In this document: positions 1 through 64,000 of the stretch, piece by piece
Numbering within the stretch: the stretch's first letter is position 1
Layout of the letters: each line of letters opens with the position of its first letter
Source: Candidatus Komeilibacteria bacterium
Lineage (GTDB): Bacteria > Patescibacteriota > Patescibacteriia > UBA1558 > GWA2-36-10
Assembly: GCA_018656065.1 (NCBI GenBank)
Contig: JABHZY010000024.1
Location: 5,227-69,226, forward strand
Length of the DNA stretch: 64,000 nucleotides
Reading direction: 5' to 3'
The notes under the pieces: generated by a model
What the model saw: only the letters and a program-made list of their open reading frames with translations
Told to the model about the DNA's origin: nothing
The model's database searches: none
Position numbers and translations under genes: made by a program

Positions 1-1
1 T

Positions 2-211
2 GATAGCGGAGGAGTCAAAGAAGTATTTAATAGTTCTAAGCAGGCTATTTTAGTGCCTGGTGACGATTTAAGAGCTTTAGTAATAGCAATTAAGAACTTA
101 TTGAATAATCCTTTAGAAGCTGATAAACTAGCAGTTGCCGCCTATAAGCGAGCTGGGCAATTTAAAGGCGCTCAAGAACAGTCATTAATATTAAAAGAAA
201 TTTTAAAATAG
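2..211 (+). CDS. C-terminal end of a GT-B (family 1/4) glycosyltransferase; 5' part lies outside the window
   Basis: Open frame from the window edge to TAG at 209-211. Translation ...GGVKEVFNSSKQAILVPGDDLRALVIAIKNLL... resembles GT4 C-termini. Confidence 0.6.
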   Translation, partial: DSGGVKEVFNSSKQAILVPGDDLRALVIAIKNLLNNPLEADKLAVAAYKRAGQFKGAQEQSLILKEILK

Positions 212-212
212 T

Positions 213-1382
213 ATGAAAAAATTTGATGTCATAATGCTCAACATGTCTAATTATTCCGAATGGGATGAGGGTGTTTCTAATCGTAATTATCATATTTTAC
301 GTGAGCTTTTAAATAGAGAAGAAGTCGGTAAAGTTTTGGCTGTAGATTATTTGCCACTTAATTTTAAAAGAGCTTTACGAACTTATAAAGAAGACTTGGT
401 TTTAAATATTGATAAATCTAAGATAGTAAAGAGAGGATTGACTCATAAAGTTTCTAAAATTTCTGAAAAACTTTATGTCTATACTGATATAGATTTTTGG
501 CTGAGACCAAAGAGTAGTATGAATAGAATTAAAAAGACTGCTATTGATTTGGGATTTGATGACTTTGTATTATGGTCATACTATCCTTTTGCTGCCCCGC
601 ATTGGGATAACATGGGTCAGAAGATGACAATTTTTGACGCAGTAGATAATTGGTTGCTTCATTCCTCTTATGAGAAATATACAGATAGGCTTAAGGCTAA
701 TTATGAAAAAATAAAAGATGAAACAGATTTAATTTTTGTAGTTTCTAAAAATCTAACTAATTTTTTTGATGATCAACCAAATGTCTATTGGGTGCCAAAT
801 GGAGTAGATATAAAACATTATAATAAAAAGTTTGCTCTAATGAACAGAGATATTTCTGATATTGCTAAACCGATAATTGGTTATGTTGGTGTAGTGCAAA
901 AAAAAGTTGATTTTGAATTATTAAAATATTTAGCTGATAAAAATCCTGATAAGTCTATTGTGATTGTTGGGCCAGTTTGGGCAGAGCAGGAAAAAGCTAA
1001 AGAAGTCTTAGCGCAACAAAAAAATGTATATTTCTTAGGCTATAAAAAATATAACGAAGCTCCTCAATATATCCAGCAATTTGATGTAGGAATAATTCCA
1101 CACAAAACAGCTGGTTTTAGTGCTACTACCAATCCAATGAAAATGTATGAATATTTAGCCTGTGGTAAACCAGTAGTTGCTACTGATAATATTGGGACAG
1201 AAAATGTAGAAGATATGATTTCTGTAGCTAAAGATTATGAAAGTTTTAATCAAGCTGTTAATAATGCTTTAGAAAATGATAAGCCAGAAGCTATAACTAA
1301 ACGCCGAGAGTTTGTTAAAAAGTTTTCTTGGTTTAATACAGTATCTAAGATGATTGATTTAGTTAATAATAAATTTAATTAG
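213..1382 (+). CDS. glycosyltransferase, GT-B fold (family 1/4)
   Basis: 389-aa ORF. The C-terminal NPMKMYEYLACGKPVVAT stretch is typical of the GT4 EX7E region. Lies in a cluster of glycan genes. Confidence 0.85.
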   Translation: MKKFDVIMLNMSNYSEWDEGVSNRNYHILRELLNREEVGKVLAVDYLPLNFKRALRTYKEDLVLNIDKSKIVKRGLTHKVSKISEKLYVYTDIDFWLRPKSSMNRIKKTAIDLGFDDFVLWSYYPFAAPHWDNMGQKMTIFDAVDNWLLHSSYEKYTDRLKANYEKIKDETDLIFVVSKNLTNFFDDQPNVYWVPNGVDIKHYNKKFALMNRDISDIAKPIIGYVGVVQKKVDFELLKYLADKNPDKSIVIVGPVWAEQEKAKEVLAQQKNVYFLGYKKYNEAPQYIQQFDVGIIPHKTAGFSATTNPMKMYEYLACGKPVVATDNIGTENVEDMISVAKDYESFNQAVNNALENDKPEAITKRREFVKKFSWFNTVSKMIDLVNNKFN

Positions 1383-1383
1383 T

Positions 1384-2250
1384 ATGAGGCCAGATATTTC
1401 CATTGTTATTGTTAATTGGAAAGCTAAAGATTTTTTAAAGAAATGTCTAAAATCTATTTTTGATTATCAAAACGATTATCAAGTAGAAGTATTTGTCGTA
1501 GATAATGATAGTCAGGATGGTAGTGTAGAAATGCTTAAAGAAAAATTTCCTCAAGTAATTTTAATGCCCCTAGCTAAAAATATTGGTTTTGGCGCTGCGA
1601 ATAATTTAGCTATAGATAAGGCCCAAGCAGAATATATATTTTTATTAAATCCTGATACAGAATTGACTAAAGACTTTTTAGATCACGCCTTTGTTTATAT
1701 GCAAAGTAATCCAGGGGTTGGTATTATAGCCCCTAAAATTCTAAATAGTGATGGTAGTCAACAATTATCAATTAGGCGTAATCCAAATTTGTTGTCTCAA
1801 ATTCTAGTGTTGTTTAAGCTGATAAATATATTGCCTAATAACAGAATATTAAGTAATTATTTATTTAAAAATTTTGATTATACTAAAGAACAATCAGTGG
1901 ATCAAATAATGGGTGCGGCTATGTTAATTCATAAGTCTGTTTTTGAAAAAATAGGTATTTTTGATGAAAAGTTTTTTATTTGGTTTGAGGAGGTTGATTT
2001 ATGCAAAAGAGCTCGTCAGGCCAATATAAGTATAAGATATTTTCCAGGCGCCGAGATTGTCCATCATGGCGGAGAGAGTTTTTCACAGGCGAATAGTTTG
2101 AAGAAGCAGTTATTTTTTAATAATAGCTTGCTATATTATTTTTATAAACATAAGGCTATCTGGCAGAGTTTTATAATTTTGTTATTGATTCCAATTAATA
2201 TAATTTTGACATTAGTTTATGTCATATTTTTCAAAAGAAAAACAAAATAG
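1384..2250 (+). CDS. family 2 glycosyltransferase
   Basis: N-terminal ISIVIVNWK...VVDNDSQDGS and LNPDT motifs (GT-A DXD type). C-terminal TM helix. Confidence 0.9.
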   Translation: MRPDISIVIVNWKAKDFLKKCLKSIFDYQNDYQVEVFVVDNDSQDGSVEMLKEKFPQVILMPLAKNIGFGAANNLAIDKAQAEYIFLLNPDTELTKDFLDHAFVYMQSNPGVGIIAPKILNSDGSQQLSIRRNPNLLSQILVLFKLINILPNNRILSNYLFKNFDYTKEQSVDQIMGAAMLIHKSVFEKIGIFDEKFFIWFEEVDLCKRARQANISIRYFPGAEIVHHGGESFSQANSLKKQLFFNNSLLYYFYKHKAIWQSFIILLLIPINIILTLVYVIFFKRKTK

Positions 2251-3667
2251 ATTTTTTCCTAAGTGGTTGGTAATATTTATAGTTTTAGAATTATTATCTG
2301 GCCTAGCTTGGCGTTTTAACGATCTTAATTGGGTTGTGCTACTTATTATCGCTTTAGTTAGCTTATTTTTTCTTTTTAAAAAACCAATTTATTCTCTTTA
2401 TATACCCTTGGCTGAAATTTTTTGGGGATCATTGGGTCACAGCTTTGATTATAATATTATTAACACCCGACTACTAATATTTATATTAGTAGTGCTAGTT
2501 TTTGTAATTACAAATATACGTCAATTAAATAAGTTAAAACTCTTCAAGGATAAAGCTTTGGGTAGAGTTTATTTGTTTTTATTATTTTTTATATTAGTTA
2601 CTGTTGTATCCGGATATTATAATAGCTATAATCTTAAAAAAGTATTTTTTGATGCTAATGCTTATTTCTATCTTTTATATTTACCTATTTGGTATGAAGT
2701 TTACGATAAAAAATATTTAAAAAATGTATTTGATATATTAAAAGCAGCTGTTTTAGTAATAGCTGTTAAAACCTTAGTGTTACTTAATATTTTTTCTCAA
2801 GGTTATGAATTTATAGATACAGATAGTATCTATAAATGGGTTAGAGACACTAGAACAGGAGAAATTACACCGTTCAAAGATTCTTTTTTTAGAATTTTTA
2901 TGCAATCTCAATTTTATTTAATCTTGGCTTGGTTTTGGTTGTTTTTAAAGCAGATGAAGGATTTCAAGAATAAAAATAGTTTTTTATTACTAGCTATTAT
3001 CTCCGCGGCATTAATGATTTCTTTATCTCGTAGTTTCTGGTTAGGAGCTTTTATTGGCCTATTATTTATAGTGATAAATATTTTTATTTATCAAAAAAAG
3101 CGTATTTCATTTCATATATTTTTATCTTTAGGTGCTGTAGCTGTAGCGGGTATTTTATTGGTACAGGTTTTTTACAATTTACCAATTTATAAAAATATAA
3201 ATATTTTTACACAACGCACAACTAGTGTAGCTGAACCAGCTGCTAATACTCGTAGTCAATTATGGGGACCAATGTGGCAAACAATAGCAGAGCGTCCAGT
3301 AATTGGGCATGGTTTCGGTAAAGAGATTAGTTTTAAATCTTCAGATCCTCGTATAAAAAATGTAGATAATCCTGAAGGCTGGACTACTACTTATGCTTTT
3401 GAATGGGGTTGGATGGATCAATTAGTTAAGGGCGGGGGGATACTAGTCTTATTATTTGTTATTTGGATAATGCAGCTTTATTATCGGGCTTATGTTAGGA
3501 TAACAACTGACCCTGTACTTAGCTTAGTATTAACCGCTACATTGACTAGTTTGCTAATTATTCATATATTTACACCATATATTAATCATCCGTTAGGTTT
3601 AGCATTTTTAATGCTTGTTAGTATAATTTTTGGATCGTATGCAAAAAAAACCAACAGTTACTATTAG
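2219..3667 (+). CDS. O-antigen ligase/polymerase-like polytopic membrane protein
   Basis: 482-aa ORF that is almost entirely hydrophobic helices with one large loop. Sits among GT genes. Confidence 0.7.
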   Translation: MSYFSKEKQNRFFPKWLVIFIVLELLSGLAWRFNDLNWVVLLIIALVSLFFLFKKPIYSLYIPLAEIFWGSLGHSFDYNIINTRLLIFILVVLVFVITNIRQLNKLKLFKDKALGRVYLFLLFFILVTVVSGYYNSYNLKKVFFDANAYFYLLYLPIWYEVYDKKYLKNVFDILKAAVLVIAVKTLVLLNIFSQGYEFIDTDSIYKWVRDTRTGEITPFKDSFFRIFMQSQFYLILAWFWLFLKQMKDFKNKNSFLLLAIISAALMISLSRSFWLGAFIGLLFIVINIFIYQKKRISFHIFLSLGAVAVAGILLVQVFYNLPIYKNINIFTQRTTSVAEPAANTRSQLWGPMWQTIAERPVIGHGFGKEISFKSSDPRIKNVDNPEGWTTTYAFEWGWMDQLVKGGGILVLLFVIWIMQLYYRAYVRITTDPVLSLVLTATLTSLLIIHIFTPYINHPLGLAFLMLVSIIFGSYAKKTNSYY

Positions 3668-4637
3668 TTTACTTACTTGGAATGGTCAAAAGTATTTACC
3701 TTGGCTATTGAAGAGTTTATCTAAACAATCCTTTAAGGATTGGGAGCTTTTGGTTCTTGATAATGCCTCTACTGATAAATCAGTAGATATAATACGAGAA
3801 TATTATCCTAAGGCGAGAATTGTACATCAAAAACAAAATATTGGTTTTGCCAAAGGGCATAATCTACTTATTAATTGGTCTAATTCAGATTATATATTAG
3901 TTTTAAATCAGGATTTGATATTAGAGCCAAATTATATCAGAGAGCTGGTAGATTTTTTACAACAAAATACTAAAGTAGCTAGTTGTAGTGGTAAGTTAAT
4001 GTATTGGAATTTTAAGGCTGGTCTTAAAACTAAGACTATAGATTCTTATGGTTTTAAAATAGATAAAAAAAGAGAAGTGACTGATAGATATCAAGGACGG
4101 TCAGAAATAAAAATTGATAATGAAGAGGTCTTTGGCTTATCAGCTACGGCCACTTTATATAGACGCAAAGCACTGGAGATTATAGCTGGGCAAGCAAAAG
4201 CTAATCATTTTCAATATTTTGATGAAGATTTTTTTGCTTATAAAGAAGATATTGATTTAGCTTGGCGACTTAGATTATTTGCTTGGGAAAATTGGTTAGT
4301 TACTACTACTAAAGCTTATCATCACCGCAGTGTGTCTAAAGGTAAGGATCTTAAAGAGTCTCGTAAGACTAGGGGGTTTGCTAATAAACTTTCTTATCGC
4401 AATCATTTAATGTTACTTTATAAAAATTCTTTTTATAAAAACCTGTTTAAAGATTTTTTAGCTATTAAATGGTATGAGTTTAAAAAATTTGTTTATTTAT
4501 TATTATTTGAAAGAAGCACTCTAGTAGGTGTAAAAGAATATTTTGCTAATATTCCAAGTTTAGCTAAAAAAAGAAAATACATTATGAGACATAGAAAAGT
4601 GAATGCAGATGAAATATATAAATGGTTTGAAAAATAA
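3630..4637 (+). CDS. family 2 glycosyltransferase
   Basis: VTISLLTWNG...VLDNASTDKS and LNQD motifs. Confidence 0.85.
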   Translation: MDRMQKKPTVTISLLTWNGQKYLPWLLKSLSKQSFKDWELLVLDNASTDKSVDIIREYYPKARIVHQKQNIGFAKGHNLLINWSNSDYILVLNQDLILEPNYIRELVDFLQQNTKVASCSGKLMYWNFKAGLKTKTIDSYGFKIDKKREVTDRYQGRSEIKIDNEEVFGLSATATLYRRKALEIIAGQAKANHFQYFDEDFFAYKEDIDLAWRLRLFAWENWLVTTTKAYHHRSVSKGKDLKESRKTRGFANKLSYRNHLMLLYKNSFYKNLFKDFLAIKWYEFKKFVYLLLFERSTLVGVKEYFANIPSLAKKRKYIMRHRKVNADEIYKWFEK

Positions 4638-4638
4638 T

Positions 4639-5445
4639 ATGGAACTTTCAATTGTAATTTTAAATTATAATAATAAAAATTTAGTCAAAGAACTTTTAAA
4701 GAATTTGACAGAATTAAATATTTCATATCAGTATGAGATTATTGTAGTTGATAATGCTTCTTATGATGGCATAAAAGATATTATTAAAGAAAAATTTCCA
4801 AATATTAAATTTATTCAGAGTGACAAGAATGGCGGTTTTGCTTCTGGTAATAATCTTGGCATTAAAGAAGCTCAGGGTAAGTATATTATGATTATGAATC
4901 CTGATTTAGCAATTTTATCTGACGCTATAGATAAACTTTATCAATATATGGAAAATAATCTTGAGGTGGCTTTGGCTGGACCAAGATTAATTAATGCTGA
5001 TAAAAGTGTACAGCCATCTTGTACCACATTACCAGATTGGAAGCTACCAATGTACAGACGCACATCTTTAGCCAATACTAAAGCTGGGAAGAAATGGTTA
5101 GATAAATATTTAATGAAGGATTTAGATCATTATAAAAATAATTATGTCCCAGCTTTGTTTGGAGCTTGTTTAATTTTTCGTCGTGATGCGCTAGATAAGG
5201 TGGGTTTATTAGATGAGCGCTATTTTATGTATTTAGAAGATTTAGATTGGTCTCGTCGTTTTTGGCAGAATGGCTATAAAGTGGCTTATGTTGGCGAAGC
5301 TGAGATTATCCACTTACATCGTCGTCAATCAGCTGCCCAGGGGCTTTTGAAGACATTATTTTCCAAAACAGCTCGTAATCATATTATTAGTTTTGTTAAA
5401 TATCTCCTAAAATTTAAGGGTCAGAAATTACCTAAAATTTCTTAA
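4639..5445 (+). CDS. family 2 glycosyltransferase
   Basis: MELSIVILNYNN...VVDNASYDG and MNPD motifs. The ATG at 4639 sits just after the upstream stop and is preferred to the track start at 4603. Confidence 0.85.
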   Translation: MELSIVILNYNNKNLVKELLKNLTELNISYQYEIIVVDNASYDGIKDIIKEKFPNIKFIQSDKNGGFASGNNLGIKEAQGKYIMIMNPDLAILSDAIDKLYQYMENNLEVALAGPRLINADKSVQPSCTTLPDWKLPMYRRTSLANTKAGKKWLDKYLMKDLDHYKNNYVPALFGACLIFRRDALDKVGLLDERYFMYLEDLDWSRRFWQNGYKVAYVGEAEIIHLHRRQSAAQGLLKTLFSKTARNHIISFVKYLLKFKGQKLPKIS

Positions 5446-5506
5446 TTTTACCTTGATTTATAAGCCAATTTCTTGTATTATTATTTTATAAGAAATTTTT
5501 AAATTT

Positions 5507-7009
5507 ATGGCAAAAAACCAAGAAAAAGAGCTTGATATCAATGATGAATATCAACAAAGATTAGCTAAATTAGATAATCTAAGAGAAGCTAAAATAGACC
5601 CTTATCCAGCCCAAAGTAATAAAACTACTGATGTGGCTGATTTTTTGAAAGATTTTGATAAATTATTAGCTAGCCAGAAGAAAATAATAATTGGAGGTAG
5701 GATTACTAGCTTACGTCTACAAGGTGGTTCCTGTTTTTTTCATTTTCAAGATTATTCGGGAAAAGTTCAAATATTTTTTAGAAAAGATCAGATCGGGGCA
5801 GAGGACTATAAAATTTTTAAAGAAAATATTGATACAGGCGATTTTATAGAAGTGGCTGGTACAGCTTTTGAAACTAAGACTAAAGAACCAACTCTTTTAG
5901 CTACAAGTTGGCAAGTTTTATCTAAGGCTTTATTGTCATTGCCAGATGAGTATTATGGCTTGAAAGATCCTGATCTTAGATTCAGAAAAAGATATTTAGA
6001 TTTATTAGTCAATCCAAAAGTAAAAGATACTTTTAAATTACGTAGCGATGTTATTAAATTGACTCGTCAATATTTTGATAAAGAAGGTTTTATAGAAGTA
6101 GACACTCCAGTTCTACAATCTGTAGCCGGCGGAGCCACCGCTGAGCCATTTATTACTCATCACAATGCTTTGGACATTGATATGTATCTTAGAGTCGCTC
6201 CTGAGTTGTATCTAAAACGTCTGATAGTTGGCGGCTATGATCAGGTTTATGAAATGGCTCGTTGTTTTAGAAATGAAGGTATAGATCATCAACATAATCC
6301 AGAGTTTACTCAAATTGAAGCTTATTGGGCATACAAAGAATATAGCTTTTTGATGGAATGGATGGAAAAATATTTTGAATTTTTAGTAAAGGGTATTAAC
6401 AATGGCGATACCAAAATAAAAAATGCTAAAGATATAATTGATTTTAAAGGACCATATCCAAGACTTGATTTTAAAGAAGCCTTAGACAAAGCTTTAAAAA
6501 TTGATCTTGATAAAACTAGTGATAAAGAATTGGTAGATATTGCTAAGCAAGCTAAGTTAGATGTCGATAAAACCTGGGGTAGAGGTAAGTTGTTAGATGA
6601 ACTGTATAAGAAATTTGTACGTTCCAAACTTATCCAACCAACCTTTATTATCAACCATCCGCTAGAGCTTTCTCCACTATCTAAGAAAATGCCAGATAGA
6701 CCAGGTTATGTAGAAAGATTTCAATTGGTAGTTAAAACTGCGGAACTTTGCAATGCTTTTTCTGAGCTCAATGATCCACTTGATCAAGAAGAGCGTTTTG
6801 CTGAGCAAAAGAAACTTCACGAAGCTGGCGATCAAGAAGCTCAAGGATCTGATGCCGAGTTTGTTGAAGCTCTTAAACATGGTATGCCGCCAACAGTTGG
6901 TTTAGGTGTTGGTATTGATAGATTAGTAATGATGCTTGGTGATATAGAAAATATCAAAGAAGTTATTTTATTTCCAACTATGAGACCAAAAAATAATGAA
7001 AATAAATAA
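5507..7009 (+). CDS. lysS: lysine--tRNA ligase (class II)
   Basis: 500 aa. OB-fold N-terminus and class II motifs including CFRNEGIDHQHNPEFTQIE and GVGIDRLVM. Confidence 0.97.
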   Translation: MAKNQEKELDINDEYQQRLAKLDNLREAKIDPYPAQSNKTTDVADFLKDFDKLLASQKKIIIGGRITSLRLQGGSCFFHFQDYSGKVQIFFRKDQIGAEDYKIFKENIDTGDFIEVAGTAFETKTKEPTLLATSWQVLSKALLSLPDEYYGLKDPDLRFRKRYLDLLVNPKVKDTFKLRSDVIKLTRQYFDKEGFIEVDTPVLQSVAGGATAEPFITHHNALDIDMYLRVAPELYLKRLIVGGYDQVYEMARCFRNEGIDHQHNPEFTQIEAYWAYKEYSFLMEWMEKYFEFLVKGINNGDTKIKNAKDIIDFKGPYPRLDFKEALDKALKIDLDKTSDKELVDIAKQAKLDVDKTWGRGKLLDELYKKFVRSKLIQPTFIINHPLELSPLSKKMPDRPGYVERFQLVVKTAELCNAFSELNDPLDQEERFAEQKKLHEAGDQEAQGSDAEFVEALKHGMPPTVGLGVGIDRLVMMLGDIENIKEVILFPTMRPKNNENK

Positions 7010-7595
7010 ATTATTAATAGCTACGCATAATATAGGTAAGTTTAAAGAATCAGAAGAAAGGCTTAGTAAAAATTTGCCAAATACAAAAATTATTTCATTA
7101 TCAGATCTAGGTATCACAGAAGATTTTGAAGAAACAGGTGAAACTTATGAAGAAAATGCTATGGGTAAAGCTAAATTTTATTATAATTTGGCTAAAATAC
7201 CAACTATAGCTGATGATTCAGGATTATCAGTTGATGCCTTAGGAGGAGAACCAGGAGTACATTCTAGAACTTGGCCAGGCTATACAGCCACAGATGAAGA
7301 ATTGTTGGAAATGATTTTAGATAAAATGAAAGATGTACCTAAAGATAAAAGAACAGCTTGCTTTGTCACGGTCATAGCATTTTATAACGGTGCAGAAGAA
7401 ATGATAGCTAAGGGAGAAGAATTTGGAAGTATATCTGATAAGTCTGAATCAAAAATGGATGAAGGCTTGCCATATAGCGCAGTATTTTTTCCTAAAGGAC
7501 ATAATAAAGTATTTTCACAGTTAAGTATTGAAGAAAAAAATGCGATAAGCCATCGTGGTAGAGCATTAGAAAAAATAATTAAAAAATTAAAATAA
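6996..7595 (+). CDS. rdgB: non-canonical purine NTP pyrophosphatase (RdgB/HAM1 family)
   Basis: IATHNIGKFKE N-terminus and ISHRGRAL C-terminal motif. Confidence 0.88.
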   Translation: MKINKLLIATHNIGKFKESEERLSKNLPNTKIISLSDLGITEDFEETGETYEENAMGKAKFYYNLAKIPTIADDSGLSVDALGGEPGVHSRTWPGYTATDEELLEMILDKMKDVPKDKRTACFVTVIAFYNGAEEMIAKGEEFGSISDKSESKMDEGLPYSAVFFPKGHNKVFSQLSIEEKNAISHRGRALEKIIKKLK

Positions 7596-7596
7596 T

Positions 7597-8166
7597 ATGG
7601 ATAAAAGAAATCTTTTGATCATGACTGGGGGAATATTAATAGCCTTGGTTTTGATGTTGAGTTTTCCAGTTAAAAAAATTACTATGGAAGAAGCAATTAT
7701 AAAAACAAATAAAGGAGATATCAAGGTAGCCTTATTTCTTAACAGAGTGCCAGTCACTGTAGAAAATTTTGTAAAATTAGCTCAAGATGATGTTTATAAT
7801 GACGTAAAATTTCACAGAGTAATGGAAGATTTTATGATTCAAACCGGTGATCCTCAAACTAAAGGTGAAGAAGGAAAAGATTTTGTTTACACTCCAGATA
7901 ATAGTGGTTTGCCAATCGCTGGTACCGGTGGACCAGGTTATACATTTGAAGATGAATTTCATCCAAATTTAAAACATAATATAGCTGGTATTTTATCTAT
8001 GGCTAATTCAGGTCCTGACACCAATGGTTCGCAATTTTTCATTACACATCTACCAACTCCTTGGTTAGATGGTAAACACAGCGTCTTTGGTCGGGTTTTA
8101 GAAGGTCAGGATGTAGTTGATTCAATAGTGCAAGGTGATTATATAAAGAAAGTAGTAATCAAATAG
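7597..8166 (+). CDS. ppiB: cyclophilin-type peptidyl-prolyl isomerase with N-terminal membrane anchor
   Basis: FHRVMEDFMIQTGDP and SMANSGPDTNGSQFFI motifs. Hydrophobic N-terminus. Confidence 0.92.
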   Translation: MDKRNLLIMTGGILIALVLMLSFPVKKITMEEAIIKTNKGDIKVALFLNRVPVTVENFVKLAQDDVYNDVKFHRVMEDFMIQTGDPQTKGEEGKDFVYTPDNSGLPIAGTGGPGYTFEDEFHPNLKHNIAGILSMANSGPDTNGSQFFITHLPTPWLDGKHSVFGRVLEGQDVVDSIVQGDYIKKVVIK

Positions 8167-8167
8167 T

Positions 8168-9415
8168 ATGTTAGATATTAAAAAAATTAGAGAAAATAAA
8201 AAAGACATTGAAAAATCTCTTCTTAAGCGTATAGATAAAAAAGATCTTGATTTAGATAAGATTTTAAAGCTCGATGATCAACGCAAAGAATATTTACTAG
8301 AAGTAGAGCAGCTGCAAGCTGAGCGTAATAAATCCTCTAAAACTAAGCCGGACGCTAAAACTATCAAAGCCATGAAAGCTTTGGGTGAAAAAATAAATTT
8401 TCTTGAAGCTAGTTTATTTGCCGTAGAAGATGAATTACAAGAAGCTTTAGCAGCTTTACCAAATATTGTAGCAGATGAAGTGGTAGCAGGCGGTAAGGAA
8501 AATAATAAAATTATTAAGACTTTTAGTGATAAGCCAAAATTAAATTTTGAAGCAAAAAATCACGTTGATTTAGCTACTGATTTAGGTCTGATAGATTATG
8601 AAAGAGCCGCTAAGATGTCTGGGGCTGGTTTCTGGGCTTATATTGGCGATGGAGCTTTACTTGAATGGGCTTTGCTTAATTATTTTGCTGATTATCATAG
8701 AGACAATAATTATACTTTTATAATTCCACCATACTTATTAACTGAGCAATCAGCTTTTACTTCTGGGCATTTACCGAAATTCAAAGATGATTTGTTTTGG
8801 GCTACTAAAGATAAATTATGCCTTAATGCTACTTCTGAAATGATGCTGGGGAATTATCATCGTGATGAGATGTTAGACACAAAATCTTTGCCATTAAAAT
8901 ATTATGCTTATTCAACTTGTTTTCGTAGAGAGGCTGGATCTTATAGAGCAGAGGAGAGAGGTATGATTCGTGGGCATCAGTTTAATAAAATTGAAATGTT
9001 TCAGTTTACTAAGCCAGCCGATTCATGGACAGCTTTTGATGAATTGTTAAAGCACGCTGAAAATCTTGTTGAAGGCCTAGGTTTACATTATACGTCTGTT
9101 CAGCTAGCCGCTGGGGATTGTAGTGCAGCAATGGCCAAGACAATAGATATAGAAGTTTGGATTCCATCTATGAATGGCTATAAAGAAGTATCTAGTGTGT
9201 CTAATGCTTTGGATTATCAAGCAAGGCGTGGTAATACTAGATTTAAAGATACTGATGGCAAAAATAAATTTGTACATACTCTAAATGCTTCAGGATTAGC
9301 TACTAGCCGTATTTTTCCAGCTATCTTAGAGCAATATCAGCAAGCAGACGGTACAGTCAAGATTCCGGAAGCTTTGCGTAAATACATGGGTGATAAAGAA
9401 TTTTTAGGAAAATAA
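8168..9415 (+). CDS. serS: serine--tRNA ligase
   Basis: Coiled-coil N-terminal arm. TCFRREAGS and NASGLATSR class II motifs. Confidence 0.97.
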   Translation: MLDIKKIRENKKDIEKSLLKRIDKKDLDLDKILKLDDQRKEYLLEVEQLQAERNKSSKTKPDAKTIKAMKALGEKINFLEASLFAVEDELQEALAALPNIVADEVVAGGKENNKIIKTFSDKPKLNFEAKNHVDLATDLGLIDYERAAKMSGAGFWAYIGDGALLEWALLNYFADYHRDNNYTFIIPPYLLTEQSAFTSGHLPKFKDDLFWATKDKLCLNATSEMMLGNYHRDEMLDTKSLPLKYYAYSTCFRREAGSYRAEERGMIRGHQFNKIEMFQFTKPADSWTAFDELLKHAENLVEGLGLHYTSVQLAAGDCSAAMAKTIDIEVWIPSMNGYKEVSSVSNALDYQARRGNTRFKDTDGKNKFVHTLNASGLATSRIFPAILEQYQQADGTVKIPEALRKYMGDKEFLGK

Positions 9416-10512
9416 TGTTGACTTGGATAGAAATAAATAAAAAGAATATTTTACACAATATTAGGCAGTTCAAAAATTTGGCGCCTAAGGCTGAGTTTTG
9501 GCCAGTAGTTAAAAGTAATGCCTATGGTCATGGCAGTAAAGAAATAGTAGCTTTCCTTAAAGGCAATGATGATGTGTCTGGATTTATGGTCGCCAACTTG
9601 GAAGAAGCTTTAGAGATTAAAGCTTTGACTAATAAGCCAATTATAGTACTTAGTTATTTTGATAGAGAAAACACTGAACTTTTAGAACAAGTAGATTCAC
9701 AAATTTCCTTACCAATTTATGATTTAGATACAGTAGATTATTTACAAGCCTTGAATAAAGATATTTTAGTAAATGTAAAAATAGAGACAGGTACATCTCG
9801 TTTAGGTTTTAGAGTCGATGAAGCTAAGAAGGCAATAGAGCACATAGAAGCTAAGAAAAATATAAATATTTTTAGCATCTTTACTCATTATGCAGAATCT
9901 GAGGCTGAAGATCAGACTTTTACTAAAAATCAATTAGCTATTTTTGAAAAAGCTACTAAAGATTATAAAAAATATAAACTTCATTCTGCTTGTAGTGCAG
10001 CTAGTATAGCTTTACCTGAGTCTCAAGGAAATATTGTTAGAATTGGTTTAGCTTTTTATGGCCTATGGCCCAGTGAAGCGACTAAGAGAAGAGCCTGGAT
10101 GTCCAAAATGTGTTTACAGCCTTTAATGTCTTGGAAAACTAAAGTAGTTCAAATAAAGCAATTAAAAAAAGGTGATTCGGTTGGTTATAATAGATCATAT
10201 AAATGTACTAAGGATTGCAAAGTTGTGGTCTTACCAATTGGCTATAATGAGGGCTATAGTAGATTACTTTCTAATAGTGGAGAAGTATTAATTAAGGGGC
10301 AGCGATGTTCGGTAAGAGGTAATATTTGCATGAATCTTACAATGGCAGAGATTCCAAATGACCTAGATGTAGAAGTGGGGGAGGTAGTTACATTGTTGGG
10401 ACAAGATAATGGTCAAAATATTAGTGTTGAGGAAGTGGCTAAACAATGTCAGACTATAAATTATGAAATAGTCACTAGAATAAATCCAAATTTAATCAGA
10501 AAGATAGTTTAA
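9415..10512 (+). CDS. alr: alanine racemase
   Basis: PLP-lysine motif VVKSNAYGHG. Start overlaps the serS stop (TAATG). Confidence 0.93.
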   Translation: MLTWIEINKKNILHNIRQFKNLAPKAEFWPVVKSNAYGHGSKEIVAFLKGNDDVSGFMVANLEEALEIKALTNKPIIVLSYFDRENTELLEQVDSQISLPIYDLDTVDYLQALNKDILVNVKIETGTSRLGFRVDEAKKAIEHIEAKKNINIFSIFTHYAESEAEDQTFTKNQLAIFEKATKDYKKYKLHSACSAASIALPESQGNIVRIGLAFYGLWPSEATKRRAWMSKMCLQPLMSWKTKVVQIKQLKKGDSVGYNRSYKCTKDCKVVVLPIGYNEGYSRLLSNSGEVLIKGQRCSVRGNICMNLTMAEIPNDLDVEVGEVVTLLGQDNGQNISVEEVAKQCQTINYEIVTRINPNLIRKIV

Positions 10513-10562
10513 TATTTAACGTTTTACGACACATAATATATAGATATATATTAAAGTAGGGT

Positions 10563-11387
10563 ATGAGTGGTTTAATTAAAACAACTAAATCATGGAAAAG
10601 GCATTTACCTCAAAGACCGCAAAAGGTCCAGAGGGGTTATTATGCTAAGCAAAAAAATATTCAACGCAAAACTGTTATTAGAATTATTTTTGTAATTTTT
10701 GTTATCTTAATCGTTCAAAGTATTTTTCAAATAAAGTATTTGAGAATTAAAAATATAGAATTAAATAATAATAATGACCTAGGTATCGAAGAAGTTCAAG
10801 AATTTATCTTAAATGAGCTTACAGTTACCAAGTTTTTCTTTTTTCAAAAGAATAATTATTTTCTAGTACCTATAGAAGACCTAGATGAACAATTGGTATT
10901 AAAATATAATTTGGAAGAAGTTGAGTTAGAGAAGAAATGGCCTAACACATTAAAAATTACAGTTAAGGAAAAAAGTTCACACTTTATTTGGCAGAAAGAT
11001 GACTTAATATACCTCTTAGATGCTACAGGGCTCTTAAATCGCCAAATCAGCATTTTGGACGATAAATACTTGGTCTTAGATGATAAGCGTAATCTTAGAC
11101 CTAGTGGAGAGCAAATTTTTACAGATCAAGAGATAAATATTATCAATCAGATATATTTAAACTGGATGGATATGATAGCTTCTAAAGCCAAGCTAAATAA
11201 AATTACTATTTATAATGATTGGAGCATCGAGTTGAATACTGAAGTTGGTTTTTATGTTAAGTTAGATAAGGATCAAGATATCCAAGAACAGTTAAATAAT
11301 TTAAAGGCGGTGCTAGAAGAAAATATTACAGGAGTAGATGTAGATTATATTGACGTTAGATTCGGGGATAAGGTCTATTTTAAGTAG
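10563..11387 (+). CDS. FtsQ-like cell division protein (TM anchor + POTRA-like domain)
   Basis: Basic N-terminus, a single TM helix, then LRIKNIELNNNNDL...-type POTRA region. Confidence 0.6.
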   Translation: MSGLIKTTKSWKRHLPQRPQKVQRGYYAKQKNIQRKTVIRIIFVIFVILIVQSIFQIKYLRIKNIELNNNNDLGIEEVQEFILNELTVTKFFFFQKNNYFLVPIEDLDEQLVLKYNLEEVELEKKWPNTLKITVKEKSSHFIWQKDDLIYLLDATGLLNRQISILDDKYLVLDDKRNLRPSGEQIFTDQEINIINQIYLNWMDMIASKAKLNKITIYNDWSIELNTEVGFYVKLDKDQDIQEQLNNLKAVLEENITGVDVDYIDVRFGDKVYFK

Positions 11388-11487
11388 ATTATTGTAATAA
11401 TCCATCGACCATGCTCAGGACGCAGGGCTATACTAGCCTTTTTATTATACATACTATGAACTGAGTATAATAACTCTTACACTCAGT

Positions 11488-11516
11488 TTGACAATATAAA
11501 ACCTAAGCTTTATAAT
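11488..11516 (+). promoter_or_regulatory. sigma70-type promoter giving a leaderless recombinase mRNA
   Basis: TTGACA(11488-93), 17 nt, TATAAT(11511-16). The ATG at 11523 lies only 6 nt after the -10. Confidence 0.6.
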
Positions 11517-11522
11517 ATAAAC

Positions 11523-12479
11523 ATGGTTAAAACAAATAAAAAGTATCAGCTTCCCCTCTTAGATGAGTATCTTGAAAATATTCAGTCTAATAACTACTCT
11601 ACTGAGACGGTCTACAACTATGAAAGAGACTTAAATACTTTTGAAAACTTTTTAGAGAGTGATATTAAAACAGAGTTTAAGAAATTAACTAAGAGGTCTA
11701 TTATAAAATTTAAGGCTTACCTATCCTCTACTTCTAGAACTACTGCTTCAAATGAAGTTGGTGAAAAAAAATTATCGAGTTATAGTATTAATCGTATACT
11801 GTCAGCCTTGCGTTCTTATTTAAAATTTTTAATTGACGTAGATTATAAAACTCCTGTGACTGCTGATGCTGTTAAGTTGCTTAAGACGGAAAAGAAGTAT
11901 GGGCAAGTACCAGAGATGAATCAATTGATTACTTTGATAGAAGCACCAAGTAAATTTGAAACTGATCCAACTATTAAGTTGCGTAACCGAGCAATGCTTG
12001 AAACTTTATTTGCTACTGGTATGCGTATTTCTGAGCTTCTTTCTCTTAAGCGTGAGCAACTAGATAATACTGGACGTATCTATGTAATGGGCAAAGGTAA
12101 GAAACAGCGTTTTGTTTATTTAACTCCTCGAGCTATCAAACATATTAAAGATTATTTAGCTACGCGTCATGATAGCACACCTTATATTTTTATTCCTTAC
12201 AGGGGTTTAAATAACGCTGATAAGAATAAAAAGATATCTACTAATTATTTGCAATCAAAAATAAAAAGATACAGAGAACTCTTGGCTATTAATATACCTA
12301 TATCAGCTCACTCTATTCGTCATAGCTTTGCTACCTATTTGGCCGAAAACGGCGCTAATCCGGCAGCTATTCAAATACTACTAGGACATGAGTCATTAGA
12401 TACAACTACTCGTTATGTACACGCTAGTGACCGTTATGCAGAAAAAATGCATACAGATTTCCATCCTCTCAAAAAATAG
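11523..12479 (+). CDS. tyrosine recombinase, XerC/XerD family
   Basis: N-terminal SAM-like domain. Catalytic region ATGMRISELLSL...HSIRHSFATYL...LGHESLDTTTRYVH (R-H-R-H-Y pattern). Confidence 0.88.
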   Translation: MVKTNKKYQLPLLDEYLENIQSNNYSTETVYNYERDLNTFENFLESDIKTEFKKLTKRSIIKFKAYLSSTSRTTASNEVGEKKLSSYSINRILSALRSYLKFLIDVDYKTPVTADAVKLLKTEKKYGQVPEMNQLITLIEAPSKFETDPTIKLRNRAMLETLFATGMRISELLSLKREQLDNTGRIYVMGKGKKQRFVYLTPRAIKHIKDYLATRHDSTPYIFIPYRGLNNADKNKKISTNYLQSKIKRYRELLAINIPISAHSIRHSFATYLAENGANPAAIQILLGHESLDTTTRYVHASDRYAEKMHTDFHPLKK

Positions 12480-12506
12480 GTATTAAATATAGATAATATA
12501 TTAATA

Positions 12507-12531
12507 AAATAGCTAATCTTAGCTATTTTTT
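12507..12531 (+). terminator. intrinsic terminator of the recombinase gene
   Basis: AAATAGCTAA-TC-TTAGCTATTT hairpin followed by a T run. Confidence 0.6.
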
Positions 12532-12552
12532 AGTTTATTTAGATTATAACTC

Positions 12553-12581
12553 TTGACAAATATTAATATCTATGTTATAGT
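12553..12581 (+). promoter_or_regulatory. promoter of RNA A
   Basis: TTGACA, 17 nt, TATAGT. Confidence 0.65.
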
Positions 12582-12587
12582 GAGTAA

Positions 12588-12710
12588 TCACCCAAGGAAG
12601 GTGAAACTTATCTGGACCAGCAAAGTCCAAAAGATCCCCCGCTGCTGGCGTTCGTCCCCCGTTTTCTCCTCACATGGAGAATTCTAGAACGCCAGCAGCC
12701 CCCCTTTTTT
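12588..12710 (+). ncRNA. orphan GC-rich small RNA A (about 123 nt), family unknown
   Basis: Starts downstream of a consensus promoter. Hairpins CACC/GGTG and TGGAC/GTCCA. A 13-bp stem (12641-53 / 12687-99) encloses a CUCC/GGAG hairpin. Ends in T6. No ATG ORF with an RBS. Confidence 0.55.
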
Positions 12711-12759
12711 ATAAGGGTTTTTTGTTTATTTAAAAATTTAGCTAAAATGAAAAAAGGGA

Positions 12760-12969
12760 CCTTACGATCAGATCCCTCTTCTTCCACCCCAGCACATGGG
12801 CCAGAATGGGTGCTCCCTATAAGGAAGCTGAGAAAGCGGCGTTCCGGATTAGCGTGTCGGTCTTCACGAAGGTTCAGCTTTACACTAATGACCTAGTGAA
12901 GTTTTAAACCAATTACATCAAATCCAGATGCCTACTTTACATTGTTGGTACGTTTGCTTTTTGAGCACA
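12760..12969 (-). ncRNA. orphan GC-rich RNA B (about 210 nt), family unknown
   Basis: Minus-strand promoter at 12976-13004. 3' hairpin GGGAUC/GGUCCC (12766-86) plus U6. Its U.G pair is valid only on the minus strand. Only ORFs of 16 codons or fewer. Confidence 0.55.
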
Positions 12970-12975
12970 AAAAGA

Positions 12976-13004
12976 ATAATATCACATATAGATATATTTG
13001 TCAA
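12976..13004 (-). promoter_or_regulatory. promoter of RNA B
   Basis: TTGACA(13004-12999), 17 nt, TATTAT(12981-12976) on the minus strand, directly after the M23 gene terminator. Confidence 0.6.
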
Positions 13005-13009
13005 TAGTA

Positions 13010-13040
13010 AAAGCCCCTATAGAAAAGGGGCTAATTTTAG
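13010..13040 (-). terminator. intrinsic terminator of the M23 peptidase gene
   Basis: AGCCCCT/AGGGGCT hairpin followed by a T run on the minus strand. Confidence 0.65.
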
Positions 13041-13060
13041 TTAAAATTTTATAGTATTAA

Positions 13061-14314
13061 TTAAGGCAGATAATTCAATGGATTAACAGGAATTCCGTTT
13101 AGACGTACTTCTAAATGAAGATGAGGTCCAGTAGAAAATGGTCCAGCTCCTCTAGTACCAGGCATACCACCAGTATAGCCGATAATATCCCCTTTAGAGA
13201 CAAATTGATCAGCGCTAACATTTATTTTATTAACATGACCATAGACACTAGATAGACCATCAGCATGGACTAGCATAATATAGCTATAACCAGTTGCTCC
13301 TCCATCTCTAGCTTTAGCTACGTAACCTGACTCTGCAGCTCTAAGAGCAGTGCCTTGTGGAGTAGCAATATCTATGGCATTATGTTCAAAAATATATCTA
13401 TAAGGATAATCTGGATCATGGAAATAAGCAGTTATCCGTTGTGATGGTATGGGCCACATTAATCCATCGCTATCAATACTATCTAATTGTAATTGACGGT
13501 TTAATTTTTCTCGAGCAATTTTTTCTAGATAAACTATATCATTATCAATTTGTTTTTGCTCTTCTTTAGCCTGACGAAGCAATTCTTGATATTTAGCTTC
13601 TTGACCTTCAGTAGAAGCCATTAAATTGAACTTTGATATTTTTTGTCCGTCTAAATTTCCTTTTTTACCATTTAATATATTTTTCAGAGTATCTAATTCA
13701 GTTTTTTCATTTTCTAAACTATCTTTATCATTATTTAAGGCTAATTTTATTTCTCCAAGATTTTCTACTCCTTCAAAAAGATTATCTTGCATATCTTCTA
13801 ACCTATTTAGGTCAGCTATAAAATCACTAAAATTATCATTTAGTATTAAAATTTCTAGCAAACTAGATTTTTGTTGTTGTCTATGTAGAGATCTAATTAC
13901 TTCAGCTAAGATGTCTTTTTGGTCATCTATCTCGTTTTCTTTAGCGTCTATCTTTAATTCAGTATTTTCTATTTTTAAATCAAGAGTTTCAACTTCTAAA
14001 CCAGCTGCTTCAATTTCTAAATTAATTTTAGCAATACTTTCATTAAGAGTACTAACTTGGTTAGAAAGACTGCCTAGTTCTTTTTGTTTAGCATAGATAT
14101 TTTTTTGATAGATATCTATTTGTCTATGTAATTCTTGAATTTCTGATCTTTTAGCATTAATATCCTGATTTACTTGCCATGTTTCCACAGTATCTAAGGT
14201 ATCTAATTTATACTCTACGGCTAAGCCGTTATTTGGCAAAAAAATAAAACTAAGCAGTGCTATAGTTAATATACTGGATAATACTCTAATAGTTTTTATT
14301 TTTATTTGTAGCAT
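13061..14314 (-). CDS. M23 family metallopeptidase with long coiled-coil (EnvC-like)
   Basis: Signal/TM N-terminus and about 250 aa of coiled coil. C-terminal HNAIDIA...GPHLHLEV LytM motifs. Confidence 0.9.
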   Translation of the reverse strand: MLQIKIKTIRVLSSILTIALLSFIFLPNNGLAVEYKLDTLDTVETWQVNQDINAKRSEIQELHRQIDIYQKNIYAKQKELGSLSNQVSTLNESIAKINLEIEAAGLEVETLDLKIENTELKIDAKENEIDDQKDILAEVIRSLHRQQQKSSLLEILILNDNFSDFIADLNRLEDMQDNLFEGVENLGEIKLALNNDKDSLENEKTELDTLKNILNGKKGNLDGQKISKFNLMASTEGQEAKYQELLRQAKEEQKQIDNDIVYLEKIAREKLNRQLQLDSIDSDGLMWPIPSQRITAYFHDPDYPYRYIFEHNAIDIATPQGTALRAAESGYVAKARDGGATGYSYIMLVHADGLSSVYGHVNKINVSADQFVSKGDIIGYTGGMPGTRGAGPFSTGPHLHLEVRLNGIPVNPLNYLP

Positions 14315-14368
14315 GGTTTATTAAATATAACTATATTATAGCATATTTATACTATATTGGCAAGAAAA

Positions 14369-15796
14369 CTAACTTAATTTTTTTATAGCCTTTTTTACTC
14401 TACTTAAGGCTTCTTCTTTGCCTAAGAATTCTAAAAGCTCTCCAGGTGATGGACTACGTTCTAATCCAGAACAAGCCACTCTTAATGGCCAAAAAATATC
14501 TCCTGGACTTAAATTTCTCTTGGCTATAATATCTTTAATAGAATTATTAATAGTATCTTGATCCCATTCGCTATGATGTATTTTTCCTAGGATGCCTAAA
14601 GCTAAGTTTATACCCTCTTTAGTTTTCTCAAAGTCTGATTTTTTAAAAATTAACATTTCTTTGTCATATTCTGGAAGATCAAATAAAAATTTACTATCTT
14701 CACCTAAATCAGCTAAGTTATCAATACGACTACCAAATAATCTCAAGACTTTTTTAGCTTTATGAGCATTTTTACCAAGAAATTTTTCGGTGTTAGATAT
14801 TAATTGTTCAAATCTTTTATCATTTTGTTCTATAATTTTGCGAATGTATTCAGCATTAAACCAATTAAGTTTAGTAATATCAAAGACAGCTCCGGCTTTA
14901 TTAATTTTCTCTAGAGAAAACTCTTTTATTAACTCATTAATCATAAAAAACTCTTGGTCATTACCAGGATTCCAACCTAATAGAGCTACATAGTTTATTA
15001 AAGACTCAATTAGGTAGCCTTTTTTTAAATAATCTTCCACAGCTACATCGCCTTGTCTTTTGGAAAGCTTTGATTTATCAGGGTTTAGCAGTAAGGGTAA
15101 ATGTACAAAAGTTGGTAAATTATATTTTAAAGCTTTATAAATTAAAATATGTTTTGGAAAAGACGGCATCCATTCCTCTCCTCTAATAACATGACTGATA
15201 CGCATGTCATGATCATCTACCACATTTGCTAAATGATAGGTTGGAAATTTATTAGACTTTAATATCACAAAATCATCTAAATCCTGCCCTTTTATAGAAA
15301 TTTTTCCATAGACAGCATCTTGGCCAACTATAATTTCATCATCAGGAATCTTAAAACGGACTACAAATTTTTGACCGGCTTGTATATTTTTATCAATTTC
15401 TTCTTTACTAAGATTTAGACAATGACGATCATATTTTGGTACTTGTTTATTTTTCTGCTGTTCTTCTCTTACTTTATCTAATCTTTCGGGAGAACAAAAA
15501 CATTTATAGGCTTGATTATTATTTATTAATTTATCACTAGCTTTTTGATATAAACTGAGACGGTCGGATTGATGTTTAACTTCTACATCAGACACTATAC
15601 CTACTTTAGCTAGAGTATCTATTAATTCTTGATCAGCATTAGCTATATATCTTTCTCGATCAGTATCTTCTATCCTAATGATAAATTCTCCTTTATTTTT
15701 TTTAGCCCACAAATAAGAGAATAGCGCAGTACGTAAACCACCTATATGTAAGTATCCAGTTGGACTGGGGGCAAATCTAGTTCTTATTTTCTCCAT
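14369..15796 (-). CDS. gltX: glutamate--tRNA ligase
   Basis: HIGG (HIGH) at the N-terminus and a KLSKR (KMSKS) motif. Confidence 0.96.
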   Translation of the reverse strand: MEKIRTRFAPSPTGYLHIGGLRTALFSYLWAKKNKGEFIIRIEDTDRERYIANADQELIDTLAKVGIVSDVEVKHQSDRLSLYQKASDKLINNNQAYKCFCSPERLDKVREEQQKNKQVPKYDRHCLNLSKEEIDKNIQAGQKFVVRFKIPDDEIIVGQDAVYGKISIKGQDLDDFVILKSNKFPTYHLANVVDDHDMRISHVIRGEEWMPSFPKHILIYKALKYNLPTFVHLPLLLNPDKSKLSKRQGDVAVEDYLKKGYLIESLINYVALLGWNPGNDQEFFMINELIKEFSLEKINKAGAVFDITKLNWFNAEYIRKIIEQNDKRFEQLISNTEKFLGKNAHKAKKVLRLFGSRIDNLADLGEDSKFLFDLPEYDKEMLIFKKSDFEKTKEGINLALGILGKIHHSEWDQDTINNSIKDIIAKRNLSPGDIFWPLRVACSGLERSPSPGELLEFLGKEEALSRVKKAIKKLS

Positions 15797-15801
15797 ATAT
15801 T

Positions 15802-16527
15802 TTATTGTTTTTTTCGCTTATTTCTATAAATTAAATAGGGAAATTGTATAATAGCTCTATTTATACGGAATAACCTATTGGGTTGTAAAATCAGTCGCCA
15901 TAGCCATTCTAAGCCAAAACTTTGTATAAATTTTGGCGCTCTCTTCATTTTACCAGACATGAAGTCAAAAGTCCCGCCTACTCCAGCCGCTATTTTAAGC
16001 TTAGGAATTTGCTTTATATTTTCTGATATCCATATATCTTGCTTCGGTGCTCCGAAGCCAACTAACATAATTTCAGGAGCAAATAATTTAGCTTTAGCTA
16101 AAGCAGTATTTTCATCAGCTACCTGGAAATCAAGACTAGGATATTTGGCCTTGATAGTCATAAAAAACTGATCTGTCTTTGTCCAACCTTCGCTATATAA
16201 ACAAAACATTATTTTTAGATCTTGGTTAATAGCTTTGTCAATTAGTATTTCTGTTAGTCGTGCACCTGTGATTCGATCATCAAGAGAAACTTTATGACCC
16301 ATGTATTGCAGAGCCTTGATGATACCAGTGCCATCAATCAAAGAAATGCTAGATTGATTAATAATTTTTAAAAATTCTTTATTTTTTTGACTACTAACTA
16401 CAAATTCAGGATTAATAGTAGCTATTTGATGAGTTTTGTCAGAATTTAAAAATTCAAGCAATTTATTTTTTAAAAGATGCTCGGCAATTACATTTACTTT
16501 TACTCCTAGAAGATTATATTCGGTCAT
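15802..16527 (-). CDS. WecB/TagA/CpsF family glycosyltransferase
   Basis: 241 aa. VGFGAPKQDIWI and RAPKFIQSFGLEWLWRL family motifs. Confidence 0.85.
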   Translation of the reverse strand: MTEYNLLGVKVNVIAEHLLKNKLLEFLNSDKTHQIATINPEFVVSSQKNKEFLKIINQSSISLIDGTGIIKALQYMGHKVSLDDRITGARLTEILIDKAINQDLKIMFCLYSEGWTKTDQFFMTIKAKYPSLDFQVADENTALAKAKLFAPEIMLVGFGAPKQDIWISENIKQIPKLKIAAGVGGTFDFMSGKMKRAPKFIQSFGLEWLWRLILQPNRLFRINRAIIQFPYLIYRNKRKKQ

Positions 16528-17075
16528 AAGTCAAAGGCTTGTAAACTAGTAAATGATGGTCCAGTTTTACTCAATTCACTTTCTATAAGTTCAAAGTATG
16601 ACGCAAAGAATGATTTTTGTACTGACCAATTTTCAAATTCCTTAAATTCTTTAAAATCAGCTGTTTGTTTTACTCTAGCCAAAGTAAGGTGTGTAGAAAA
16701 TTTACGAACTTCTTTATGTGCTAAACCATCTTCAAATAAAACCTGTTCTATCTCATCATATAAGTTCTGTAAAATTTCATTTTCTTTTATTTTTAAAACT
16801 AGAACTTTTGGTTGACGTTCATTAAATATTTCAGTTTGGTCAATTTCAAGTTCCAAATCATTTATAGCAAGATCCAATTTATTCAAGCTATCTATAATAT
16901 CTGGTATTTTATCTATTGGCATTTCACCTAAAAATTTTAAAGTTAGATGAATTTGATCAGGGTGAACTTTTTTTATCTTTTCCCAAGGTAAATCGAGTGC
17001 TTCAAATTTTTTGAATATATCTTTAACAATACTTGGATCAATTGGTAGAGATATAAATAATCTTTTAGTTTCCAT
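16524..17075 (-). CDS. thpR: RNA 2',3'-cyclic phosphodiesterase (2H / LigT family)
   Basis: Two HxTx motifs: HLTLKFLG and HLTLARV. Confidence 0.85.
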   Translation of the reverse strand: METKRLFISLPIDPSIVKDIFKKFEALDLPWEKIKKVHPDQIHLTLKFLGEMPIDKIPDIIDSLNKLDLAINDLELEIDQTEIFNERQPKVLVLKIKENEILQNLYDEIEQVLFEDGLAHKEVRKFSTHLTLARVKQTADFKEFKEFENWSVQKSFFASYFELIESELSKTGPSFTSLQAFDL

Positions 17076-17176
17076 AGTATGATTTTATCTTAAATATACT
17101 CAAAAATCAATGGCAATAATGTCTAAATTTTGTTATAATATATAGACCAAAAATAAAATAATAACTTTAAATTTTT

Positions 17177-18652
17177 ATGCCCAGTTTTTATAGGAAGAAA
17201 ATAGCGATTTTTACTTTATTGGCAATACTTATCCCCAATCTAGCTTTTGGAGCCGAAGTAAATTATGACAAAATAATATCTGATTCAGACGCGGAAAATT
17301 ATCAGTCTATGACCATGCCTGAGATTAGAGATTTTTTACGTTCACAAAATTCATATTTAAAAGATTTTAAGTATAGTGGAAATAATCCATCTCCTTCTCA
17401 GATAAAATCAGATCCTGAGAAGAAATATGTTCAAACCAGGTCTGCCTCTGAAATAATCTATAATGCTGCTCAAGAAGCTAAAATAAACCCACAATTTCTT
17501 TTGGTCCTACTTCAAAAAGAACAAGGTTTAATAGAATATTCTAATCCATCTGAGAGAGGTGTGAATTTTGCCATGGGCTATTATTGTTATGATGGAAATT
17601 ATTGTAATGTAAAATACAAAGGTTTCGGTAAACAAGTTAGAGGTGCTGCTTTACAGTTTAGATGGTACTTAGATAATATTTACAGTTATAATTGGCAGCC
17701 TAATAAACCAGCCTGTGCTGATGATCCTAATACACTTTTACCTTGCACTTCTAGAGGTACTGTAGTCACACCAGCTAATAAGATTACTGCGGCTATGTAT
17801 ATTTATACTCCGCATCTTCATGGTAATAAATTATTTTTTAGTCTTTGGAATAAATATGGTTTCGGTGGTTTAATTGACGAAGGAGATGATATACCAATTG
17901 GCAGTCTAGGTTTTTTGCCTGATGGAGCTTTGGTAAAAGCTAAAGATGGTGAAGAAGGAACTATTTATTTGATAGCCAATGGTCAAAAGAGAGCTTTTTC
18001 TAGTATGACCTCTTTGATATCAAGATTTGATCCAGATAAAGTGTTATCTGTAGATCAAGATGAGCTTGATAAATATGATGATGGTTCGTTGATTGCTCAC
18101 GCTAATTATTCACTCCTAGAAGATTCTAAGAGTAATAAATATTTAATTGATGGTCTGAATAAGAGATTGATAGTCTCAGACGAAGCTTTTAGGCAATTAG
18201 GTTTTAATCCTATGGAAATAGAAGGAGCTAATTCTTCTGATTTAGCTGCTTATGCAAATGGTGATGATTTGACTGAATCCTCTACTCCTTTTGCTGAATT
18301 ATGGCAAGATATGGATACTGAGACAGTTTATTTGGTAAAAGATGCTAAGAAACGTAGGATTATAGATCAGCTGATAATTGATGCCAATTTTCCTGATATG
18401 AAAATTAAAGAAGTAACAGCCAAAACATTAAGTGATTTAGAGACTGGTGCGCCAGTTAAGTTGGCCGATGGTACTTTATTTAAGAAAGCTTTAGATCCTA
18501 GGGTTTATGTGATTTCTAATGGTGAGCGTCGTTTAATTCCTGACGGCACTACTTTTGATAAATTAGGCTATGATTGGACTCAAATTTATACAATTTCTAA
18601 TAAAATATTAAATTTCCATAAACTTGGATCTACTATAGTCAGTCAAGAATAA
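17177..18652 (+). CDS. secreted cell-wall-associated protein with four C-terminal repeats of about 45 aa
   Basis: Signal peptide. INPQFLLVLLQKEQGL region. Repeats of the form YLIxxGxKRxI...LGYxxxxI at four positions. Confidence 0.6.
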   Translation: MPSFYRKKIAIFTLLAILIPNLAFGAEVNYDKIISDSDAENYQSMTMPEIRDFLRSQNSYLKDFKYSGNNPSPSQIKSDPEKKYVQTRSASEIIYNAAQEAKINPQFLLVLLQKEQGLIEYSNPSERGVNFAMGYYCYDGNYCNVKYKGFGKQVRGAALQFRWYLDNIYSYNWQPNKPACADDPNTLLPCTSRGTVVTPANKITAAMYIYTPHLHGNKLFFSLWNKYGFGGLIDEGDDIPIGSLGFLPDGALVKAKDGEEGTIYLIANGQKRAFSSMTSLISRFDPDKVLSVDQDELDKYDDGSLIAHANYSLLEDSKSNKYLIDGLNKRLIVSDEAFRQLGFNPMEIEGANSSDLAAYANGDDLTESSTPFAELWQDMDTETVYLVKDAKKRRIIDQLIIDANFPDMKIKEVTAKTLSDLETGAPVKLADGTLFKKALDPRVYVISNGERRLIPDGTTFDKLGYDWTQIYTISNKILNFHKLGSTIVSQE

Positions 18653-18657
18653 TATAT

Positions 18658-19449
18658 ATGATTACTTTTGCTAGCTTTGTTCCTCATTCTCCAATTTTGA
18701 TTCCTGAGGTCGGCAAAGAAAATCTAAAAAAATTAAAAGATACCATTCAAGCTTATAAAAATTTAGAGCATGATTTATATGCTTCTAAGCCAGATTTGGT
18801 AATTCTTATTTCTCCTCATGCCAATAGTCAAGAGGGTGAATTTTTTACTATCAATCAACAGCCAAAATTAAGAGCTGATTTTAAAGATTTTGGTGATTTG
18901 GTAACTAAGCTAGAATTTGATAATGATATTGGTTTGGGCTACCAAATAAAAGAATCTTGCGAAGATTATTTTCCAATTATGTTGACTTCTAATAAACAAT
19001 TAGATTACGGCTCAGGTGTACCGCTCCTCTATTTAATGGAACACTTGCCTAATACTAAAATTATTAGCATTGGTTATGCAGATTTACCTTATGGAGATCA
19101 TATAAAATTTGGTGAGTTAATTCGTAAACAAATTAATTTAGCTGACAAACGTGTGGCTATTGTAGCTTCTGGAGATCTTTCCCACAAACTACATAAAGAT
19201 TCACCAGCTGGTTATTCACCTCGAGCTCAAGAGCTTGATCAGACAATAATAAAACTACTTAATAATAATCAAGTTGATGATATTGTAAATATAGATCGAA
19301 AGTTAGTAAAAGAAGCTGGCGAATGTGGTCTACGTTCTTTGCTAATATTATTAGGGATTATTAAAGAATTAAACTATCAGCCTGAGAAATTGAGTTATCA
19401 AGCACCATTTGGGATTGGTTATTTAGTAGAAAACTTTAAAGTAAAATAA
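18658..19449 (+). CDS. class III extradiol dioxygenase-like (LigB/MEMO-like) family protein
   Basis: PHSPILIP N-terminus and SGDLSHKL motif. Function uncertain. Confidence 0.6.
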   Translation: MITFASFVPHSPILIPEVGKENLKKLKDTIQAYKNLEHDLYASKPDLVILISPHANSQEGEFFTINQQPKLRADFKDFGDLVTKLEFDNDIGLGYQIKESCEDYFPIMLTSNKQLDYGSGVPLLYLMEHLPNTKIISIGYADLPYGDHIKFGELIRKQINLADKRVAIVASGDLSHKLHKDSPAGYSPRAQELDQTIIKLLNNNQVDDIVNIDRKLVKEAGECGLRSLLILLGIIKELNYQPEKLSYQAPFGIGYLVENFKVK

Positions 19450-19467
19450 AACATTTTTAAAAGCTCC

Positions 19468-19734
19468 TTAAGAGGAGCTTTTTTTATATTCAGCTACAAG
19501 TTTAAAAAAATAACGCCATCGTCCAGATCCCTGGGCTAGTTCTTTGGTATCATCTAGACATTTTTCTACGAAATTTTTATCATGATCTTTGCAGATTTTG
19601 AAAACAGAATTCCTTTTTGATTGCGGAATTGCTAATTCATCTATAATACCTAAAGCTAAATCCTGCCATTGATAGGCTGGTGCTTTTTTCCCTTCTTTCT
19701 TCTTATTTTTGAATATATCGGCTATTTGTTGCAT
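19468..19734 (-). CDS. hypothetical protein (88 aa)
   Basis: ORF flanked by a terminator hairpin (19462-79). No family recognised. Confidence 0.45.
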   Translation of the reverse strand: MQQIADIFKNKKKEGKKAPAYQWQDLALGIIDELAIPQSKRNSVFKICKDHDKNFVEKCLDDTKELAQGSGRWRYFFKLVAEYKKSSS

Positions 19735-19859
19735 AAAGTCATTATAACAAATATATTTTGCTTTATATAGTTGACAAAATATAGTATATATAGTATATTA
19801 AGCTGTTTTGAAAAAGACAATCTATCGCCATAATTATCAAAATATAGTATATTATAGAT

Positions 19860-20360
19860 ATGTTTAAAATAGCTAAATATCCAGATCCAATACTCAGAAA
19901 AACAGCTAAGCCAATTAGTGATTTTAACGATGAATTAAAAAAGATGGCCAGCGATATGGCCGAGGTCATGTATGAAGATGATGGCATAGGATTAGCTGCT
20001 CCTCAAGTAAGTAAGAGCCTTAGGCTGATTGTAATAGGATTGGGACACGGCGATTTCAAGACTTATGTTAATCCAGAGATTACATTTTTTTCTAAAGAAA
20101 AAACCAAGACTGATGAAGGTTGTTTATCTTTACCAAAAATATTTGGTGATGTTATTAGGCCAAAGAAAATTCATGTAAAATATTACGATTTAGATGGTCA
20201 GGTGCACAAAGAAAAATTGAAAGGTATTGATTCTGTAATATTGCAGCACGAAGTAGATCATTTGAATGGAATTTTATTTATTGATAGAGTTGAAAAAATT
20301 AATCAGGGGCAAGAGTTATTAGATGCCCTAAAAAAACAACTTGATGAACAAGCCAAATAA
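19860..20360 (+). CDS. def: peptide deformylase
   Basis: GIGLAAPQV, EGCLS and QHEVDHLNG motifs. TTGACA-17-TATATT promoter near 19771-19799. Confidence 0.95.
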   Translation: MFKIAKYPDPILRKTAKPISDFNDELKKMASDMAEVMYEDDGIGLAAPQVSKSLRLIVIGLGHGDFKTYVNPEITFFSKEKTKTDEGCLSLPKIFGDVIRPKKIHVKYYDLDGQVHKEKLKGIDSVILQHEVDHLNGILFIDRVEKINQGQELLDALKKQLDEQAK

Positions 20361-21273
20361 ACAAATTATATTTTGGGGTACACCTGAGTTTGCTGTACCC
20401 TCTTTAGATACCTTAAATAAATTATCTTTAGTATCTTTGGTGATTACTCAGCCAGATAGACCAGCTGGACGTGGTAAAAAATTATTAGCCAGTCCAGTAA
20501 AAGAATATGCCAGTAAAAATAATATTGATATCTTGGATCCGCAAGAGCTGAATAAAGATTTTGCAGAAACTCTTAAAAAATATTTACCGGCTACTTTTAT
20601 AGTAGTAGCCTATGGCAAAATAATTCCGCAAGAAATATTAGATTTATCTGAACTAACAGCTATTAATATTCACCCATCAATGTTGCCTATATTACGTGGG
20701 CCATCTCCTATACAAACAGCGCTTTTACAAGGTTTTGATTCTACAGGAGTGTCATTAATGCAATTAGATAAAAAAATGGACCATGGGCCTATTTTGAGCC
20801 AAATAGAGGTAAAAATAGACTCAAATGAAGACTATATTTGCTTGTCTGAGCGATTATCTACTATTGGAGCTGATATATTAAATAAAAACATCTTAGATTA
20901 TCTAAATAGTCAGGCCACTCCTCTACCTCAGGATGATAATCAAGCTACTTTTTGTAAGATGATTAAAAAAGAAAATGGTCAGATTGATTGGCAAAAACCT
21001 GCTCAGGAAATTCATAATCAAGTTAGAGCTTATAGACAATGGCCTAGAGCTTATACAAAACTAGATAATTTGGATATTAAATTTTTAAAAACAGAAGTAG
21101 TGGCAGAAATTTTAAAACCAGGAGAAATAAAATTTGATAAAAACAGTTTAATAGTTGGCACAGTCGAAGATAGTTTAAAAATCTTAGAACTTCAGCCAGC
21201 TGGTAAAAAAGCCATGAGCTCTCAAGATTTTATACGAGGTTATCAAAAATATCTAGATAAAATTTTTCAATAA
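20341..21273 (+). CDS. fmt: methionyl-tRNA formyltransferase
   Basis: HPSMLPILRGPSPIQ motif. Overlaps def as an operon. Confidence 0.95.
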   Translation: MMNKPNKQIIFWGTPEFAVPSLDTLNKLSLVSLVITQPDRPAGRGKKLLASPVKEYASKNNIDILDPQELNKDFAETLKKYLPATFIVVAYGKIIPQEILDLSELTAINIHPSMLPILRGPSPIQTALLQGFDSTGVSLMQLDKKMDHGPILSQIEVKIDSNEDYICLSERLSTIGADILNKNILDYLNSQATPLPQDDNQATFCKMIKKENGQIDWQKPAQEIHNQVRAYRQWPRAYTKLDNLDIKFLKTEVVAEILKPGEIKFDKNSLIVGTVEDSLKILELQPAGKKAMSSQDFIRGYQKYLDKIFQ

Positions 21274-21305
21274 AAAATACTCTAATTAATTAGAGTATTT
21301 TTTAG
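21274..21305. terminator. bidirectional terminator
   Basis: Perfect palindrome AAAAAATACTCTAATTAATTAGAGTATTTTTT between convergent genes. Confidence 0.7.
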
Positions 21306-21306
21306 T

Positions 21307-22269
21307 TTATTTATTTTCTTTAGCTTGCCTTGCTTGAGCTAGCTTGGCTCTCATATTTTGTCTAACTTCATCGTTAGCATTTATAGATATCATACTTGCT
21401 GCCAGATCTAAATTACCAGATTTTAATAATTCTTCAAATAATTTTCCACTTGCTCTATCCAGAAATTCCTGACCTCCACTGTGATTTATTTTCGTTTTAT
21501 TAGCAAATAGCCATTTTCCGGATGTAACAAAATCATCATTATCAAGTGCTTCAATGAAAGCAAAATCATCCAATGATTCAGCTTCTTTTTTCTCTTTTTC
21601 CATCTTTTTAAAAACATCTCCCCATAAATCTTCTATCTCTTGTGTTCTAGCCTCTGTTTCTGGTATATCTGGCATAGCTTCTTCCTCTGCTATAGCCTCT
21701 CCCATGGCTTGTTTTTCAGCTGCTAATGGATCAATTAATTCTGTTGACTCCATAACATCTTTAAGATTTTTTGCTCTACCCTCTTTAGATCTTCCTTCGG
21801 GTAAAATATCTATCATTCTTTGAGCACCATCAAAATCTCCAGTATCACGATAAGCTCTAAACAAATCTCCACTTCTGTGGTCTAACCATCTTTCGTTATT
21901 TTCATATTTTCCGTCTTTAACAGATTCTAACCATGCTTCGGCTTTAGCCGTGTCTCCAGAAATAATGGCTTTATCAAAATCTTTTGTATTTTCAATACCT
22001 TCTTCTTGTTCTACTGAAGTTTCATTAGCATCTTGAGTAACTTGCTCTAATCCCATAGATTCTCTTTGAGCAGCTAGAGCATCAATATCTTCTGCCCCTA
22101 CTTTTTGAGCATAAGCTTTATCGGCAGCTATTTCATCTGCTGATATCTCACCTGTTACTGACTCCATATTTTCTGGAGCTTGCTCAACAGGGTTATTCTC
22201 GTTGTCTGGCGTAAGTTTTTCTTTTTCACTCATATGTTTTATTTTACTTTTTTCTTTTCTGTAACCCAA
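21307..22269 (-). CDS. acidic hypothetical protein
   Basis: 320-aa ORF rich in E and D. The start may instead be the ATG at 22233, which avoids overlap with the upstream gene. Confidence 0.55.
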   Translation of the reverse strand: MGYRKEKSKIKHMSEKEKLTPDNENNPVEQAPENMESVTGEISADEIAADKAYAQKVGAEDIDALAAQRESMGLEQVTQDANETSVEQEEGIENTKDFDKAIISGDTAKAEAWLESVKDGKYENNERWLDHRSGDLFRAYRDTGDFDGAQRMIDILPEGRSKEGRAKNLKDVMESTELIDPLAAEKQAMGEAIAEEEAMPDIPETEARTQEIEDLWGDVFKKMEKEKKEAESLDDFAFIEALDNDDFVTSGKWLFANKTKINHSGGQEFLDRASGKLFEELLKSGNLDLAASMISINANDEVRQNMRAKLAQARQAKENK

Positions 22270-23759
22270 AAACCTAAATATTTACCAAGCATCAATCTAG
22301 TTTGAGCATCTATAGCTGGTATAGAACCAAATATTATCATAGTAATTGGAAATATAATCCACTGTAATAACATTAGCAAATATTTAAAAGGTTTCATAAT
22401 TCTGGAACCTCTTTGTTTTGGCGGTATTGGCGGTAAGATAAATACACTCATTAAGGCAATTAAAATCATACCCACCATTCCAGAACGCATTAAGTTTTCT
22501 AGCATCAAAGGCGCGTTTTGAGTTAAGACACTAGTTAAGCCTTGTTTTTCAGCTAAATATAGAGGCAAATAACCCATGATAAATATTAACATTGGTGCAG
22601 TAGCCCAAGTATACACTCCTTCGGTCTGGTTCCAAGTATAAACCAATTTTTTATTGAAGGGCATTTTTTTATTTTTAGCAAATTGCCAAACCATATATGG
22701 AAAATGTTCTACTCCGTAAGCCCAACGACGCATTTGTTTATATTGATTTACCAAACTACGCCAGATATTCCCAACGTAAACAGTGTTCATTGATACAGGG
22801 ATATGCATTGGTTCTACTTCATAGTCACCATCATAATGTATCAAGCATTGTAAAAATATACGAGAGTCTTCAGTTACTATATTATTTTGCCAAAATCCAA
22901 TATCTACTAGTGCTTGCCAACTCATTGAATGGGAAGAAAAAGTAAATAATCTTTCTGGACGAGCCAAATCAGTTAATAACCAAAAAGTAGTGGAGTTAGC
23001 TACTACTCTAGTAATTGGATCAGATTCCCAAATGTTATTATGATAAAAAGCCATTGGTTGAAAAGAGGTTCGGTATGGATTTTTATGTGAAATAAATTTA
23101 TGGGTCAAGTAAGCAAAATAGTCTGGATGAGAAATAGTATCTACATCAAAAGCTGAGACAATAAGTTTTTTATAATCAAAACCTTCGGCATCAATATATT
23201 TTTTAACCTCATATCCAGCATGATAAAGATTAGAGCCCTTGCCTTTAATTTCGCCTTCTAAATTATCAGGATGAACAGTTATGATTATTTTATGAAAAAT
23301 ATCTTGGTATTTTTCTTTTATTTTATTAGCCAGAGGAACAAATTGTTCTTCATAACGACCCTCTCCAGCTAAAATTATTATCATTTGTTTTTGATCGTAT
23401 TTAGTTTTCCTAGCCAGATTATTAAAAGTAACATCAACAACCTCAAATGGCTCACCAGCAGTGGGTAAAAATACAATATGATGATATTCACGCCAGTGTT
23501 TATTGTGAGTATGTTTTAGAAATTGCCACCAGTCTACTTTAGTAGCTCGCCTATATTTAAACCAAGAAAGTAATAAAAATATAAGCATATAAGTAATACG
23601 CAAAACAAAATAGACATCAAAAATTATAACAAAATATATACCATATAATGGTGAGATAAATGATAGAGATATGGTAATAATAAAAGTAAGCCAGACCATC
23701 ATGCCAGGCATTATTTCTAGATTTCTATACTTATAATAGTCTTTATATTCTTGTTTCAT
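22239..23759 (-). CDS. membrane-embedded processive family 2 glycosyltransferase
   Basis: Multiple TM helices. FDVDT and TEDSRIF motifs plus the Q-x-x-R-W signature (QYKQMRRWAYG). Confidence 0.8.
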   Translation of the reverse strand: MKQEYKDYYKYRNLEIMPGMMVWLTFIITISLSFISPLYGIYFVIIFDVYFVLRITYMLIFLLLSWFKYRRATKVDWWQFLKHTHNKHWREYHHIVFLPTAGEPFEVVDVTFNNLARKTKYDQKQMIIILAGEGRYEEQFVPLANKIKEKYQDIFHKIIITVHPDNLEGEIKGKGSNLYHAGYEVKKYIDAEGFDYKKLIVSAFDVDTISHPDYFAYLTHKFISHKNPYRTSFQPMAFYHNNIWESDPITRVVANSTTFWLLTDLARPERLFTFSSHSMSWQALVDIGFWQNNIVTEDSRIFLQCLIHYDGDYEVEPMHIPVSMNTVYVGNIWRSLVNQYKQMRRWAYGVEHFPYMVWQFAKNKKMPFNKKLVYTWNQTEGVYTWATAPMLIFIMGYLPLYLAEKQGLTSVLTQNAPLMLENLMRSGMVGMILIALMSVFILPPIPPKQRGSRIMKPFKYLLMLLQWIIFPITMIIFGSIPAIDAQTRLMLGKYLGFWVTEKKKVK

Positions 23760-24835
23760 AAACTATACCGATCACTTTCTATGCCAACTGCCTCAGAAAT
23801 ATGTTTATAATTATCGTGTTGAATTATATTTTCTAGTTGTCTGTTTATGATATTTACAGCAGTAGGGCCATTATAAATTAGGCCCGTAATTAATTGCACT
23901 AAATTGGCACCAGCTTTAATTTTTTTGTAGGCATCATGTCCTGAAAAAATACCACCTGTTCCTATAATTTTATATTTACCTTCACTATGTTGATAAAGAT
24001 AAGCAATTATTTCATTAGATTTATCTCTGGTAGGCTGACCTGAAATACCACCTGGTTTATCTTGATTCTTTGATTTTAGATTTAAACTAGCTTTATCCTT
24101 AGCTAGATTAGAAGCAATAATAGCACTAATATTATATTTCTTAGCTAAATAAATAATATCATCTAGCTCTTCTTTGGACAAATCTTGACCAATTTTTAAC
24201 CAAATTGGCTTTTTAGATTTATTTATAGATTGTATTCTGTCTAAAATTGGTTCTAGTAATTTTTTTGACTGCAAACCAGTAAAACCAGCTACATTTGGAC
24301 AAGAAAGATTAATAGTAACAATATCAGCATGTTCTGCTAATATTTCAAAGCTAGCCTGATAATCATCGGCTGCTTTTTCCATAGCTACATTACTAGTTTT
24401 AGCAATACTAGCAGATATTAAAGCAGTTTTTGTTTTAAGTACCTCGGCTATTTTTTTAGCGCCTTGGTTGCATAAGCCATAATAAACAACTAAAGCTTTA
24501 TCTTTTGGTAGTCTCCAAAGCCTAGGCTTTGGGTTGCCTTCTTGGGCTTGATGAGTAATAGAGCCAATTTGAGCCCAAGCAAATCCCATAGCTGACCAAG
24601 TATTGATAGCTTTACCATTTTTGTCTAAACCAGCTGCTAAGCCAACTGGATTTTTAAAGTATAAGCCAAATAATTTTTGACGTAATCTAGGTGAAGTATA
24701 GTTTAACCTAGATTTTAATAACTTATTTAATAATTTTGATTTACTAAAAAAAGATAAGCCCCATAATGTAAAATCATGGATTTTTTCTGGATCAGTTAGA
24801 AATAGAATGGGTCTAATAATTTTTTGGTAAAACAT
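23756..24835 (-). CDS. pyrD: dihydroorotate dehydrogenase, class 2 type
   Basis: 359 aa with the N-terminal extension of class 2 enzymes. NLSCPN and GTGGI motifs. Confidence 0.92.
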   Translation of the reverse strand: MFYQKIIRPILFLTDPEKIHDFTLWGLSFFSKSKLLNKLLKSRLNYTSPRLRQKLFGLYFKNPVGLAAGLDKNGKAINTWSAMGFAWAQIGSITHQAQEGNPKPRLWRLPKDKALVVYYGLCNQGAKKIAEVLKTKTALISASIAKTSNVAMEKAADDYQASFEILAEHADIVTINLSCPNVAGFTGLQSKKLLEPILDRIQSINKSKKPIWLKIGQDLSKEELDDIIYLAKKYNISAIIASNLAKDKASLNLKSKNQDKPGGISGQPTRDKSNEIIAYLYQHSEGKYKIIGTGGIFSGHDAYKKIKAGANLVQLITGLIYNGPTAVNIINRQLENIIQHDNYKHISEAVGIESDRYSL

Positions 24836-25111
24836 TTATTTTTGTAAAATTTCTTTTAATTTTTTTAAATTCTCAGCCATAATTTTAACATAAAGATCTT
24901 TTATGAAATCAGGGTCAATATTATTTTTTTTAGCCCAAAGAGTGATATTTTCTTTTATTTCTATTTCCCTTTTAAAATCACGAATATTATCAGGATCCTT
25001 ACATTTAGCTACTTCCTCCATTAAGGATAGCCTAATGGCTAGGCTTTTGATAATTAGTTTATCTGCTTCGTCTATTTTTTCCCTAATTTTAGCTATTTTA
25101 TCTTGTGACAT
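24836..25111 (-). CDS. chorismate mutase (AroQ class, stand-alone)
   Basis: 91 aa. IREKIDEADKLIIKSLAIRLSLMEEVAKCK is typical of the AroQ helix 1. Confidence 0.75.
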   Translation of the reverse strand: MSQDKIAKIREKIDEADKLIIKSLAIRLSLMEEVAKCKDPDNIRDFKREIEIKENITLWAKKNNIDPDFIKDLYVKIMAENLKKLKEILQK

Positions 25112-25172
25112 ATTGAAAATAAGTAGCTATAATCTACCAGAAAAGCGATTATTTTTCAAGGGGTTTTATTGT

Positions 25173-25201
25173 TTGACAGAAGAAAATTTTAGGAATATAA
25201 T
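25173..25201 (+). promoter_or_regulatory. promoter of RNA C
   Basis: TTGACA, 17 nt, TATAAT (exact consensus). Confidence 0.7.
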
Positions 25202-25207
25202 ACAGCA

Positions 25208-25358
25208 ATTCAAGAGTACATGTTCAAGGAACAGAACGAGGAAATTAGGTGGGGCCTTTCCTTAGTTGGCTATTTAGTGAGCATCGGCACAGGCCACTGC
25301 TCGTTTTATCCAACGAAACGTACTCGGCTGCGTACGTTGTTCTGTTCCTCTCTTTTTC
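25208..25358 (+). ncRNA. orphan GC-rich structured RNA C (about 150 nt, four-way junction), family unknown
   Basis: Closing stem 25228-38 / 25335-48 with one G.U valid only on the plus strand. Three internal hairpins: AGGAAA/UUUCCU, GUUGG/CCAAC enclosing GAGCA/UGCUC, and ACGUAC/GUACGU. A U run follows the closing stem, and a second hairpin lies at 25362-84. Confidence 0.55.
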
Positions 25359-25401
25359 TATAACCAAGTCCTATGGGCTTGGTTTTCACTGTAATCAAAA
25401 A

Positions 25402-25419
25402 AGACTCACTAAAGAGTCT
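25402..25419. terminator. bidirectional terminator
   Basis: AGACTC-actaa-GAGTCT hairpin flanked by A and T runs. Overlaps the NUDIX gene stop. Confidence 0.6.
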
Positions 25420-25876
25420 TTGTTTTTATATTATGTTTTATTACTTGGTCTTTTTTGCCAAGTAGGAAATCAGCTTCGAATTTTTTATTTTCTAGAAATA
25501 CAGGAAACCAATATTGAGCATCGTTCCACATTTTTTTGTAGGGAATATTATCTAAATCAAACCACTTAGGTTTCATTTCTTCACTCTCCTCTACTAAGCC
25601 ACTAAAATTATCACAATGAAAAACATGCATTTCCAAATCTTGATCTTTATCTTGCCAAGAAAAGTCTATTATAGCTACCGGCTCCAAAGATTTTATTTCT
25701 AGAGAACATTCTTCAAATACTTCACGCCTAGCGGCCTCTTCTATACTCTCACCAACTTCAAGTTTACCGCCAAAACCATTTGTCTTGCCCACGCCGAAGC
25801 CTCTTTTCTTAAGACCTAATAATATTTGATTATCTTTAGTAATTAAAACTAGGGTTAGTACAGTTTTTTTAGGCAT
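25409..25876 (-). CDS. NUDIX hydrolase (MutT-like)
   Basis: Nudix box GGKLEVGESIEEAARREVFEECSL. Confidence 0.9.
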   Translation of the reverse strand: MPKKTVLTLVLITKDNQILLGLKKRGFGVGKTNGFGGKLEVGESIEEAARREVFEECSLEIKSLEPVAIIDFSWQDKDQDLEMHVFHCDNFSGLVEESEEMKPKWFDLDNIPYKKMWNDAQYWFPVFLENKKFEADFLLGKKDQVIKHNIKTKTL

Positions 25877-26285
25877 TAATCAAATTATTATCTAATAATT
25901 CTTTAAAATAAATGTCTAAATCATCTATTTGTTTTAGTTCTTCAGCGCTATACCATTTATATTGGTCGTTTTCTGATTCATCTAGTCTGATATTACCCTC
26001 TACTTCACCGATATAAGTCAGTCTAACTACATGTATTTCAGGTTTAGGGATAATATCTTGAGCAGCTATTAATTTTGGTATACCGACTAATTCTAAATTA
26101 GTCTCTTCTTTAATCTCACGCTTAAGATTGTCTATTAATACTGAGCCTGGATCAATACGACCACCAACTATATCCCAACGTCCTTTGATATCTGGATATT
26201 TATCCAATGAACGACGTAACATTAGATATTTACCTTCTTTGTTTTTTAGTAGAGCTTTAACACCTACTTGTAGTTTTACATCCAT
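25869..26285 (-). CDS. NUDIX hydrolase
   Basis: Nudix box GGRIDPGSVLIDNLKREIKEETNL. Confidence 0.9.
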   Translation of the reverse strand: MDVKLQVGVKALLKNKEGKYLMLRRSLDKYPDIKGRWDIVGGRIDPGSVLIDNLKREIKEETNLELVGIPKLIAAQDIIPKPEIHVVRLTYIGEVEGNIRLDESENDQYKWYSAEELKQIDDLDIYFKELLDNNLINA

Positions 26286-26286
26286 A

Positions 26287-26595
26287 TTATGATTCGTCTA
26301 ATATTATTTTTTTATCAAAACCACCTCTTTTATTAAATTTATCTTGTTTGATCTTTGCTATTTCTTCTTTATTAAAGCCGTATAATTTACAAATAGCATC
26401 AATTACTTCATAAATATCAGCTATTTCAGTAATATCTTCTGATTCTATAAATTCATTAGCTTCTTCTAGTAATTTAGCTTTTAATTTAATCTTGTATTCG
26501 TCGTCACTAGCAATATGAGTAACAGGCTGGCCGTTATTAGTAATAATTATTTCGGGAATTTTATCACGAATTAACTTGTTGTATTTTTTAGACAT
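26287..26595 (-). CDS. MazG-like / PRA-PH-like nucleoside triphosphate pyrophosphohydrolase
   Basis: 102 aa. KLIRDKIPEII...EEANEF...EIADIYEVIDAI all-alpha NTP-PPase pattern. Confidence 0.7.
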   Translation of the reverse strand: MSKKYNKLIRDKIPEIIITNNGQPVTHIASDDEYKIKLKAKLLEEANEFIESEDITEIADIYEVIDAICKLYGFNKEEIAKIKQDKFNKRGGFDKKIILDES

Positions 26596-27118
26596 CTTCT
26601 TCCCCTTCTTCTAGTTCTTCTATTTCTAATTCCTTATCTTCCTTTATTATTTCCTCCTCCTCTGGTTCTGGTTCTTCTTCTACTTCGTCTGGTTCAGGTT
26701 CTGGTTCTTCTTCTACCACTTCCTCTTCTACTTCGTCTGGTTCAGGTTCAGGTTCTGGTTCACTATTTGATGCTGCTGCACCACCTTCGCCATCTCCATC
26801 ATTTAATTCATCTAAAAGTTCATCTAGAGTAGAATTTTCTACTGAAAATAAAGTCTCTACAGTATCGTATAATTGATCCAACAAGTCTCTTGCTTCCTCG
26901 TCTAATGTATCTGATTGCACACGTTCGATTAGAGCTCCATTTCTCTTGTATATTGATAATCTATAAAGACCATTGGAAATCTTATTAAGATTCAAAACAC
27001 CACTGTTTAAACTTAAGTTATAGTAATCTTGAGAGCGGTGTTCCCAAGTATAAGACCCATTGTTAGTTTTTATTACTAATCTATTGAGTATATTTCTTAT
27101 TCTGTTTGGATTACTCAT
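26588..27118 (-). CDS. hypothetical protein with acidic Pro-Glu repeat tail
   Basis: 176-aa ORF. C-terminus reads EPEPEPEPDEVEEEVVEEEPEPEPDEVEEEPEPEEEE. Confidence 0.55.
   Translation of the reverse strand: MSNPNRIRNILNRLVIKTNNGSYTWEHRSQDYYNLSLNSGVLNLNKISNGLYRLSIYKRNGALIERVQSDTLDEEARDLLDQLYDTVETLFSVENSTLDELLDELNDGDGEGGAAASNSEPEPEPEPDEVEEEVVEEEPEPEPDEVEEEPEPEEEEIIKEDKELEIEELEEGEEDV
26640..26770. repeat. imperfect tandem duplication encoding the PE/acidic repeat
   Basis: The unit cttctacttcgtctggttcaggttc... occurs twice about 50 nt apart inside the CDS. Confidence 0.6.
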
Positions 27119-27142
27119 AATTTTTTAATTTAATTTTAAGTT

Positions 27143-29857
27143 TTATTTACCATGGCATTTTTTATATTTCTTACCACTACCACAGTAACAAGGATCGTTT
27201 CGGCCAATACGCTTACCAGTCTCATCAATTGGTTTATTAGATACAGCAGGATTAGCTTGTGAACGATTAGCTACTTGTTTTTGGAAAGGTTGATAGCCTT
27301 GTTTTTGTTCTTCAAAAACTTTTTGACTCTCCCCTGGTTTAGGACCAGAGGCTACTGTATTTCGTTTCAAGTTGACTTTAAATATAGAATAAACTATTTG
27401 CTTTCTAATTGCCTCTAGTAATTGATTAAACAAATTAAAAGCCTCGCGTTTATATTCAATTAAAGGATCTTTTTGGCCATAACCTTGTAAACCAATTCCA
27501 GTTCGAAGTTTGTCCATAGCAGTTAAATGCTCTACCCATAAAGTATCAATACTTTTTAGAACAATACTGCGCTCAATAATTTGCATTGGCTTCCAAGTAT
27601 CATCTTGTAAATCAACATTAGCATTAATATCTTCGGTTAAGGCTAAATATTTATTTTTAGCAATGGAATTAATATACTCAATTACTTTATCTCTATTGTC
27701 ATGAGAATTACTTTTGCCGTTTTGAGTTAAAAGTTCTTTAATTTTAATTTCTTCTTCTGATTCTAAAACAAAAATTGATTTTAGAGTTTCTAAAATTTCT
27801 TTAGGATCAAAGTCACCAGTATTTTTTTCACCCAGCGTATGGAATGAAACTACACTTTCAATTTCTTGATCAACATATTCTAGTACTATATCTTGAGAAC
27901 TTTTTTCAGTCTTATGTTCTTTGTCAGAAAATATTTCAAGTAATTGTTGGCGAGAACCATAAACTACTTGGCGATGTTTGTTAATTACATCATCATACTC
28001 TACTAAGTGTTTTCTAATATCAAAGTTATGGCCTTCCACTTTTTTCTGAGCAGATTCTATAGAATTGGAAATTAATTTATTTTCTATAGGCATATCTTCA
28101 GCAATACCTAGTTTATCCATCATATTTTTCATACGATCTGAGCCGAAAATACGCATCAAATCATCTTCCATAGAAATATAAAATTGAGATGAGCCAATAT
28201 CACCTTGACGCCCAGCTCGACCACGGAGCTGATTATCAATACGACGTGATTCATGACGTTCTGTGCCGAGAACATGTAAACCACCTAATTCAATAATCTC
28301 ATCACATTTAGCTTTATCCATTGGTGAACCACCTAAAATAATATCTACACCACGGCCAGCCATATTAGTAGCTACTGTAACAGCGCCTTTGCGACCAGCT
28401 TGAGATATAATTTCAGCTTCTTTTTCATGAAATTTAGCATTCAATAAATTATGTGGAATACCAGCTTTTTCTAATAATTTGCCAAGTTCTTCATTTTTAT
28501 CAATAGAAATTGTACCAACCAACACCGGTTGACCCTTATCATGACGTTCTTGAATTTCCCTGACAATTGCTTTTAATTTGCCACGATAAGATTTATAGAT
28601 TTTATCTCCTTGATCGTCTCTAGAAAATGCTTTGTTAGTTGGAATAACAGTCACATCTAAATTATAAATCTTAGCCATTTCTTCTGCTTCCGTAGCTGCT
28701 GTACCTGTCATACCTCCTAATTTTTTATACATCCGGAAGTAATTCTGAAAAGTTACTGTAGCTAAAGTCATACTTTCCTTTTGAATTTCTACTCCCTCTT
28801 TAGCTTCAATAGCTTGATGTAAACCTTCACTATAACGACGACCAGGCATCATACGGCCAGTAAATTCATCAATAATAATTACTTCATTATCTTGAATTAC
28901 ATAATCTCTATCTTTGCTAAATAAAGTTTTAGCTTTTAAAGCTGATTCTATATGATGGACACTTTCCATACCATGACTTTCATATATATTGTCCACGCCC
29001 AAAGATTTTTCCATTTTACTTACACCCTCTTCAGTTAAGGTGCAAGCTTTCATTTTTTCATCAATATTATAATCTTCATTTTCTTTGAGAGTTTGAATCA
29101 TTTGAGCAAATTGTCCATAACGATCTGTAGATTGATCAGCTGGAGCAGATATAATTAATGGAGTTCTAGCTTCGTCAATTAAAACACTATCAACTTCATC
29201 AATCAAAGTATAGTGTAAACCACGCTGAACTTGTTTTTCACTATCTTGGGTCATGTTGTCTCTTAGATAATCAAAACCAAATTCATTATTAGTACCATAG
29301 GTAATATCAGCTTGGTAAGCCTCCTTTCTTTCTACTGGACGTAGAGAATCATCTTCACTTGTGTCATAAACAAAAGCACTGTCATGAGCAATTACACCAA
29401 TGCTAATACCTAAAAAATCATAAACTTTTGCCATCCAAACAGCATCACGTTTAGCTAAATAATCATTTACAGTAATAACGTGTACACCTTTATCTGATAA
29501 AGCATTAAGATAAACTGCTAAAGTGGAAGTAAGAGTTTTACCCTCCCCTGTTTTCATTTCAGCAATCTGACCTTGATGTAAAACAATGCCTCCTAAAATT
29601 TGTACATTATAATGCCGTTGTCCCAAAGTACGTTGAGCAGCAACTTTTATAAGGGCAAAAGCCGGCACCAGGACATCATCCAATTTGGTACCGTCTTGTA
29701 TTTGCTTTTTTAGATTTAGACTTTCTTTTTTTAATTCGTCGTCGTTGAGTTTGAGAAATTCCTTTTCTTTTTCGTTTATAGCATCAACTTGTGGTTGTAA
29801 GCTTTTCAAGAATTTTTCATTCGCATCGCCAAATAGTTTATCTAGAAATTTTAACAT
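27143..29857 (-). CDS. secA: preprotein translocase ATPase SecA
   Basis: 904 aa. MKTGEGKTL Walker A, DEVDSVLIDEARTPLIIS, and the C-terminal zinc motif CYCGSGKKYKKCHG. Confidence 0.98.
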   Translation of the reverse strand: MLKFLDKLFGDANEKFLKSLQPQVDAINEKEKEFLKLNDDELKKESLNLKKQIQDGTKLDDVLVPAFALIKVAAQRTLGQRHYNVQILGGIVLHQGQIAEMKTGEGKTLTSTLAVYLNALSDKGVHVITVNDYLAKRDAVWMAKVYDFLGISIGVIAHDSAFVYDTSEDDSLRPVERKEAYQADITYGTNNEFGFDYLRDNMTQDSEKQVQRGLHYTLIDEVDSVLIDEARTPLIISAPADQSTDRYGQFAQMIQTLKENEDYNIDEKMKACTLTEEGVSKMEKSLGVDNIYESHGMESVHHIESALKAKTLFSKDRDYVIQDNEVIIIDEFTGRMMPGRRYSEGLHQAIEAKEGVEIQKESMTLATVTFQNYFRMYKKLGGMTGTAATEAEEMAKIYNLDVTVIPTNKAFSRDDQGDKIYKSYRGKLKAIVREIQERHDKGQPVLVGTISIDKNEELGKLLEKAGIPHNLLNAKFHEKEAEIISQAGRKGAVTVATNMAGRGVDIILGGSPMDKAKCDEIIELGGLHVLGTERHESRRIDNQLRGRAGRQGDIGSSQFYISMEDDLMRIFGSDRMKNMMDKLGIAEDMPIENKLISNSIESAQKKVEGHNFDIRKHLVEYDDVINKHRQVVYGSRQQLLEIFSDKEHKTEKSSQDIVLEYVDQEIESVVSFHTLGEKNTGDFDPKEILETLKSIFVLESEEEIKIKELLTQNGKSNSHDNRDKVIEYINSIAKNKYLALTEDINANVDLQDDTWKPMQIIERSIVLKSIDTLWVEHLTAMDKLRTGIGLQGYGQKDPLIEYKREAFNLFNQLLEAIRKQIVYSIFKVNLKRNTVASGPKPGESQKVFEEQKQGYQPFQKQVANRSQANPAVSNKPIDETGKRIGRNDPCYCGSGKKYKKCHGK

Positions 29858-29866
29858 ATACGTATT

Positions 29867-30226
29867 CTAATCTTTCTTTCTCCAAAATTTTAGTGATTTA
29901 AAATTTTTAATATTTTTTCTGAGTTTATCTAATCTTTTATCTTTATTTTTGACTAACAAACGAGCTAATTTTTCTTGAACTTTATCTACCGCAGCTCTAG
30001 CATCACTATCCTCTTCTTTGACAAAAATAGATTTTTTATCTGCTAAGCTTAATTTAGCTTCTACAGTGTAAACCTCTCCTTTGTTATGATGCTGATCTCT
30101 TTTTAACTTTACTTGAAAATCAAGAACATTTATTTGATATTTATCTAAATTATCAAATCTATCTTGTAGATATTGTCTAAAAGGTTCTGTGAGATTAAAA
30201 TTTTGATTATAAATTTGAATCTTCAT
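29867..30226 (-). CDS. hpf: ribosome hibernation promoting factor (HPF/RaiA family, short form)
   Basis: 119 aa. N-terminal MKIQIYNQNFNLTEPFRQYLQDRF pattern of sigma54-modulation/S30EA proteins. Confidence 0.8.
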   Translation of the reverse strand: MKIQIYNQNFNLTEPFRQYLQDRFDNLDKYQINVLDFQVKLKRDQHHNKGEVYTVEAKLSLADKKSIFVKEEDSDARAAVDKVQEKLARLLVKNKDKRLDKLRKNIKNFKSLKFWRKKD

Positions 30227-30233
30227 AGTTTTC

Positions 30234-30422
30234 TTATGCTTGTTCGGATTTTTTATCCATTATTTTTTTAATAATGAGAATAATAACTAATACTGCTGCT
30301 CCGCCTACTAACATTAAAAATGTCTTGTCTTGGTAAAAAGATGTTGCTTCAACGCCAGCTTCTTGAGCTTGAGCAGCTTTAGCCATAAAAATTAGACTAC
30401 TTAAGATTAATGCTTTTTTCAT
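30234..30422 (-). CDS. small secreted/membrane protein (62 aa)
   Basis: Signal peptide ending AQAQE plus one TM helix. Confidence 0.45.
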   Translation of the reverse strand: MKKALILSSLIFMAKAAQAQEAGVEATSFYQDKTFLMLVGGAAVLVIILIIKKIMDKKSEQA

Positions 30423-30479
30423 AGTTTTTGTTTAATTATTTTATATATTAAATATACCAAATTTAGCTTAATATCACAA

Positions 30480-32216
30480 TTATTCTAAGATTGCCTTGAT
30501 GCGTCTAATACCAGCTGATGAAGACTGTTCTTTTTTGATATGAAAATGACCTAAATGTTTAGTATTATCTACATGAGGACCGCCACAAATTTCTTTAGAA
30601 AAGCTTCCTACTTCATATATTTTTATCTTTTCACCATATTTATTATCAAAAAGACCAATAGCACCTTGATTTTTAGCTTCATCTACTGACATTTCTTTAA
30701 AATTTACTTCCAAACCAGCTTTAATTTGCTCATTAACCATATCTTCCACAGCTTGTTTTTGCTCAGGAGTTAATGCTTCAGGATGAACAAAATCAAACCT
30801 TAATCTTTTTTCATTGATATTACTACCACGTTGTTCGACGTGATCGCCTAATACATTTCGCAAAGCTTGATGTAGCAGATGAGTGGCAGTGTGATATTTG
30901 GTAGCCATTTCTCCGTCATCAGCTAATCCGCCTTTAAACATTCCAGCGCTAGCAGTTCTAGATAGTTCTTGGTGTTTTTTAAATTCAGCTTCGAATTCTT
31001 GCTTGTTTATTTTAATATTACTTTCTTGAGCTAATTCTTCAGTCATTTCTAGTGGAAATCCATAGGTAGAAAACAATACAAAAGCAGCTTTACCATCAAC
31101 AGTTTTTAGTTTAGTAAATTCTTTTAGTCCTTTTGCTAAAGTCTTAGTAAATTTCTCTTCTTCTTTGGTTAATTCAGAAATTATAAATTTTTTATTATCT
31201 ACTAACTCAGAATAACCTGATTTATATAAGTTAATTATTATTTCAGCTAATTCAACACAAAAATTGTTTTCTATATTTATTGATTTGCCAAATCTTATTG
31301 CTCTTCTGATTAATCTACGCAAAACATAACCTTGATCTTTATTGGATGGAGCTATACCACGTGGATCACCCATCATAAATACAGCCGATCTAATATGATC
31401 AGCTATGATTCTAAAAGACTTTTTATCATCTTCATATTTTTTACCAGAAAGTTTTTCTAGTTGTTTTATAATTGGCTGCCAGAGCTCAGTTAAATAATTA
31501 TCATCAAAGCCATTAAGCACCGCTAAGGTTCTTTCAAAGCCCATACCAGTATCAATATTTTTTTGTTTTAATGCTTCGTATTTACCATCAGCGGTTTTAT
31601 TGTATTGCATGATGACATTATTCCAAATTTCTACCCAACCATTATCATCTTCATGAAACACCTCAGGAGCATCTCCTTGACCTGTCCAATAGAATATCTC
31701 TGTATCAGGACCACAAGGACCAGTTTGTCCAGCTGGACCCCACCAATTTTCTTTTATCTTTTCTATTCTATCTTGAGCTACTCCGAGATCTAACCAAACC
31801 TTTTCTGATTGACTATCATAATTCGGCACATCTTCATTACCACCAAAAATAGATACAGCTAGATTTTTTTTGTCTAACTTTAATGTCCCAGTTAAAAATT
31901 CCCAAGAAAATTTAATAGTTTCTTCTTTAAAATAATCGCCTAATGACCAATTGCCAAGCATTTCAAAAAAAGTATGGTGGGTAGCATCGCCCACTTCGTC
32001 TATGTCTCCAGTTCGGACACATTTTTGGACATTGACTAATCTATTGCCTTCAGGATGTTTTTCTCCAACTAGATACGGCACCAAAGGATGCATACCAGCA
32101 GTAGTGAATAAAACTGTTGGATCATTTTCCGGAATTAAAGAAGCAGAGCTAATCAATGCATGATTTTGGCTCTGAAAATATTCAAAAAAACTCTTTTTTA
32201 ATTCTTGTGAAGTCAT
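30480..32216 (-). CDS. alaS: alanine--tRNA ligase, short form without the C-Ala domain
   Basis: Class II catalytic core. Editing-site HTATHLLHQAL and CGGPHV motifs. The ATG at 32216 (MTSQELKK) is preferred to the TTG at 32231. Confidence 0.93.
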   Translation of the reverse strand: MTSQELKKSFFEYFQSQNHALISSASLIPENDPTVLFTTAGMHPLVPYLVGEKHPEGNRLVNVQKCVRTGDIDEVGDATHHTFFEMLGNWSLGDYFKEETIKFSWEFLTGTLKLDKKNLAVSIFGGNEDVPNYDSQSEKVWLDLGVAQDRIEKIKENWWGPAGQTGPCGPDTEIFYWTGQGDAPEVFHEDDNGWVEIWNNVIMQYNKTADGKYEALKQKNIDTGMGFERTLAVLNGFDDNYLTELWQPIIKQLEKLSGKKYEDDKKSFRIIADHIRSAVFMMGDPRGIAPSNKDQGYVLRRLIRRAIRFGKSINIENNFCVELAEIIINLYKSGYSELVDNKKFIISELTKEEEKFTKTLAKGLKEFTKLKTVDGKAAFVLFSTYGFPLEMTEELAQESNIKINKQEFEAEFKKHQELSRTASAGMFKGGLADDGEMATKYHTATHLLHQALRNVLGDHVEQRGSNINEKRLRFDFVHPEALTPEQKQAVEDMVNEQIKAGLEVNFKEMSVDEAKNQGAIGLFDNKYGEKIKIYEVGSFSKEICGGPHVDNTKHLGHFHIKKEQSSSAGIRRIKAILE

Positions 32217-32309
32217 ATTATTATAATTCAAAAAATTTACTGTTTTTACAGTAAATCTGTATATATTTTAGTAAATTATAGCTTAAAAGTCAACTTATTT
32301 TAGTAAGTT

Positions 32310-32610
32310 AAAAACCCTGTCAGAGTACGAAGAAGCTGAAAGGGGGTTCAGCAGCTCGTTGATCACGAAGTGATCCTCTGACAGGGTGTGTCGTGGTGGA
32401 CCTTGATTAGGTTCCGCTCCGCTCTGATCGTGTGGCAGCGCTAGGCAATTTATTACCTAAATCAAGGTCCAACTATATTAATAGGGTCATCGGTGGAGGT
32501 CTGCTATAGCTGCTGGATCTAAAAGATCCATTGGCTTGGGTGCGTACACAGCCACAGCCACAGCCTCATGGAGGAGAGAAAGACACATCGATGACCCAAG
32601 AACATATAAC
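32310..32610 (-). ncRNA. orphan GC-rich structured RNA D1 (about 300 nt, three domains); strand tentative
   Basis: Three domains: an 11-bp stem 32315-25 / 32376-86 closing a three-way junction; a 15-bp stem 32398-412 / 32455-70; and a 12-bp stem 32484-95 / 32586-97. On the minus strand it is preceded by TTGACT-17-TATACT and ends in U5. One G.U in the third stem favours the plus strand instead. Confidence 0.45.
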
Positions 32611-32616
32611 CGAGCC

Positions 32617-32645
32617 AGTATATATTATATACTAAAGATAGTCAA
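32617..32645 (-). promoter_or_regulatory. candidate promoter of RNA D1
   Basis: TTGACT(32645-40), 17 nt, TATACT(32622-17) on the minus strand. Confidence 0.4.
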
Positions 32646-32661
32646 TATCTAGCAAATAAAC

Positions 32662-33120
32662 AAAAAAAAGTACCGGTCCCCCGCGTGAAATACGAGGGAC
32701 CGGCGAGAAAGGCTGCTACGAGCAAGCGTCGACGGGTTGAAGTATATTCTCTCCAGTTGGGACAGGATACCCCGGTCGGAGTTTGAGTCAACAGACAACA
32801 TGCTGGGGTCGCAAATCCCAGCGCTCCTTGAAACGGTCCTTGAAGGACCAGGTGCTTGCTTGCAATAGCAGCCACTTACAGTGGCCATCGCATTTTGATT
32901 GAATAGATCTGAGAGAGACGCCGGCGTTCCGTAGAACAGGTGTGATATGCTAGTCAAAGGCGCTAGCAGGCACACTGATGGTCTTGTCTCCCTATCCAGG
33001 GCAATCGTAAATTGATGGTCACTACCATCGTGTCGTATCTCCGTATTCTCGGACTTGTTTTTCCCTCCTAAGAAGTGTATTATGACACGCTGGCTTTAAA
33101 ATTGATGAACCCTTCTTGAC
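32662..33120 (-). ncRNA. orphan GC-rich structured RNA D2 (about 460 nt), family unknown
   Basis: Minus-strand promoter at 33127-56. Many local hairpins, including GAUGGU/ACCAUC, GCUAG/CUAGC, GCCAC/GUGGC, GGUCC/GGACC and GCUGGG/CCCAGC. An 11-bp terminator stem (32673-32703) has a U.G valid only on the minus strand and is followed by U8. The ORFs in this region run through the terminator. Confidence 0.55.
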
Positions 33121-33126
33121 TATTTA

Positions 33127-33156
33127 ATTTTAGACTAAACAAAGTAATATTGTCAA
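33127..33156 (-). promoter_or_regulatory. promoter of RNA D2
   Basis: TTGACA(33156-51), 18 nt, TAAAAT on the minus strand. Confidence 0.6.
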
Positions 33157-33207
33157 GAGTTTAGCTAATTTATCCACAAATATACTTAATTTATTGATTT
33201 TACAAGC

Positions 33208-33236
33208 TTTACAAAAATATATAAATATTATATTAT
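33208..33236 (+). promoter_or_regulatory. candidate promoter of the leader-peptide / 70-aa gene unit
   Basis: TTTACA, 17 nt, TATTAT. The ATG of the leader ORF lies 7 nt after the -10 (leaderless). Confidence 0.5.
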
Positions 33237-33243
33237 TTAGTTT

Positions 33244-33306
33244 ATGAAACAAATCAGCCAAACATATTATTTTCTTTGGCGTAACACTTATATTGATAAG
33301 TGGTGA
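33244..33306 (+). CDS. candidate 20-aa leader peptide MKQISQTYYFLWRNTYIDKW
   Basis: ATG at the predicted TSS. 6 of 20 residues are aromatic. The ORF covers segment 1 and segment 2 of the alternative structures. Confidence 0.4.
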   Translation: MKQISQTYYFLWRNTYIDKW

Positions 33307-33373
33307 TTTGTTATTTAGTTTTTAAATTTATATTAAATATCAGTTCGTCGCTTATCAATAAGCGATTTTTTTT
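33285..33373 (+). promoter_or_regulatory. candidate transcription attenuator (1:2, 2:3, 3:4 alternative hairpins)
   Basis: 1:2 hairpin CACTTAT/ATAAGTG (33285-302). 2:3 pairing ATTGATAAG (33292-300) with CTTATCAAT (33351-59), 9 perfect bp and extendable with wobbles. 3:4 terminator TCGCTTA-TCAA-TAAGCGA (33348-65) plus T8. Confidence 0.5.
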
Positions 33374-33413
33374 GTTTTTCGTCACTATCACTCTAGAGCC
33401 AAGGAGGGCCACA

Positions 33414-33626
33414 ATGCCCTGTACACTCAGCAAAGGTCAAGATGTTCGGAATATTGGAACTGGTGAAGCCCATATTATCACTGATATGCGCAAAACTCCT
33501 CCTCGTCAAATTGTTGGAGGTTGGGGGTCTGATGTCGTAGAATATACTCACATCCAGGTAGATGGGCAAACTAACAACGATGGGCATCCGGTTTGGCAAG
33601 CCTCTGGTGATTTCGAAGAAATCTAA
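33414..33626 (+). CDS. orphan GC-rich small protein (70 aa)
   Basis: Strong SD AAGGAGGG 5 nt before the ATG. Protein-like composition. Own terminator. The GTG at 33300 in the track is an unlikely start. Confidence 0.7.
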   Translation: MPCTLSKGQDVRNIGTGEAHIITDMRKTPPRQIVGGWGSDVVEYTHIQVDGQTNNDGHPVWQASGDFEEI

Positions 33627-33658
33627 GACTTGCTTTGGAGTAAGAGGAGCAAAAAGAA

Positions 33659-33690
33659 AGAGAGGTGCTAAGCGCCTCTCTTCTTCTATT
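33659..33690. terminator. terminator shared by the 70-aa gene and the convergent LRR gene
   Basis: AGAGAGGTGC-taa-GCGCCTCTCT hairpin with T-rich flanks on both strands. Confidence 0.6.
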
Positions 33691-33707
33691 TATAATTTTG
33701 TAATCCC

Positions 33708-34550
33708 CTATTTCTTTATAATATCTGTATTACTAAGACCAGCTTCTATGATATCTAGGTCATAAACAGAATAATTGTTACCTGAAATATTTAAAGTTTT
33801 TAAAGTTTTTAAATTAGCTAATTCATGAGGTAAGCCAGTAAATAAATTATTTGATAAATCTAATTCCTCCAGATTAGTAAGTTGACCTATTTCAGCTGGT
33901 AGATTAGTCATTTTATTATTACTAATATCTAAAATTCTTAATTTAGTGAGATTTCTAATTTCAGCTGGCAAAGTGTCACTTATATTATTATGAGATATAT
34001 TTAAAATTTCTAAATTAGACGCTTTTAAAACACGCTCCGGAAAAGAATTTAAGCTTGCATCTTCCATATTATGTTCTTTGATATTTTCATAATCTAAAAA
34101 AACAACTGCCCTAGTATTTTCTACCGTTTCTCTAAACTCTTCACTATCTGGATGATTATAAAATTTTGGAATGTAATGAAATCCTAGAGTAGCTATTATT
34201 ATAACTACAGCTCCTACAATAGCTAATATGCTTCGGCCATAGTCTACTTTAACTACATTTCTGCCAGATTGTTTAGCATTATTAACTTGTTTTGGCGTTT
34301 TCGGTTCGGTATATTTACCTTGTTTAATATAATTTTTATCTACTGCTTGACCCATCCATTGGATTATCCTGTTTTGCATAAAAATTAAAATTACAAATAT
34401 TGGCCACATGTTTGTAATTAAGCTAAAAGCTAATATAACGTAATAGTATAGTTTTAATTTATGACTTCTAGATTGCGGAGTGTCATTCTCTGAAATTATA
34501 AAATTGTTTTTATCCATATTTTTAGTATTAAAGTGACTATAGTATAACAA
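33708..34550 (-). CDS. membrane-anchored leucine-rich repeat (LRR) protein
   Basis: Two or three TM segments, then five or more LRRs (LxxLxLxxNxL), e.g. LEILNISHNNISDTLPAEIRNLTKLRILDISNNKMTNLPAEIGQLTNLEELDLSNN. Confidence 0.85.
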   Translation of the reverse strand: MLYYSHFNTKNMDKNNFIISENDTPQSRSHKLKLYYYVILAFSLITNMWPIFVILIFMQNRIIQWMGQAVDKNYIKQGKYTEPKTPKQVNNAKQSGRNVVKVDYGRSILAIVGAVVIIIATLGFHYIPKFYNHPDSEEFRETVENTRAVVFLDYENIKEHNMEDASLNSFPERVLKASNLEILNISHNNISDTLPAEIRNLTKLRILDISNNKMTNLPAEIGQLTNLEELDLSNNLFTGLPHELANLKTLKTLNISGNNYSVYDLDIIEAGLSNTDIIKK

Positions 34551-34599
34551 AAAAATAAATCTTATGAAACCTAAAAATTTATGCTATAATTATTATATT

Positions 34600-35103
34600 A
34601 TGTTAACTAAAGTTGCAAAAAATAAATTAGGTTTCACGCTAGTAGAATTATTAGTTGTAATTGCCATTATTGGTATTTTATCTACAGCAACTGTAGTTAA
34701 TTTACGAACAGCTAAAGCGAAAGCTCGAGACGCCAAAAGATTAGCTGAAGTTATGCAAATAACTAAAGCTGTGGAACTTTTTAATAGTGAAAAGGGCTAC
34801 TATCCTAATACAAATTGTCATAATTTACCCAGTGTAGTGCTTTGCACATCAAGATTAAGTAGTGGTAATTGGATACCTGAATTAGTAACAGAATTTGCAG
34901 CTAATCTACCAGATGATCCTCTAAATGCTAATGTTGATGGGGAGGAATATTTTTATTGGTTTACTAGAGACGCTGGTACTGGAAATCCTGCTGACTATTT
35001 TTATATATTATTTAATTTAGAAGTTACTGATAGAATAGACAATTGCAATAATCATCCATATGGCACAACATACTCATGTATGGGTGGCGGTGAATTACCA
35101 TAA
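34600..35103 (+). CDS. type IV pilin / pseudopilin-like protein
   Basis: Prepilin signal KNKLG|FTLVELLVVIAIIGILS (G-1, F+1, E+5). TGcTATAAT extended -10 at 34582-90, 9 nt upstream of the ATG at 34600. Confidence 0.85.
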   Translation: MLTKVAKNKLGFTLVELLVVIAIIGILSTATVVNLRTAKAKARDAKRLAEVMQITKAVELFNSEKGYYPNTNCHNLPSVVLCTSRLSSGNWIPELVTEFAANLPDDPLNANVDGEEYFYWFTRDAGTGNPADYFYILFNLEVTDRIDNCNNHPYGTTYSCMGGGELP

Positions 35104-35110
35104 ATAAAAA

Positions 35111-35132
35111 ACACCTTAAAATTTTTAAGGTG
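35111..35132. terminator. bidirectional terminator
   Basis: ACACCTTAAAA/TTTTAAGGTGT hairpin flanked by A6 and T6. Confidence 0.65.
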
Positions 35133-35145
35133 TTTTTTATTTTAC

Positions 35146-35541
35146 TTACAGACAATCTTTAGCTTTTAATAAGTCTATAGCAGATGGCGTAGCGCCATTT
35201 ACAATTTCGTTTGTTCTGGCTTCACCTAATTTTTCTATAAAACAAGCTGACATCTCAGGTGTTATCTCACTAGGTAGACTAACTACATCTACACCCATAT
35301 TATGCAGGGCTTCTTCCTGTTTATTTGGTATTAATGGATGATCAAAATTAGCCTCTTCAAAAGATACTCGCTCTTCTTCTGGCACTATTTTATAATCATC
35401 TATTTGAAGGATTAAGTAGCTATTTAATGTGCTGGCTATCAATTTATCTCTTAATTGAGCTGGATTAAAAATAATAATAACAATCAACCCTATGATAACT
35501 AATGAAATTATTAGACCTAAAAAATCTAATATTTTTTTCAT
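35146..35541 (-). CDS. N-terminally anchored hypothetical protein (131 aa)
   Basis: A single N-terminal TM helix. No recognised family. Confidence 0.5.
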   Translation of the reverse strand: MKKILDFLGLIISLVIIGLIVIIIFNPAQLRDKLIASTLNSYLILQIDDYKIVPEEERVSFEEANFDHPLIPNKQEEALHNMGVDVVSLPSEITPEMSACFIEKLGEARTNEIVNGATPSAIDLLKAKDCL

Positions 35542-35676
35542 AGCTTTATATTAATAATAATATTTTTATTATAATCTATTTTAAAAACAAAAGCTAAAAT
35601 AAAAACACAAACTTCAATGTGTTTAGGCTTAAAATAAGTGAACTAGAGCAAAAGCTTAGTGTTTAAGGACTTATAC

Positions 35677-35705
35677 TTGACAAATAGTCTTTTTTAGTGT
35701 AGAAT
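35677..35705 (+). promoter_or_regulatory. promoter of the DEAD-box helicase gene, followed by a structured 5' UTR of about 95 nt
   Basis: TTGACA, 17 nt, TAGAAT. The UTR contains CTCC/GGAG and ATGACC/GGTCAT hairpins. Confidence 0.6.
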
Positions 35706-35801
35706 ACTCTATTATTATGCTCCACTTTAAGGAGCGAGACTCGGAACCTCTTGTTTTATATAAATATGACCAGATGGAATATCGGGTCATAATTTTTATA
35801 T

Positions 35802-37070
35802 ATGACAAATACAAGAAAAAAACCATCGGGTTTTGCTGACTTAGGCATTTCTCCGACCATATTAAAGCAATTGCAAAAATTGAACTTTAATACCCCTACC
35901 CCTATCCAAGCTCAGGCTATACCAATAGCTATTACGGGCCAAGATTTAATGGGTATTGCTCAAACTGGTACTGGGAAAACCATTGCTTTTGGTATTCCTA
36001 TGATTCAAAGCCTCTATGCTAATAAAGGTACTGGTTTGGTATTATTACCTACTCGTGAATTAGCCGCTCAAGTAGACCAGTCTCTTAAGAATCTAGGCAG
36101 TGCCTTTGGTTTGCGCACTGCTATTTTAATTGGCGGCACTCCTCTTCCACCTCAAACTAGAGCTTTGAATGCTAGACCACATGTTATTATAGCTACTCCT
36201 GGTAGACTGATAGATCATCTACAAAGAAAAAGATCTATTCTTAATAATGTTAAAGTTTTTGTACTAGACGAAGCTGATCGAATGCTAGATATGGGATTTG
36301 AACCAGATATCAAAAGAATATTAAGCACTATCCCGGCTGGCAAGCGTCAAACTATGCTTTTTTCAGCTACTATGCCCCCTAAGATTACCAATTTAGCCAG
36401 AAACTACATGCGTTCACCTCTGCGTGTAGAGGTAGCTCCAGCTGGTACTACTGCCAAAGATATAACTCAAGAAGTATTTATCGTCCCTAGAGATAAAAAA
36501 CTTTCTTTGTTAGATCAATTATTGTCTGAATACAAAGAACGTGTACTTGTTTTTAGTCGTACCAAACATGGTGCTAAAAAAATTACTAGAGTAATAAATT
36601 CTTTAGGACATAAAGCCGCTGAGATTCATTCTAATAGATCTCTAACTCAGCGAACTAAAGCTTTAAAAGATTTTAAATCTGGATTTACTAGAGTTTTAGT
36701 AGCTACAGATATAGCTTCTCGTGGTATTGATGTAAAAGATATAGAATTGGTTATTAATTATGATTTACCTGACCAGGCTGATGATTATGTACATCGTATT
36801 GGGCGTACTGGTAGAGCTGGTAAAAAAGGTAAGGCTGTTTCATTTGTAGCCCCTGATCAAAAAAGAGATATTATAGCTATCGAAAGATTAGTGCGTATAA
36901 AATTGCCAATTAAACCATTACCTGCGATGAAAGCACGCATTATAGTGCCTAAAGAAGCTCCTAAAAGAAATTTTGCTAATCAAGGTGGTGGACGACCTCC
37001 ACGTCAAAAAAATAGTAACAGAACTCGTCGTTCCCAAGCTTTTAGACGTCGTCGTAAAAAAAGTATTTAA
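35802..37070 (+). CDS. DEAD-box ATP-dependent RNA helicase with basic C-terminal tail
   Basis: AQTGTGKT, DEAD, SAT and HRIGRTGR motifs. Confidence 0.93.
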   Translation: MTNTRKKPSGFADLGISPTILKQLQKLNFNTPTPIQAQAIPIAITGQDLMGIAQTGTGKTIAFGIPMIQSLYANKGTGLVLLPTRELAAQVDQSLKNLGSAFGLRTAILIGGTPLPPQTRALNARPHVIIATPGRLIDHLQRKRSILNNVKVFVLDEADRMLDMGFEPDIKRILSTIPAGKRQTMLFSATMPPKITNLARNYMRSPLRVEVAPAGTTAKDITQEVFIVPRDKKLSLLDQLLSEYKERVLVFSRTKHGAKKITRVINSLGHKAAEIHSNRSLTQRTKALKDFKSGFTRVLVATDIASRGIDVKDIELVINYDLPDQADDYVHRIGRTGRAGKKGKAVSFVAPDQKRDIIAIERLVRIKLPIKPLPAMKARIIVPKEAPKRNFANQGGGRPPRQKNSNRTRRSQAFRRRRKKSI

Positions 37071-37072
37071 TT

Positions 37073-37573
37073 ATGAGAGTACCTATTAGAAAAGGTGGTA
37101 AATTTACTCATATTAAGTCTGATCCATATATTACTCAGGCTAAATTTGATGAACTTAGTAATAAATTAGCTAGATTAAAAGAAGATATTCAACCTGAATT
37201 AGCTAAAGAGGTTAAGAGATTAGCTTTGATGGGTGATTTTTCTGAAAATGCAGCTTACCAAATAGCTAAAGGTAGATTACGCAGTACAAATTATAAGATG
37301 GATAAAATAGCTAAGCAAATTGCTGAAGCAAAAATTATAAAAACTGATCAAAATACTCATGCTATACAAATTGGTCATCAAGTAAGTCTAGAATGTAATA
37401 AAAAAATAATAAAATATCGTATCCTTGGTTCTTCAGAAACCAATCCTACTCAAGGGACAATATCTCATCAGTCTCCGCTTGGTAAATTACTTTTAAATAA
37501 ATCTGTAGGAGATACTATAGAACTTAAACTTGATGAGCAAATAGTAAATTATAAAATAATAAAAATAAACTAA
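37073..37573 (+). CDS. greA: transcription elongation factor GreA
   Basis: 166 aa. N-terminal coiled coil with the MGDFSENAAYQ motif and a C-terminal FKBP-like domain. Confidence 0.9.
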   Translation: MRVPIRKGGKFTHIKSDPYITQAKFDELSNKLARLKEDIQPELAKEVKRLALMGDFSENAAYQIAKGRLRSTNYKMDKIAKQIAEAKIIKTDQNTHAIQIGHQVSLECNKKIIKYRILGSSETNPTQGTISHQSPLGKLLLNKSVGDTIELKLDEQIVNYKIIKIN

Positions 37574-37576
37574 AAA

Positions 37577-37604
37577 CCGCCCTGAGCGTAGTCGAATGGG
37601 CGGT
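37577..37604. terminator. bidirectional terminator
   Basis: CCGCCC...GGGCGG hairpin flanked by A5 and T runs. Confidence 0.7.
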
Positions 37605-37611
37605 TTTCTTT

Positions 37612-38271
37612 TTACTTAGTACTTATTACTATCCATTGGCCACTTTCATCTTTTTTCATTTCTAATTTACTAAATTTAGCAAACATTTTTTCTAATTCTA
37701 CTTTGTCATAAAAACTATGAGGTATATCTTTTTCGGGACCAATTAAAGGAATGGCTGTATTTTTATCTAACATCTTATGTTCTTTGAAAGTTCGCCAAGT
37801 CTTTAAACATTTCTTGTCCGGAATAGTTATAAAAGTTTTACCTCCATCCATAAGAGCAGTATAAATTTCGTTTACTAATTTTTGTAAATCTTTTTTAAAA
37901 CCATGATTAATTGTTCGAATAGATATTATAAGGTCGTATTTATTAGGGATTATTTTCATATTAAACATATCAGCCTGTTTTATATTCCCTACTTTAAGCC
38001 CTAAAACCTCTTTGGTCATAGCTACTGAGGTTTCACTAAAATCAATCCCATCCACTTTAAAACCCAAGGAAGCTAAATAATTTAGATACTGTCCTTTACC
38101 ACAACCAATATCAAAAACATAACTATCTTTAAAATTTGTTTTAGATACAAATTCAACAAATAAAGGACTGATACCTTCTATAAAACAACAAGGTACCACT
38201 CCATCATTCATATCTTGCCAACTTTCATCTTTTTTATTAAAAGCTTTGTAGATTTTATCCCAATTTGCCAT
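37612..38271 (-). CDS. class I SAM-dependent methyltransferase
   Basis: Motif I VFDIGCGKGQY. Confidence 0.8.
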   Translation of the reverse strand: MANWDKIYKAFNKKDESWQDMNDGVVPCCFIEGISPLFVEFVSKTNFKDSYVFDIGCGKGQYLNYLASLGFKVDGIDFSETSVAMTKEVLGLKVGNIKQADMFNMKIIPNKYDLIISIRTINHGFKKDLQKLVNEIYTALMDGGKTFITIPDKKCLKTWRTFKEHKMLDKNTAIPLIGPEKDIPHSFYDKVELEKMFAKFSKLEMKKDESGQWIVISTK

Positions 38272-38322
38272 ATTTTTATTATAACTTATTGAAGAATAAA
38301 AACCGCCTATCTGGCGGTTTTC

Positions 38323-38442
38323 TTATTTGGTTTTTTTCTTAGCTTTTTCTTCAAGCATCACTCGTTTTGCTTCTAGTCTTTTAGCTGTTTTTTTAGAGCT
38401 AGATTTTTGTACTCTACCAACAGCATGTCTTCTTTTTGCCAT
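38323..38442 (-). CDS. unlisted small basic protein (39 aa) MAKRRHAVGRVQKSSSKKTAKRLEAKRVMLEEKAKKKTK
   Basis: ATG-to-TAA ORF below the track cutoff. Immediately followed by the CCGCC/GGCGG terminator (38302-17). About 45 percent K+R. Confidence 0.45.
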   Translation of the reverse strand: MAKRRHAVGRVQKSSSKKTAKRLEAKRVMLEEKAKKKTK

Positions 38443-38513
38443 ATAAGTGTCATTTATTATTAATTACAGAGGTATACTAGCTTGTTATTGGAATAAAATC
38501 AAGGCTGCGGGGC

Positions 38514-40151
38514 TTATTTGCCAATAATACATTGATTCTTCTCACAAAGTGGATATCCAGCTCCACAGTCAATTGGACCTTCACAACTAGCCGTACAAGG
38601 TGCGTCAATTGGATCAGGAGCATATTTTTTATTAATGTAATCTGTAGGATGACAAATTCTATCAGGCACGCAATCATCAACTGTTTCACACATATGCGAA
38701 AGAACATAAACTAAATCTACAGGTTTATTTTCATCTGAATTATCCTCTTGGTTTGAATCATCATCAACTTCTTCAGCTATATTTTCTAATTTTTTACGAA
38801 ATACAATAGCATTAGGTAAAGATCTGCCTGGTCCAATCATATAAGAATTATCATAATATAAAGCCGAACTACCACCGCCATCTAAATTTAGTGCTTCGGT
38901 AGCTCCTAAAGTTTTAAAAATCTCAGCAAAGTCTATCATATTAGCTGACCTAGCAATAACTAAATAAATATTCTGATCATCATAACCAATGCCACCTCTA
39001 GTTGCTTTTGAATTATAACTACTATAATGAGGCTCAGAATTTACAACTACTACACCATTTTCTATTAGGGAAGGACGATTTGAAATTCCTGCTATTTGAG
39101 TTGTGTTCCTATAAGTTAGCCAAGCTCCTATATTAGATAAACCTTTGTTTGGTCTATGAAAATGAAAATATTCACCGTTGGCTCCAGCGGCCATCCATGA
39201 GCCGTTGTGATAAAAACCAATATCTCTATTTATAACTATATTTAAATTACTATTTAAAACTGGAGATAAAAAAGAATTTTTAGTGCTTGCGCATTCAGCA
39301 TAATCTGGCGGACAAAAGTATGTTCCATTTATACCAATTTCAGCTGAGTTGTCTTGAACATAGGAAGCTAATGATTTAGTAGCGCAATCTCCATCGCAGT
39401 CTGCACTAATGGCAGTATCAGTTATCATCAAATATTTATCTTTAGTTAAAGTAACTAAACTAATATCAAAAGAACCTCTGCTGGTATCTATAGTGTATCT
39501 TTTATAAGATGAATATTCATCCAGTATTTCAGAATCTTGTATTATTGAAATTTTATCTAGATTGGCATTTGTGATACCTAAGCTCAAATACCTCATAATC
39601 TGATAGGCAGCTGGTCCATCTGGCATATAATATCTTTTATTATCAACTGGATTTATATACCAAGCTTCTCCATGAGCCTCTACCTGCAGGAGAATTTTAC
39701 CACTTAAATCACTGGCTAAATTATTATCATATATAGGTTTTTCTTCTCCTAAAGGATTTTGATTATTTCTTACTTCTTGACCATCACTTAAACCATCACC
39801 ATCAGTATCATAATTATAAGCATCGGTTCCTAGTCCATCTTCTAATTTATTACAAAGACCATCGCTATCTGAATCTAAACATTCAAAACGATCTTCAAAA
39901 CCAATTGGAATCTTAGTTAAGTTAGTATTAGTAATTCCTAGACCTAAGTCTCTCATCATTCCATAAGCAGCATTACCATCAGCCATATACATTCGACGAC
40001 CATCAGATGGTTGAACATACCAAGCCTCGCCATTTTCCTCTACTTGAAGCAAAATACGACCTCTAAGCCTAGTTTCAGCTGGAGCAGCCTCTGTAGACCC
40101 AATAGTAGTGAATAATATTAAGCCCATAATAACTAATAAAAGCTTTTTCAT
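38514..40151 (-). CDS. secreted multidomain protein with a phosphodiester glycosidase (DUF2233/NAGPA-like) domain
   Basis: Signal peptide. Two repeats of about 55 aa (ILLQVE..GEAWY...LGITN.NL.KI). Thrombospondin type 3-like DxDxDG repeats. INGTYF and LDGGGSSALY motifs. Cys-rich C-terminus. Confidence 0.7.
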   Translation of the reverse strand: MKKLLLVIMGLILFTTIGSTEAAPAETRLRGRILLQVEENGEAWYVQPSDGRRMYMADGNAAYGMMRDLGLGITNTNLTKIPIGFEDRFECLDSDSDGLCNKLEDGLGTDAYNYDTDGDGLSDGQEVRNNQNPLGEEKPIYDNNLASDLSGKILLQVEAHGEAWYINPVDNKRYYMPDGPAAYQIMRYLSLGITNANLDKISIIQDSEILDEYSSYKRYTIDTSRGSFDISLVTLTKDKYLMITDTAISADCDGDCATKSLASYVQDNSAEIGINGTYFCPPDYAECASTKNSFLSPVLNSNLNIVINRDIGFYHNGSWMAAGANGEYFHFHRPNKGLSNIGAWLTYRNTTQIAGISNRPSLIENGVVVVNSEPHYSSYNSKATRGGIGYDDQNIYLVIARSANMIDFAEIFKTLGATEALNLDGGGSSALYYDNSYMIGPGRSLPNAIVFRKKLENIAEEVDDDSNQEDNSDENKPVDLVYVLSHMCETVDDCVPDRICHPTDYINKKYAPDPIDAPCTASCEGPIDCGAGYPLCEKNQCIIGK

Positions 40152-40154
40152 ATT

Positions 40155-40754
40155 CTATTCAACAAAAGAAAAACTCTTAACTACTTTTTCAAAGATAGCT
40201 TCACTAGCCTCATTATCATTAGAAACATACAATAATCTATATGTGACATCGCCCTTTACTAAATGATATTCAATCATTTTTTTATCGTCAGTTTGTATTT
40301 CAAAGCGTGTGGCTGCTTGTCCAGCAACAGTAATTTCTTTAGTAATATAATCATCTTTGTCTTTAGCTAAATCTTCTAAGCTAATTCTAGACTTTTCTAT
40401 TACAATCTGTCCTAAATATTCAGACATTAAGCCCATAAGCCCATCCTTGTCTATAATTAAATAATCATCGATTAATTCATTGCTACCAGCAGTTTCTATA
40501 TCAGATTTCATAAAATGTTGCCAATACCAACCATCTGGTCTCATAACTGTGTAACCCATAGCCTTGTTTTCATATAAGACATATTCCTCTTCATCATCTG
40601 TAATAGCTAGATTATGATCTTTAATAAGGTCTTTTACTTCTTCAGCTTCTGTTATTGTATCTTCTGCTTTCTCAAATTCATCAACAACTTTTGAGCTACA
40701 AGCTGCGCCCATTAAAAAAGTAAGAACGAATAAACTTAGTAATATTTTTTTCAT
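40155..40754 (-). CDS. putative lipoprotein (199 aa)
   Basis: Signal peptide ending FLMGAAC. Confidence 0.55.
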   Translation of the reverse strand: MKKILLSLFVLTFLMGAACSSKVVDEFEKAEDTITEAEEVKDLIKDHNLAITDDEEEYVLYENKAMGYTVMRPDGWYWQHFMKSDIETAGSNELIDDYLIIDKDGLMGLMSEYLGQIVIEKSRISLEDLAKDKDDYITKEITVAGQAATRFEIQTDDKKMIEYHLVKGDVTYRLLYVSNDNEASEAIFEKVVKSFSFVE

Positions 40755-40779
40755 GGTTTTTTTATTAATTTATAATTTA

Positions 40780-41568
40780 TTAATATTGTCCTTTGCCTTT
40801 ATATTTTCCACTACGTACAGCTTCAGCTCCGCCTATCTCTGCCTGATTTGTTTTATGGTAGGCTTCAGAGGCAGTGAATTCAGATAAAATTTTCTCAATC
40901 ATTTCTGGCTGATCTTTATAACGTTCACGTAAAAAATCTTCTGCTGCTAAAAACTTAACTTCCATTGAGACTAGCTCTGGCTTCTTTTCCTTCATTGCTT
41001 CCCAAAAAGCTTCAGCTCTATCAAGACGTAAATCAAGTAAGAGGAAAGCTACTTTAGTTAATCCCTCGGCATGAGCAAGCTCTATTGAATTTTCAACATC
41101 ATCCTGAGTAGTTTTAGTCTTATCAAGTATTTTTATATTTTCATTACCTAAATTTTCAGAAGCATTAGTTTCTCTTTCAAATACTTCCATCATAGGTCCA
41201 GCTTCACTTAAAGAAGGATTATCGGCTGCATGTTTATCAAGAGCAGCAGCACGTCCTGCGGCAAAAATAACTAGCTTTGGAGGAACCCCCTTTTTTACTA
41301 GATCTTCATAATATTGCGCTGCAGCCAATGTTACGGCATTACCTCCACCAACAATGGCATTTTCACCGTCTTTATCTAAGTCTAAGTTCCTTTCTGCTGT
41401 TCGCCAGCCTTTATCATCAACTTCTTGAATAAGACGCGTAGGCTTCCATTTTTCTTCTCCTTTGACATCTACACGTTCAATACTATGCCCAGGAACAACA
41501 ATGACTTCTGCCTGATACAATTCTGACGGTTCTTGTTCTGCAGATAATTTTTCTCTATTAAACTTCAT
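40780..41568 (-). CDS. hypothetical protein (262 aa)
   Basis: ORF with no signal peptide. The ATG lies 6 nt after a TACAAT -10. Family not recognised with confidence. Confidence 0.55.
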   Translation of the reverse strand: MKFNREKLSAEQEPSELYQAEVIVVPGHSIERVDVKGEEKWKPTRLIQEVDDKGWRTAERNLDLDKDGENAIVGGGNAVTLAAAQYYEDLVKKGVPPKLVIFAAGRAAALDKHAADNPSLSEAGPMMEVFERETNASENLGNENIKILDKTKTTQDDVENSIELAHAEGLTKVAFLLLDLRLDRAEAFWEAMKEKKPELVSMEVKFLAAEDFLRERYKDQPEMIEKILSEFTASEAYHKTNQAEIGGAEAVRSGKYKGKGQY

Positions 41569-41574
41569 AGCTTT

Positions 41575-41607
41575 ATTGTAGCTTATTTTAGAAAAACAAA
41601 AAAGCCC
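41575..41607 (-). promoter_or_regulatory. conserved 33-nt promoter motif, copy 1
   Basis: Minus strand GGGCTTTTTTGTTTTTCTAAAATAAGCTACAAT. Nearly identical to the copies at 43270 and 43941. Confidence 0.55.
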
Positions 41608-41621
41608 AAAAATTTGGGCAA

Positions 41622-41802
41622 AAGAAAAAAGATTGAGAGGGGTTGGTGTGAAAGAAAAAGTGTTGATGGGGTTTGTTGTTGTGTGATAAGTGTGCAGTGT
41701 TGGGGATGCACTTTCTACTGCCTAACTTTTAAGCTTCAGAAAGCACATCCACAATCACTATACTTATCTTCCCTACGATTTCTTTCTACTCTCAATCTTT
41801 GA
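41622..41802 (-). ncRNA. orphan rod-like RNA E (about 180 nt), family unknown
   Basis: TTTACA-16-TATTAT promoter (41836-41809, minus). 11-bp closing stem 41629-39 / 41789-99 followed by U6. 13-bp apical stem 41704-16 / 41748-60 with two wobble pairs valid only on the minus strand. The 3' arm is CA- and C-rich. Confidence 0.55.
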
Positions 41803-41863
41803 GTCCTAATAATAACATATCTATAAAATATGTAAAGTCTAAGTTATACACAAGGTGTCCATT

Positions 41864-43243
41864 TTAATTCACTACTATTACACTATTTAAATCAGGATCT
41901 CCACTAACAGTATAAGTGCCATAAGTATTAATTTTCCAGACAAAGTAAGCTTGACCATTATCATCGGCTACTATTATTTGTCGTTTTGCTGCGACTACTC
42001 CTGGACCAGCTAAGGACAAAGTCATTTCAGTACCTGGGACAGTGGCTATAGCAGCGTAAATTTCACTGTATTCTCCTGGCTTAACATGTTCAAAAGAAGT
42101 TTGCATTACTATACTAAGTTCTTGTCCATCAAATTCTCCAACTAATCCACTAGTTTCCGTTTCGGTCATTGGATCAAGAGCTGTACCACTACTTAAAGGA
42201 GTTTCCCAAATTTGAACAAAACCCCAACTTAATGCTGTAATACCTTCGTAAGGACCATAATTTGTTATTCGATTACTACGCACCTCTACGGTCTCTGACC
42301 CTTCTTCAGCATCTGTGTAAGGATCATTGATATCTAAATAAGTTTGACCATCACCCTGATGAATCCCAGTAACAGTTACCATATGTCCACCAGTAGATTT
42401 ACCATCTGCATTAGCAAACTTTATACGTAATTCAACAGAAGCACCTTTTTCTAAAGCCTCTCTAATAGGATCTATAGTTTCAATGCCGTGTGTATCACCT
42501 ACTTTTGTAGTTCTAATTGGCAAGCCATGTCTAGCTGCCCAAAGATTTTTACCAGTTACAAAATCATCAGACTGAACACCATTAGCCATATTCCATTTCA
42601 TATCTTCTTTCAGCTCCTCTATCAATTCTTCTGGTTTTATAGATTTGTCTTCAGCATCTCCATGTTGATTTATGAGCGAGATTAAACCATTGGCTGCTGC
42701 GGTAGGAGCGCACTCACCTTTTTTTTGATCTATATCAGGTACATTCTCTTGAGTTATTTCAATTAATCCGTCATCAGCATAGACCAAATTAACTCCTAGG
42801 CCTTTCATAGCTTCTTCTGGATTGGTAATGGTGTCCAAATCCATTAACTCACTTAAATCAGATATTTTTATACTTACATTTTTACTAACACTTTCATCAT
42901 CAAGTTGGACTAAAATATTTTGTTCTTCAACAAAATTATCTGGCGCTTTAAAATATACTTTATTTCTTTTATTAGCTTTAGCTAAGACCATCATATCTTT
43001 AACTAGCCATTCAGTAGCTTCAAATATTCCGTTGTTATCTGAATCTATGGCTAAACTTAATTTACTTCTACTATCTTCACTTGCTAAAAAGTTGATTCCT
43101 AGGGCAGCATTGCCATTATTATAGCTAATAAGGCTTAAATCTGAGCCCAAAACAGCTATATCAGGCTCCTTATCCTGACCTTTTAGTAAGAATATAGCTA
43201 TTATAACTATAATTATTACAATAATTGGTATTATTTTCTTCAT
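41864..43243 (-). CDS. membrane-anchored surface protein with a papain-like (C39-like) cysteine peptidase domain
   Basis: N-terminal TM helix. KKGECAPTAAANGLISL (candidate catalytic Cys) and STGGHMVTVTGI...NDPY (candidate His/Asp). Confidence 0.6.
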   Translation of the reverse strand: MKKIIPIIVIIIVIIAIFLLKGQDKEPDIAVLGSDLSLISYNNGNAALGINFLASEDSRSKLSLAIDSDNNGIFEATEWLVKDMMVLAKANKRNKVYFKAPDNFVEEQNILVQLDDESVSKNVSIKISDLSELMDLDTITNPEEAMKGLGVNLVYADDGLIEITQENVPDIDQKKGECAPTAAANGLISLINQHGDAEDKSIKPEELIEELKEDMKWNMANGVQSDDFVTGKNLWAARHGLPIRTTKVGDTHGIETIDPIREALEKGASVELRIKFANADGKSTGGHMVTVTGIHQGDGQTYLDINDPYTDAEEGSETVEVRSNRITNYGPYEGITALSWGFVQIWETPLSSGTALDPMTETETSGLVGEFDGQELSIVMQTSFEHVKPGEYSEIYAAIATVPGTEMTLSLAGPGVVAAKRQIIVADDNGQAYFVWKINTYGTYTVSGDPDLNSVIVVN

Positions 43244-43269
43244 ATATTTATATTAAAGATTATAATTTT

Positions 43270-43302
43270 ACTATAGCTTATTTTAGAAAAACAAAAAAGC
43301 CC
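43270..43302 (-). promoter_or_regulatory. conserved 33-nt promoter motif, copy 2
   Basis: Minus strand GGGCTTTTTTGTTTTTCTAAAATAAGCTATAGT. Confidence 0.55.
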
Positions 43303-43340
43303 TGAAGTAGGGCTATAGAATAATATTAGAACTTTTTTAA

Positions 43341-43934
43341 CTAAATAATTTTAAATGCTATTAAGATAGCAATAATAATTAAACTTGCAGCGGCAAGTTC
43401 TTTTTTAAATCTTAACTTATCTACTCTTTCTGCAAAATAAATTGCAATTGATACTTGTATGAGTGTAGCTACATATATGCCTATGATAACTAAAGTTTTT
43501 TCGTAGAAATTACGCTCTAAAAAAATAGGCACAATCACAATAATATCATCCAGTATAGTTAAAAAAGATATAACAAAGCCTAGACCTATTAATTCCAGAA
43601 AACGAGCATTACTTATCTTTTTTATTTTGGCCACTTCTTTGGCTGTTTGTTTTTTACGCTCTGGCATAAAAAGACCAAAATAAATACCAATAGCTAAGGT
43701 AATAATAATACCAGCGATAATATAACGTACACCCGGAACACTTTTAATAGCTTCTGAAAATAAAATAGCCAAAATTATAGCTGCGGTAAGTGATAATAAT
43801 GTACCAATTGAAAAAGCTACTTTACCGAGCCTTGTTTTGGTAAGTGATGCAATGACTGGAATTCTAGTTAATGTATCATCAAAGCTAGCTACTGCTTTTA
43901 CTAAAAAACCTAAACTTATATTTTTGAATATCAT
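43341..43934 (-). CDS. integral membrane protein (197 aa, about 6 TM helices)
   Basis: Hydrophobic throughout. The ATG lies 6 nt after a TATGAT -10. Confidence 0.6.
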   Translation of the reverse strand: MIFKNISLGFLVKAVASFDDTLTRIPVIASLTKTRLGKVAFSIGTLLSLTAAIILAILFSEAIKSVPGVRYIIAGIIITLAIGIYFGLFMPERKKQTAKEVAKIKKISNARFLELIGLGFVISFLTILDDIIVIVPIFLERNFYEKTLVIIGIYVATLIQVSIAIYFAERVDKLRFKKELAAASLIIIAILIAFKII

Positions 43935-43940
43935 GACTGT

Positions 43941-43973
43941 ATCATAGCTTATTTTAGGGAAACAAAAAAGCCC
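43941..43973 (-). promoter_or_regulatory. conserved 33-nt promoter motif, copy 3
   Basis: Minus strand GGGCTTTTTTGTTTCCCTAAAATAAGCTATGAT. Confidence 0.55.
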
Positions 43974-43979
43974 CTAGGA

Positions 43980-44008
43980 TTGACAATATTAGTATAAAAT
44001 AGTTATAT
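43980..44008 (+). promoter_or_regulatory. promoter of the 139-aa gene
   Basis: TTGACA, 17 nt, TTATAT. Divergent from motif copy 3. Confidence 0.55.
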
Positions 44009-44058
44009 GTAGTTGTTAGTATAGTTCTTGTCACAAACCTCGGAAAGAGGGTGTCATT

Positions 44059-44478
44059 ATGTACTGGAAAAATGATGCTGAAGCAATCGCATTTTTACAA
44101 TCGCGCGGACAACTAATCCCTATGGATCCTAAAGACATCAGAGAAGTTGCCACATTAATTCTTGATTTAGAATTAAAGAGGGCTAGAGAAGCTGAAGAGG
44201 CAGCTGAAAAAAGAACTGCTAGAGAAAAAAGAGGTCTCCGAAATTGGGATATAATCAAAAGAGGTCGCGAAGTTGTAGAAGCTGAAGAGGCAGCTGAAGA
44301 AGCTCGCATCAGACAGGCTGCAGCCGATGAATTTAAGCGACGAAAAGAAGCTGAGGAGGCGGCTAATCGTTGTTCATCATGCGGTAAAATTAAAAAAACC
44401 TGTAACACATGCAGTACGACGGTATGTTGTGGAACAAACATAAGTGGGTACTGCTGGCATTGCTGGCATGATGATTGA
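44059..44478 (+). CDS. orphan GC-rich protein (139 aa): charged helical region plus Cys-rich C-terminus
   Basis: SD AGAGGGTG before the ATG. EAEEAAE repeated three times. Tail CSSCGKIKKTCNTCSTTVCCGTNISGYCWHCWHDD. Own terminator. Confidence 0.65.
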   Translation: MYWKNDAEAIAFLQSRGQLIPMDPKDIREVATLILDLELKRAREAEEAAEKRTAREKRGLRNWDIIKRGREVVEAEEAAEEARIRQAAADEFKRRKEAEEAANRCSSCGKIKKTCNTCSTTVCCGTNISGYCWHCWHDD

Positions 44479-44479
44479 A

Positions 44480-44513
44480 GAGCGTTCGAAAATTCGGGCG
44501 CTCGTTTCTTTTT
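44480..44513 (+). terminator. intrinsic terminator of the 139-aa gene
   Basis: GAGCGTTCGAA/TTCGGGCGCTC stem with two U.G pairs valid only on the plus strand, followed by a T-rich run. Confidence 0.6.
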
Positions 44514-44619
44514 ATCTAAAATTTACAAACAAAAAATCATCTCAAAAGATGACTTTCTGTTGACAGGGGTGTTGGGACATGATTGGAACTTTTTTTGATG
44601 AAAATGCTTAATAATTGTA

Positions 44620-44979
44620 TTATTTTTGTCTGTCTGATTTCCAATTATTATAATCTACACAGCTTTTACCATCCCAACAAAACTTTTCACCACAAGTACA
44701 CTGCTCTCTATATGATTCTTCTAGACTACACGTATAATCAATATGCCCTTGCATCCCCTCATTTTCAAGCTGTCTTTCACAGCTTGGCGGCGGCGCGCAG
44801 GAAGTAATTGTTTGCCATTCACCTCCACTAATTTTACAATCTATCTCTATATCGCCAGTTAGCTTATTTTTTTTAACTTCTTCTCGTACAACTTCTTCTT
44901 TACTACTATTATATTCTTTCCAAACAAATACTCCTCCAAATATAATAGCTGAAATTAAAATGGATAAAATAATTTTCAT
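44620..44979 (-). CDS. small secreted/anchored Cys-rich protein (119 aa)
   Basis: N-terminal hydrophobic helix. 10 Cys in the mature part. Confidence 0.55.
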   Translation of the reverse strand: MKIILSILISAIIFGGVFVWKEYNSSKEEVVREEVKKNKLTGDIEIDCKISGGEWQTITSCAPPPSCERQLENEGMQGHIDYTCSLEESYREQCTCGEKFCWDGKSCVDYNNWKSDRQK

Positions 44980-45041
44980 AATTTTGATATTTATTTAAAT
45001 AACGTCCTTAGTATAACAAAAAAAAGGTAGTAGGATTCGAA

Positions 45042-46106
45042 CTAAACTATATTCCCACTGGCAATCAACTCATCTTTTTTATAAACAGCCAATATCTGTC
45101 CCGAAGCTACGCCAGCTTGAGATTTTTTAAACTCAGCTATTAGATCTCTCGACTTCGCTCGAGATGACAAAACGATGTCTTGACCAGGCTGTCGATAGCG
45201 GATTTGAGCCTTAGCTTTAAGAGGTAATTTATGCTCCTTACCAAGCCAATGTAAATCAGTCATTTGAACACTTTTGTTGTACAGAGCCTCATCATCTACA
45301 TGACCGACTATAAGTTTGTTATTTTTAATATCTTTAGATACTACATACCATGGACCAGAACCACCAATATCCAAACCTTTCCTTTGTCCAATCGTATAAT
45401 ACCAAACACCTTGATGCTCACCCAAGACATTACCTTTAGTATCGACTATCTCCCCTGTCTTAGGTTTTATTTTTTGTTGTAAAAATATTTTAAGATCTAC
45501 TTTACCAATAAAACAAATTCCCTGACTATCTTTACGGTCAGCATTTGGTAGTTTGGCTTGCTTAGCAATTTTACGAACTTCAGGTTTCTCGATATCGCCA
45601 ATTGGAAAGACTGCTTTGGAAAGCTGGGTTTGATTTAAACCGGCTAGAAAATATGATTGGTCTTTATTTAGATCTTTACCTCTTAGTAAATGAAATCCAT
45701 CCTTATCTTCTTTGACTTGAGCATAATGCCCAGTAGCTATTTTATCAAAACCAAGTTTGATAGCTTTTTCTAAAAACAACTTAAATTTGATTTCATTATT
45801 ACATAAGACATCAGGATTTGGAGTCAGACCTGCCTTATAATTATCAAATATATAATTTACTACCTTGTCATGATATTCTGCTTCAAAATCAAAAGTCTGA
45901 ATAGGCACTTTAAGATGTGCAGCTACTCTATAAGCCATTAAACGGTCTTCTTTCCAAGGACAAGTGCCTTTAACATTCACTTTTTCGGAAAAGTTTTTCA
46001 TAAAGGCAACCTCTACTTCATAGCCTTGTTGTTGTAGTAAATACAAAGCCACAGCGCTATCTACACCGCCAGAAAGCCCTACTAAAATTTTGGTTTTCTT
46101 TGTCAT
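45042..46106 (-). CDS. mnmA: tRNA 2-thiouridine(34) synthase
   Basis: PP-loop VGLSGGVDS and conserved catalytic Cys regions. Confidence 0.95.
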   Translation of the reverse strand: MTKKTKILVGLSGGVDSAVALYLLQQQGYEVEVAFMKNFSEKVNVKGTCPWKEDRLMAYRVAAHLKVPIQTFDFEAEYHDKVVNYIFDNYKAGLTPNPDVLCNNEIKFKLFLEKAIKLGFDKIATGHYAQVKEDKDGFHLLRGKDLNKDQSYFLAGLNQTQLSKAVFPIGDIEKPEVRKIAKQAKLPNADRKDSQGICFIGKVDLKIFLQQKIKPKTGEIVDTKGNVLGEHQGVWYYTIGQRKGLDIGGSGPWYVVSKDIKNNKLIVGHVDDEALYNKSVQMTDLHWLGKEHKLPLKAKAQIRYRQPGQDIVLSSRAKSRDLIAEFKKSQAGVASGQILAVYKKDELIASGNIV

Positions 46107-46123
46107 TTTATTTAAACTGCGCT

Positions 46124-46618
46124 TTATTCACGACTTGTTATAATTAAATCCATAGAATCTTTTAATTCGGTTATTAATTTTACTTGATCAAGTCTTTCTA
46201 AATTACTATCTTCAATAATTGCACTAACTTGAGTCATGTCTACGTCATCTACAGTTCCGGCATCTCCTGCTTCAGCCATAAGAACTAGTAATTGATCTTT
46301 CCTCTCTTCATTGAGATCACTATGATCTATAATACCAATAATTTTATCCATATCTACATCATCCTGATTGGCCAAAGACTCTAATACACCATCTAGCATT
46401 TCATCTCTTAATTTCCGGCTTTCATCAGAATTAACTGGTTTTAATTTAGCCACTTGCTCAACAGCTGCAAATTCAGCTAGCGACATTACTTCAGCCGCTG
46501 GCAACTTAGCCTTATCTTTTATATCTTCTACCGGCCTAGGTTTACCTGCTAGTCTAGCACTTTTTGATCTTTTTTTAGGCGTATCTCCTATTAATTTAGC
46601 TCCTTCAAATTTATTCAT
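46124..46618 (-). CDS. acidic hypothetical protein (164 aa)
   Basis: ORF with a repeated DVDM..I..IIDxS(D/N)L pattern. No recognised family. Confidence 0.5.
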   Translation of the reverse strand: MNKFEGAKLIGDTPKKRSKSARLAGKPRPVEDIKDKAKLPAAEVMSLAEFAAVEQVAKLKPVNSDESRKLRDEMLDGVLESLANQDDVDMDKIIGIIDHSDLNEERKDQLLVLMAEAGDAGTVDDVDMTQVSAIIEDSNLERLDQVKLITELKDSMDLIITSRE

Positions 46619-46678
46619 ATGTTTATATATTACCTTAAAAATATAGCATGTAACTACTTGAATTTCAATTATTTAATC

Positions 46679-46707
46679 TTGACATAATCTTTAATATATT
46701 CTATTAT
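46679..46707 (+). promoter_or_regulatory. promoter of the 77-aa gene
   Basis: TTGACA, 17 nt, TATTAT. Confidence 0.65.
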
Positions 46708-46787
46708 ATTTTTTCACGTACATTTCGACCTGATAGCAAAATACTCTCCTGTCTCCATTAACCCCGATTTCTCTAACGGAGGTAAAG

Positions 46788-47021
46788 ATGAAAGCACCTA
46801 CCCTGGATTTTCCCAACGACGAAACAGCTGTGATCCTAATGCCCAATTGCCGTATAGCTACCGCTCTGCGCGAATTCCTCTTTGAACATGACTTCCATAT
46901 GAAGTCCCAAGATACTCAAGGAGGATTGATTATTCGGATACCAGCGGACGCGGACATTACTGAATCTAAGGAGCGTCTGCAGATTCTCTATGGCAAATTT
47001 TGCTATAAACAAGGTATTTAA
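46788..47021 (+). CDS. orphan GC-rich small protein (77 aa)
   Basis: SD GGAGGT 4 nt before the ATG. Protein-like composition. 5' UTR of about 75 nt. Own terminator. Confidence 0.7.
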   Translation: MKAPTLDFPNDETAVILMPNCRIATALREFLFEHDFHMKSQDTQGGLIIRIPADADITESKERLQILYGKFCYKQGI

Positions 47022-47045
47022 GGTGTCGCCTAAACGGTAATACCT

Positions 47046-47076
47046 AAAAAGGCCAATCCTTCGGGGGCGGCCTTTT
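47046..47076. terminator. terminator (GGCC...UUCG...GGCC hairpin)
   Basis: AAAAAGGCCAATCCTTCGGGGGCGGCCTTTT between convergent genes. Confidence 0.65.
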
Positions 47077-47084
47077 AGCTTTAT

Positions 47085-48584
47085 TTATTTCCCTATCTTA
47101 AATATATTTATTTTTTCTAAACCTTTGTCAGCTAATTTAATTCTTTCTTTAGTGCGAGCATAAAGAGTGAATAATCTTTCACCTTTTTTAACATGATCAT
47201 CAAACTCTTTATTAAGATAAATACCTGCTAATTGATCAGCTGGCGCACCTAAAATACGAGCTATGGTATTAATACCCTTATTATCAGTAAAAATGATCCT
47301 ACCTGACTTAGGAGCATTATAATACTTCTTATGAGCCGCTAAGACTATATCATTTGGATCAATATCATATTTACCACCTTGAGCTTTAAGAATTTCTTGC
47401 ATTTTTTTCCAAGCAGCCCCTGACTCTAAAGTCTTCCAAGCTATAGCAGCTCCTTGGCCTTTTTTAGCCTTACCAGCTAATTCTAGAAGCTCTCCAGCTA
47501 AATGTATTGCTTTATTAGCTAAATCAGCTGGATAATTATCTTTTTGTTGCAATACTCTCAAAACATCACGAGCCTCTAAAGCCGGACCAACACCCATGCC
47601 AATTGGGTCTTCAGTCTGAATCATTATTACTTTTATTTTTATATTAAATTTTCTGGCAATGTATTTAAACTTTCTTTCCAATTCTTTAGCTATCTTCATG
47701 TTTGGAATTTTAGTAGTTTCACCTACTGGCATGTCTATTACTAAATGAGTTACTCCAGAGGCAACTTTTTTAGCCATAATAGAAACCAACATCTTGTCGT
47801 AAGGTTCCATAGATAATGGATAGGATACTTTCAGAATTTTATCATCCGCTGGAGCCAAATTAAGGCCACCACCCCAAACTAAACATCCACCTACTTTTTT
47901 AACTATTTTTTTAATCTCTTTAGCACTAAAAGAAACTGGCGCTAAAACTTCCATAGTATCTGATGTGCCAGCTGGAGATGTGATAGCTCTAGAAGAGTTT
48001 TTAGGTATTACTAAGCCCAAAGCAGCAATAATGGGTATCACTATCATAGTAGTCCTATTTCCAGCTAAACCGCCCACGGAATGCTTATCTACGACCATCT
48101 TATGAGGAAATTTAAGCATTTCTCCGGTCTCAGCCATAGCTTTGGTCATAAAATACAATTCTTGATCATCATAATCACGTATAAAACTAGAAGCTACAAA
48201 ATAAGTGGTTTCAGTACGCGTTAGGATTCCCTTGGCAATGTCAGAGAATATTTGATAAAAATCCTCGTAGTTTAATTTTTTACCCAATAATCTTTTTTTA
48301 ATAGCTTTAATAGATTTGGCTCGTTCAATAAATTCTATTTCCGCAATAGTATTTGGAGAAATTTTCATCTTTTCCCAAATATCTTTATAAAAACCTATCT
48401 GTCCGAGCTTAACCCTTTTTTGACTGGTGTTTGCTTCTGCAATTACAGAATGATCTGGCCAAGTAATTTTTACTTTATCACCCGCTTTAATTCCATAGCG
48501 CCTAGCTTCTTCTCTATTCAGTAATACTATATTAGATTGACCAGTTTTAATGTCTAATTTTTTTATTTTTAGATAATATGGCAT
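47085..48584 (-). CDS. AMP phosphorylase-type (archaeal DeoA-like) nucleoside phosphorylase
   Basis: 499 aa with the N-terminal extension of about 80 aa absent from thymidine phosphorylases. DKHSVGGLAGNRTT motif. Confidence 0.85.
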   Translation of the reverse strand: MPYYLKIKKLDIKTGQSNIVLLNREEARRYGIKAGDKVKITWPDHSVIAEANTSQKRVKLGQIGFYKDIWEKMKISPNTIAEIEFIERAKSIKAIKKRLLGKKLNYEDFYQIFSDIAKGILTRTETTYFVASSFIRDYDDQELYFMTKAMAETGEMLKFPHKMVVDKHSVGGLAGNRTTMIVIPIIAALGLVIPKNSSRAITSPAGTSDTMEVLAPVSFSAKEIKKIVKKVGGCLVWGGGLNLAPADDKILKVSYPLSMEPYDKMLVSIMAKKVASGVTHLVIDMPVGETTKIPNMKIAKELERKFKYIARKFNIKIKVIMIQTEDPIGMGVGPALEARDVLRVLQQKDNYPADLANKAIHLAGELLELAGKAKKGQGAAIAWKTLESGAAWKKMQEILKAQGGKYDIDPNDIVLAAHKKYYNAPKSGRIIFTDNKGINTIARILGAPADQLAGIYLNKEFDDHVKKGERLFTLYARTKERIKLADKGLEKINIFKIGK

Positions 48585-48589
48585 AAATT

Positions 48590-50356
48590 TTAAAATTTGA
48601 TAACTTCACCAGGATCTAAATCCTTAGCTACCCTATCTTCTGTTTTTCTAATTTCTTTGCTTGGTTCTTTAATTTGTTTCTTAACTTCTTTCTTAGTCTC
48701 TACTGGCTTAATTTTAGATTCTTCTCTTTTTACAGAAGGCTTTCTACCTTTTAAAGCGTCTGCTAAAGAAGTAAATTCTTCCTCTTTGCCATTGTCAGAA
48801 ATTATTTTAATACTAGAAGGAGGTGGAACTTTACCAGCCCTAGAAAGATCTAAACATTCTCGACAATAGATAGGCTTTTTAGGATCTGGGTCAAAATTTA
48901 TTGTGGTGTGTTTACCACATAAGTCACAAACTACATTTTTGGTAAAACCTGTGTCTTTTGGTTTGCGTTTTCTTGGCTTTTTTTCTCTGTTAGTAGTTTC
49001 TGTTGTTTTAGAAACAACTCTATCGGCAGTTTTAGCAACTGTGCCAGTGGCTGGTACATTCACATCTTCGTCTCCTCTGCCCTCAGCCCAGCGAATAATT
49101 CTATCTTCTATTACTTCTCTTGGTTTGGCATATCTCTCACGAGTAATATTAATTATTTTATCTTTGACACCTGCAGCCTCTTCGGTCATGGCCACTGGTG
49201 GCAATGTTTTAGCAGAAAAACCCTCTGAAGTAACACCATCAATCATTAATTTAATATAAATTTCAAATTTAGAAAGATTAACTAAATCTTCTTGAGTAAA
49301 AGTTGGAAAAAATTCTTTTTCTAAAAACTCAGCGTCAGCTGCACCAACTCTAAAATTGACTATAGTACCAACATTACCAAACACAGCAGCTGTCATTTCT
49401 TCAGGAACTTGTTCAATATATTGATGGGCAATAATAAGATTTAGTTTATATTTTCTAGCTTCAGATAATATATTAGCAAATGACTCAGTAGCAAAATTTT
49501 GAAATTCATCTACATATAAGTAAAAATCTTTTCTTTCTTCTTCTATAGTATCTACTCTACTCATAGCAGCTAATTGGATTTTAGTAATCATCATAGCTCC
49601 TAGCAAGGCTGAATTATCTTCACCAACTCTACCTTTAGAAAGATTTAACAGCAAAATTTTCTGACCATCCATAATCTCTCTCATATTGAAAGATGATCTA
49701 ACTTGGCCTAAAATATTTCTAATCAAGGCTGATGACAAGAAACGGCCAACCTTATTTTGAATAGGTGCTATGGCCTCTGCTTGAAATCTATCAGGATACT
49801 TACTATATTCATCTACCCAAAAAGCTTTAACAACAGGATCAGATATTTTTTCTACAACTTTTTTCCTAAAAGCTTTATCAGTCAACATTCTCATAATACC
49901 TAAGAGAGTTGAGCCAGGATATTCTAATAAAGCTGAAATGGCGTGATGCAGTACATATTCTAATCTTGGCCCCCAGGAATCAGCCCAAATCTTTTGAAAT
50001 ACACCGATTAATCCCGATACTACCAAATGCCTTTGACTAGCATCTACTTGTTCTAAAACATTAAAACCAATTGGAAAATCCAAGTCAGCTGGATTGAAAT
50101 ATATAACGTCATTAATACGTTCGCGTGGTACAAAATTAATGACTTTTTCTACTAAATCACCATGAGGATCTACTACACAAACACCTTTTCCATCTTGAAT
50201 ATCTTGGATAATCATATTTTCCAAAACAGTAGATTTACCCATGCCAGTTTTGCCAATAAAATACATATGGCGACGTCTGTCATCAGTTTTAATTCCAAAT
50301 TTTACATTGGAATTTCTATAATTTGTTTCAGCAAAAATTGTTATTTTATCATTCAT
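48590..50356 (-). CDS. TraD/VirD4-like (type IV secretion coupling-protein family) P-loop ATPase with C-terminal zinc ribbon and Lys-rich tail
   Basis: Walker A GKTGMGKS and Walker B LYVDEFQNF. CDLCGK...CRECL at residues 477-502. Confidence 0.8.
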   Translation of the reverse strand: MNDKITIFAETNYRNSNVKFGIKTDDRRRHMYFIGKTGMGKSTVLENMIIQDIQDGKGVCVVDPHGDLVEKVINFVPRERINDVIYFNPADLDFPIGFNVLEQVDASQRHLVVSGLIGVFQKIWADSWGPRLEYVLHHAISALLEYPGSTLLGIMRMLTDKAFRKKVVEKISDPVVKAFWVDEYSKYPDRFQAEAIAPIQNKVGRFLSSALIRNILGQVRSSFNMREIMDGQKILLLNLSKGRVGEDNSALLGAMMITKIQLAAMSRVDTIEEERKDFYLYVDEFQNFATESFANILSEARKYKLNLIIAHQYIEQVPEEMTAAVFGNVGTIVNFRVGAADAEFLEKEFFPTFTQEDLVNLSKFEIYIKLMIDGVTSEGFSAKTLPPVAMTEEAAGVKDKIINITRERYAKPREVIEDRIIRWAEGRGDEDVNVPATGTVAKTADRVVSKTTETTNREKKPRKRKPKDTGFTKNVVCDLCGKHTTINFDPDPKKPIYCRECLDLSRAGKVPPPSSIKIISDNGKEEEFTSLADALKGRKPSVKREESKIKPVETKKEVKKQIKEPSKEIRKTEDRVAKDLDPGEVIKF

Positions 50357-50359
50357 ATT

Positions 50360-51850
50360 TTAAGCAGTTGGTAAATTAGGTGGTGCTTGACCCTTATGCC
50401 TAGGAGCTTCGATAGTTGCTGTGTCTTTTTTAGCAAATTTTTCTTCAAAATGTTTATCTGATAAATCAACATTAAAATTAGGTGTAACTAATTGTCTAGT
50501 TAATTCTTCACTAACTTCACTTTTACCAACTTCTTCTAATTTATTAACTGGTAATGATGAAGGTGGTTCAGATTTCTTAGTTTCAGTACGTTGTAATAAT
50601 GGAGCTTTAACAAACTTACTTGGAAAATGCCAAATAGTAGCTAACTCTTCTGTATTTAAAATAAAATAATTATGTCCTCTGGTACCACTACGATTTTTAT
50701 AGCCAGCCATCAATCTCTTTCTACGCCAAGCTGTACGAGTTTTTATAAAGAAATAATTAATTTTGGTCTTAGTTTTTTTATCTGGCATAAAAGAATTAAG
50801 ATCCAGGGTATTAAATTGTTTGATAGAACCAAAAACAGAAGATATTACTCTGGCTGGAGCATACAATTCTTTTGGAGAAATATATATCAAACGAATTTTA
50901 CATTCAAAACCAGTTTTACTAGCCTTTTTTTCTATAGCTTCTACAGCTCCTTTTTCACCTGGAGTAAGGTGAAGCATTAAAGATGGCATATCATCCTTAG
51001 TCTTACTAGCTGGTGAGGCAGTCAAATCTTGCGGCCAGATCATAGGCTCTCCAGTAGACAAGAAAAATAAGCTCGTAATAGGATCAAATACCCTATTAAA
51101 AAAACCTTTCTTTTCAGTAAACTTTTTTCCAGCTATTTTATAAGCTTCTTTCATACTACGTTTTGGCCAACCAAAACCCGTTGGTTTAACCAAAATTTGA
51201 AACCAAACCTGTTCACCAATTTGGATTTTACTCATTGTTTCTAGCATTGAAGCTAAAGGATCTTTGAATTCACCAGACACAGCATCTTCAAACTCTGTAT
51301 AAGTTCTGATAGGATAGGCTTCATTCTCGGCCAAAATTACCTCTGCACCCCAAATGTTATGAGTGTCATTTGGATAATCATCGGGCGTATCACCTACATA
51401 GTCTTCTACTTCAGTAATCTCTGCATCTGGATACTGAGAATAAATAGAACTTTCTATCAAATCACGATATTGACTAGGAGTTCTTATCAAAAATTGTACA
51501 TAACCATCAATACTAACTATTTCAAAGGTAAAACTAAGTTGAAAATTTCCATCTCTATATATTTCCAAGAGATTTAAGGGGCTATGAGCACCTGATACTG
51601 TAGAAAAAAGTTGCTCTACAGCCTTTGGAGTCTGTTCAGTATCTTTTGGCACATCAATAGCTAAAATGACAAATTTTTGAGTTCCAAACCATTTTAAACT
51701 TTGTCTAAGATGCCAAATTTCAAATATACCTCGAGAAATTACAATGAAATAAATAAGCCAGCCTCCATTTTTGAAGAATAACCAAGCTACTGCACCAAAG
51801 CCTTGGTCCATAGCTGCGTACAATGCTGAAAAATCTAAAGTTAATTCCAT
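50360..51850 (-). CDS. membrane protein coupled to the TraD-like ATPase
   Basis: 496 aa with N-terminal TM helices. Its stop lies 4 nt from the ATPase start. Confidence 0.55.
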   Translation of the reverse strand: MELTLDFSALYAAMDQGFGAVAWLFFKNGGWLIYFIVISRGIFEIWHLRQSLKWFGTQKFVILAIDVPKDTEQTPKAVEQLFSTVSGAHSPLNLLEIYRDGNFQLSFTFEIVSIDGYVQFLIRTPSQYRDLIESSIYSQYPDAEITEVEDYVGDTPDDYPNDTHNIWGAEVILAENEAYPIRTYTEFEDAVSGEFKDPLASMLETMSKIQIGEQVWFQILVKPTGFGWPKRSMKEAYKIAGKKFTEKKGFFNRVFDPITSLFFLSTGEPMIWPQDLTASPASKTKDDMPSLMLHLTPGEKGAVEAIEKKASKTGFECKIRLIYISPKELYAPARVISSVFGSIKQFNTLDLNSFMPDKKTKTKINYFFIKTRTAWRRKRLMAGYKNRSGTRGHNYFILNTEELATIWHFPSKFVKAPLLQRTETKKSEPPSSLPVNKLEEVGKSEVSEELTRQLVTPNFNVDLSDKHFEEKFAKKDTATIEAPRHKGQAPPNLPTA

Positions 51851-51982
51851 ATTTGTATTTATATTATACCCTTTTTTGAACTTTTTTTAAAGTCTTAATT
51901 AAAACAAAACACCTTCCTTATCTATCAAACAATAGATATTTACAAAGGAAGGTGTTTTTTTAAATTTTATATTAAGATGTTT

Positions 51983-53095
51983 TTATTCAGTCTTGTCAGT
52001 TTTTAATGAATAGCGTCCTTTTTCATCGCGGACAAATTTATCTTTATTCATTAAGGCTAATGTAATAGTAGTTTCTTTAATCATGCGTTTTTCAAAAACT
52101 GCTTCAGTGATTTCTTTCTTAGTTAAAGGTTTGTCACTGTCATTTAAAATATCAGCAATTACATCTGCAACTACACCTGGCTTATATCCCCATTCTTTTA
52201 AGGCATAAATACCACGGCCAACTAATACATACTTTTTATCTAAAATTAATTCATTATGAATGGTCGCTGGATAGGCTTTACGATGATCAAAAGCCATTTG
52301 ATTAATAATATCGGCAATATTTGTAAAATGCATAGGCTTACCTTTTTTCTGTAAGACTAGATAAATTTTATCATTCATTCTACGTGGAGTAATGCTTGCC
52401 CATTCTACTAATCCCCATTCTTCATAAGGATTTGATTTCAATTTTTTAGTAACATTAATAAAGTTTATAACTACTCTATCTGTTAAATCATTATTATTAT
52501 CATAAAATTCAGTTTCTTGAATTTTCTCAATAAGCTCATCTAAATTTAAAGTATCACCATGACCATCTATTAGAGAACGTATATTATCAATAGTGTCATT
52601 AAACAAATCTACATTGGCTTCTGGAGTCTTCCAAAAACCATTACTGTGCTTTGTTTCCTTAGCAAAACTAAATCTATGACTTAAGAGCTGATTTAATATA
52701 AATTTGATAGCAGATTTATTTTCTTCTGAACTACCAGGAATTGCTAACAATTCATCTATTAAATTTTCTTCAGACATCAAACCACCATGCTCAGCTAAAG
52801 TTGAGTTGGCAATATCTTCAATCTCTTTAAGGATAGTTTGATTGAAGCTTTTATTTATCTTTTTCAGAGAAGTGTTTTCAATTTGTCTAATTCTCTCACG
52901 AGTAACGCTATATTGTTTACCAATATCCTCAAGAGTCTTTTTCTCTGAACCAGATAAGCCGTGACGCATTTTTATAATTTCTTGCTCACGTTCTGATAAA
53001 GCAGTCAAAATATTTTCTAAAGTTTGATGGGGATCAAAATCAGACAGCTTTGACAGATGCTTTGATGTAATTACTTGATCTAAAATTCCAGACAT
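51983..53095 (-). CDS. sigma-70 region 4-like HTH protein with C-terminal HARE-HTH-like domain
   Basis: LSEREQEIIKMRHGL...TLEDIGKQYSVTRERIRQIENTSLKKI (region 4 pattern). C-terminal winged-HTH-like region ...IHNELILDKKYVLVGRGIYALKEWG. Confidence 0.65.
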   Translation of the reverse strand: MSGILDQVITSKHLSKLSDFDPHQTLENILTALSEREQEIIKMRHGLSGSEKKTLEDIGKQYSVTRERIRQIENTSLKKINKSFNQTILKEIEDIANSTLAEHGGLMSEENLIDELLAIPGSSEENKSAIKFILNQLLSHRFSFAKETKHSNGFWKTPEANVDLFNDTIDNIRSLIDGHGDTLNLDELIEKIQETEFYDNNNDLTDRVVINFINVTKKLKSNPYEEWGLVEWASITPRRMNDKIYLVLQKKGKPMHFTNIADIINQMAFDHRKAYPATIHNELILDKKYVLVGRGIYALKEWGYKPGVVADVIADILNDSDKPLTKKEITEAVFEKRMIKETTITLALMNKDKFVRDEKGRYSLKTDKTE

Positions 53096-53242
53096 ATACT
53101 TTCTTTACAATTTATCTGATTTTATTTGTAATAATAAAATTCCATTATAAAGTAACATATTTTCTAAAATTAGTCAAGACCCCTAGCATGAATATACCAG
53201 CGGTCTTGAGTTATTAGCTAATTTTAGCCAAAATTGTAATTT

Positions 53243-54148
53243 TTAAGATTTTCTCTTGCGCCAAATAGTCAAAAGTGGTGAAGCTAAGAATATAGAAGAA
53301 TAAGTACCAATAATAACACCTAAAACTAAGGCTAAAACAAAGTTTTTGATACTTTCTCCACCGAAAAAGTATATAGCTAACAGTACTAATAACGTAGTAA
53401 CTGAGGTATTGATAGATCTGACAATAGTTTGGTTAACACTAATATTAACTATTTCACTAAAACTCTTATTATTATTTTTAAAAAGATTTTCTCTAGTTCT
53501 ATCGAAAGTAACAATAGTATCATGAACAGAAAAACCAAGGATTGTAAGTAAGGCTGTCACAAATAAACTATCTACTTCAATATTTAGGAAATAACCTAAG
53601 GCAGCAAATATACCTGCAATAACCAAAATGTCATGTGTTAAAGCTATGATAGCAGCTATGCCAAATTTCCAAGAAGCTACCGGTTTCGATACTTTACGAA
53701 AGGCATAAGCAATATATAAAACAATAAAGACCAAAACTACTAAAATAGACTGAACTGCCTTTGCTTTTAATTCATTGCCAATAATTGGACCAACTGCTTC
53801 AAAACGCAATTCTGAGAATTGATTATCCTCTACTCCTTCAATCTCTATAGCAGCTAATCCGCTATTAATTTCTTGATGAGTACTTTCATCTATCTCTTCA
53901 AAACGAATAATATAGTCATGTTCGCCACTTGGTTGTAACTTTAAGCTATTAATATCTAAATCTACTAAAGACTTTGACACTTGTTCCATACTTGGTCTAG
54001 CTTTAGAGTATGAGACTTCTAAAATACTACCGCCTGTAAAATCAATTCCGAGTTTTAAACCCCACAGAGCCAAGAAAATTATAGATATTGTAACTAATAG
54101 GCCAGAAAACCCAAACCAAATTTTTCTTTTTCCAATAATATCGTACAT
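53243..54148 (-). CDS. secF: protein translocase subunit SecF
   Basis: 301 aa. GIDFTGG motif and six TM helices. Confidence 0.93.
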   Translation of the reverse strand: MYDIIGKRKIWFGFSGLLVTISIIFLALWGLKLGIDFTGGSILEVSYSKARPSMEQVSKSLVDLDINSLKLQPSGEHDYIIRFEEIDESTHQEINSGLAAIEIEGVEDNQFSELRFEAVGPIIGNELKAKAVQSILVVLVFIVLYIAYAFRKVSKPVASWKFGIAAIIALTHDILVIAGIFAALGYFLNIEVDSLFVTALLTILGFSVHDTIVTFDRTRENLFKNNNKSFSEIVNISVNQTIVRSINTSVTTLLVLLAIYFFGGESIKNFVLALVLGVIIGTYSSIFLASPLLTIWRKRKS

Positions 54149-54152
54149 ATAG

Positions 54153-55823
54153 TTATTGTTTTTTCTTATTTACACCAAATAAACACAATTTATTTTCTAA
54201 ATGTTTATTAACTATCATTCTTAAGAATGTTCTAGTTAAAGTAATAGCTGAGAACATAGATACTAAAATACCAATAGCTAATGTAATAGCAAAACCTTTA
54301 ATAATAGAAGTACCAAACCAAGCTAATATAATACAAGTAATAATTGATGATATATTTGAGTCTCTAATAGATGCCCAAGCTCGGATAAAACCATTTTCTA
54401 TAGCTGTATTTAAGCTTTTGCCCTTGCGTAATTCTTCTTTAGTACGTTCAAATATTAATATATTAGCATCTACAGCCATACCAATAGAAAGTATAAACCC
54501 AGCTACACCAGCTAAAGTCATAGTAATTGGAATAATTTCGAAAATAGCTAGAGCTAATACAGTATAGATAGCTAAAGCAATCACTGATAATAGACCAGGT
54601 AATCTATAAAAAACTAGCATAAATAAAGCTGCAGCAGCTAAACCTATCAAACCAGCTAATAAACTTTTATTAACTGATTCTTCACCTAAGCTAGCTCCAA
54701 TGGTAGTTTGACCAATAAGTTCTATTGGTACTGGTAAAGCTCCTAAATTTAAATTTTTAACTAGCTCCTTAGCTTCTGGGATAGTAAAACTTCCGGAAAT
54801 TTGAGCTTGTCCATCTTTAATAGGCTCATTTACTACAGGGCTAGAAATTAATTCTCCATCCAAAAATATTGCAATTGGTTTGCCAACATTCTCTGTAGTA
54901 ATTTGGCCAAATAAATCTTTTCCTTTGTCATTAAATGATAACAACACTATTGGAGCTTGAGTATTTTGTTGAAAACTAAGCTGTGCCTTAGCCACATCAC
55001 GACCACTTAACCCAGATTCTTCCCATACTATATTAGCTAAATCAGCGTTAGCCTTTTGAAATAAAATATGAGCAGAATGTACTTCTACTTCTCCTTGATC
55101 ATTTAATCTTTGATCTATTTTTTTTATAATATGATAACCAAATTGAGATTCTATAAGTTCTGACGCTATTTCATCAGATTGAAGTTGATCAAAAATAGCT
55201 TCATCAAATTCTGGTACAAAAACGTCTCTAACTACAAAGCCCAGATCTCCGCCATTCATAGCAGAACCAGGATCTTCACTATATTCGGTAGCTAAAGTAC
55301 TAAAATCTTCTCCAGCTAAAGCTCTCGCTAATATCTCTTGAGCTTGAACTTTAATTTCATCTATTTCCTCTTCTCCCTCAACAACTTCTTCAATAACAGG
55401 CTCACCTTGAAGTTTAAATTCAAGATGCGGAGTTTTATCAATAATAGCTATAGCCTCATTAGCATCTTTAACGCCAGCTAATTCTACAATTATACGATAA
55501 TTATCTCCACTAAAGTTAGTCTGTACTACTGGTTCAGAGACACCGTAGGCATTTACACGACGTTCAATCACATCACGAAGTGCTTCTACACCATCCCTCT
55601 TCTCATCGCCTTCCATAGCTGAAACATCAGCCTGATAGACTAAATGAGTACCTCCTTGAAGATCTAAACCTAAATGTACCTTAAATTTACCAAACCATCC
55701 TGGAGCGCTAGGCCAAACGACCATAGCAGCAAAAATAGTTAGTAAAACAATAAAGGCAAATGTGGTTCTTACCTTAGTAGCAGTTACCTGCCCTTTGTTT
55801 GAAATTTTACTGTATTTATTCAT
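54153..55823 (-). CDS. secD: protein translocase subunit SecD carrying an inserted parvulin (PpiC-type) PPIase domain
   Basis: LGLDLQGGTH and VELAGV motifs with C-terminal TM helices. Residues about 155-256 read DFSTLATEYSEDPGSAMNGGDLGFV...FDEAIF...SQFGYHIIK. Confidence 0.9.
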   Translation of the reverse strand: MNKYSKISNKGQVTATKVRTTFAFIVLLTIFAAMVVWPSAPGWFGKFKVHLGLDLQGGTHLVYQADVSAMEGDEKRDGVEALRDVIERRVNAYGVSEPVVQTNFSGDNYRIIVELAGVKDANEAIAIIDKTPHLEFKLQGEPVIEEVVEGEEEIDEIKVQAQEILARALAGEDFSTLATEYSEDPGSAMNGGDLGFVVRDVFVPEFDEAIFDQLQSDEIASELIESQFGYHIIKKIDQRLNDQGEVEVHSAHILFQKANADLANIVWEESGLSGRDVAKAQLSFQQNTQAPIVLLSFNDKGKDLFGQITTENVGKPIAIFLDGELISSPVVNEPIKDGQAQISGSFTIPEAKELVKNLNLGALPVPIELIGQTTIGASLGEESVNKSLLAGLIGLAAAALFMLVFYRLPGLLSVIALAIYTVLALAIFEIIPITMTLAGVAGFILSIGMAVDANILIFERTKEELRKGKSLNTAIENGFIRAWASIRDSNISSIITCIILAWFGTSIIKGFAITLAIGILVSMFSAITLTRTFLRMIVNKHLENKLCLFGVNKKKQ

Positions 55824-55880
55824 ATATTTTTGTAATCGACAATGTCAGTATTTTAGCATATTTAATGATTTTGACAAGCT

Positions 55881-56774
55881 CTATCCACTTATAACAGATT
55901 TTATCCAAATATCTAATAAATTAGCAAAATCCTCCCCTCCCACTTGTATAGCCTTTGGCAGTAATGAATTATTAGTCATACCAGGAATTGTATTGATTTC
56001 TAAGAAATATATCTTATCCTCATCTACAATAAAATCACTACGACTAATATGTCTAGCTCCCAAAGCTAAGTGCATTTTAAGTGCTTGAGCTTGGAGTTCT
56101 TCAGCTAATTTATTATCTATTAGCGCTGGGCATAATTCTTCAACTAATTTATTATCATACTTACTTTCATAATCAAAAAAAGAATTTTTAGAACGTATCT
56201 CTATAACTGGCAAAGCAAAAGCTTCTCCATCTTTATCTATAATAGGAACCGTCAACTCTTTTCCTTCTATATAATCCTCTACTAAAACTTTATCACTATA
56301 TTTAAAAGCCTTTTCTAATGATTTATCTAAATCTGCTTGATTATGAGCAATTGATATTCCAATTGAACTACCACCAGCTAAAGGCTTGATGACTACTGCT
56401 TTTTTAAATTCTATTTTAGTAAGTTTATTTAAAATTTGATCCCCAGCTAATAAAAGACCTATCTTCTCCGCTAAATATTTACTTAAATATTTATCCATAC
56501 CTACTGCATGAGCTTCTACGTCAGAAAATATAAAAGGAACGCCTAAGGTTTTCAAAAAACCTTGTACTACTCCATCTTCTCCGCCAGGACCATGAAAAAC
56601 TGGAACAGCTGCTTGATATTTTTTATACTCTGCTAAAAATTTATCTAAATCTTTTGGAAAATCAAATACTGTCACTTCATAATTTTTCTTAAGTGCTTGA
56701 ATTACATTTTCACTGGAGGCTAGAGCGACTTCTCTTTCAGAACTAGTCCCGCCCGTTAGTACAGCAATTCTCAT
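55881..56774 (-). CDS. ddl: D-alanine--D-alanine ligase
   Basis: ATP-grasp fold. MRIAVLTGGTSSEREV N-terminus and EINTIPGMT motif. Confidence 0.93.
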   Translation of the reverse strand: MRIAVLTGGTSSEREVALASSENVIQALKKNYEVTVFDFPKDLDKFLAEYKKYQAAVPVFHGPGGEDGVVQGFLKTLGVPFIFSDVEAHAVGMDKYLSKYLAEKIGLLLAGDQILNKLTKIEFKKAVVIKPLAGGSSIGISIAHNQADLDKSLEKAFKYSDKVLVEDYIEGKELTVPIIDKDGEAFALPVIEIRSKNSFFDYESKYDNKLVEELCPALIDNKLAEELQAQALKMHLALGARHISRSDFIVDEDKIYFLEINTIPGMTNNSLLPKAIQVGGEDFANLLDIWIKSVISG

Positions 56775-56778
56775 ATAT

Positions 56779-57573
56779 TTATTTTTTAATACTAAAAGCT
56801 TGTATAGCTAAACCTAAATAAGGAAATATCTTAGCTAGTATTTTATTTTCTAGTTTTAAATATATTTTATAAAATTTTAATAAAAATTTATTATTAGATC
56901 TTACAAAATAATCATAAGTATAAAAAATTTTAACATCAAAATCTGCTTTTTTCAACTGCTTTTTCAAAATCCAAGGCTTATAACTTTCAGCATCAGGCTC
57001 AATAACTTCTTTAGAAGCCTTATTTAGACCTATATGGCTAAATATTTTACTAAATACTCTATTTATAGCCCAAGTATAGAAAAATGGATTATAAGGCTTT
57101 AAAAATTCACTATTTGGTTCACCAAGCAAAACAAAAGTGCCGCCTGTCTTAAGTACTCTATTAGCTTCTTTAAAAGTATCATCTACTGCAAAAAAATGAT
57201 GCAGAGATCCATTTATAATTACCATATCAAAATAATTATCCGGATAAGGTAAATTTACTACCTCTGAACATTCTAATTTTAACTTTGGATATTTTTCTTT
57301 AGCAATTTTTAATACCTCTTCAGATAAATCTACCCCGTAGACTTCTTCGGATATTTGAAATAAAGAATTGGCCAAACGACCAGTGCCGCAGCCCAATTCT
57401 AAACTTTTTTTAATTTTTTTTGCTCCTAAAAATAATTTTAAATTATCAAAATTCCAAGCATCTACAATTTTTGCGCTAGGAGGATCTATGTGCCAATGAT
57501 CATATTTGGCTGCAGTCTCATTATAATATTCTTTCTGGACCTTAGATTTTTCAGTGTATAAGTTTTGACTCAT
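56779..57573 (-). CDS. class I SAM-dependent methyltransferase
   Basis: Motif I LELGCGTGR. Confidence 0.8.
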   Translation of the reverse strand: MSQNLYTEKSKVQKEYYNETAAKYDHWHIDPPSAKIVDAWNFDNLKLFLGAKKIKKSLELGCGTGRLANSLFQISEEVYGVDLSEEVLKIAKEKYPKLKLECSEVVNLPYPDNYFDMVIINGSLHHFFAVDDTFKEANRVLKTGGTFVLLGEPNSEFLKPYNPFFYTWAINRVFSKIFSHIGLNKASKEVIEPDAESYKPWILKKQLKKADFDVKIFYTYDYFVRSNNKFLLKFYKIYLKLENKILAKIFPYLGLAIQAFSIKK

Positions 57574-57583
57574 TAAAATTGTT

Positions 57584-59683
57584 TTATAAATCTAAATCGT
57601 TTACCTTTTCCCAATCATTTTCATTTAAAACTGCCACGTAATCATTAGCTATAACATACATATAGTCATCCAAATATAAAGCGCGTTTTACATCTGGTAC
57701 ATTAAGCGCTCTAACTAACTCTAGGCTATCATTAGCATATGAAAATACATAACCGCCTTTATAAGATGGTAAGAAAAATACTTCATGTTTTGGATCTTGT
57801 AAAAAGGCATGATGATTATGTAAGGCTTCACTACCATACTCTTCTAAAGAATATTTAGCAATTTCTCTTGGGTTACTTGGATCTGACACATCAAAATTAG
57901 AAATTTTTACTTGTCTATTTTCCATGCCTATACCTAATATATTATCTTCTGATAATGGATGTAAATATGATGAATAACCAGGAATCTTTAATTGACCAAC
58001 CATTTTTGGATCTTTTGGATTAGATAAATCTAAAGTATAAAATGGGTCAGTTTGTCTGAAAGTTACTAAATAACCTACTTCACCAATAAATCTAGCAGCG
58101 TAAATGCGCTCACTTAAACCTAAGTCTAAAATAGAACCTTTAATCTTTAAATTTTTATCTAAGACATAAACATCATTAACTTGAGTATCACGACCACCTC
58201 TTCCAAAACCCCAACGTTCACCAATGGTAGTAGCCACCCTAAGATGATTATCATATTCATCCATTGAAAACTGATTTAATAGATACCCAGGTACTGTACC
58301 GGTAGCATCAATTTTTAAATTATCAATATCAATTTTTACAATTCCAGTAGTATTTAAATATCTTTTATTATCTTCATAATAATCAACCATTCTGTTCTGC
58401 ATCTCATTTTCTAATTTCAAGGTCTCATCTTTATCTAAAGATTGCATCCAATCATTTAATACAGTTTGCAGTTCATTCAATTTAGAACTATTACTAATAT
58501 CATAAGTACTTAATTTTTTTAATTTCTTTTGTACTTCTGCAGATACCAAGCCGTCCATTTTAGTAGTCATAAAATCAAACATAAAATCAAACATATCTAA
58601 ATTTTGATTATAAGCTACATAAAGAGCCTCTTTTGACATATAAACATTTGAGCTTCCCTGATCACCTACAAAAGAAATACTATCGTCAAACTCTCCAGAT
58701 TCAACATCCAAACTTAAAGCTGTAAAAGTAGAGCTTATTTGCCCTGGATTAACTGGATAATATATATCACCACAAGGCACTAACATTGCCTCACCCTCTC
58801 TAATAAACGGACTAATTGGACAAGGATTATAAGTATTTATTCTAGTCTGAGTGAGTAAGTAAATCTTATCATTATATAATCTAGAAGTTGTTAACCAAGT
58901 ATTATCATCTAATTTTACATCCCACTTTTTATTTGGGTCTTTAGGATCTGACACATCATAAGCTACTATATCTTGCCCTGAAAATACAACTAAAGTATCA
59001 TTTGCTAAAAGTAAATCACCAGTTAAATCAATTTTAGAGCTGAGCTCTAAATCACTTACTGGCCAAGCATTTATAATATTAGTTTTAGTTTTATTTTCAA
59101 ATTGTACTTTTTCAAAATTTCCATCTAAATCAAAATCTTCTATAAGCACTGGAGATCCAGCAGTTGCCCAATAACCACTTATATCAGAAAAGAAAATTTC
59201 CTTACCGTTGGTTTTGACAATATCTGGCTCATCAATACCCATAACTTGCACATTTGTATCTGAAACTCTATCTGGACTGCCGCCTCCGTCTCCCCAAACA
59301 ACAGCTTCGTTTATACCCATATCTTTAGCCATCCCAACACTATCCTCCATCATCATTGCTGGTTCTGCAAAAGAACGTACAGAATTAATACCGTAATTTA
59401 CTGAATCATTTACTTCTTTTAAATAAGCTTTAAATTCATCCGCAGACTTAAACTTTTTAAAATTAGTATCTTTGGCTAATCTATTTGTTAAAGGGTTAAA
59501 ATTTAAATGCTGATTATTGTTAGGACTAGTATCTATTTTGGAAACCATAGTCACTAAAGCTACTGCGGATAATAAAATTAAAGCCACTAAATAAACTGGG
59601 GTAAAACCAAATTTATTAAATATAGATTTTTTATTTTTTTTCCTTGATTTTGCTCTTCTTTCAGAGAGTTTGTTTTTAAACAT
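57584..59683 (-). CDS. secreted beta-propeller domain protein
   Basis: N-terminal TM/signal segment. TNVQVMGIDEPDIVKTNGKEIFF-type motif and repeated blades. Confidence 0.7.
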   Translation of the reverse strand: MFKNKLSERRAKSRKKNKKSIFNKFGFTPVYLVALILLSAVALVTMVSKIDTSPNNNQHLNFNPLTNRLAKDTNFKKFKSADEFKAYLKEVNDSVNYGINSVRSFAEPAMMMEDSVGMAKDMGINEAVVWGDGGGSPDRVSDTNVQVMGIDEPDIVKTNGKEIFFSDISGYWATAGSPVLIEDFDLDGNFEKVQFENKTKTNIINAWPVSDLELSSKIDLTGDLLLANDTLVVFSGQDIVAYDVSDPKDPNKKWDVKLDDNTWLTTSRLYNDKIYLLTQTRINTYNPCPISPFIREGEAMLVPCGDIYYPVNPGQISSTFTALSLDVESGEFDDSISFVGDQGSSNVYMSKEALYVAYNQNLDMFDFMFDFMTTKMDGLVSAEVQKKLKKLSTYDISNSSKLNELQTVLNDWMQSLDKDETLKLENEMQNRMVDYYEDNKRYLNTTGIVKIDIDNLKIDATGTVPGYLLNQFSMDEYDNHLRVATTIGERWGFGRGGRDTQVNDVYVLDKNLKIKGSILDLGLSERIYAARFIGEVGYLVTFRQTDPFYTLDLSNPKDPKMVGQLKIPGYSSYLHPLSEDNILGIGMENRQVKISNFDVSDPSNPREIAKYSLEEYGSEALHNHHAFLQDPKHEVFFLPSYKGGYVFSYANDSLELVRALNVPDVKRALYLDDYMYVIANDYVAVLNENDWEKVNDLDL

Positions 59684-59747
59684 ATATTTATTTTATTTAC
59701 ACTGCTAAACGCAATTATTATATTTATTTTTATATTATAACACAAAA

Positions 59748-60434
59748 CTAGTTAGCGCCAAAACGTCTATGTCTTTTATCAAACTCTTCTATAGCTAGGT
59801 CTAAATCTGCTTGACTAAAATCTGGCCAGTCTGTTTCAGGAAAATAAAATTCACTATAGACTGATTGCCAAGTTAAAAACCCAGATAAGCGTTGTTCGCC
59901 AGAAGTACGTATTATCATATCAGGATCAAGCATGCCAGCTGAATCAATATTTTGACTAATTATGTCTTCTGTAATTTGATCCGCTGTAATTCCAGCTTGA
60001 CTAATTTTTTTATAAGCCCTAACTAATTCATCTCTACCTCCATAGCTTAAACAAATATTTAATATTCCTTTTTTACCATCTTTAGTTTTTTCTAAGGCTG
60101 TAGTCATAGATTTTTGTATATCATCAGCAAAATCTTCTCGTCTACCAAAAAAATTCACTTTAACTCCTTGCTTGGCTAAAATATTTATTTCTTTATTTAT
60201 CAATAATCTAAATAGATCCATCAGATAAACTACTTCTTTTTTATCTCTGTTCCAATTTTCTGTAGAAAAAGCATAGACAGTTAAAATTTTAATACCTTTA
60301 TCAAAGGCGTACTGAGCAATAGTTTTTAAATTTTCAAAACCTTGCCGATGACCTTCAAAAGTAGGCAAACCTTTTGCTCGAGCCCAACGACGATTACCAT
60401 CTAATATAATACCTATATGTTTTGGAATTTTCAT
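59748..60434 (-). CDS. uppS: isoprenyl transferase (undecaprenyl diphosphate synthase)
   Basis: HIGIILDGNRRWA and RTSGEQRLSGFLTWQ motifs. Confidence 0.95.
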   Translation of the reverse strand: MKIPKHIGIILDGNRRWARAKGLPTFEGHRQGFENLKTIAQYAFDKGIKILTVYAFSTENWNRDKKEVVYLMDLFRLLINKEINILAKQGVKVNFFGRREDFADDIQKSMTTALEKTKDGKKGILNICLSYGGRDELVRAYKKISQAGITADQITEDIISQNIDSAGMLDPDMIIRTSGEQRLSGFLTWQSVYSEFYFPETDWPDFSQADLDLAIEEFDKRHRRFGAN

Positions 60435-60468
60435 ATTATTATTATAACACCATAGACAAAATAAAAAA

Positions 60469-60486
60469 ACGCCCCTGACGGGGCGT
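60469..60486. terminator. bidirectional terminator
   Basis: ACGCCCC-tgac-GGGGCGT hairpin flanked by A7 and T7. Confidence 0.7.
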
Positions 60487-60502
60487 TTTTTTATTAAATT
60501 TA

Positions 60503-60877
60503 TTAATCAACTGTTTGTGCGAAAAGTTCACTAAGTACAAATCTAGATACAGCATAGGCAGTTAAAATAATAACTAAACCTACAACGCCTGCGCCAATTA
60601 ACTTTTTGGCTTCATCTACTTTTTCAGAACTTCCATAAGAAGTCATCCATTTGAAACCACCAAATAAGATAATTAAAGTAGTTAATATTCCTAGAAAACC
60701 TAAGATAATGTTAATTACCCCTCCAATGGTTTCTCTTAAAGGTTTTGACCCTAAGGCAATATTAGATGTAGAAAAATCGTCATACCCCCAAGCATTAACG
60801 TCAGCAGGCTGAGCGTTAGCTACATTAGCTGCTAAACTAGGAGCTAATACCAAAGCAAATGTTAATATTTTCTTCAT
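60503..60877 (-). CDS. small secreted two-TM protein, TrbC/VirB2-like (T4SS pilin-like) topology
   Basis: Signal peptide ending ANAQP, then two hydrophobic helices in a 124-aa protein. Confidence 0.5.
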   Translation of the reverse strand: MKKILTFALVLAPSLAANVANAQPADVNAWGYDDFSTSNIALGSKPLRETIGGVINIILGFLGILTTLIILFGGFKWMTSYGSSEKVDEAKKLIGAGVVGLVIILTAYAVSRFVLSELFAQTVD

Positions 60878-60993
60878 TTTATTATGAATTACTATTTAAT
60901 TAATTACAAAATTATTATAGCATTAAATTGTTTGTTTGTAAAATTTGCTGAGAATAAATCTAGATTAAAACAATAACTAAATCTATAAAGCTG

Positions 60994-61003
60994 TGGCTCG
61001 GGG
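60994..61003 (-). repeat. direct repeat of the tRNA-Gln 3' end (CCCCGAGCCA)
   Basis: The 10-nt tggctcgggg at 60994-61003 is identical to 61089-61098. Confidence 0.6.
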
Positions 61004-61088
61004 CGTTGGGCTATTGCCCAGCATCTTTAGTTATTTCGCTTGCAGCTCAGATTTATTTAGATCCCAGCCTGCACTCACTTTGTTCGTT

Positions 61089-61162
61089 TGGCTCGGGGAC
61101 AGGGAGTCGAACCCCGATTGACGGGACCAGAACCCGTTGTCCTACCATTAGACGATCCCCGA
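61089..61162 (-). tRNA. tRNA-Gln (anticodon CUG), CCA encoded
   Basis: Manual cloverleaf. Acceptor TCGGGGA/TCCCCGA, D arm GTC/GAC, anticodon stem ACGGG/CCCGT with loop TTCTGGT, T arm CGGGG-TTCGACT-CCCTG, then G-CCA. Confidence 0.9.
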
Positions 61163-61169
61163 ATAATAA

Positions 61170-62666
61170 TTAAAGCATTTCTCCACCAAAAGTATCCAAC
61201 ACCTCTTCTATTCCATTTTCACTTTTACCTTTAAAATTTTGATGATTTTGTTTATAGTTAGGGTCAATTTCAAAACTTATACTTATCTTTCTATCTAATA
61301 TTTCATTAAAAGTGGCTATTAAATTTTCTTTTACTTCGGGCTTATCCAATTGCTCTCTATGAAAATCATATTCTAAACCAATAATAAGTAAATTTTGTTC
61401 TATGCTTAAAGGATGGCTAGTTTGTAACATAGCAGACAAAGAATGATTCAACGGTTTAGCATTAGCTACTACTTTATGCCAATTAGTTTGAAGATTTTTA
61501 ATATCTTCGGTATTTAAATTAATTTTTTTTTTTGACTTTTCCTCGACTACATCACTTGAAAAATCTTTAGTTTCTTCTTGGGCTAATAAAAATTCTACAC
61601 ACGCTAATTCCAGTGGCAATTGATCTATCATTGTTTCTTTAATAGACAGCTTATCTAAAACAATATTTAATAATTTTGATATATCTTCTAAAGCAAAATC
61701 TTGAGCATGTTTTTTTATAGAATCAGTTAAGTTATCATCAAAATCAATAACAAAACTTGGGCCAATAATCTTATAAAGCATTATCTGTCTAATATAATCT
61801 ACAAAATCTGAAATGAAAATATTTAAATCAGCTCCCTCATCTACTAGTTTATTTATTTGATTCAAGGCTGTTGAAAGATTTTTTAATCGAAGCGCCCCTG
61901 TTAATTCATCAATAGCTTGCCAATTACTATTTGGTAAGACCAAAGAAGCTAATTCATCTGTAACCTTACCCCCACTTATAGAAATAACTTGACCTAATAA
62001 TGATTCGGCATCTCTAAGACATCCCTCACTACGACGAGCTATCTCTGATAAAATTTTCTCTGAAATTTGTACTTTTTCCCATTCAGCAATTTCAGTCATT
62101 CTTTTCACGATATCTTTAATAGGAATTTTCTTTAAATCAAATCTTTGGCAACGAGAAATAATAGTTTCTGGAACTTTATGAATTTCTGTAGTAGCTAGTA
62201 TAAAAATAACTCTCTTAGGCGGCTCTTCCAATGTTTTGAGTAAAGCATTAAAAGCAGATTTAGAAAGCATATGAACCTCATCTACAATAAAAACCTTATA
62301 GCCATTACTATTAAATGGTGGAATCTGTGAATTAGCAATGATATTATCACGTACATTGTCTACACCAGTATGAGAAGCAGCATCAATCTCTATGATATCC
62401 ATAGATCGTCCGGCTAATATAAGATTGCAATTTTCACAATTGTTACATGGCTCAGACTCTTTATCTTTACGATTAGTACAATTTAATGAACGAGCAAAAA
62501 GACGGGCCAAACTAGTTTTGCCCGTACCGCGAGGTCCAACAAATAAATAAGCGTGGGCTAAATTCCCACTAGCTATTTCATTTTCTAAAGTAATCTTAAT
62601 CGGCTTTTGACCGACTATTTCTTTGAAAACTTTTGGTCTATATTTTCTATAAATGACTTCTGACAT
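61170..62666 (-). CDS. dnaX: DNA polymerase III subunit gamma/tau
   Basis: GPRGTGKTS Walker A, a zinc module CTNRKDKESEPCNNCENC, and SRCQRF. Confidence 0.95.
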   Translation of the reverse strand: MSEVIYRKYRPKVFKEIVGQKPIKITLENEIASGNLAHAYLFVGPRGTGKTSLARLFARSLNCTNRKDKESEPCNNCENCNLILAGRSMDIIEIDAASHTGVDNVRDNIIANSQIPPFNSNGYKVFIVDEVHMLSKSAFNALLKTLEEPPKRVIFILATTEIHKVPETIISRCQRFDLKKIPIKDIVKRMTEIAEWEKVQISEKILSEIARRSEGCLRDAESLLGQVISISGGKVTDELASLVLPNSNWQAIDELTGALRLKNLSTALNQINKLVDEGADLNIFISDFVDYIRQIMLYKIIGPSFVIDFDDNLTDSIKKHAQDFALEDISKLLNIVLDKLSIKETMIDQLPLELACVEFLLAQEETKDFSSDVVEEKSKKKINLNTEDIKNLQTNWHKVVANAKPLNHSLSAMLQTSHPLSIEQNLLIIGLEYDFHREQLDKPEVKENLIATFNEILDRKISISFEIDPNYKQNHQNFKGKSENGIEEVLDTFGGEML

Positions 62667-62669
62667 AAT

Positions 62670-63254
62670 CTAAAGATTGAGATCGAGTTCGTCAGTAGAA
62701 GCCACTTTATTATTAGTTTTAATTATATTCTCTACAGCTGCCCAAGCGCTATCAGAATCCTTGGAGACTAATATAACCGCCTCATCACCCTCCTCTCCTT
62801 TAAAATATGTAACAGAAGCTAAGAGCACTTTATATATTTTGTCTCCAGCTAAAATCACAAATTCATTAGTGGCCTTATCTTTAATAAGATGGCCAACTAA
62901 CCTTGTTCTTTCTACTGGCGATATTTGTTTAAAAATAAATGAACCGTCCTGACTTATAGTTAATTTTAATATATCTCCTTCTACAAGTTTTGACTTAGAA
63001 GCATAATTAGCTGGCACACTATATTGCTTACCATCTGGCCCTATCATTATCTGACCATTAAACACTCCTTCAACTATCAAACCTTCATCGCCATCAATTT
63101 CTTTACCAACCTGAGCAGCTCGTAGACTATAGTCTACTGCTTGGGAAGAAGATTTTCCAGTTATTTCACCTAAAACTTGTTTAGTTTTAGTCAATTCTAA
63201 TTCTAAATTATATACTAAAGCTTCTAAATCTTTTATTTTTTTGGTTTTAGACAT
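62670..63254 (-). CDS. hypothetical protein (194 aa)
   Basis: ORF tightly coupled to dnaX. No recognised family. Confidence 0.5.
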   Translation of the reverse strand: MSKTKKIKDLEALVYNLELELTKTKQVLGEITGKSSSQAVDYSLRAAQVGKEIDGDEGLIVEGVFNGQIMIGPDGKQYSVPANYASKSKLVEGDILKLTISQDGSFIFKQISPVERTRLVGHLIKDKATNEFVILAGDKIYKVLLASVTYFKGEEGDEAVILVSKDSDSAWAAVENIIKTNNKVASTDELDLNL

Positions 63255-63340
63255 TTTTGTTTTTGTTTACGAGCTTTTTTGGCTCTATTTCACCTAATAA
63301 TTTATCACAAAATTTGGCTCTTGGCAATATAAATTTTTAT

Positions 63341-64000
63341 TTATGGACGAGCCATATTAGCTTTAATTTCATTTTCTATAACTGTTTTATCACGACCATA
63401 TTTAAGGCGTGATAATTCTTTAATAGCCTTAGCTAATTCATAGTTACCTTTTTCTGGTAATATGGGATTAAAATTAAAGGCCGGCGGATTTTGATTATCT
63501 ATTAATAATTTTATATAACAGGTAAATTTTGGCATATTTACCAAATCATATTCCGTTACTACTGGTGCCATTTGTTTAGCTATAACTTCTGCATCATCAA
63601 CACCAATTCTATATGATATCAATGTACCAACATTACCAAAAATTGCATCTTTAACGCTGGTATCTCCATCTTTAACTAACTGAGCTAAAAATTGATGTGC
63701 CAAAACTAAGTTAAGTTTATATTTTCTAGCTTCTGATAATATTATCGAAATACTATCCGTTATATAATTTTGGAACTCGTCAATATATAAATAAAAATCA
63801 TCTCTTTCTTCTTCTGGTGTATCTACTCTACTAAGAGCAGCAAATAATATTTTACCAATCATTATCATACCCAATAAACTACTATTCATTTCTCCAATCT
63901 TACCTTTAGATAAATTAATTATTATTATTTTATTTTCATCCATAGCCTTTCTAAAATTAAAAGCGCTCTTAGTTTGAGAAATAATAGGACGAATAGTATC
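63341..64000 (-). CDS. second TraD/VirD4-like ATPase (paralog of 48590..50356); N-terminal part lies outside the window
   Basis: The frame stays open upstream of the track ATG to the window edge (...DTIRPIISQTKSAFNFRKAMDENKIIIINLSKG). It aligns with LIRNILGQVRSSFNMREIMDGQKILLLNLSKG of the first copy. Walker B LYIDEFQNY. Confidence 0.8.
   Translation of the reverse strand, partial: DTIRPIISQTKSAFNFRKAMDENKIIIINLSKGKIGEMNSSLLGMIMIGKILFAALSRVDTPEEERDDFYLYIDEFQNYITDSISIILSEARKYKLNLVLAHQFLAQLVKDGDTSVKDAIFGNVGTLISYRIGVDDAEVIAKQMAPVVTEYDLVNMPKFTCYIKLLIDNQNPPAFNFNPILPEKGNYELAKAIKELSRLKYGRDKTVIENEIKANMARP

Follow-up and report, generated by a model that had tools for sequence, protein, structure and literature searches.

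What is encoded between alaS and the next gene upstream is the question raised by this locus. The sequence analysed here, a 64-kb stretch (the window) with a G+C content of 32%, has as its nearest public genomes those of Candidatus Komeilibacteria and other Patescibacteria MAGs. In it, alaS is separated from an LRR protein gene (nt 33708–34550) by 1.4 kb that is devoid of any credible long ORF and harbors two islands of ~50% G+C. The ORF downstream is clearly an alanyl-tRNA synthetase (AlaRS; Pfam tRNA-synt_2c, E 5e-134) of the short form (578/583 aa), most likely starting at the ATG at nt 32216. The evidence described below indicates, with a probability of about 60%, that the part of the gap closest to alaS carries a stand-alone gene for a non-coding RNA, denoted D1, which has its own sigma-70-type promoter and ends at its own stem and U-tract.

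Setting and signals of the D1 gene

The predicted D1 RNA is ~300 nt in length and is encoded on the minus strand (nt 32610–32310), the same strand as alaS. Its G+C content is 49%, compared to 32% for the genome, and a homologue in another lineage shows a similar enrichment (54% against 35%). A consensus scan finds a promoter at nt 32645–32617, consisting of a -35 box (TTGACT, 32645–32640), a 17-nt spacer and a -10 box (TATACT, 32622–32617), from which transcription is inferred to start near nt 32610. At the other end, a stem is followed by U5 (32314–32310). Folding of nt 32610–32310 gives a minimum free energy of -124 kcal/mol, against -85 ± 5.2 kcal/mol for dinucleotide shuffles (z -7.5), and none of 100 shuffles reached the native value. 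All of the D1 features that had been described in a first-pass annotation of this DNA, including the TTGACT-17-TATACT promoter and the U5 tract that flank it, were present when the minus strand was read.

D1 is not protein-coding. ORFs within it do not exceed 38 aa, stop codons break all three frames in the alaS sense, and no ORF is common to the D1 sequences of the window and two homologous loci, L174 and L176 (described below), so that a small-protein gene was rejected. The whole intergenic region is 100% identical across at least 10 independently assembled contigs; D1 is therefore not an assembly artefact, and for the same reason these copies offer no variation to analyse. Further upstream, a 70-aa ORF (nt 33414–33626) is an orphan, and when used as an anchor it retrieved only identical copies of the locus. 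D1 itself is single-copy, with no second copy in the window or in 184 loci.

Secondary structure of D1

Read 5' to 3' on the minus strand, the first helix of D1 is P2, defined by folding and covariation. Its 5' arm (nt 32597–32581) consists of GGGUCAUCG (32597–32589) and a UG/GUCU extension, and its 3' arm (32502–32484) of AGAC..CA.CGAUGACCC, where CGAUGACCC occupies 32492–32484. Nine perfect pairs are followed by an A.C mismatch (G.U on the plus strand) and then by the pairs UG/CA and GUCU/AGAC; the 12-bp helix of the first-pass annotation is thus present, but its perfect run is only 9 pairs long. P2 encloses a variable cap (32580–32503), in which folding places a CCUCC hairpin-loop motif (32574–32570), a (UGGCUG)x3 tract (32565–32547), the previously described (CAGCCA)x3/CUG-register helix, and the GGAUC/GAUCC hairpin (32529–32515) noted with it. 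In the window the interior of P2 is 90 nt long and forms three hairpins; in the model based on L174 and L176 it is 53 nt long and forms one, and the two do not align.

P2 is joined to the next helix by a conserved single-stranded junction, UAUUAAUAUAGUU (32483–32471; consensus in relatives UAAUAGUU, from the alignments). Helix P3 follows, with the 5' arm GGACCUUGAUUUAGG (32470–32456) and, from folding and covariation, the 3' arm CCUAAUCAAGGUCC (32411–32398). In the window it has 14 pairs and one bulged U, rather than the 15 bp previously counted for this singly bulged helix. Its proximal 8 bp are invariant, while the distal 7 bp covary (window, AUUUAGG/CCUAAU; L174, GGCUGGG/CUCAGUC). In the alignment, the apical region (32455–32412) includes the conserved GAGC[G/U]GAGCGGAA motif together with a CCUAG segment. 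An alternative pairing, available in both deep lineages, joins the distal 5' arm of P3 to the CCYAG segment of its own loop; the resulting hairpin is 94% paired and has one compensatory and one single-sided change. This is weakly suggestive of a switch or a folding intermediate. Directly 3' of P3 lies an unpaired ACCAC (32397–32393), which is invariant in five aligned sequences.

The 3' domain (32386–32310) is predicted by folding to be formed by a perfect 11-bp stem, CCCUGUCAGAG (32386–32376) with CUCUGACAGGG (32325–32315), which closes a three-way junction, as earlier described, with two inserted hairpins (32376–32361 and 32352–32335) and is followed by U5. In L174, L176 and L177 the corresponding element is a simple hairpin with a U-rich tail that lacks the two inserted hairpins. 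The last of the three domains originally recognised is therefore better regarded as an elaborated intrinsic terminator, and it follows that the conserved core of D1 consists of two helices of ~15 bp and a few single-stranded motifs. Conserved elements are P2, P3, UAAUAGUU, GAGC[G/U]GAGCGGAA, GAGCKGAGCGGAA, ACCAC, the base of the terminator stem and a GAUCRCUUC loop motif.

Homologues, covariation and strand

The alaS loci used for comparison were drawn from genomes, metagenomes and a large protein-indexed collection. Homologues of D1 were found in L174 (nt 3672–3912), L176 (nt 3664–3914) and L177/L178 (nhmmer E 1e-10 to 1e-78), the last two preserving only the 3' part of D1 at truncated contig ends. 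D1 is accordingly known in the window and in three other Patescibacteria lineages. The question of whether relatives keep the element next to alaS receives a divided answer, as it is kept in these lineages but is absent from L001 and L002. In the AlaRS tree, the lineages with D1 homologues sit in a clade other than that of the window. AlaRS of the L174/L176 group is 74% identical to that of the window and the alaS DNA is 76% identical; across the alignable 114 nt, D1 shows 70% identity, which is about the divergence rate of alaS DNA. A TTGACA-17-TATAAT promoter is found at the same position relative to D1 in L174 and L176, so that a conserved promoter and an intrinsic terminator of its own, as expected of an independent sRNA, are seen in the window and in both of these loci.

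A covariance model (R1) with three specified helices was built from just two sequences, L174 and L176, leaving out that of the window. It matches the window at nt 32618–32359 (65 bits, E 4e-17) and finds L177/L178 at E ~1e-6, while a search of 39 Patescibacteria loci gave no further matches. In the alignment based on R1, 99.3% of the cells form standard pairs, and 10 of the 42 pairs are changed on both sides (four in P2, three in P3 and three in the terminator). When the 3' partners were slid by 1–3 columns as a control, there were 0–1 double changes and 27–49% pairing. Considered separately, P2 has 15 pairs, four of them changed on both sides, with 97.6% of cells paired, and P3 has 15 pairs, three of them changed on both sides, with 100% of cells paired. 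The three terminator pairs refer to L174/L176 compared with L177/L178, the elaborated terminator of the window being left out, and the overall count stems from three to four lineages that are effectively two deep branches, in an alignment fitted to the model. Compensatory changes in helices, the hallmark of a structured RNA family, are thus present in a small set of sequences under a model-fitted alignment, and they allow structural selection on the helices of the predicted RNA to be shown across lineages. A multi-domain structured RNA on the alaS strand, as initially proposed, is supported by both the fold (z -7.5) and the retention of its helices through compensatory changes.

The strand had previously been left unsettled because one pair of the window (32493 with 32588) forms a G.U only when the plus strand is read. 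That observation is correct, but the single A.C that it implies stands against 13 G.U pairs in the homologues that are consistent with the alaS-sense strand. Together with the conservation of promoter and terminator in the same orientation, this assigns D1 to the minus strand. A functional transcript on the plus strand, antisense to alaS, is very improbable. It would account for the window pair just mentioned, and folding of the plus strand is strong as well (z -6.3), but the 13 homologue G.U pairs would turn into A.C, the conserved promoters and the stem with its U-tract exist on the minus strand only, and R1 gives 18–21 bits on the reverse strand against 289–300 bits on the forward strand.

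RNA-B and the alaS-upstream region in other lineages

D1 is the second member of a tandem pair in every case seen. The first is RNA-B, a predicted RNA of ~460 nt on the minus strand (nt 33125–32662), with a promoter (TTGACA-18-TAAAAT, 33156–33127) and a terminator followed by U8 (32704–32672). In L174 and L176, each D1 homologue has a homologue of RNA-B immediately upstream (nhmmer E ~1e-120 to 1e-92). The order RNA-B, D1, alaS promoter recurs in these two loci and is thus conserved as a unit. A 108-aa ORF within RNA-B was rejected as a small-protein gene. RNase P RNA, considered for RNA-B because of GGAGGGAAAAACAAGUCCGAG, was also dismissed, since no model matched and the AAGUCCG-like stretch is not conserved in L174 or L176. 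RNAduplex comparisons of D1 with the alaS leader and with RNA-B yielded unconstrained duplexes, and in the MAFFT/RNAalifold analysis RNA-B was misaligned with L181.

The interval between greA and alaS is variable, from ~1 kb in L001 through 1.6 kb in L002 to 4.8 kb in the window. In nearly every relative, a structured RNA with promoter and terminator is predicted directly before the alaS promoter, for example at nt 4065–4340 of L001 (z -4.2) and nt 4655–4925 of L002 (z -8.2). Such RNAs also occur in L172, L173, L181, L182 and L183; L084 contains two of them, and L175 lacks one. Searches with nhmmer and R1 connect none of these RNAs to D1, and the RNAs do not align with D1 or RNA-B, although some share short motifs or the style of the closing helix. 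The second RNA of L084 (nt 410–697) carries a GGGUCAUC...GAUGACCC domain in common with D1, which suggests homology; R1 gives no match to it. The RNAs of the other lineages may be either fast-diverging homologues of D1 or replacements of it. Orthology of RNA-B with the L001 and L002 RNAs, proposed on the likeness of their promoters, was dropped, as the same ACTCTTGACAA promoter type is found at nt 12550 of the window and so is probably just the strong-promoter consensus of this lineage. Two further unclassified structured RNA-like genes are located at nt 12578–12722 (plus strand) and nt 12968–12740 (minus strand), and structured RNA genes appear to be common in this genome.

Comparison with known RNA families

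At the gathering score, Rfam 15 detects only tRNA-Gln in the whole window. Relaxing the threshold to E<=10 for nt 31800–33800 gave no T-box, tRNA, tmRNA, RNase P, SRP or 6S RNA, and only chance-level matches (HACA snoRNA, HOTAIR); the proposed cmscan comparison, RF00230 included, thus assigns this region to no Rfam family. The one- or two-piece form of tmRNA was rejected for both D1 and RNA-B, as ARAGORN reports no match in the window or in the D1/RNA-B regions of any locus, and there is no tag ORF. RNase P RNA was rejected for D1 (family regions CR-I/CR-V, GAGGAAAGUCC ... ACAGAA..GGCUUA), there being no Rfam match at E<=10. Mobile DNA was also considered. In the P2 domain, however, GGGUCRYC...GRYGACCC occurs once per genome, only in D1 homologues and L084, with no second copy in the window, and the MITE interpretation was rejected because the domain is single-copy. 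A blastn search of nt 32290–33140 against phage and plasmid collections found nothing, and a scan of viral contigs for GGACCTTG-N45-75-CAAGGTCCACCA gave two matches, both due to chance and inside GC-rich coding sequence.

The T-box leaders (RF00230) deserve particular attention, as they too are structured RNAs of a few hundred nt that precede an aminoacyl-tRNA synthetase gene on the same strand and end in a terminator-like stem. Unlike them, D1 has no UGGN bulge or T-box sequence, is separated from alaS by an independent conserved promoter, and itself carries an NCCA-like sequence instead of an NCCA-binding site. The earlier rejection of a T-box is borne out by the lack of any RF00230 match to D1 even at E<=10. 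In relatives, no T-box was found at E<=0.1 (L001, L002) or at E<=1 (L174, L084, L172, L173, L177). Contiguity of a leader would moreover be broken by the separate conserved promoter before alaS (TTGACT-17-TAAAAT, nt 32293–32265).

A further parallel is offered by the raiA, OLE and HEARO motif RNAs, orphan structured non-coding RNAs that came to light as intergenic islands of high G+C content in the AT-rich genomes of bacteria. Like these, D1 stands out as a GC-rich island, is flanked by a promoter and a terminator of its own and has several covarying helices, and like them at the time of discovery it has no assigned function. It differs in that it matches none of those families, has a much narrower distribution (four lineages seen), possesses unusually long and perfect helices with freely variable caps, and stands in a fixed tandem with a second RNA.

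Relationship of D1 to alaS

In all four D1-bearing lineages, D1 ends ~16–20 nt before the -35 box of alaS. This promoter, identified by consensus scan and by its conservation (TTGACT-17-TAAAAT, minus strand), lies outside D1 and marks its downstream boundary; it is followed by a leader hairpin with U6 (nt 32256–32230). The promoter-leader block (nt 32293–32232) is 98% identical in L001/L081/L086, the AlaRS of which is 85% identical, and these lineages have a 198-aa ORF upstream of alaS in the place of D1. The alaS promoter is recognisable in all relatives read, among them L002, L172, L173, L175, L181, L182 and L183, which lack D1. Since it is kept in eight lineages without D1, alaS has its own promoter and D1 is not needed in cis, which argues against D1 being the alaS leader.

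Two possibilities had been raised at the outset, an independent RNA or a read-through leader for the synthetase. The former is favored by these data, and the latter is not supported, given the conserved alaS promoter that lies between. As a cis-acting element, D1 would be a long leader or would supply a second alaS promoter, with read-through at a conditional terminator and the alternative pairings of P3 acting as the switch. The shared strand and the constant 16–20 nt spacing would suit such a role, as would the choice between two pairing segments that the distal 5' arm of P3 has in both lineages. The U-tracts of L174 and L176 are also weak (UCUUCAAUUU), so that some read-through towards alaS is possible. 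Nevertheless, a leader is unlikely, because the intervening promoter serves alaS on its own in eight lineages, the alternative pairing of P3 leaves the terminator uninvolved, no signature of a T-box or other riboswitch is found, and the terminator stem is conserved and covaries. The constant adjacency of D1 and alaS in four lineages could reflect a functional link, but is discounted here.

A tRNA-like end on P3

The end of P3 (GGACCUUG.../...CAAGGUCC) and the ACCAC after it show no variation among the window, L174, L176, L177 and L178, while the bases immediately beyond diverge (CGACAC, UUUUUG, CUUUUG, UAACCC). P3 thus has one feature of a tRNA-like domain, a terminal helix with an unpaired discriminator and CCA 3' of it (A73-CCA). 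The segment that runs from G1 to CCA measures 77 nt in the window, compared with 80 nt in L174. CCA is encoded in the tRNA-Gln gene of this genome, and nearly identical ends (GGACCUG...CAGGUCCACCA) are seen in tRNA genes with a CAU anticodon at other loci retrieved for comparison. At position 3:70, P3 has A-U in all three sequences that retain both arms (pair 207/278). The G3.U70 wobble is the identity element of the alanine acceptor, is required by AlaRS, and allows this enzyme to charge tmRNA; P3, with A3-U70, lacks it. In the window ARAGORN sees only tRNA-Gln (nt 61089–61162), and the Rfam tRNA model has no match at E<=10 within nt 31800–33800. D1 shows no T-loop, D-loop or cloverleaf signature, and a T-arm-like hairpin (loop CGGAAAA) and a three-way-junction alternative, both seen in L174, have no counterpart in the window.

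tRNA-like elements without an anticodon arm include the tRNA-like domain of tmRNA, viral 3' tRNA-like structures and the MALAT1 mascRNA. D1 resembles these in its long terminal helix, the 3' strand of which leads into an unpaired ACCA, in a longer precursor with a 3' trailer, and in a segment of about tRNA length. It departs from them in having no T- or D-loop signatures and in being missed by ARAGORN and the tRNA model. From tmRNA in particular it differs by A3-U70 in place of G3.U70 and by the lack of a tag reading frame. Elements of this type are treated in reviews (PMC3985003, PMC7749636, PMC8457004).

Weighing the alternatives

Given the acceptor-like end, D1 might be a tRNA-acceptor mimic tied to alaS, in which a P3-ACCA minihelix engages AlaRS or another tRNA-binding factor. 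Processing would then involve RNase P at G32470 and 3' trimming to the CCA at nt 32394 (...GGUCCACCA), and A3-U70 could make the product a non-chargeable decoy. The invariance of GGACCUUG.../...CAAGGUCC-ACCAC beside a divergent linker, the tRNA length of the G1-CCA segment (77–80 nt), the resemblance of the helix end to tRNA(CAU) acceptor stems, the CCA encoded by the tRNA-Gln gene of this genome and the constant proximity of alaS all agree with such a role. It is nonetheless doubtful, as neither ARAGORN nor Rfam (E<=10) recognises a tRNA or, in the case of ARAGORN, a tmRNA, neither a T-loop nor a cloverleaf is present and the window lacks the T-arm-like hairpin of L174, position 3:70 is A-U and not the G.U of alanine, the possible distant relative in L084 (nt 410–697) has no ACCA after the equivalent helix, and a four-base motif can be conserved for other causes. 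tRNA mimicry by D1 is best treated as a lead, with a slim chance of being correct, and not as a classification. The same holds for a broader and quite speculative proposal, that D1 and RNA-B together represent a Patescibacteria-specific tRNA-acceptor mimic, a CCA-ended A3-U70 minihelix that may act as a decoy or regulator of AlaRS or a tRNA enzyme and might for that reason be kept beside alaS, at a site of rapid turnover of highly expressed structured RNAs.

That D1 is instead a functionless, decaying relic, such as a degenerate tRNA gene, what is left of a mobile element or a GC-rich piece of DNA gained by horizontal transfer, is improbable. The interval between greA and alaS is indeed highly variable, with a different RNA in each lineage, and the closest relatives, L001 and L002, lack D1. 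The helices are unusually perfect and are partly built from short repeats, (UGGCUG)x3 and GAGCK, which suggests slippage. Against decay, compensatory changes have preserved three helices across lineages that share only 74% AlaRS identity, promoter and terminator are both kept, GC enrichment persists in two AT-rich genomes, D1 is single-copy in the window and the 184 loci, and its alignable part diverges at about the pace of alaS DNA (70% vs 76% identity).

The most likely interpretation is therefore that D1 represents a new family of structured sRNAs with a narrow distribution in Komeilibacteria-like Patescibacteria, acting in trans. We infer action in trans as the default. D1 would be transcribed from its own promoter and ended at its own stem and U-tract, and the folded RNA would expose its unpaired, conserved motifs to a partner, either a protein or another RNA. 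It is probably a stable RNA with these motifs, perhaps including the CCA-like end, as recognition sites; the acceptor-stem-like P3-ACCA end would be the best candidate site for recognition or processing.

Implications for Patescibacteria

For annotation, D1 should not be labelled an alaS leader or a T-box. To our knowledge, almost nothing is known of the non-coding RNAs of Candidate Phyla Radiation bacteria, and this 64-kb piece of a Komeilibacteria genome contains at least four GC-rich, strongly folded, predicted RNA genes that run from promoter to terminator and have no Rfam counterpart. Three features set D1 above a routine example. It forms a conserved tandem with RNA-B, it has an acceptor-like ACCA end that is invariant and lies close to alaS, and its locus shows a turnover of structured RNAs, in that a single genomic slot is filled in sister lineages by RNAs that look unrelated. 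If the proposal of rapid turnover upstream of alaS is true, it would hint at diversifying selection on RNAs in these episymbionts. Should expression be confirmed, D1 and RNA-B would provide new RNA families that can readily be studied as a pair, and they offer a testable hypothesis in the form of a tRNA-like CCA end beside alaS.

RNA-B, the companion of D1

The structured RNA gene D1, which lies just upstream of the alanyl-tRNA synthetase gene alaS, is the second member of a tandem pair. The first, RNA-B (nt 32662–33156, minus strand), directly precedes D1. This GC-rich gene (50% GC) specifies a structured RNA of about 460 nt with a fold z-score of -5.0; its promoter, TTGACA-18-TAAAAT, is close to consensus, and a strong terminator consisting of a 13-bp stem and U8 closes it. 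RNA-B had no match in Rfam. At two alaS loci from relatives (L174 and L176), homologues of RNA-B directly precede those of D1, and the shared motifs include AGGAGGGRAARAA and GAUGGUAG.GACCAUCAA..UACGA. Divergent from RNA-B is a GC-rich ORF of 70 aa (nt 33414–33626, plus strand) with a strong ribosome-binding site, AAGGAGG. It carries no Pfam domain, and a search of 5.8 billion proteins returned only the ORF itself (on 26 contigs), so that it is an orphan.

The alaS leader and its product

The alaS 5' leader contains a hairpin (nt 32230–32256, minus strand; AUUUACUGU-AAAAA-CAGUAAAU) followed by U6, and the ATG at nt 32216 lies 14 nt beyond. The hairpin is retained in L174 with one G-C to A-U change, and locus L181 has a different hairpin followed by U7 at the equivalent position. 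Autoregulation of AlaRS in E. coli uses an operator palindrome; the leader hairpin could be an operator palindrome of this kind, or it could be an attenuator. The alaS ORF (nt 30480–32216, minus strand) specifies a short form of AlaRS, 578 aa counted from the ATG, which comprises the catalytic domain and SAD motif and is without the C-terminal C-Ala domain, a form also present in Patescibacteria relatives.

Other RNA-like genes and repeats

A convergent pair of unclassified RNA-like genes, each with a TTGACA promoter and a terminator, occurs at nt 12578–12722 (plus strand; z-score -6.8, with a perfect 13-bp long-range helix) and nt 12740–12968 (minus strand; z-score -4.4). Rfam gave nothing for either at E<=1.

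The 3' end of tRNA-Gln (nt 61089–61162), CCCCGAGCCA, recurs downstream at a distance of about 90 nt from the gene (nt 60990–61000, minus strand). This copy may be a tRNA-like fragment or a footprint left by integration at the tRNA gene. A separate stretch of 37 nt (nt 37577–37613), containing the hairpin AACCGCCC...GGGCGGUU and a U run, is 94.6% identical to nt 702–738 of locus L084, where it sits right after the second of two RNA genes (nt 410–697); AlaRS is only 76% identical between these two genomes.

Apparent turnover upstream of the alaS promoter

In sister lineages, the corresponding position immediately 5' of the conserved alaS promoter is occupied by other structured RNAs with their own promoters and terminators. 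Single RNAs were found in L001 (nt 4065–4340), L002 (nt 4655–4925), L172 (nt 4510–4925), L173 (nt 650–880), L181 (nt 3492–3915), L182 (nt 1975–2375) and L183 (nt 3655–3995), and two in L084 (nt 116–367 and 410–697). None aligned with D1 or RNA-B, and none matched an Rfam family. The greA–alaS interval appears to be a hot spot for the turnover of RNA genes. A low-coverage marine contig, L082 (nt 1–1767), has an alaS 99.9% identical to that of the window and carries the 62-nt promoter-leader block that directly precedes the gene, and upstream of this block D1 and RNA-B are replaced by an L001-type ORF tail fused to a CapD-like ORF. This contig is either a chimeric assembly or derives from a strain with neither RNA.

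Follow-up and report, generated by a model that had tools for sequence, protein, structure and literature searches.

What does the GC-rich island upstream of the synthetase gene alaS encode in this Candidatus Komeilibacteria genome? The island, here named D2, has a GC content of 50% in a genome of 31% GC, and among the 500-nt bins of the window (the whole 64,000-nt stretch of DNA that was analysed) the richest is 32501-33000, at 0.496 compared with ~0.31; its description in a first-pass annotation as the most GC-rich stretch of the window is thus correct. The Patescibacteria (Candidate Phyla Radiation), to which the organism belongs, are ultra-small, uncultured, host-dependent bacteria with tiny, gene-dense genomes, and to our knowledge almost nothing is known of their regulatory RNAs. 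The first-pass annotation had read D2 as a non-coding RNA, structured and independently transcribed from the minus strand, with no place in any known family. Our analysis supports this core reading, and we conclude, with a probability of about 0.7, that D2 is a genuine, independently transcribed non-coding RNA gene of ~460 nt, representing a previously undescribed family. That D2 belongs to a small RNA family of its own follows from the lack of any catalogued match together with the presence of diverged counterparts in the corresponding place in two other Patescibacteria.

The D2 unit is delimited by a promoter and an intrinsic terminator.

33127..33156, minus strand: D2 promoter of the sigma-70 type, TTGACA-18-TAAAAT, agreeing with the consensus at 11 of 12 positions
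32662..33120, minus strand: predicted D2 transcript, ~459 nt, 50% GC, non-coding, as judged from promoter and terminator, composition and coding tests
32662..32704, minus strand: D2 intrinsic terminator, a stem-loop (32704-32672), then AC, then U8 (32669-32662)

Both signals had been recognised in the first-pass annotation, the terminator as an 11-bp stem with strand-specific U·G pairing followed by U8, and both are found as described. The two strands of the window (128 kb) hold 13 matches to the sigma-70 consensus at 11 or more of the 12 positions, 11 of which precede a transcription unit, and transcription of D2 is predicted to start at ~33120. The terminator has an 11-bp core (13 pairs with G-U included), nine G-C pairs and a 7-nt loop, and is the strongest of the only three in the 64 kb that satisfy strict criteria. 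Its assignment to the minus strand is valid because its U-G pairs become A-C mismatches on the opposite strand. The identical D2 sequence recurs in another 10 contigs, drawn from several independent assemblies (ENA, NCBI, Logan, JGI); the population is clonal across these contigs (99.76-100% identity), so that its SNPs are uninformative on selection. Sources of this population include ENA ERZ4200974 and ERZ23491424, Logan SRR3724533 and NCBI GCA_018651305.1. An alternative junction is seen in contig L090, which looks like a low-coverage chimera.

On its upstream side D2 adjoins a small gene that is read divergently. The two -35 boxes are 51 bp apart, and the AT-rich stretch that separates the two predicted start sites measures ~120 bp, rather than the ~90 bp previously given for a shared control region. 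The divergent arrangement noted earlier is indeed present, but the small gene does not accompany D2 in other lineages; the conserved partners are alaS and a second RNA cassette, D1down. A ribonucleoprotein formed by D2 and the divergent 70-aa protein was considered and rejected: the protein is an orphan, is absent beside the D2 homologues, and gives an unusable AlphaFold model (pLDDT 50).

Folding of the D2 unit predicts three domains followed by the terminator.

33024..33094, minus strand: Domain I, closed by GCCA.CGUGUC (33094-33084) with GACACG.UGGU (33034-33024), pair probabilities 0.93-1.0
32880..33023, minus strand: Domain II, a long irregular hairpin, (GA)CCAUC..AUUU..GAUUG with CAAUC..AAAU..GAUGG
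32940..32975, minus strand: apical hairpin, GUGUG/CACAC around UGCUAG/CUAGCA, pair probabilities 0.98-0.99
32711..32873, minus strand: Domain III, multibranch, GGCUGCUAU.GCAAGC with GCUUGC..GUAGCAGCC

Domain I encloses an inner helix and a conserved purine tract, and Domain III, with boundaries chosen after folding, gives a z-score of -4.4 alone. The short hairpins listed in the first-pass annotation (GGUCCU/AGGACC, GCUGGG/CCCAGC, GCCACU/AGUGGC and GAUGGU/ACCAUC) are all present, and any enrichment of D2 in 6-bp palindromes, GGWCC sites or GGA motifs is either not significant or explained by hairpin arms. The predicted fold contains no GNRA or UNCG loops or other hallmarks of tertiary motifs, and two alternative pairings are open to its CUUC/UCCC tract. 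For the unit as a whole the fold z-score is -5.3. It drops to -3.05 without the terminator, the plus strand of the body (z = -3.97) scores as well as or better than the minus strand, and coding controls reach -2.7; thermodynamics alone is therefore only moderate evidence for D2.

Comparison with relatives requires that the neighbour of D2 be introduced. Between D2 and alaS lies the partner cassette.

32305..32645, minus strand: D1down, with a promoter TTGACT-17-TATACT (32645-32617), a 311-nt structured RNA (32615-32305) and its own terminator

The D1down fold has a z-score of -8.5, homologues occur in contigs L095, L096 and L097-L099 (nhmmer E = 1e-22 to 1e-7), and 11 pairs in the family show compensatory changes. 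Directly downstream is the promoter of alaS (32293-32265), which is kept in all relatives. The ~0.8 kb upstream of alaS, an essential gene, thus consists of two strongly promoted and terminated structured RNAs, D2 and D1down.

D2 itself is not the orphan that it was at first taken to be. Homologues exist in two other Patescibacteria contigs, L095 (9262-9623) and L096 (5252-5614), and were found by walking contigs that encode AlaRS homologues; a metagenome scan with six degenerate seeds had returned only one identical copy, the L095 and L096 sequences being too diverged for the seeds. The nhmmer E-values from D2 are 0.007 for L096 and 0.04 for L095, and both homologues lie directly upstream of D1down homologues (E = 1e-22). 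Their promoters read TTGACA-18-TATTAT, with the same 18-nt spacer as in D2, and in both contigs the order of own promoter, D2 homologue, D1down-type RNA and alaS is found on a single strand, as in the window. A covariance model built from L095 and L096 only (R2) matches positions 33120-33003 of the window, minus strand, over its full length (28.2 bits, E = 0.017, an E-value that is rough because the calibration was shortened), and this is its best non-self match in 434 kb.

The homologues also agree in structure. The L095 RNA, folded alone, gives the same three domains and terminator (z = -4.95), and the RNAalifold consensus of D2 with its homologues has 103 pairs, with 88% of cells paired. 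Both sides have changed in 18 of these pairs, compared with 7.7±2.0 in shuffled alignments (none of 500 reaching 18) and 1-5 in slid controls, figures that rest on effectively two sequences, since L095 and L096 are ~90% identical, and on a structure taken from the same alignment. Both homologues retain the Domain I helix, in which there are compensatory changes (helices 2 and 3). For Domains II and III the closing helix was compared by hand: that of Domain II reads GACCAUCAAA../..UUUGAUGGUC in L095 and L096 (helix 4; eight invariant pairs, no covariation), and that of Domain III reads CUGCUGCUGUGAGC with GCUUG(C/U)AGCAGCAG, where 11 of the 16 bases agree, one change is compensatory and three are one-sided. 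The apical hairpin is a lineage-specific insertion, missing from L095 and L096 (alignment columns 165-200), so that the CAGUGUG/CACACCUG helix singled out in the first-pass annotation is real but is not a feature of the family.

Significant similarity in sequence is confined to the 150 nt at the 5' end of D2, the 3' two-thirds aligning poorly, and the AlaRS proteins of the D2-bearing lineages are only 74% identical. An element in contig L101 that looks similar by eye was considered as a third lineage and rejected, as neither R2 nor a further model, R3, detects it. There is good support for the existence of the D2 gene and of its family, which is narrowly distributed and fast-evolving, within a subclade of the Patescibacteria, with two lineages known.

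Could D2 instead act in cis, as part of a multi-terminator control or insulator region for alaS that works by conditional read-through or by shielding? Control by leader RNAs is classically found at aminoacyl-tRNA synthetase genes, the T-box leaders being an example, and alaS is such a gene; like these leaders, D2 is structured, ends in a terminator and lies upstream of alaS in the same orientation. The arrangement is also widespread, in that a structured cassette with a terminator is found directly upstream of alaS, in the same orientation, in most lineages examined (the window, L002, L093, L095, L096, L101, L102 and L103), even where the sequences are unrelated; D1down, for instance, aligns with the L002 element only at chance level. 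Against a role in cis, D2 starts from a near-consensus promoter of its own and ends in the strongest terminator of the window, and the complete D1down cassette and a separate, conserved alaS promoter intervene between it and alaS. Neither the T-box model (RF00230) nor any other leader family matches D2. In L100 the gap upstream of alaS is only 158 nt, too small for a comparable cassette, and in L094 it is AT-rich (GC 0.22). We therefore regard a cis-acting D2 as unlikely.

A somewhat less probable explanation is that D2 is junk, transcribed or silent, a fast-decaying vestige, within a variable island, of DNA gained by horizontal transfer, in which case its GC content and foldability would be functionless leftovers. 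The 4.8-kb segment that holds D2 (32294-37072) is not collinear with the closest relatives, and the distribution of D2 is patchy: relatives with more similar AlaRS proteins, such as L092 (89%), L001 (85%) and L002 (79%), together with L093, L094, L100, L102 and L103, lack D2 and have unrelated cassettes in the slot. The cassette-like anatomy of promoter, terminator and atypical GC content, and the only moderate z-score of the fold without its terminator, are also what such a remnant might show. This reading has to contend, however, with the retention of the D2 and D1down tandem across lineages as distant as their AlaRS identity indicates, with helices apparently preserved by compensatory changes and with the conservation of the purine tract. 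In this genome the GC content of neutral sites is 16-27% (silent sites 16-19%), and a value of 50% is not expected to persist against such a background. Nor does D2 match phage or plasmid DNA (blastn distant mode) or any phage or defence protein family, and scans of viral contigs with the six degenerate seeds and a conserved-motif pattern found nothing. D2 has no paralogues within the window and no family resemblance to other GC-rich islands. Tandem Repeats Finder reports nothing inside it and no direct-repeat families are seen, which sets it apart from CRISPR- or TIGR-type arrays and from tandem-repeat RNA antitoxins.

The same anatomy invites comparison with island sRNA genes and phage 'moron' cassettes, which D2 resembles in being autonomous, with a strong promoter and terminator and a GC content unlike that of the host, and in occupying a segment that differs between close relatives. 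It differs from them in lying in no recognisable prophage or mobile element, in having no phage or plasmid matches, in carrying a non-coding insert, and in keeping the same order relative to D1down and alaS from one species to another.

Far less likely is an unrecognised or decayed protein gene. One D2 frame (33095-32652, minus strand) is open for 148 codons, covering 144 of the 153 codons of the unit (p ~ 0.01 compared with dinucleotide shuffles), and AGGAGG is found close to the 5' end. This frame does not appear in the first-pass annotation, which had listed ORFs of 108 and 77 aa that read through the terminator, as is borne out here. The 148-codon frame, too, runs into the terminator hairpin and U tract, and there is no start signal: over a distance of 33 nt from the AGGAGG there is no ATG, GTG or TTG, and the earliest in-frame starts lack a ribosome-binding site. 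D2 has no codon-position periodicity (chi-square p = 0.71), whereas every real gene tested, including the neighbouring gene of only 70 codons, gives p < 1e-4. Protein searches, which had been suggested as a means of excluding a decayed gene, were negative: the D2 frames have no match in Pfam, PHROGs or PADLOC, a word-indexed search of 5.8e9 protein sequences with the 108-aa ORF gave nothing at E ≤ 10, and a full HMMER search of 1.84e9 representative proteins with the 148-codon frame gave nothing at E ≤ 0.001. In none of the assemblies has a gene been called in the region. Finally, the indels between D2 and its homologues are not multiples of three (GGUAGUGACC compared with GGUAGACC is an example), implying that conservation is at the level of the RNA.

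Searches for known RNA families were likewise negative, in keeping with the earlier statement that D2 has no tRNA-like 3' end and so is unlikely to be a tmRNA. No Rfam 15 family (of 4227) reaches its gathering score in D2 when the whole window is searched; at E ≤ 10, over the 1.2 kb of 32200-33400 and over D2 alone with lax filters, there is only chance-level noise. ARAGORN finds no tmRNA, a tRNA-Gln being its only result in the window, and the Rfam tmRNA models, permuted families included, are also negative. The covariance models for OLE, ROOL, GOLLD, raiA and HEARO, for group I and group II introns and for small self-cleaving ribozymes do not match D2. The first-pass annotation had remarked on a segment, GGAGGGAAAAACAAGUCCGAG (33068..33048, minus strand), that loosely resembles the CR-I sequence of RNase P, GAGGAAAGUCC, and is about as far from the 5' end. 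The segment does not mark an RNase P RNA: it is part of the purine tract of the D2 family, its 'GUCC' is not kept in L095 and L096, which read AAGCGAC, and D2 contains neither a CGGACUU-type partner nor a CR-V of the form ACAGAA..GGCUUA for a P4 pseudoknot, the nearest candidate, ACUUCAACCCGUCGACGCUUG, giving 4 bp and having its GCUUGC paired with GCAAGC in the closing helix of Domain III (probability 0.90). It is thus scarcely credible, even granted the CR-I resemblance and the fact that Patescibacteria RNAs can be atypical, that D2 is a highly divergent universal RNA (RNase P, tmRNA, 6S or SRP) or one of the known large RNAs (OLE, ROOL, GOLLD, raiA, HEARO, a group I or II intron), since it matches none of their models and its patchy distribution is not that of a universal RNA, which would be expected in all relatives.

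If D2 is, as we conclude, an RNA gene of its own, what might the RNA do? The most informative element is the purine tract within Domain I.

33054..33069, minus strand: conserved purine tract AGGAGGGAAAAACAAG, Shine-Dalgarno-like, aligned with AGGAGGGGAAGAAAGAAG in L095 and L096

The consensus across the family is AGGAGGG(R)AA(R)AAA(S)AAG. The AGGAGGG (33069-33063), which is kept in L095 and L096, lies 52 nt from the predicted 5' end of D2, and the nearest AUG is 33 nt downstream of it, the short ORFs beyond not being conserved in frame. A conserved tiny ORF behind the motif was rejected as an explanation, with the AUG 31-33 nt away and a 2-nt indel shifting the frame of the homologues. In all three RNAs the A-rich half of the tract is predicted to be unpaired (0.9-1.0) and the GGAGG half to be mostly paired. 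The window contains AGGAGG 16 times in all, for the most part within genes. As the most conserved single-stranded element, the purine tract is likely to be the functional site of D2.

A precedent for such a site is the STAB-SD, a Shine-Dalgarno sequence with no start codon near the 5' end of an RNA, which binds the 3' end of 16S rRNA and protects the RNA, as in the cryIIIA leader of Bacillus thuringiensis. D2 shares with it a conserved, consensus-strength AGGAGGG ~50 nt from the predicted 5' end with no start codon in range. In D2, however, the tract lies inside a structured domain, where it is predicted to be partly paired; a stabiliser role would also leave the rest of the 460-nt RNA unexplained.

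We infer, with low confidence, that D2 is a stable structured RNA with a function in trans, and not an mRNA or a leader. The purine tract could engage a partner rich in pyrimidines, for which the 3' end of 16S rRNA, with its anti-Shine-Dalgarno sequence, is the most plausible candidate, and might then serve as a 5' stabiliser or as an element that binds the 30S subunit, with D2 working together with D1down in a translation-related role. A role of this kind is proposed from the conserved neighbours, which are alaS, a ribosome hibernation factor gene (S30AE), located two genes downstream, secA, and an HD-domain (HD_4) gene found beside the homologues. Both the engagement of the tract and the link with translation are put forward tentatively, as a mechanism that may well prove wrong.

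Direct pairing of D2 with its neighbours was also considered. Base-pairing with D1down, with the alaS leader and with the leader of the small gene does not exceed that in shuffled controls, and a 9-nt match of D2 to the small-gene leader is not significant. The Shine-Dalgarno-like loop of D2 could pair with a CCUCC loop of D1down in each species, with the C-rich motif at unaligned positions across the D1down family. More speculatively, and on balance improbably, D2 and D1down may form a two-RNA translation-control system of this Patescibacteria subclade, acting through 30S or anti-Shine-Dalgarno engagement or through sensing of AlaRS or tRNA, in which case the slot upstream of alaS might be a hotspot where, in streamlined genomes such as these, large structured RNA genes undergo unusually rapid birth, swapping and loss.

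Among known RNAs, D2 is most readily set beside OLE, ROOL, GOLLD and raiA, large and poorly understood non-coding RNAs of bacteria. Like these, D2 is a multi-domain RNA of several hundred nucleotides whose gene stands alone, with its own promoter and terminator; it is GC-rich within an AT-rich genome, it is recognised by composition, fold and comparative signals and not by function, and it lies near translation-related genes, here the S30AE/hibernation factor gene. It differs in that it fits none of their covariance models, is far narrower in distribution, with two lineages known, and turns over faster in sequence. It also has few invariant nucleotides outside the purine tract, and no predicted GNRA tetraloop or receptor motifs.

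At least one further lineage retains the D2 and D1down pair, although the sequences have diverged extensively. Should D2 be unexpressed or functionless, it would serve as a caution that GC-rich, foldable islands with good transcription signals need not matter. If it is expressed, the large RNAs would gain a new family that Rfam does not list, rapid turnover among structured RNA genes could be studied in a tractable example, and translation in host-dependent organisms would have a candidate connection with non-coding RNA. And if the two-RNA reading of translation control were true, D2 would represent a new functional class of RNA, beyond one more uncharacterised transcript.

We conclude, with a probability of roughly 0.7, that D2, the minus-strand unit of about 459 nt at 33120-32662, is a real non-coding RNA gene and belongs to a small, fast-evolving and previously undescribed family represented in two lineages. 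The signals read from the sequence by the first-pass annotation are all present. The promoter TTGACA-18-TAAAAT at 33156-33127 (-) matches at 11/12 positions; matches of at least this quality number 13 in the whole window, on both strands, and are informative in this organism because 11 of the 13 are intergenic, ahead of a gene or GC-rich island. The terminator (32704-32672 (-), then U8) has 13 pairs, nine of them G-C, and is the strongest of only three found in 64 kb under strict criteria; its U-G pairs are valid on the minus strand only, as had been argued. The interior contains all the listed hairpins and is the most GC-rich 500-nt bin of the window (0.496), the window as a whole being ∼31% GC, third codon positions 16-19% and intergenic spacers 21-27%.

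The source is a Candidatus Komeilibacteria (Patescibacteria) population genome, and the region includes the following features.

33414-33626, plus strand: orphan 70-aa gene, flanking D2 on one side
32305-32645, minus strand: D1down cassette, with promoter TTGACT-17-TATACT, a 311-nt RNA and its own terminator
32231-30480, minus strand: alaS, flanking the D2 region on the other side

D2 recurs at 100% identity in 10 other contigs, which come from several independent assemblies, and is thus not an assembly artefact; since the population is nearly clonal, this identity says nothing about selection. A neighbouring protein is also found on NCBI GCA_018651305.1 contig JABIEH010000018.1 and on several ENA, Logan and JGI assemblies. 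Collinearity with three close relatives (L001, L002 and L092) ends at 32293, in the alaS -35 box, and restarts at greA (37073), placing D2 within a 4.8-kb variable segment. This segment (32294-37072) holds D1down, D2, the 70-aa gene, an LRR protein, a type IV pilin-like protein, a 131-aa protein and a DEAD-box helicase, in an arrangement that differs in every relative. Between the L001 and L092 contigs, overall identity is 98%, and a stretch of 418 intergenic nt matches at 100%, yet AlaRS is 85% identical to the window's in L001 and 89% in L092; their differences thus seem concentrated in alaS, a possible sign of a recombination tract.

D2 is absent within 6 kb of alaS in the species-level relatives L001 and L002 (AlaRS 79% identical for the latter) and was likewise not found in L092, while scans with degenerate seeds yielded a single identical copy, from a metagenome, and no viral match. 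Homologues were located by walking contigs that encode more distant AlaRS homologues. L095 (AlaRS 74% identical to the window's) and its sister L096 (91.5%) have a tandem of two cassettes between an HD-domain gene and alaS, both with promoter and terminator. The alaS-proximal cassette is a clear D1down homologue (nhmmer E=1e-22); the alaS-distal one matches the first 150 nt of D2 (E=0.007 and 0.04) and has the same TTGACA-18-nt promoter. Folded alone, this 362-nt homologue gives three domains and a terminator, as in D2 (z=-4.95). As an independent test, a covariance model of the 5' domain (R2) was built from L095 and L096 only, and its best non-self match in 434 kb is the window at 33120-33003 (-), full-length, with 28.2 bits and E=0.017, a rough value given the shortened calibration. 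A model with D2 added (R3) found no further member in 1.05 Mb of retrieved loci. In another contig (L101, 4382-4802), a cassette of 421 nt that lies between alaS and an HD_4 gene shares AGAAG, GCCAUCG, ACGAC..CCAU..ACGAUU and GCAGCAGCAG with the D2 family at similar distances from the 5' end, and its loop AAGGAGGGGAUCC matches the complement of the 16S rRNA 3' end at 12/13 positions. This similarity is by eye; both R2 and R3 miss the cassette, so that its homology to D2 is unproven.

The order D2-type RNA, D1down-type RNA, alaS, small ORF, S30AE/HPF and secA is conserved. The small gene divergent from D2 is not a conserved partner, since upstream of the homologues stands an HD_4 gene instead, with no 70-aa gene, LRR protein or pilin there. 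D1down looks like a new RNA family in its own right, better supported than D2 itself: its fold signal (z=-8.5) exceeds all others in the region, nhmmer detects it clearly in L095, L096 and L097-L099 (E=1e-22 to 1e-7), compensatory changes occur at eleven pairs, its core hairpin AUAGUUGGACCUUG...CAAGGUCCACCAC does not vary, and Rfam has no match. In one lineage, the independent assemblies L097, L098 and L099 (first ∼200 nt) all break within the D1down homologue, at a distance of ∼190-205 nt from alaS on its upstream side, which may reflect strain-level heterogeneity in the cassette slot. Most other relatives carry in this slot a structured cassette with promoter and terminator but of unrelated sequence.

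L002, 5655-5935: cassette, z=-8.1
L093, 9471-10000: cassette related to that of L102 (E=1e-8)
L102, 1936-2427: cassette related to that of L093
L103, 3594-4000: cassette of unrelated sequence
L001, 4946-5352, equivalent to L092, 3259-3695: unrelated element with promoter and terminator, further upstream by one gene, between greA and a gene for 188-198 aa

The alaS-upstream gap is only 158 nt in L100, without room for a comparable cassette, and is AT-rich in L094. Because these cassettes are mostly unrelated in sequence, the region upstream of alaS would appear to be a hotspot of RNA-cassette turnover.

Does D2 then act on alaS itself? A cis-acting read-through or insulator element would suit a place upstream of this gene, but we consider it unlikely: D2 has its own promoter and a very strong terminator, and a separate conserved alaS promoter lies downstream, which favours a trans-acting stable RNA over a leader.

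Thermodynamics alone is suggestive, not decisive. The whole unit has z=-5.3, of which a large share is owed to the terminator; the 411-nt body scores -3.05 (minus strand) and -3.97 (plus strand), and 16 coding controls of equal length have mean z -0.1 (sd 1.2, minimum -2.7). The ensemble is well defined, most helices having a probability of at least 0.9, and the predicted architecture comprises three domains and the terminator.

33094-33024, minus strand: Domain I, predicted
33023-32880, minus strand: Domain II, predicted
32873-32711, minus strand: Domain III, predicted

RNAalifold on a MAFFT alignment of D2, L095 and L096 gives 103 pairs, with 88% of cells paired. Both-sided changes occur at 18 pairs, compared with 7.7±2.0 in column shuffles (0/500 reach 18) and 1-5 after a shift of partners by 1-3 columns, although these counts represent effectively two lineages and the structure derives from the same alignment. 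The clearest cases are in Domain I, in its closing helix (U-A to G-C, G-C to G-U, a G/A mismatch to U-A) and in its inner helix, where four double changes separate CUUC.UA/UA.GGAG (D2) from UCCC.GG/CU.GGGA (L095); the pyrimidine tract there could instead pair locally with GGAGG. Domains II and III have their closing helices in corresponding positions, with one compensatory and several one-sided changes. The 3' two-thirds align poorly, and the CAGUGUG/CACACCUG hairpin, while present in D2 as described, is a lineage-specific insertion, one of several totalling ∼100 nt. That D2 is merely non-functional acquired DNA is a reading to which the variable segment lends itself; we hold it to be quite improbable.

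Conservation of sequence in the family is highest in these elements.

AAAKCCAKCGUG: conserved block
33069-33054, minus strand: purine tract AGGAGGG(R)AA(R)AAA(S)AAG
GAUGGUAG(NN)GACCAUCAA..UACGA: conserved block
GAUGGYCA: conserved block
CUGCU.../...AGCAG: conserved arms of Domain III

The purine tract is the leading candidate for a functional site. Its A-rich half is predicted to be single-stranded in all three RNAs, and within the tract lies an SD of consensus strength, out of range of any start codon; short ORFs further 3' have no conserved frame. An SD without start codon, ∼50 nt from the 5' end, recalls STAB-SD-type stabilisers, and the tract could serve as such a stabiliser or as a 30S-binding element. 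The neighbours (AlaRS, a hibernation factor, an HD-domain gene and the partner RNA) would point to a translation-related role. This mechanism, of a trans-acting RNA working through the purine tract, is tentative and of low confidence: with 16 copies, most of them genic, AGGAGG is no rarity in the window, and the GGAGG half of the tract is predicted to be mostly paired.

A hidden protein gene is very improbable. One frame is open for 148 codons (p ∼0.01 against dinucleotide shuffles); all other evidence argues against coding. This frame passes through the terminator, codon-position periodicity is absent (chi-square p=0.71, compared with p<1e-4 for each real gene tested, including the 70-codon neighbour), no start codon lies within 33 nt of the sole SD-like motif, and no SD precedes the in-frame starts. 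Pfam, PHROGs and PADLOC gave no match, nor did protein searches at E≤10 in 5.8e9 proteins or at E≤0.001 in 1.84e9 representatives, and gene callers left the region empty in all assemblies. Least probable of all is a very divergent known RNA: D2 is outside Rfam and homologous to no known family, Rfam 15 finding only tRNA-Gln over the window at gathering score and nothing relevant at E≤10 over 1.2 kb or D2 alone, ARAGORN finding no tmRNA, and the suggested likeness to RNase P CR-I failing for want of a P4 partner and of conservation of 'GUCC' in L095/L096. No tandem or interspersed repeats were found.

Other loci of the window deserve mention. Two GC-rich non-coding islands, each behind an 11/12 promoter and without an Rfam match, occur at 12553-12725 (+) and 13004-12745 (-). 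The RNA at 12590-12725 (+) has z=-5.8; that at 12970-12745 (-) reaches z=-4.8 on the minus strand against just -0.6 on the plus strand, in agreement with its promoter orientation. Both sit at the turnover of cumulative GC skew (∼12 kb), which may be the replication terminus. At 25173-25395 (+), a perfect 12/12 promoter (TTGACA-17-TATAAT) precedes a GC-rich non-coding unit of 188 nt, closed by a long helix GGAACAGAAC/GUUCUGUUCC, with z of -5.2, a terminator hairpin and no Rfam match. The orphan 70-aa gene unit divergent from D2 (33236-33690 (+)) has a strong SD (AAGGAGGG-6-ATG), clear codon periodicity, a GC content (46%) unusually high in this genome, a 170-nt leader with a terminator-like hairpin and T8 (33347-33366) plus a competing inverted repeat, and its own strong terminator (33658-33682); the protein has no homologue in 5.8e9 proteins, and its AlphaFold model has a pLDDT of 50. 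A 139-aa ORF of atypically high GC (0.42) at 44059-44503 (+), followed by one of the window's only three strong terminators, encodes an E/A/R-rich, helical-looking body with a Cys/His-rich C-terminus CSSCGKIKKTCNTCSTTVCCGTNISGYCWHCWHDD, and could be the precursor of a small secreted or modified peptide. An autonomous cassette at 46679-47080 (+) has an 11/12 promoter, a 77-aa ORF of 44% GC whose codon periodicity is weak (p=0.07), and a hairpin resembling a terminator, GGCCAATCC..GGCGGCC.

In kind, D2 joins the large structured RNAs of bacteria that have no assigned function. Probably a new family of large RNAs, from a phylum so far little explored, it is paired with a second conserved RNA, and the pair adjoins an essential synthetase gene, in a slot with striking turnover of RNA cassettes.

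Follow-up and report, generated by a model that had tools for sequence, protein, structure and literature searches.

The closest described systems are the PeSL (promoter-early stem-loop) elements, which serve T4-type phages as regulatory cassettes (Arbiol et al. 2010, PMC2839356; Comeau et al. 2014, PMC4122927). About 50 PeSLs are found per phage genome, each with a Shine-Dalgarno sequence at its end, and their promoter activity, terminator activity and mini-circles have been experimentally shown (PMC2839356, PMC4122927). The archaeal halovirus HF2 also carries promoter-bearing intergenic repeats, of 29 bp and 58 bp, which have promoters of archaeal architecture, are spread over the viral genome and keep their position across the genus (Russ et al. 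2021, PMC8707807). The locus described here belongs to an uncultured, Komeilibacteria-like CPR bacterium and lies in a 64-kb stretch of DNA, the whole of which was analysed (hereafter, the window), where a 29-nt motif precedes three adjacent genes. On balance we favour, with moderate confidence, reading this motif as the conserved core of a terminator–promoter junction duplicated locally, by copying within the variable island between mnmA and greA.

Like the PeSLs, the repeat is a short intergenic composite of a stem-loop terminator and a sigma-70-type promoter, predicted here from sequence, and stands directly before small genes, accessory or ORFan, that cluster in a hyperplastic region and each have their own promoter and insulator. 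The composite unit and its clustering in a variable island were thus both found. As for the boundaries, the homology between the window and the sister lineage L076 ends on one side at the 5' edge of copy 3, the single strain-level rearrangement boundary that coincides with a repeat edge, and on the other just after a stop codon, while in lineage L088 the boundary is at the ATG. Unlike the PeSLs, the host is a cellular CPR chromosome: the window derives from a 448-kb contig of cellular gene content (MnmA, GreA, SecDF, an aminoacyl-tRNA synthetase), and neither the locus nor a 121-nt unit of L076 had a blastn match among 50,697 phage records. Moreover, there are here just 3-4 copies, with no recognisable -35 box, and the unit ends at a leaderless ATG. 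With the HF2 repeats the motif shares its short length, its intergenic position upstream of genes and its (here predicted) promoters, but it occurs in a single island and is shared by no more than two sister lineages.

Phage 'morons' are promoter–gene–terminator units inserted between genes, generally without one shared repeated boundary sequence. Each accessory gene of this locus is likewise predicted to be an autonomous transcription unit with its own promoter and terminator, but here the boundary itself is the repeat. REP/BIME, BOX and the Correia elements of Neisseria occur as tens to hundreds of dispersed copies with terminal inverted repeats, and Correia elements can supply promoters and terminators. 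The intergenic regions of the island resemble them in being mosaics of reusable modules, whereas each genome has 2-3 copies of the motif, all at a single locus and in one orientation, and without terminal inverted repeats. Finally, as in the operators of a small regulon, several adjacent transcription units have promoters overlapped by one identical sequence, but this sequence shows no symmetry, has no unlinked sites, is not kept with orthologues and extends its similarity as far as the start codon.

The pattern GGGCTTTTTTGTTTNNCTAAAATAAGCTA matched the window exactly three times, only on the minus strand and all within 2.4 kb (41579-41607, 43274-43302 and 43945-43973). No further copy was detected in the 64 kb at up to 3 mismatches, nor did a profile built from all known copies add anything to these three. 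Copy 1 (m1, 41579..41607, minus strand; core GGGCTTTTTTGTTTTTCTAAAATAAGCTA) is upstream of a gene for a 262-aa protein; copy 2 (m2, 43274..43302, minus strand), identical to it at 29/29 core positions, is upstream of a 459-aa gene; and copy 3 (m3, 43945..43973, minus strand), upstream of a gene for a 197-aa polytopic membrane protein, matches the other two at 27/29, two adjacent positions having changed from TT to CC. Every copy lies directly 5' of its ORF (40780..41568, 41864..43243 and 43341..43934, respectively), in the same orientation, and each core is followed in register and at a fixed distance by a TAnnnT hexamer, namely TACAAT, TATAGT and TATGAT. Pattern matching therefore reproduced what the preliminary description had reported about the number, likeness and uniqueness of the copies, their placement immediately upstream of gene starts and the -10 located 6 nt from the ATG in two of them. 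The strings GTTTYYCTAAAATAAGC and GTTTYYCTAAAATAA are segments within the 46-nt unit running from GGGC to ATG.

The last bases of the core (G-14, C-13 and TAnnnT) constitute an ordinary -10 region of the housekeeping type. At copy 1 (promoter end 41566..41580, minus strand), TACAAT (41580-41575) is separated from the ATG (41568-41566) by the 6-nt discriminator AAAGCT, and at copy 3 (43932..43946, minus strand) TATGAT (43946-43941) is separated from the ATG (43934-43932) by the 6-nt discriminator ACAGTC, both being leaderless geometries. At copy 2 (43241..43275, minus strand), TATAGT (43275-43270) is followed by AAAATT+ATA, and the real ATG (43243-43241) is found 20 nt further on, that is, 26 nt from the hexamer. 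This AAAATT+ATA is a dead copy of the AAAATT+ATG start present in m4, a copy of the sister lineage. Among about 60 genes of the window, 9 had a near-consensus -10 exactly 6 nt before the ATG, copies 1 and 3 included, versus only 0-1 genes with the -10 at 5, 7 or 8 nt, and no Shine-Dalgarno sequences were visible. In view of the strong enrichment of this geometry in the genome, the motif very probably ends, on its 3' side, in a promoter, in line with the promoter-region role first proposed for it. Regions of the GCTAnAAT type recur at other promoters in the window, and the three hexamers, each placed after GC, resemble the promoters GCTATAAT and GCTAAAAT located elsewhere in it, with which they have the 6-nt spacing to the ATG in common. 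The same succession of terminator T-run, -10, 6 nt and ATG, in unrelated sequence, is found at 37612..38271 and 59748..60434. A good -35 box is absent, and the T-tract occupies the -35 position at 17-nt spacing.

At the other end, the intrinsic terminator of the upstream gene takes its 3' arm and U-tail from the first 10 nt of the core (GGGC+T6) in copies 1 and 2, where a G+C-rich hairpin, a U-tract and a co-directional gene upstream can all be recognised. The terminator-like hairpin of copy 1 (41598..41619, minus strand) pairs GCCCAAA with TTTGGGC (41604-41619) ahead of T6 (41598-41603), with -9.1 kcal/mol; that of copy 2, behind the 197-aa gene (43293..43314, minus strand), pairs AGCCCT with AGGGCT (43298-43314) ahead of a T-run (43293-43297), with -8.8 kcal/mol. 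The 5' arm of the latter lies inside a segment (43303-43340) that resembles a diverged copy of a post-stop repeat, 'R2', the likeness amounting to 27/42 positions counted by eye on the alignment, without a significance test. The motif's 5' end also overlaps a terminator in all 3 copies of the sister lineage: the hairpin of m4 (-18.9 kcal/mol when folding starts at the R2 arm) uses the 5' bases of the motif as its 3' arm, m3 shares at least 30 nt of upstream sequence with m4, and a third site, which retains only the 5' half of the motif, follows a hairpin and has no promoter. The L076 hairpins were not more stable than shuffled controls. Across copies the 5' arms vary (GCCCAAA, AGCCCT and the AGCCCC of R2) and only their complementarity is kept. 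No hairpin was found upstream of copy 3 of the window (-0.2 kcal/mol), whose upstream neighbour is divergent, so that GGGC-T6 is retained there with no gene to terminate, which counts against the cassette reading. It was on this copy that the preliminary description based its claim that the segment is not merely a terminator tail; the observation holds, but the claim is weakened by the hairpin contexts of the sister lineage. Since copy 3 of the sister lineage stands behind a gene of the same direction and completes a hairpin, and since the site with only the 5' half is promoterless, copy 3 of the window is best read as an inherited relic.

The genes behind the three copies are functionally unrelated. 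The 262-aa product (40780..41568, minus strand) has no hydrophobic segment and no Pfam match, although one distant homologue recovered in a protein search carries PF02698; its gene probably heads an operon with those of a 199-aa lipoprotein-like and a 545-aa NAGPA-domain protein (gaps of 25 nt and 3 nt). The 459-aa product (41864..43243, minus strand) presents an N-terminal anchor and a Peptidase_C39_2 domain, and the 197-aa protein (43341..43934, minus strand) about 5 hydrophobic segments. Their initial labelling as surface and membrane proteins was hence appropriate for the last two but not for the first. The genes do sit, as had been suggested, in an accessory island, which is variable between strains. 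Downstream of mnmA, the window and L076 share only the motif and the 197-aa gene (43336-43972, 91% nucleotide identity), this being the only island gene common to both, while L086 harbours other genes between mnmA and greA. No homologue of the 459-aa or the 262-aa gene exceeded 69% identity, and none lay on the 860-kb contig of the sister lineage. Look-ups with the exact 459-aa, 262-aa and 197-aa proteins returned the same gene order only, in at least 24 independent metagenome assemblies from several samples, with no insertion or deletion variants between the copies and, therefore, no direct sign of ongoing recombination. Rfam searches gave no match in 41500-44100 at E up to 1, and at gathering thresholds just a tRNA-Gln in the whole window. 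The modules that make up the island's intergenic mosaics are short, and include the R2 post-stop repeat, a CCTGAGCGAACGCAGTGAGTCGAA hairpin insert and the motif.

Outside the window, the sister lineage L076/L040 also carries the motif, and its 860,313-bp contig contains 2 copies, both at this locus. A scan of the GTDB representative genomes with GTTTNNCTAAAATAAGCTA gave 61 loci, but the real motif was on a single contig, with 2 copies, and the remaining loci were unrelated singletons; JGI metagenomes scanned with TTTTNGTTTNNCTAAAATAAGCTA yielded 6 loci, 3 of them real and all 3 from this locus, and viral contigs 1 chance match. A genome-wide repeat or regulon was consequently rejected, so the generic repeat that the preliminary description had named as counting against its proposal did not appear in the representative and sister-lineage scans. 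To search for diverged copies, an nhmmer profile of 5 copies was run against the window and 8 related loci, and it recovered the known copies and the 5'-half site of L076, nothing else. Three candidates were discarded. The promoter GGTTTTTATTCTTCAATAAGTTATAAT of 37612..38271 is alike by eye but scored E = 56 and is not claimed as a family member; neither GCTTTTTTGATATACTAAAAT, upstream of the L086 orthologue of the 459-aa gene, nor the 16-mer TAAAATAAGCTACAAT, before a 40-aa gene of L086, appeared among profile matches at E up to 100, and a large part of the 16-mer is the generic AAGCTAnAAT -10 region; neither is claimed. Upstream of the 197-aa orthologues the motif is absent in L088 (82-84% nucleotide identity), which has another promoter there, as well as in L079, L080 and L083, and orthologues at 65% amino-acid identity also have other promoters. 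Between the two lineages that do carry it, m3 differs at 1/29 core positions and the 197-aa genes have diverged by 9%. Phase variation through the T6/T5 runs was rejected as well, the runs being short and of the same length in every copy and strain.

What points to duplication is how far the likeness between copies reaches. Paralogous copies agree at 25-29 of the 29 core positions and fall to the random level in the 30 nt upstream (3-13/30), but m1, m2 and m4 remain alike as far as the start codon (10-11/13), and m2 has ATA precisely where m4 has its ATG. The similarity continues up to the start codon at three of the four different junctions, which favours copying over an operator. The entire 121-nt intergenic region of the sister lineage has been duplicated, with about 90% identity. 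Counting against the cassette reading, m1 and m2 match at 29/29 positions of the core versus 8/13 of the next 13 nt (Fisher p = 0.0015), and the promoter spacer, which can normally vary, does not change apart from TT/CC; such conservation of core over flank would also fit a protein-binding site or ongoing gene conversion.

Under the duplicated-junction reading, GGGC+T6 would act as the descending arm and U-tract of a terminator ending the upstream transcript, a step that can be seen in the sequence itself. G-14/C-13 and TAnnnT would then form a promoter of the housekeeping sigma factor, similar to an extended -10, as suggested by their sequence and positional enrichment. Given that a hexamer exactly 6 nt before the ATG would make transcription begin with the A of that ATG, leaderless mRNAs would arise from copies 1 and 3 and from m4 of the sister lineage, and from copy 2 a transcript with a short leader of about 20 nt and no Shine-Dalgarno sequence. 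The near-identity of the copies would finally reflect common descent, the whole junction up to the start codon having passed between neighbouring intergenic regions by copying or by recombinational exchange; in this way one insulating terminator and one promoter would have become common to all the accessory genes. The likely outcome would be a similar, constitutive expression of separate transcription units, and the repeats may in addition provide the homology for gene gain, loss and swapping, as PeSL cassettes do in T4-type phages.

An alternative, and the one put forward in the preliminary description, is that a regulator or a special sigma factor recognises the conserved 29 nt, acting as an operator or UP element, and co-regulates the three transcription units. 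We regard it as unlikely. It would explain why the core, 17-nt spacer included, is far better conserved than the inner -10 positions and the discriminator, why every copy points towards a gene in the same direction, with the -10 at a constant spacing, why copy 3 keeps the full core with no terminator context, and why m3 has changed so little between lineages whose 197-aa genes have diverged. However, direct reading of the sequence revealed no dyad or direct-repeat symmetry, the weak TTTT-CT-AAAA being broken in copy 3 (TTTCCCTAAAA), and no sites at unlinked genes were found on the 860,313-bp contig, in the GTDB representative or within the window, the 3 copies per 64 kb and the 2 of the sister contig all being at one locus. 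The motif is also missing before the L088 orthologue of the 197-aa gene and in more distant lineages, the genes it precedes have unrelated functions, and the element sits downstream of -40, which is not the position of a UP element. As the -10 and G-14/C-13 are of the genome's ordinary promoter type, with nothing that would set the -10/-35 apart from housekeeping promoters, a special sigma factor is not needed. Similarity of m1, m2 and m4 reaching the start codon, together with the dead start codon of m2, speaks for copying and not for convergence on a binding site. A dedicated regulator is thus unsupported, no positive evidence for it having emerged.

It is rather improbable, too, that a site-specific recombinase acts on the motif, or that homologous crossover preferentially occurs there, so as to insert and excise promoter-plus-gene cassettes in the manner of integrons or PeSL mini-circles. 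Homology between the window and the sister lineage begins 1-2 nt from the 5' end of the motif and stops just past the 197-aa stop codon, so motif plus gene behaves as a unit between unrelated DNA; the genes behind copies 1 and 2 are missing from the sister lineage, the mnmA–greA island differs in each lineage examined, and 29 identical bases roughly match the lower limit commonly given for RecA-dependent exchange. Against it, no integrase, transposase or other recombinase gene was found in the sister island retrieved or, in the lineage of the window, at a distance of up to about 10 kb, and hence no integrase adjoins the array; the repeats contain neither attC-like imperfect palindromes nor terminal inverted repeats, and neither excision nor insertion variants occur among the assemblies that share the gene order. 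The 197-aa gene of L088 has moved without the motif, homology starting at the ATG. The apparently recombinant contig L003, at first sight a proof of breaks at the motif, had to be discarded as such, because alignment places the crossover about 145 nt inside the 197-aa gene, and the contig may be an assembly chimera. Unlike promoterless integron cassettes, moreover, the repeat travels with its downstream gene and bears a predicted promoter.

Lastly, a chance likeness of AT-rich promoter and terminator sequence, conceivable at a genomic G+C of 32% where T-runs and TAAAAT-like strings are common and enrichment is lacking for the short core CTAAAATAAGCTA when 2 mismatches are allowed (14 found versus 10.7 expected), or an assembly artefact, is refuted as a practically negligible option by the three matches at 27-29/29 versus none to GGGCTTTTTTGTTTNNCTAAAATAAGCTA in 100 dinucleotide shuffles and by the identical arrangement in at least 24 independent assemblies.

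The locus does not reveal a new regulatory principle, and the support for mobility rests on a handful of copies in two lineages. That a CPR bacterium builds and reshuffles its accessory island by homologous exchange between repeated terminator–promoter cassettes, as a cellular counterpart of PeSLs, is a speculative and rather doubtful extension; were it true, each cassette would finish precisely at a leaderless start codon, and any ORF arriving behind it would at once be insulated, transcribed and translatable without a ribosome-binding site. The duplicated junction, if correctly read, would mark a hot spot of gene flux between mnmA and greA, provide a testable promoter and terminator pair for CPR bacteria, whose promoters are almost uncharacterised, and perhaps give a cellular parallel to the modular shuffling that PeSLs mediate in T4-type phages. 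It would be a compact example of how a very small genome devoid of Shine-Dalgarno sequences wires newly acquired genes, with one junction of 40-odd nt that ends the prior transcript, starts the next at the ATG and is copied with, or before, each accessory gene.

The 29-nt core GGGCTTTTTTGTTTNNCTAAAATAAGCTA matched exactly three times in the window, always on the minus strand (41579-41607, 43274-43302 and 43945-43973; copies m1, m2 and m3), and neither the window, searched at up to 3 mismatches, nor 100 dinucleotide shuffles of it yielded any other match. Copies m1 and m2 were identical at 29/29 positions and m3 differed by TT to CC. A TAnnnT hexamer followed each copy in register (minus-strand TACAAT in m1, TATAGT in m2 and TATGAT in m3), with ORFs of 262 aa (m1; 40780..41568), 459 aa (m2; 41864..43243) and 197 aa (m3; 43341..43934) directly downstream. 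The identical sequence and gene order were carried by at least 24 independent assemblies. The threefold repetition upstream of adjacent genes noted in the preliminary description is thus a real, non-random feature. A scan of the GTDB representatives found the true motif in a single genome, 'Candidatus Komeilibacteria bacterium SI047_bin69', which places the organism among the CPR/Patescibacteria; the motif family comprises only 3-4 copies.

The 5' part of the motif resembles half of a terminator. In m1 and m2, a G+C-rich hairpin of 6 bp has GGGC(T) as its 3' arm and T6 as its tail (-9.1 and -8.8 kcal/mol), terminator-like and placed right behind the co-directional upstream gene. The 5' arms and loops were unlike (GCCCAAA-tt-TTTGGGC in m1 vs AGCCCT-acttc-AGGGCT in m2), and therefore only complementarity to the motif has been kept. 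A further copy in the sister lineage, m4, closes a longer hairpin (-18.9 kcal/mol), to which a separate repeat, R2, contributes its AGCCCC as the 5' arm; the sister-lineage m3 shares with m4 at least 30 identical nt upstream. These hairpins of L076, the 860,313-bp sister-lineage contig, were no more stable than shuffled controls, and a further profile match there (6643-6666, E = 0.008) consisted only of GGGCTTTTTTATTTCCC with a hairpin in front, between convergent genes, the promoter half being missing. The window m3 was the sole copy without a hairpin (-0.2 kcal/mol) and its neighbour is divergent; from the lack of an upstream gene to terminate, it had been argued that G3C-T6 was not merely a terminator tail. 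The comparative data contradict this: in the sister lineage this copy does lie in a terminator context, so the G3C-T6 of the window m3 is best read as an inherited relic, not as proof of a non-terminator function.

Three lineages carry R2 (ATCAAAAAAGGTTCCAATCATGTCCCATAGCCCC) in several intergenic regions, closely following stop codons (window 44559-44604, minus strand; L076 3863-3906, 5045-5084, 5728-5765 and 7795-7865; related locus L088 1867-1917 and 2676-2721), and there it forms the 5' arm in terminator hairpins. The island is thus a place where intergenic DNA is a mosaic of modules of this kind. Another repeated element, GTCCTGAGCGAACGCAGTGAGTCGAATGGAGG, lies within terminator loops of L076 (648-679, 5095-5126 and 5777-5808), is missing from the corresponding window junctions and resembles a small insertion element. 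Nor is the gap of 256 nt that separates the 459-aa gene from m1 (41596-41863, minus strand) empty: a promoter-like TTTACA-16-TATTAT with TG (41836-41809) precedes a long imperfect hairpin running into the m1 terminator (41596-41810; -68.5 kcal/mol, z = -6.6 vs shuffles). The gap also includes a tandem repeat of 30 nt (41621-41679), matched nothing in Rfam and is confined to this lineage. It may encode a small RNA of ~200 nt or be a palindromic insertion.

The 3' part very probably carries a promoter, in support of that side of the initial interpretation. No Shine-Dalgarno sequences were visible at gene starts in the window, and among ~60 starts near-consensus -10 hexamers peaked sharply at a distance of exactly 6 nt from the ATG (9 genes, vs 0, 1 and 1 at 5, 7 and 8 nt; examples are 11523, 16524..17075, 19860, 27143..29857, 37612..38271, 57584..59683 and 59748..60434). 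With such spacing, transcription would begin (+1) at the start-codon A, hence a leaderless mRNA. The genes behind m1 and m3 are two of these nine, and m4 shows the same 6 nt. Other window promoters, e.g. GCTATAAT and GCTAAAAT, likewise have GC (G-14, C-13) in front of the hexamer. The motif promoters have no good -35 box, T6 falling at that position given a 17-nt spacer. Two unrelated genes (37612..38271 and 59748..60434) display the same order of terminator T-run, -10, 6 nt and ATG in a different sequence; the architecture is therefore generic in the genome and only the motif sequence is local.

The window (30-38% G+C) belongs to a 448-kb metagenomic contig, and the three genes behind the motif occupy the interval from mnmA (45042..46106) to greA, whose content differed in every relative examined. 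L076, with 81% nucleotide identity in mnmA, holds other genes there, the only common block being the motif plus the 197-aa gene (43336-43972, 91% identity). Homologues of the 459-aa and 262-aa proteins did not exceed 69% identity, and L076 had none. The variable content and missing homologues therefore bear out the 'accessory island' first proposed. At the related locus L086, the slot (2879-7448) contains genes for a KAP-family NTPase (1006 aa), a 195-aa protein and an HNH endonuclease, among others, an insertion that looks like the defence type; in L088 the 197-aa gene stands behind a helicase-like gene. The label 'surface and membrane' suits the 197-aa product, with its roughly 5 hydrophobic segments, and the 459-aa product, which has an N-terminal anchor and Peptidase_C39_2, but not the 262-aa product, in which no hydrophobic segment was found. 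The 262-aa gene is probably the first of an operon that also includes a lipoprotein-like 199-aa gene and a 545-aa NAGPA-domain gene (gaps of 25 and 3 nt).

Two small genes were also observed. One, between the NAGPA-domain and methyltransferase genes (38323-38442, minus strand), encodes a very basic 39-40-aa protein, MAKRRHAVGRVQKSSSKKTAKRLEAKRVMLEEKAKKKTK, of a size easily overlooked by ORF-length cut-offs; it is kept in L086 (11706-11828), where the neighbouring 459-aa protein is 62% identical. The other, a 139-aa ORF divergent from m3 (44059-44478, plus strand) whose TTGACA box adjoins the 5' end of m3, has three EAEEAA-rich internal repeats of ~36 nt and is Cys-rich at its C-terminus (CSSCGKIKKTCNTCSTTVCCG...CWHCWH). 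This ORF matched no Pfam family; the window lineage has it, the sister lineage does not.

Paralogous copies share 25-29/29 core positions, and the 30 nt upstream only 3-13, a random level (28% identity expected). Past the core, similarity among m1, m2 and m4 continues as far as the start codon (GCTA-yrr-TAAA(GC/AT)TAT(G/A), 10-11/13 positions); m2 reads ATA at the ATG of m4, the actual ATG of the 459-aa gene lying 20 nt further on. L076 holds a duplicate, about 90% identical, of an entire intergenic region of 121 nt comprising R2, the hairpin insert and the motif. These features appear to be marks of junction copying and not of operator convergence. Between m1 and m2, conservation is significantly higher in the core than in the 13 nt that follow (29/29 vs 8/13, p = 0.0015), which would favour either some constraint on the site or gene conversion/homogenisation. 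Against the dedicated operator, UP element or alternative-sigma promoter originally envisaged, the motif has no dyad symmetry, no copy occurs outside the mnmA-greA locus across 860 kb of L076, and it is not kept upstream of the 197-aa orthologue of L088 (82-84% nucleotide identity), where TATACT-N6-ATG is the promoter and homology begins with the ATG, or in the related loci L079, L080 and L083. A dedicated regulator is thus not supported, and the motif is not a demonstrable regulon operator. Nor is it an integron array or a dispersed REP/BOX/Correia-type repeat.

One lineage-level boundary between the window and L076 coincides with the 5' edge of the motif, the motif and 197-aa gene acting as a unit; neither a recombinase gene near the locus nor population variants of it were found. 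L003 (HAWL17-1 scaffold_5035), which links a sister-lineage left flank to a window-lineage right flank, was rejected as a break at the motif, since its crossover lies ~145 nt into the 197-aa gene and it may be a chimera. Several assemblies break in this gene (contigs L009, L010, L094 and L095 begin inside it), reflecting either co-occurring lineages with chimeric assemblies or real recombinants.

The closest described system is the promoter-early stem-loop (PeSL) cassette of T4-type phages, a composite repeat of stem-loop terminator and sigma-70 promoter found upstream of ORFans in hyperplastic regions, which marks indel boundaries and forms mini-circles (PMC2839356; PMC4122927). The likeness is one of architecture and placement, whereas the motif, with its functions predicted from sequence, sits in a cellular CPR chromosome in only 3-4 copies, without -35 box or Shine-Dalgarno, and ends at a leaderless ATG. 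The 29- and 58-bp intergenic repeats of halovirus HF2 likewise bear promoters (PMC8707807). On balance, we lean slightly towards the motif being a locally duplicated terminator-promoter junction in a variable island, a fairly ordinary explanation. For the organism, the promoter spacing implies that leaderless mRNAs would be widespread in this CPR genome.

Follow-up and report, generated by a model that had tools for sequence, protein, structure and literature searches.

The question raised by this locus is whether the gap of 295 nt on the minus strand between the gene for a C39-like peptidase (41864-43243) and a gene for a protein of 262 aa (40780-41568) houses a gene for a discrete RNA and, if so, what kind of RNA this would be. 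The gap is located in the window, by which we mean the whole stretch of 64 kb of DNA that was analyzed, and the candidate is here called RNA E. Judged from the sequence, the intergenic stretch is a stand-alone gene for a conserved, structured non-coding RNA of about 205 nt on the minus strand. A promoter and an intrinsic terminator bracket a conserved non-coding block independently of the neighboring genes, and the helices of the predicted structure have been kept by compensatory changes in the 2 sequences compared, from the window and from the related locus L085. The first-pass annotation had proposed a discrete, structured RNA gene on the minus strand, a proposal borne out by the homolog in L085, which keeps the promoter, the rod-shaped structure with all of its consensus pairs, and the terminator. 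It had also regarded a plus-strand open reading frame in the same interval as an artefact, and no conserved open reading frame was identified on either strand in the comparison of the window with L085.

The window has a GC content of 31%, and the homologs identified bear the names Parcubacteria, Paceibacteria, Komeilibacteria, and Patescibacteria. Both neighboring genes of the RNA are poorly conserved, their closest homologs being 66% to 70% identical. No Shine-Dalgarno motif was found upstream of the 62 genes in the window, and many of these genes have a TATAAT-like box 6 to 7 nt before the ATG codon, which indicates widespread leaderless mRNAs. Promoter-like sites that match at least 11 of 12 positions were mostly intergenic (11 of 13 sites), in a window of which intergenic DNA makes up about 9%, and of the sites with 10 of 12 matches 20 of 47 were intergenic. 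The concentration of the strong promoter-like sites in intergenic DNA indicates that the sigma-70 consensus is informative in this organism.

The promoter scan identified a minus-strand promoter at 41836-41809 with the layout TTTACA-16-TATTAT, just as previously described, and additionally with TG at positions -15/-14. The -35 box TTTACA (41831..41836) is aligned opposite TTGACA in L085, and the extended -10 box TGtTATTAT (41809..41817) has the counterpart TGaTATTAT, so that the promoter in L085 reads TTGACA-16-TGaTATTAT. From the promoter geometry, transcription of the window RNA is predicted to start at 41802..41806 on the minus strand, 3 to 7 nt past the -10 box and 2 to 6 nt ahead of the closing helix; the predicted start in L085 is located 1 to 6 nt ahead of the closing helix.

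At the other end, the first-pass annotation had placed a run of 6 U residues after a closing helix of 11 bp and a second terminator at 41604-19. The helix stands, with 12 bp, and the second terminator is the real and conserved one: the terminator scan identified an intrinsic terminator at 41598..41619 on the minus strand, with the hairpin GCCCAA-AUUU-UUGGGC (41619-41604) followed by UUUUUU, and a similar hairpin followed by TTTTTTGTTT is located behind the homolog in L085. The U run, on the other hand, does not hold as a terminator. It consists of a U-rich linker (UUUCUUUU, 41620..41627 on the minus strand) together with the UUU that closes the P1 helix, and it is not kept in L085, which has GAAUCAUG where the window has U6 after the closing helix. 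The terminator at 41598..41619 is probably the 3' end of the RNA. Since it is the downstream hairpin terminator that is conserved as the 3' end, the transcript is predicted to be about 205 nt rather than the 180 nt previously suggested, and the previously recognized rod, which is 173 nt long (41800-41628, minus strand), is followed by the terminator hairpin.

Together with its tail (GGGCTTTTTTGTTTYYCTAAAATAAGCTA), the terminator makes up a cassette that is present in 3 copies in the window, each ahead of one of 3 consecutive genes. This terminator-tail/promoter cassette, GGGCTTTTTTGTTTYYCTAAAATAAGCTAYRRTA, is located on the minus strand at 41574-41607, 43269-43302, and 43940-43973, directly 5' of the genes for the 262-, 459-, and 197-aa proteins, and is seen 3 times with 0 copies expected by chance in the window. 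The copy behind RNA E is similar to the 3' flank of the homolog in L085, which suggests that the module was locally duplicated.

Folding of 237 nt of the minus strand gave a minimum free energy (MFE) of -72.3 kcal/mol (z = -7.3), and 0 of 200 shuffled sequences were as good; the fold of the plus strand was weaker (-68.5 kcal/mol, z = -4.5). The rod contains 60 pairs, and the arms pair along their whole length, as had been proposed, with all of the helices then listed. Five of the pairs are G-U on the minus strand, including 3 in a 14-bp stem and 1 in a distal helix, which agrees with the earlier claim of minus-strand wobble pairs in kind but not in number, as only 2 had been counted. The 5' arm is 72 nt long and 67% purine, whereas the 3' arm is 98 nt long and thus 26 nt longer, close to the 25 nt estimated before, the excess being located in A/C-rich bulges. 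The 5' arm has 12 unpaired bases and the 3' arm has 38, of which 34 (about 90%) are A or C.

The rod is closed by P1, a helix of 12 bp on the minus strand between AAAGAUUGAGAG (41789..41800) and CUCUCAAUCUUU (41628..41639), in which 3 of the 12 pairs have both bases replaced in L085 and 1 has a single base replaced, without loss of pairing; the U run follows directly. Next to P1, a 10-nt bulge ACACCAACCC (41640..41649, minus strand) faces UA (41788-41787) and represents the best-conserved unpaired element. P2 is formed by GAAAGAAA (41779..41786) and UUUCUUUC (41650..41657), also on the minus strand, and its pairs are kept in L085 with 2 compensatory changes. Within the conserved GGGAA motif (41771..41775, minus strand), GGG (41773-41771) pairs with CCC at 41670-41668, and AA (41770-41769) is unpaired. 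It is followed by P3, in which GAUAAGU (41762..41768, minus strand) pairs with ACUUAUC and which shows 3 compensatory pairs, and by a further inner helix, UAGUG/CACUG. The apical hairpin (41704..41750, minus strand) has a 14-bp stem (GGAUGUGCUUUCUG and UAGAAAGUGCAUCC), an AA/AG internal loop, a distal helix of 6 bp, and an AAG loop, where a 13-bp stem had been described. It differs from the hairpin in L085 by 3 compensatory pairs; 2 G-U pairs are common to both, and the loop sequences are not conserved, with AAG in the window versus UCAC in L085. The descending 3' arm (41658..41703, minus strand) carries CA-rich bulges (CAC; ACACAACAACAAAC; AUCAAC..UU) that are broken up by the partners of P3 and GGG.

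The homolog in L085, a relative with 81% MnmA identity, was reached via the conserved mnmA gene, 3.2 kb upstream of the RNA, and not via the genes immediately flanking it. It is located at 12929-13112 in L085, where a covariance model built from the single window sequence matched positions 12932-13108 (81.6 bits, E = 9e-17) and nhmmer independently aligned positions 12899-13153 (E = 6.7e-19), from the promoter through the terminator. The conserved block extends from the -35 box to just past the terminator, and the sequences upstream of the -35 box could not be aligned. The rod in L085 folds with -67.7 kcal/mol (z = -7.0), and its sequence identity to the rod in the window is 65%, and 54% for the unpaired columns. 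The RNAalifold consensus of the 2 sequences has 49 pairs, every one of which is formed by the window RNA and by its homolog, with no broken pair; both bases differ at 11 of these pairs and a single base at 4. This answers the earlier call for a covariation check, although the covariation statistics are weak in that there are 2 distinct sequences, from which the structure itself was also derived. When the 3' partners were slid by 1 to 3 columns as a control, pairing dropped to 40% to 53%, with 0 to 2 double changes.

The pairs of alignment columns 73-93 and 78-88 are G-U in both species, others alternate with A-U, and the strand under selection is therefore the minus-strand RNA. In both RNAs the rod has 60 pairs and a 5' arm of 72 nt, 12 bases of which are unpaired; on the 3' arm, 33 to 38 bases are unpaired, 79% to 89% of them A or C, and the arms differ in length by 21 to 26 nt. 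The one-sided, A/C-rich bulging is thus kept in L085, but the bulge sequences differ. At the junction of P1 and P2, by contrast, the asymmetric loop is near-invariant, with 5' UA facing 3' A(C/G)ACCAACCC and 11 of 12 positions identical.

The mnmA gene and its relatives keep the order secD-secF-sigma-DUF8128-traG-like-PYNP-mnmA, and the stretch from mnmA to greA is variable. A comparison of 38514-44979 with L085, L086, L092, and the P0083 contig identified the mnmA-greA interval as a hotspot where gene content varies among close relatives. The window has about 6.7 kb of extra sequence in this interval, including the genes that flank RNA E, and this block contains mostly unannotated, apparently surface-related genes, such as those for the C39-like peptidase and a NAGPA/TSP3-repeat protein.

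Eight copies of the RNA in public assemblies, 7 in metagenome contigs and 1 in the MAG GCA_018651305.1, were 100% identical to the window, and in the MAG the flanking proteins of the window matched contig JABIEH010000018.1. No homolog was found within 10 kb of MnmA in L086 and L092 (77% to 78% MnmA identity) with filters off, and neither nhmmer nor the covariance models R1 and R2 detected a related RNA at the loci with homologs of the 262-aa gene (L007-L009) or of the C39-like gene (L010-L012 and 29 further genome loci, L013-L041). There was no second copy in the 64-kb window and a single copy in the 21-kb L085 locus. A scan of metagenomes with the pattern AAACCCCATCN{12,22}CACCAACCCC, the first anchor of which is not kept in L085, returned 43 loci, of which 1 was real and identical to the window. 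A scan of viral contigs with the conserved apical-stem pattern gave 0 matches, and BLAST searches of phages and plasmids gave no match to RNA E. The RNA family may be narrow or fast-evolving.

A hairpin of about 105 nt at 13213-13345 in L024, a MAG named 'Saccharibacteria', matched R2 with 22 bits (rough E = 0.008). It is asymmetric in purines and pyrimidines, shares GGAUGAA...UUCAUCCC and AACCCCUA with the RNA in L085, is flanked by genes for a hibernation factor and a cyclophilin, and may represent either chance similarity or a relative that is distant or minimal. The hairpin was not taken as a member of the family, as its strand is ambiguous and it has no clear promoter and is located between 2 plus-strand genes.

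A search against Rfam 15 identified only a tRNA in the window. Beyond this, searches at the gathering threshold and at permissive thresholds, which covered the window, the element, its homolog, and 3 related loci, gave only chance matches to miRNA hairpins, with no 6S, SRP, or other bacterial family among them. ARAGORN identified no tmRNA in the window. A retron msr-msd RNA could be dismissed, as there is no reverse transcriptase domain among the neighbors in the window and the neighbors in L085 are greA and a pilin-like gene, and so could a bridge RNA or omega RNA, as no recombinase or TnpB gene is adjacent.

We give an even chance to the reading that RNA E represents a new family of stand-alone structured RNAs, so far with members in 2 related Patescibacteria, that acts in trans as a protein-binding scaffold or decoy. 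The near-invariant UA/ANACCAACCC loop would be the site of specific protein recognition, and the A/C-rich bulges, always single-stranded, would provide secondary contacts or serve as hinges. Protein binding is suggested by the architecture, in that selection acts on the geometry of the whole rod and on one loop, whereas the other bulges keep their A/C composition alone. A rod with closed ends and one conserved loop is typical of RNAs that are recognized by proteins, such as 4.5S, 6S, and Y RNAs, rather than of antisense RNAs of the seed type.

The main rival to protein binding is a base-pairing role of ACCAACCCC. According to this explanation, which we consider rather unlikely, RNA E would be a trans-acting small RNA that uses the ACCAACCCC bulge, and perhaps other C-rich stretches, as a seed for G/U-rich GGGGUUGGU sites. 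The bulge would be well suited for this role, being the best-conserved unpaired stretch and open in the MFE and centroid folds alike; the A/C-rich bulges are unable to pair with themselves and hence accessible, and exposed C-rich motifs are used as seeds in small RNAs of the RsaE/RoxS type. However, complementarity to the loops within the 64-kb window was no better than for shuffled-loop controls, the GGGGTTGG sites were not located at orthologous places in the window and L085, and no strong duplex was found near the gene starts at either locus, in searches that covered about 6% of each genome. Furthermore, the lack of Shine-Dalgarno sequences and the many leaderless mRNAs make an anti-Shine-Dalgarno mode unavailable, and selection on a full rod of 60 bp with paired ends is unusual for small RNAs of the seed type.

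Another possibility, which we regard as unlikely, is a lineage-specific regulator that sequesters a protein, either as an inverted analogue of 6S RNA that would bind RNA polymerase, or as a decoy that would capture a single-strand RNA-binding protein via the regularly spaced A/C-rich 3' bulges and the invariant ACCAACCCC loop. If true, either version would be the first characterized riboregulator of this radiation of symbiotic bacteria with reduced genomes.

Canonical 6S RNA is a rod of 160 to 200 nt in which a closing stem and an apical stem are separated by a large 5' central bulge, the site of the product-RNA start, with a hairpin on the opposite side (PMC8414754). The first-pass annotation had drawn attention to this likeness as an analogy only, and as a statement about family it failed: membership in the 6S family is not supported. 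That RNA E should be the 6S equivalent of this lineage, mimicking an open promoter to sequester the sigma-70 RNA polymerase holoenzyme and serving as a template for short product RNAs, is in our view distinctly improbable. The length and shape do fit, with 173 nt, 60 pairs, paired ends, a closing part of about 20 bp, and an apical part of about 35 bp, and the strong promoter is typical of abundant stable RNAs. The absence of an Rfam 6S RNA from the window and the 3 related loci means that the niche could be open, and the location of the L085 copy next to greA is circumstantial evidence in the same direction. However, there was no match to RF00013 or any other 6S model at E ≤ 10 in approximately 400 nt of either copy (451 nt from the window and 381 nt from L085). 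The large 5' central bulge and the hairpin opposite to it are both lacking, as the central 5' strand is almost fully paired in the window and L085, with loops of 1 to 2 nt, and the unpaired bases are located on the 3' strand and so rich in A and C that no hairpin is possible there. An open bubble in the central region is not conserved, and the RNA was not detected in the 2 relatives at 77% to 78% MnmA identity within the loci at hand.

The reading of the element as a part of a neighboring transcript, either a leader or attenuator of the downstream operon for the 262-aa, 199-aa, and 545-aa proteins or the 3' UTR of the gene for the C39-like peptidase, was largely refuted by the context in L085, and we consider it very unlikely. 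In the window, the RNA is located between 2 co-directional genes, with the terminator 30 nt before the next ATG codon, as such an element would be. In L085, however, it occurs without either of the flanking genes in the window, and its neighbors are greA, in divergent orientation, and a pilin-like gene, in convergent orientation; having no co-directional neighbor, the RNA in L085 is neither a leader nor a 3' UTR. The element was also absent beside the homologs of the downstream gene (62% to 69% identity, L007 and L008) and the upstream gene (58% to 66%, L010-L012 and 29 further loci), a TACAAT box that belongs to the downstream gene itself precedes its ATG codon by 6 nt, which is the usual leaderless layout in this genome, and the very stable rod leaves no alternative antiterminator fold.

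A palindrome that acts at the DNA level, for instance a recombination site or a mobile element of the MITE type, deserves very little credence, since the perfect 12-bp terminal inverted repeats, the hairpin potential on both strands, the location in the variable mnmA-greA island, and the cassette repeats nearby are outweighed by the presence of one copy each in the 64 kb of the window and the 21 kb of the L085 locus, the lack of matches in the phage and plasmid collections, an arm asymmetry of 21 to 26 nt that is conserved in both species, conserved G-U pairs that would be A-C mismatches on the opposite strand, a conserved promoter and terminator that bracket the rod, and the absence of an evident target-site duplication.

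Other parts of the window also contained putative structured RNAs. A second unclassified RNA was identified just 5' of alaS (32232-32648 on the minus strand; 15561-15883 in L085), with its own promoter of the TTGACT/TATAAT type and a terminator, a length of approximately 330 nt, and z = -9.5. In its alignment to L085 (nhmmer E-value of 1e-22), both bases differ at 16 pairs. A conserved minihelix, GGACCUUG...CAAGGUCC, with ACCA behind it is reminiscent of the acceptor end of a tRNA; there was no match to Rfam, and ARAGORN did not identify it as a tmRNA. The region 12480-13060 contains 2 divergent units on opposite strands, each with a near-consensus promoter, a structured RNA (z about -8) with no Rfam match, and a terminator: a minus-strand unit with TTGACA-17-TATTAT and approximately 235 nt, and a plus-strand unit with TTGACA-17-TATAGT and approximately 140 nt. 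These could be divergent housekeeping RNAs. The intergenic regions at 53096-53242 and 51851-51982 (minus strand), which flank a gene for a sigma-70-type protein, are structured (z about -5) and kept in L085, L086, and L090 (nhmmer E-values down to 4e-20), and may be leaders or regulatory elements. Finally, 2 conserved regions that were nominally intergenic, 30227-30479 and 38272-38513, are probably unannotated genes for small proteins; in relatives, short open reading frames have been called there, of 70 to 79 aa between alaS and the gene for the hibernation factor, and of 39 to 44 aa before a methyltransferase gene.

The Patescibacteria, or CPR, have tiny genomes and few regulators, and regulatory RNAs are essentially undescribed in these bacteria, as far as could be seen from the literature searched. 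RNA E is a concrete candidate for a riboregulator, being strongly promoted, structurally constrained, placed outside Rfam, and kept across species. The presence in the same window of at least one more conserved, unclassified structured RNA, 5' of alaS, suggests that the non-coding RNA repertoire of the lineage is largely uncharted, and the covariance model R2, built from the alignment of the 2 sequences, can be used directly for a survey of all CPR genomes.

Among known systems, RNA E shares with RsaE/RoxS and CrcZ the exposed CCCC and AACAACAA-type stretches, which are single-stranded on a structured body, but it has no sequence or model similarity to them, and one of its C-rich stretches is conserved whereas the others are not. 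RsaE/RoxS target Shine-Dalgarno sequences, and CrcZ acts through Hfq/Crc. An assignment to the RsaE/RoxS type was rejected: the C-rich bulges are present, but the 62 genes of the window are without the motif that such RNAs target, and there is no Rfam match. With the small SRP RNA (4.5S; RF00169), Y RNA/YrlA, and Ms1, it has in common a single long hairpin with conserved asymmetric internal loops and covarying helices. The conserved loop of RNA E is located near the base of the rod and not at the apex, neither ffh nor rsr is adjacent, and there is no GNRA tetraloop; together with the variable apical loop and the lack of an Rfam match, this led us to reject an assignment to the small SRP RNA. 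In comparison to 6S RNA (ssrS; RF00013), whose large 5' central bulge faces a hairpin, RNA E is unpaired on the A/C-rich 3' arm and matches no 6S model, but both are stand-alone RNAs with a strong promoter that fold, in the size range of 160 to 200 nt, into a rod with paired ends, a closing stem, and a long apical stem with small loops.
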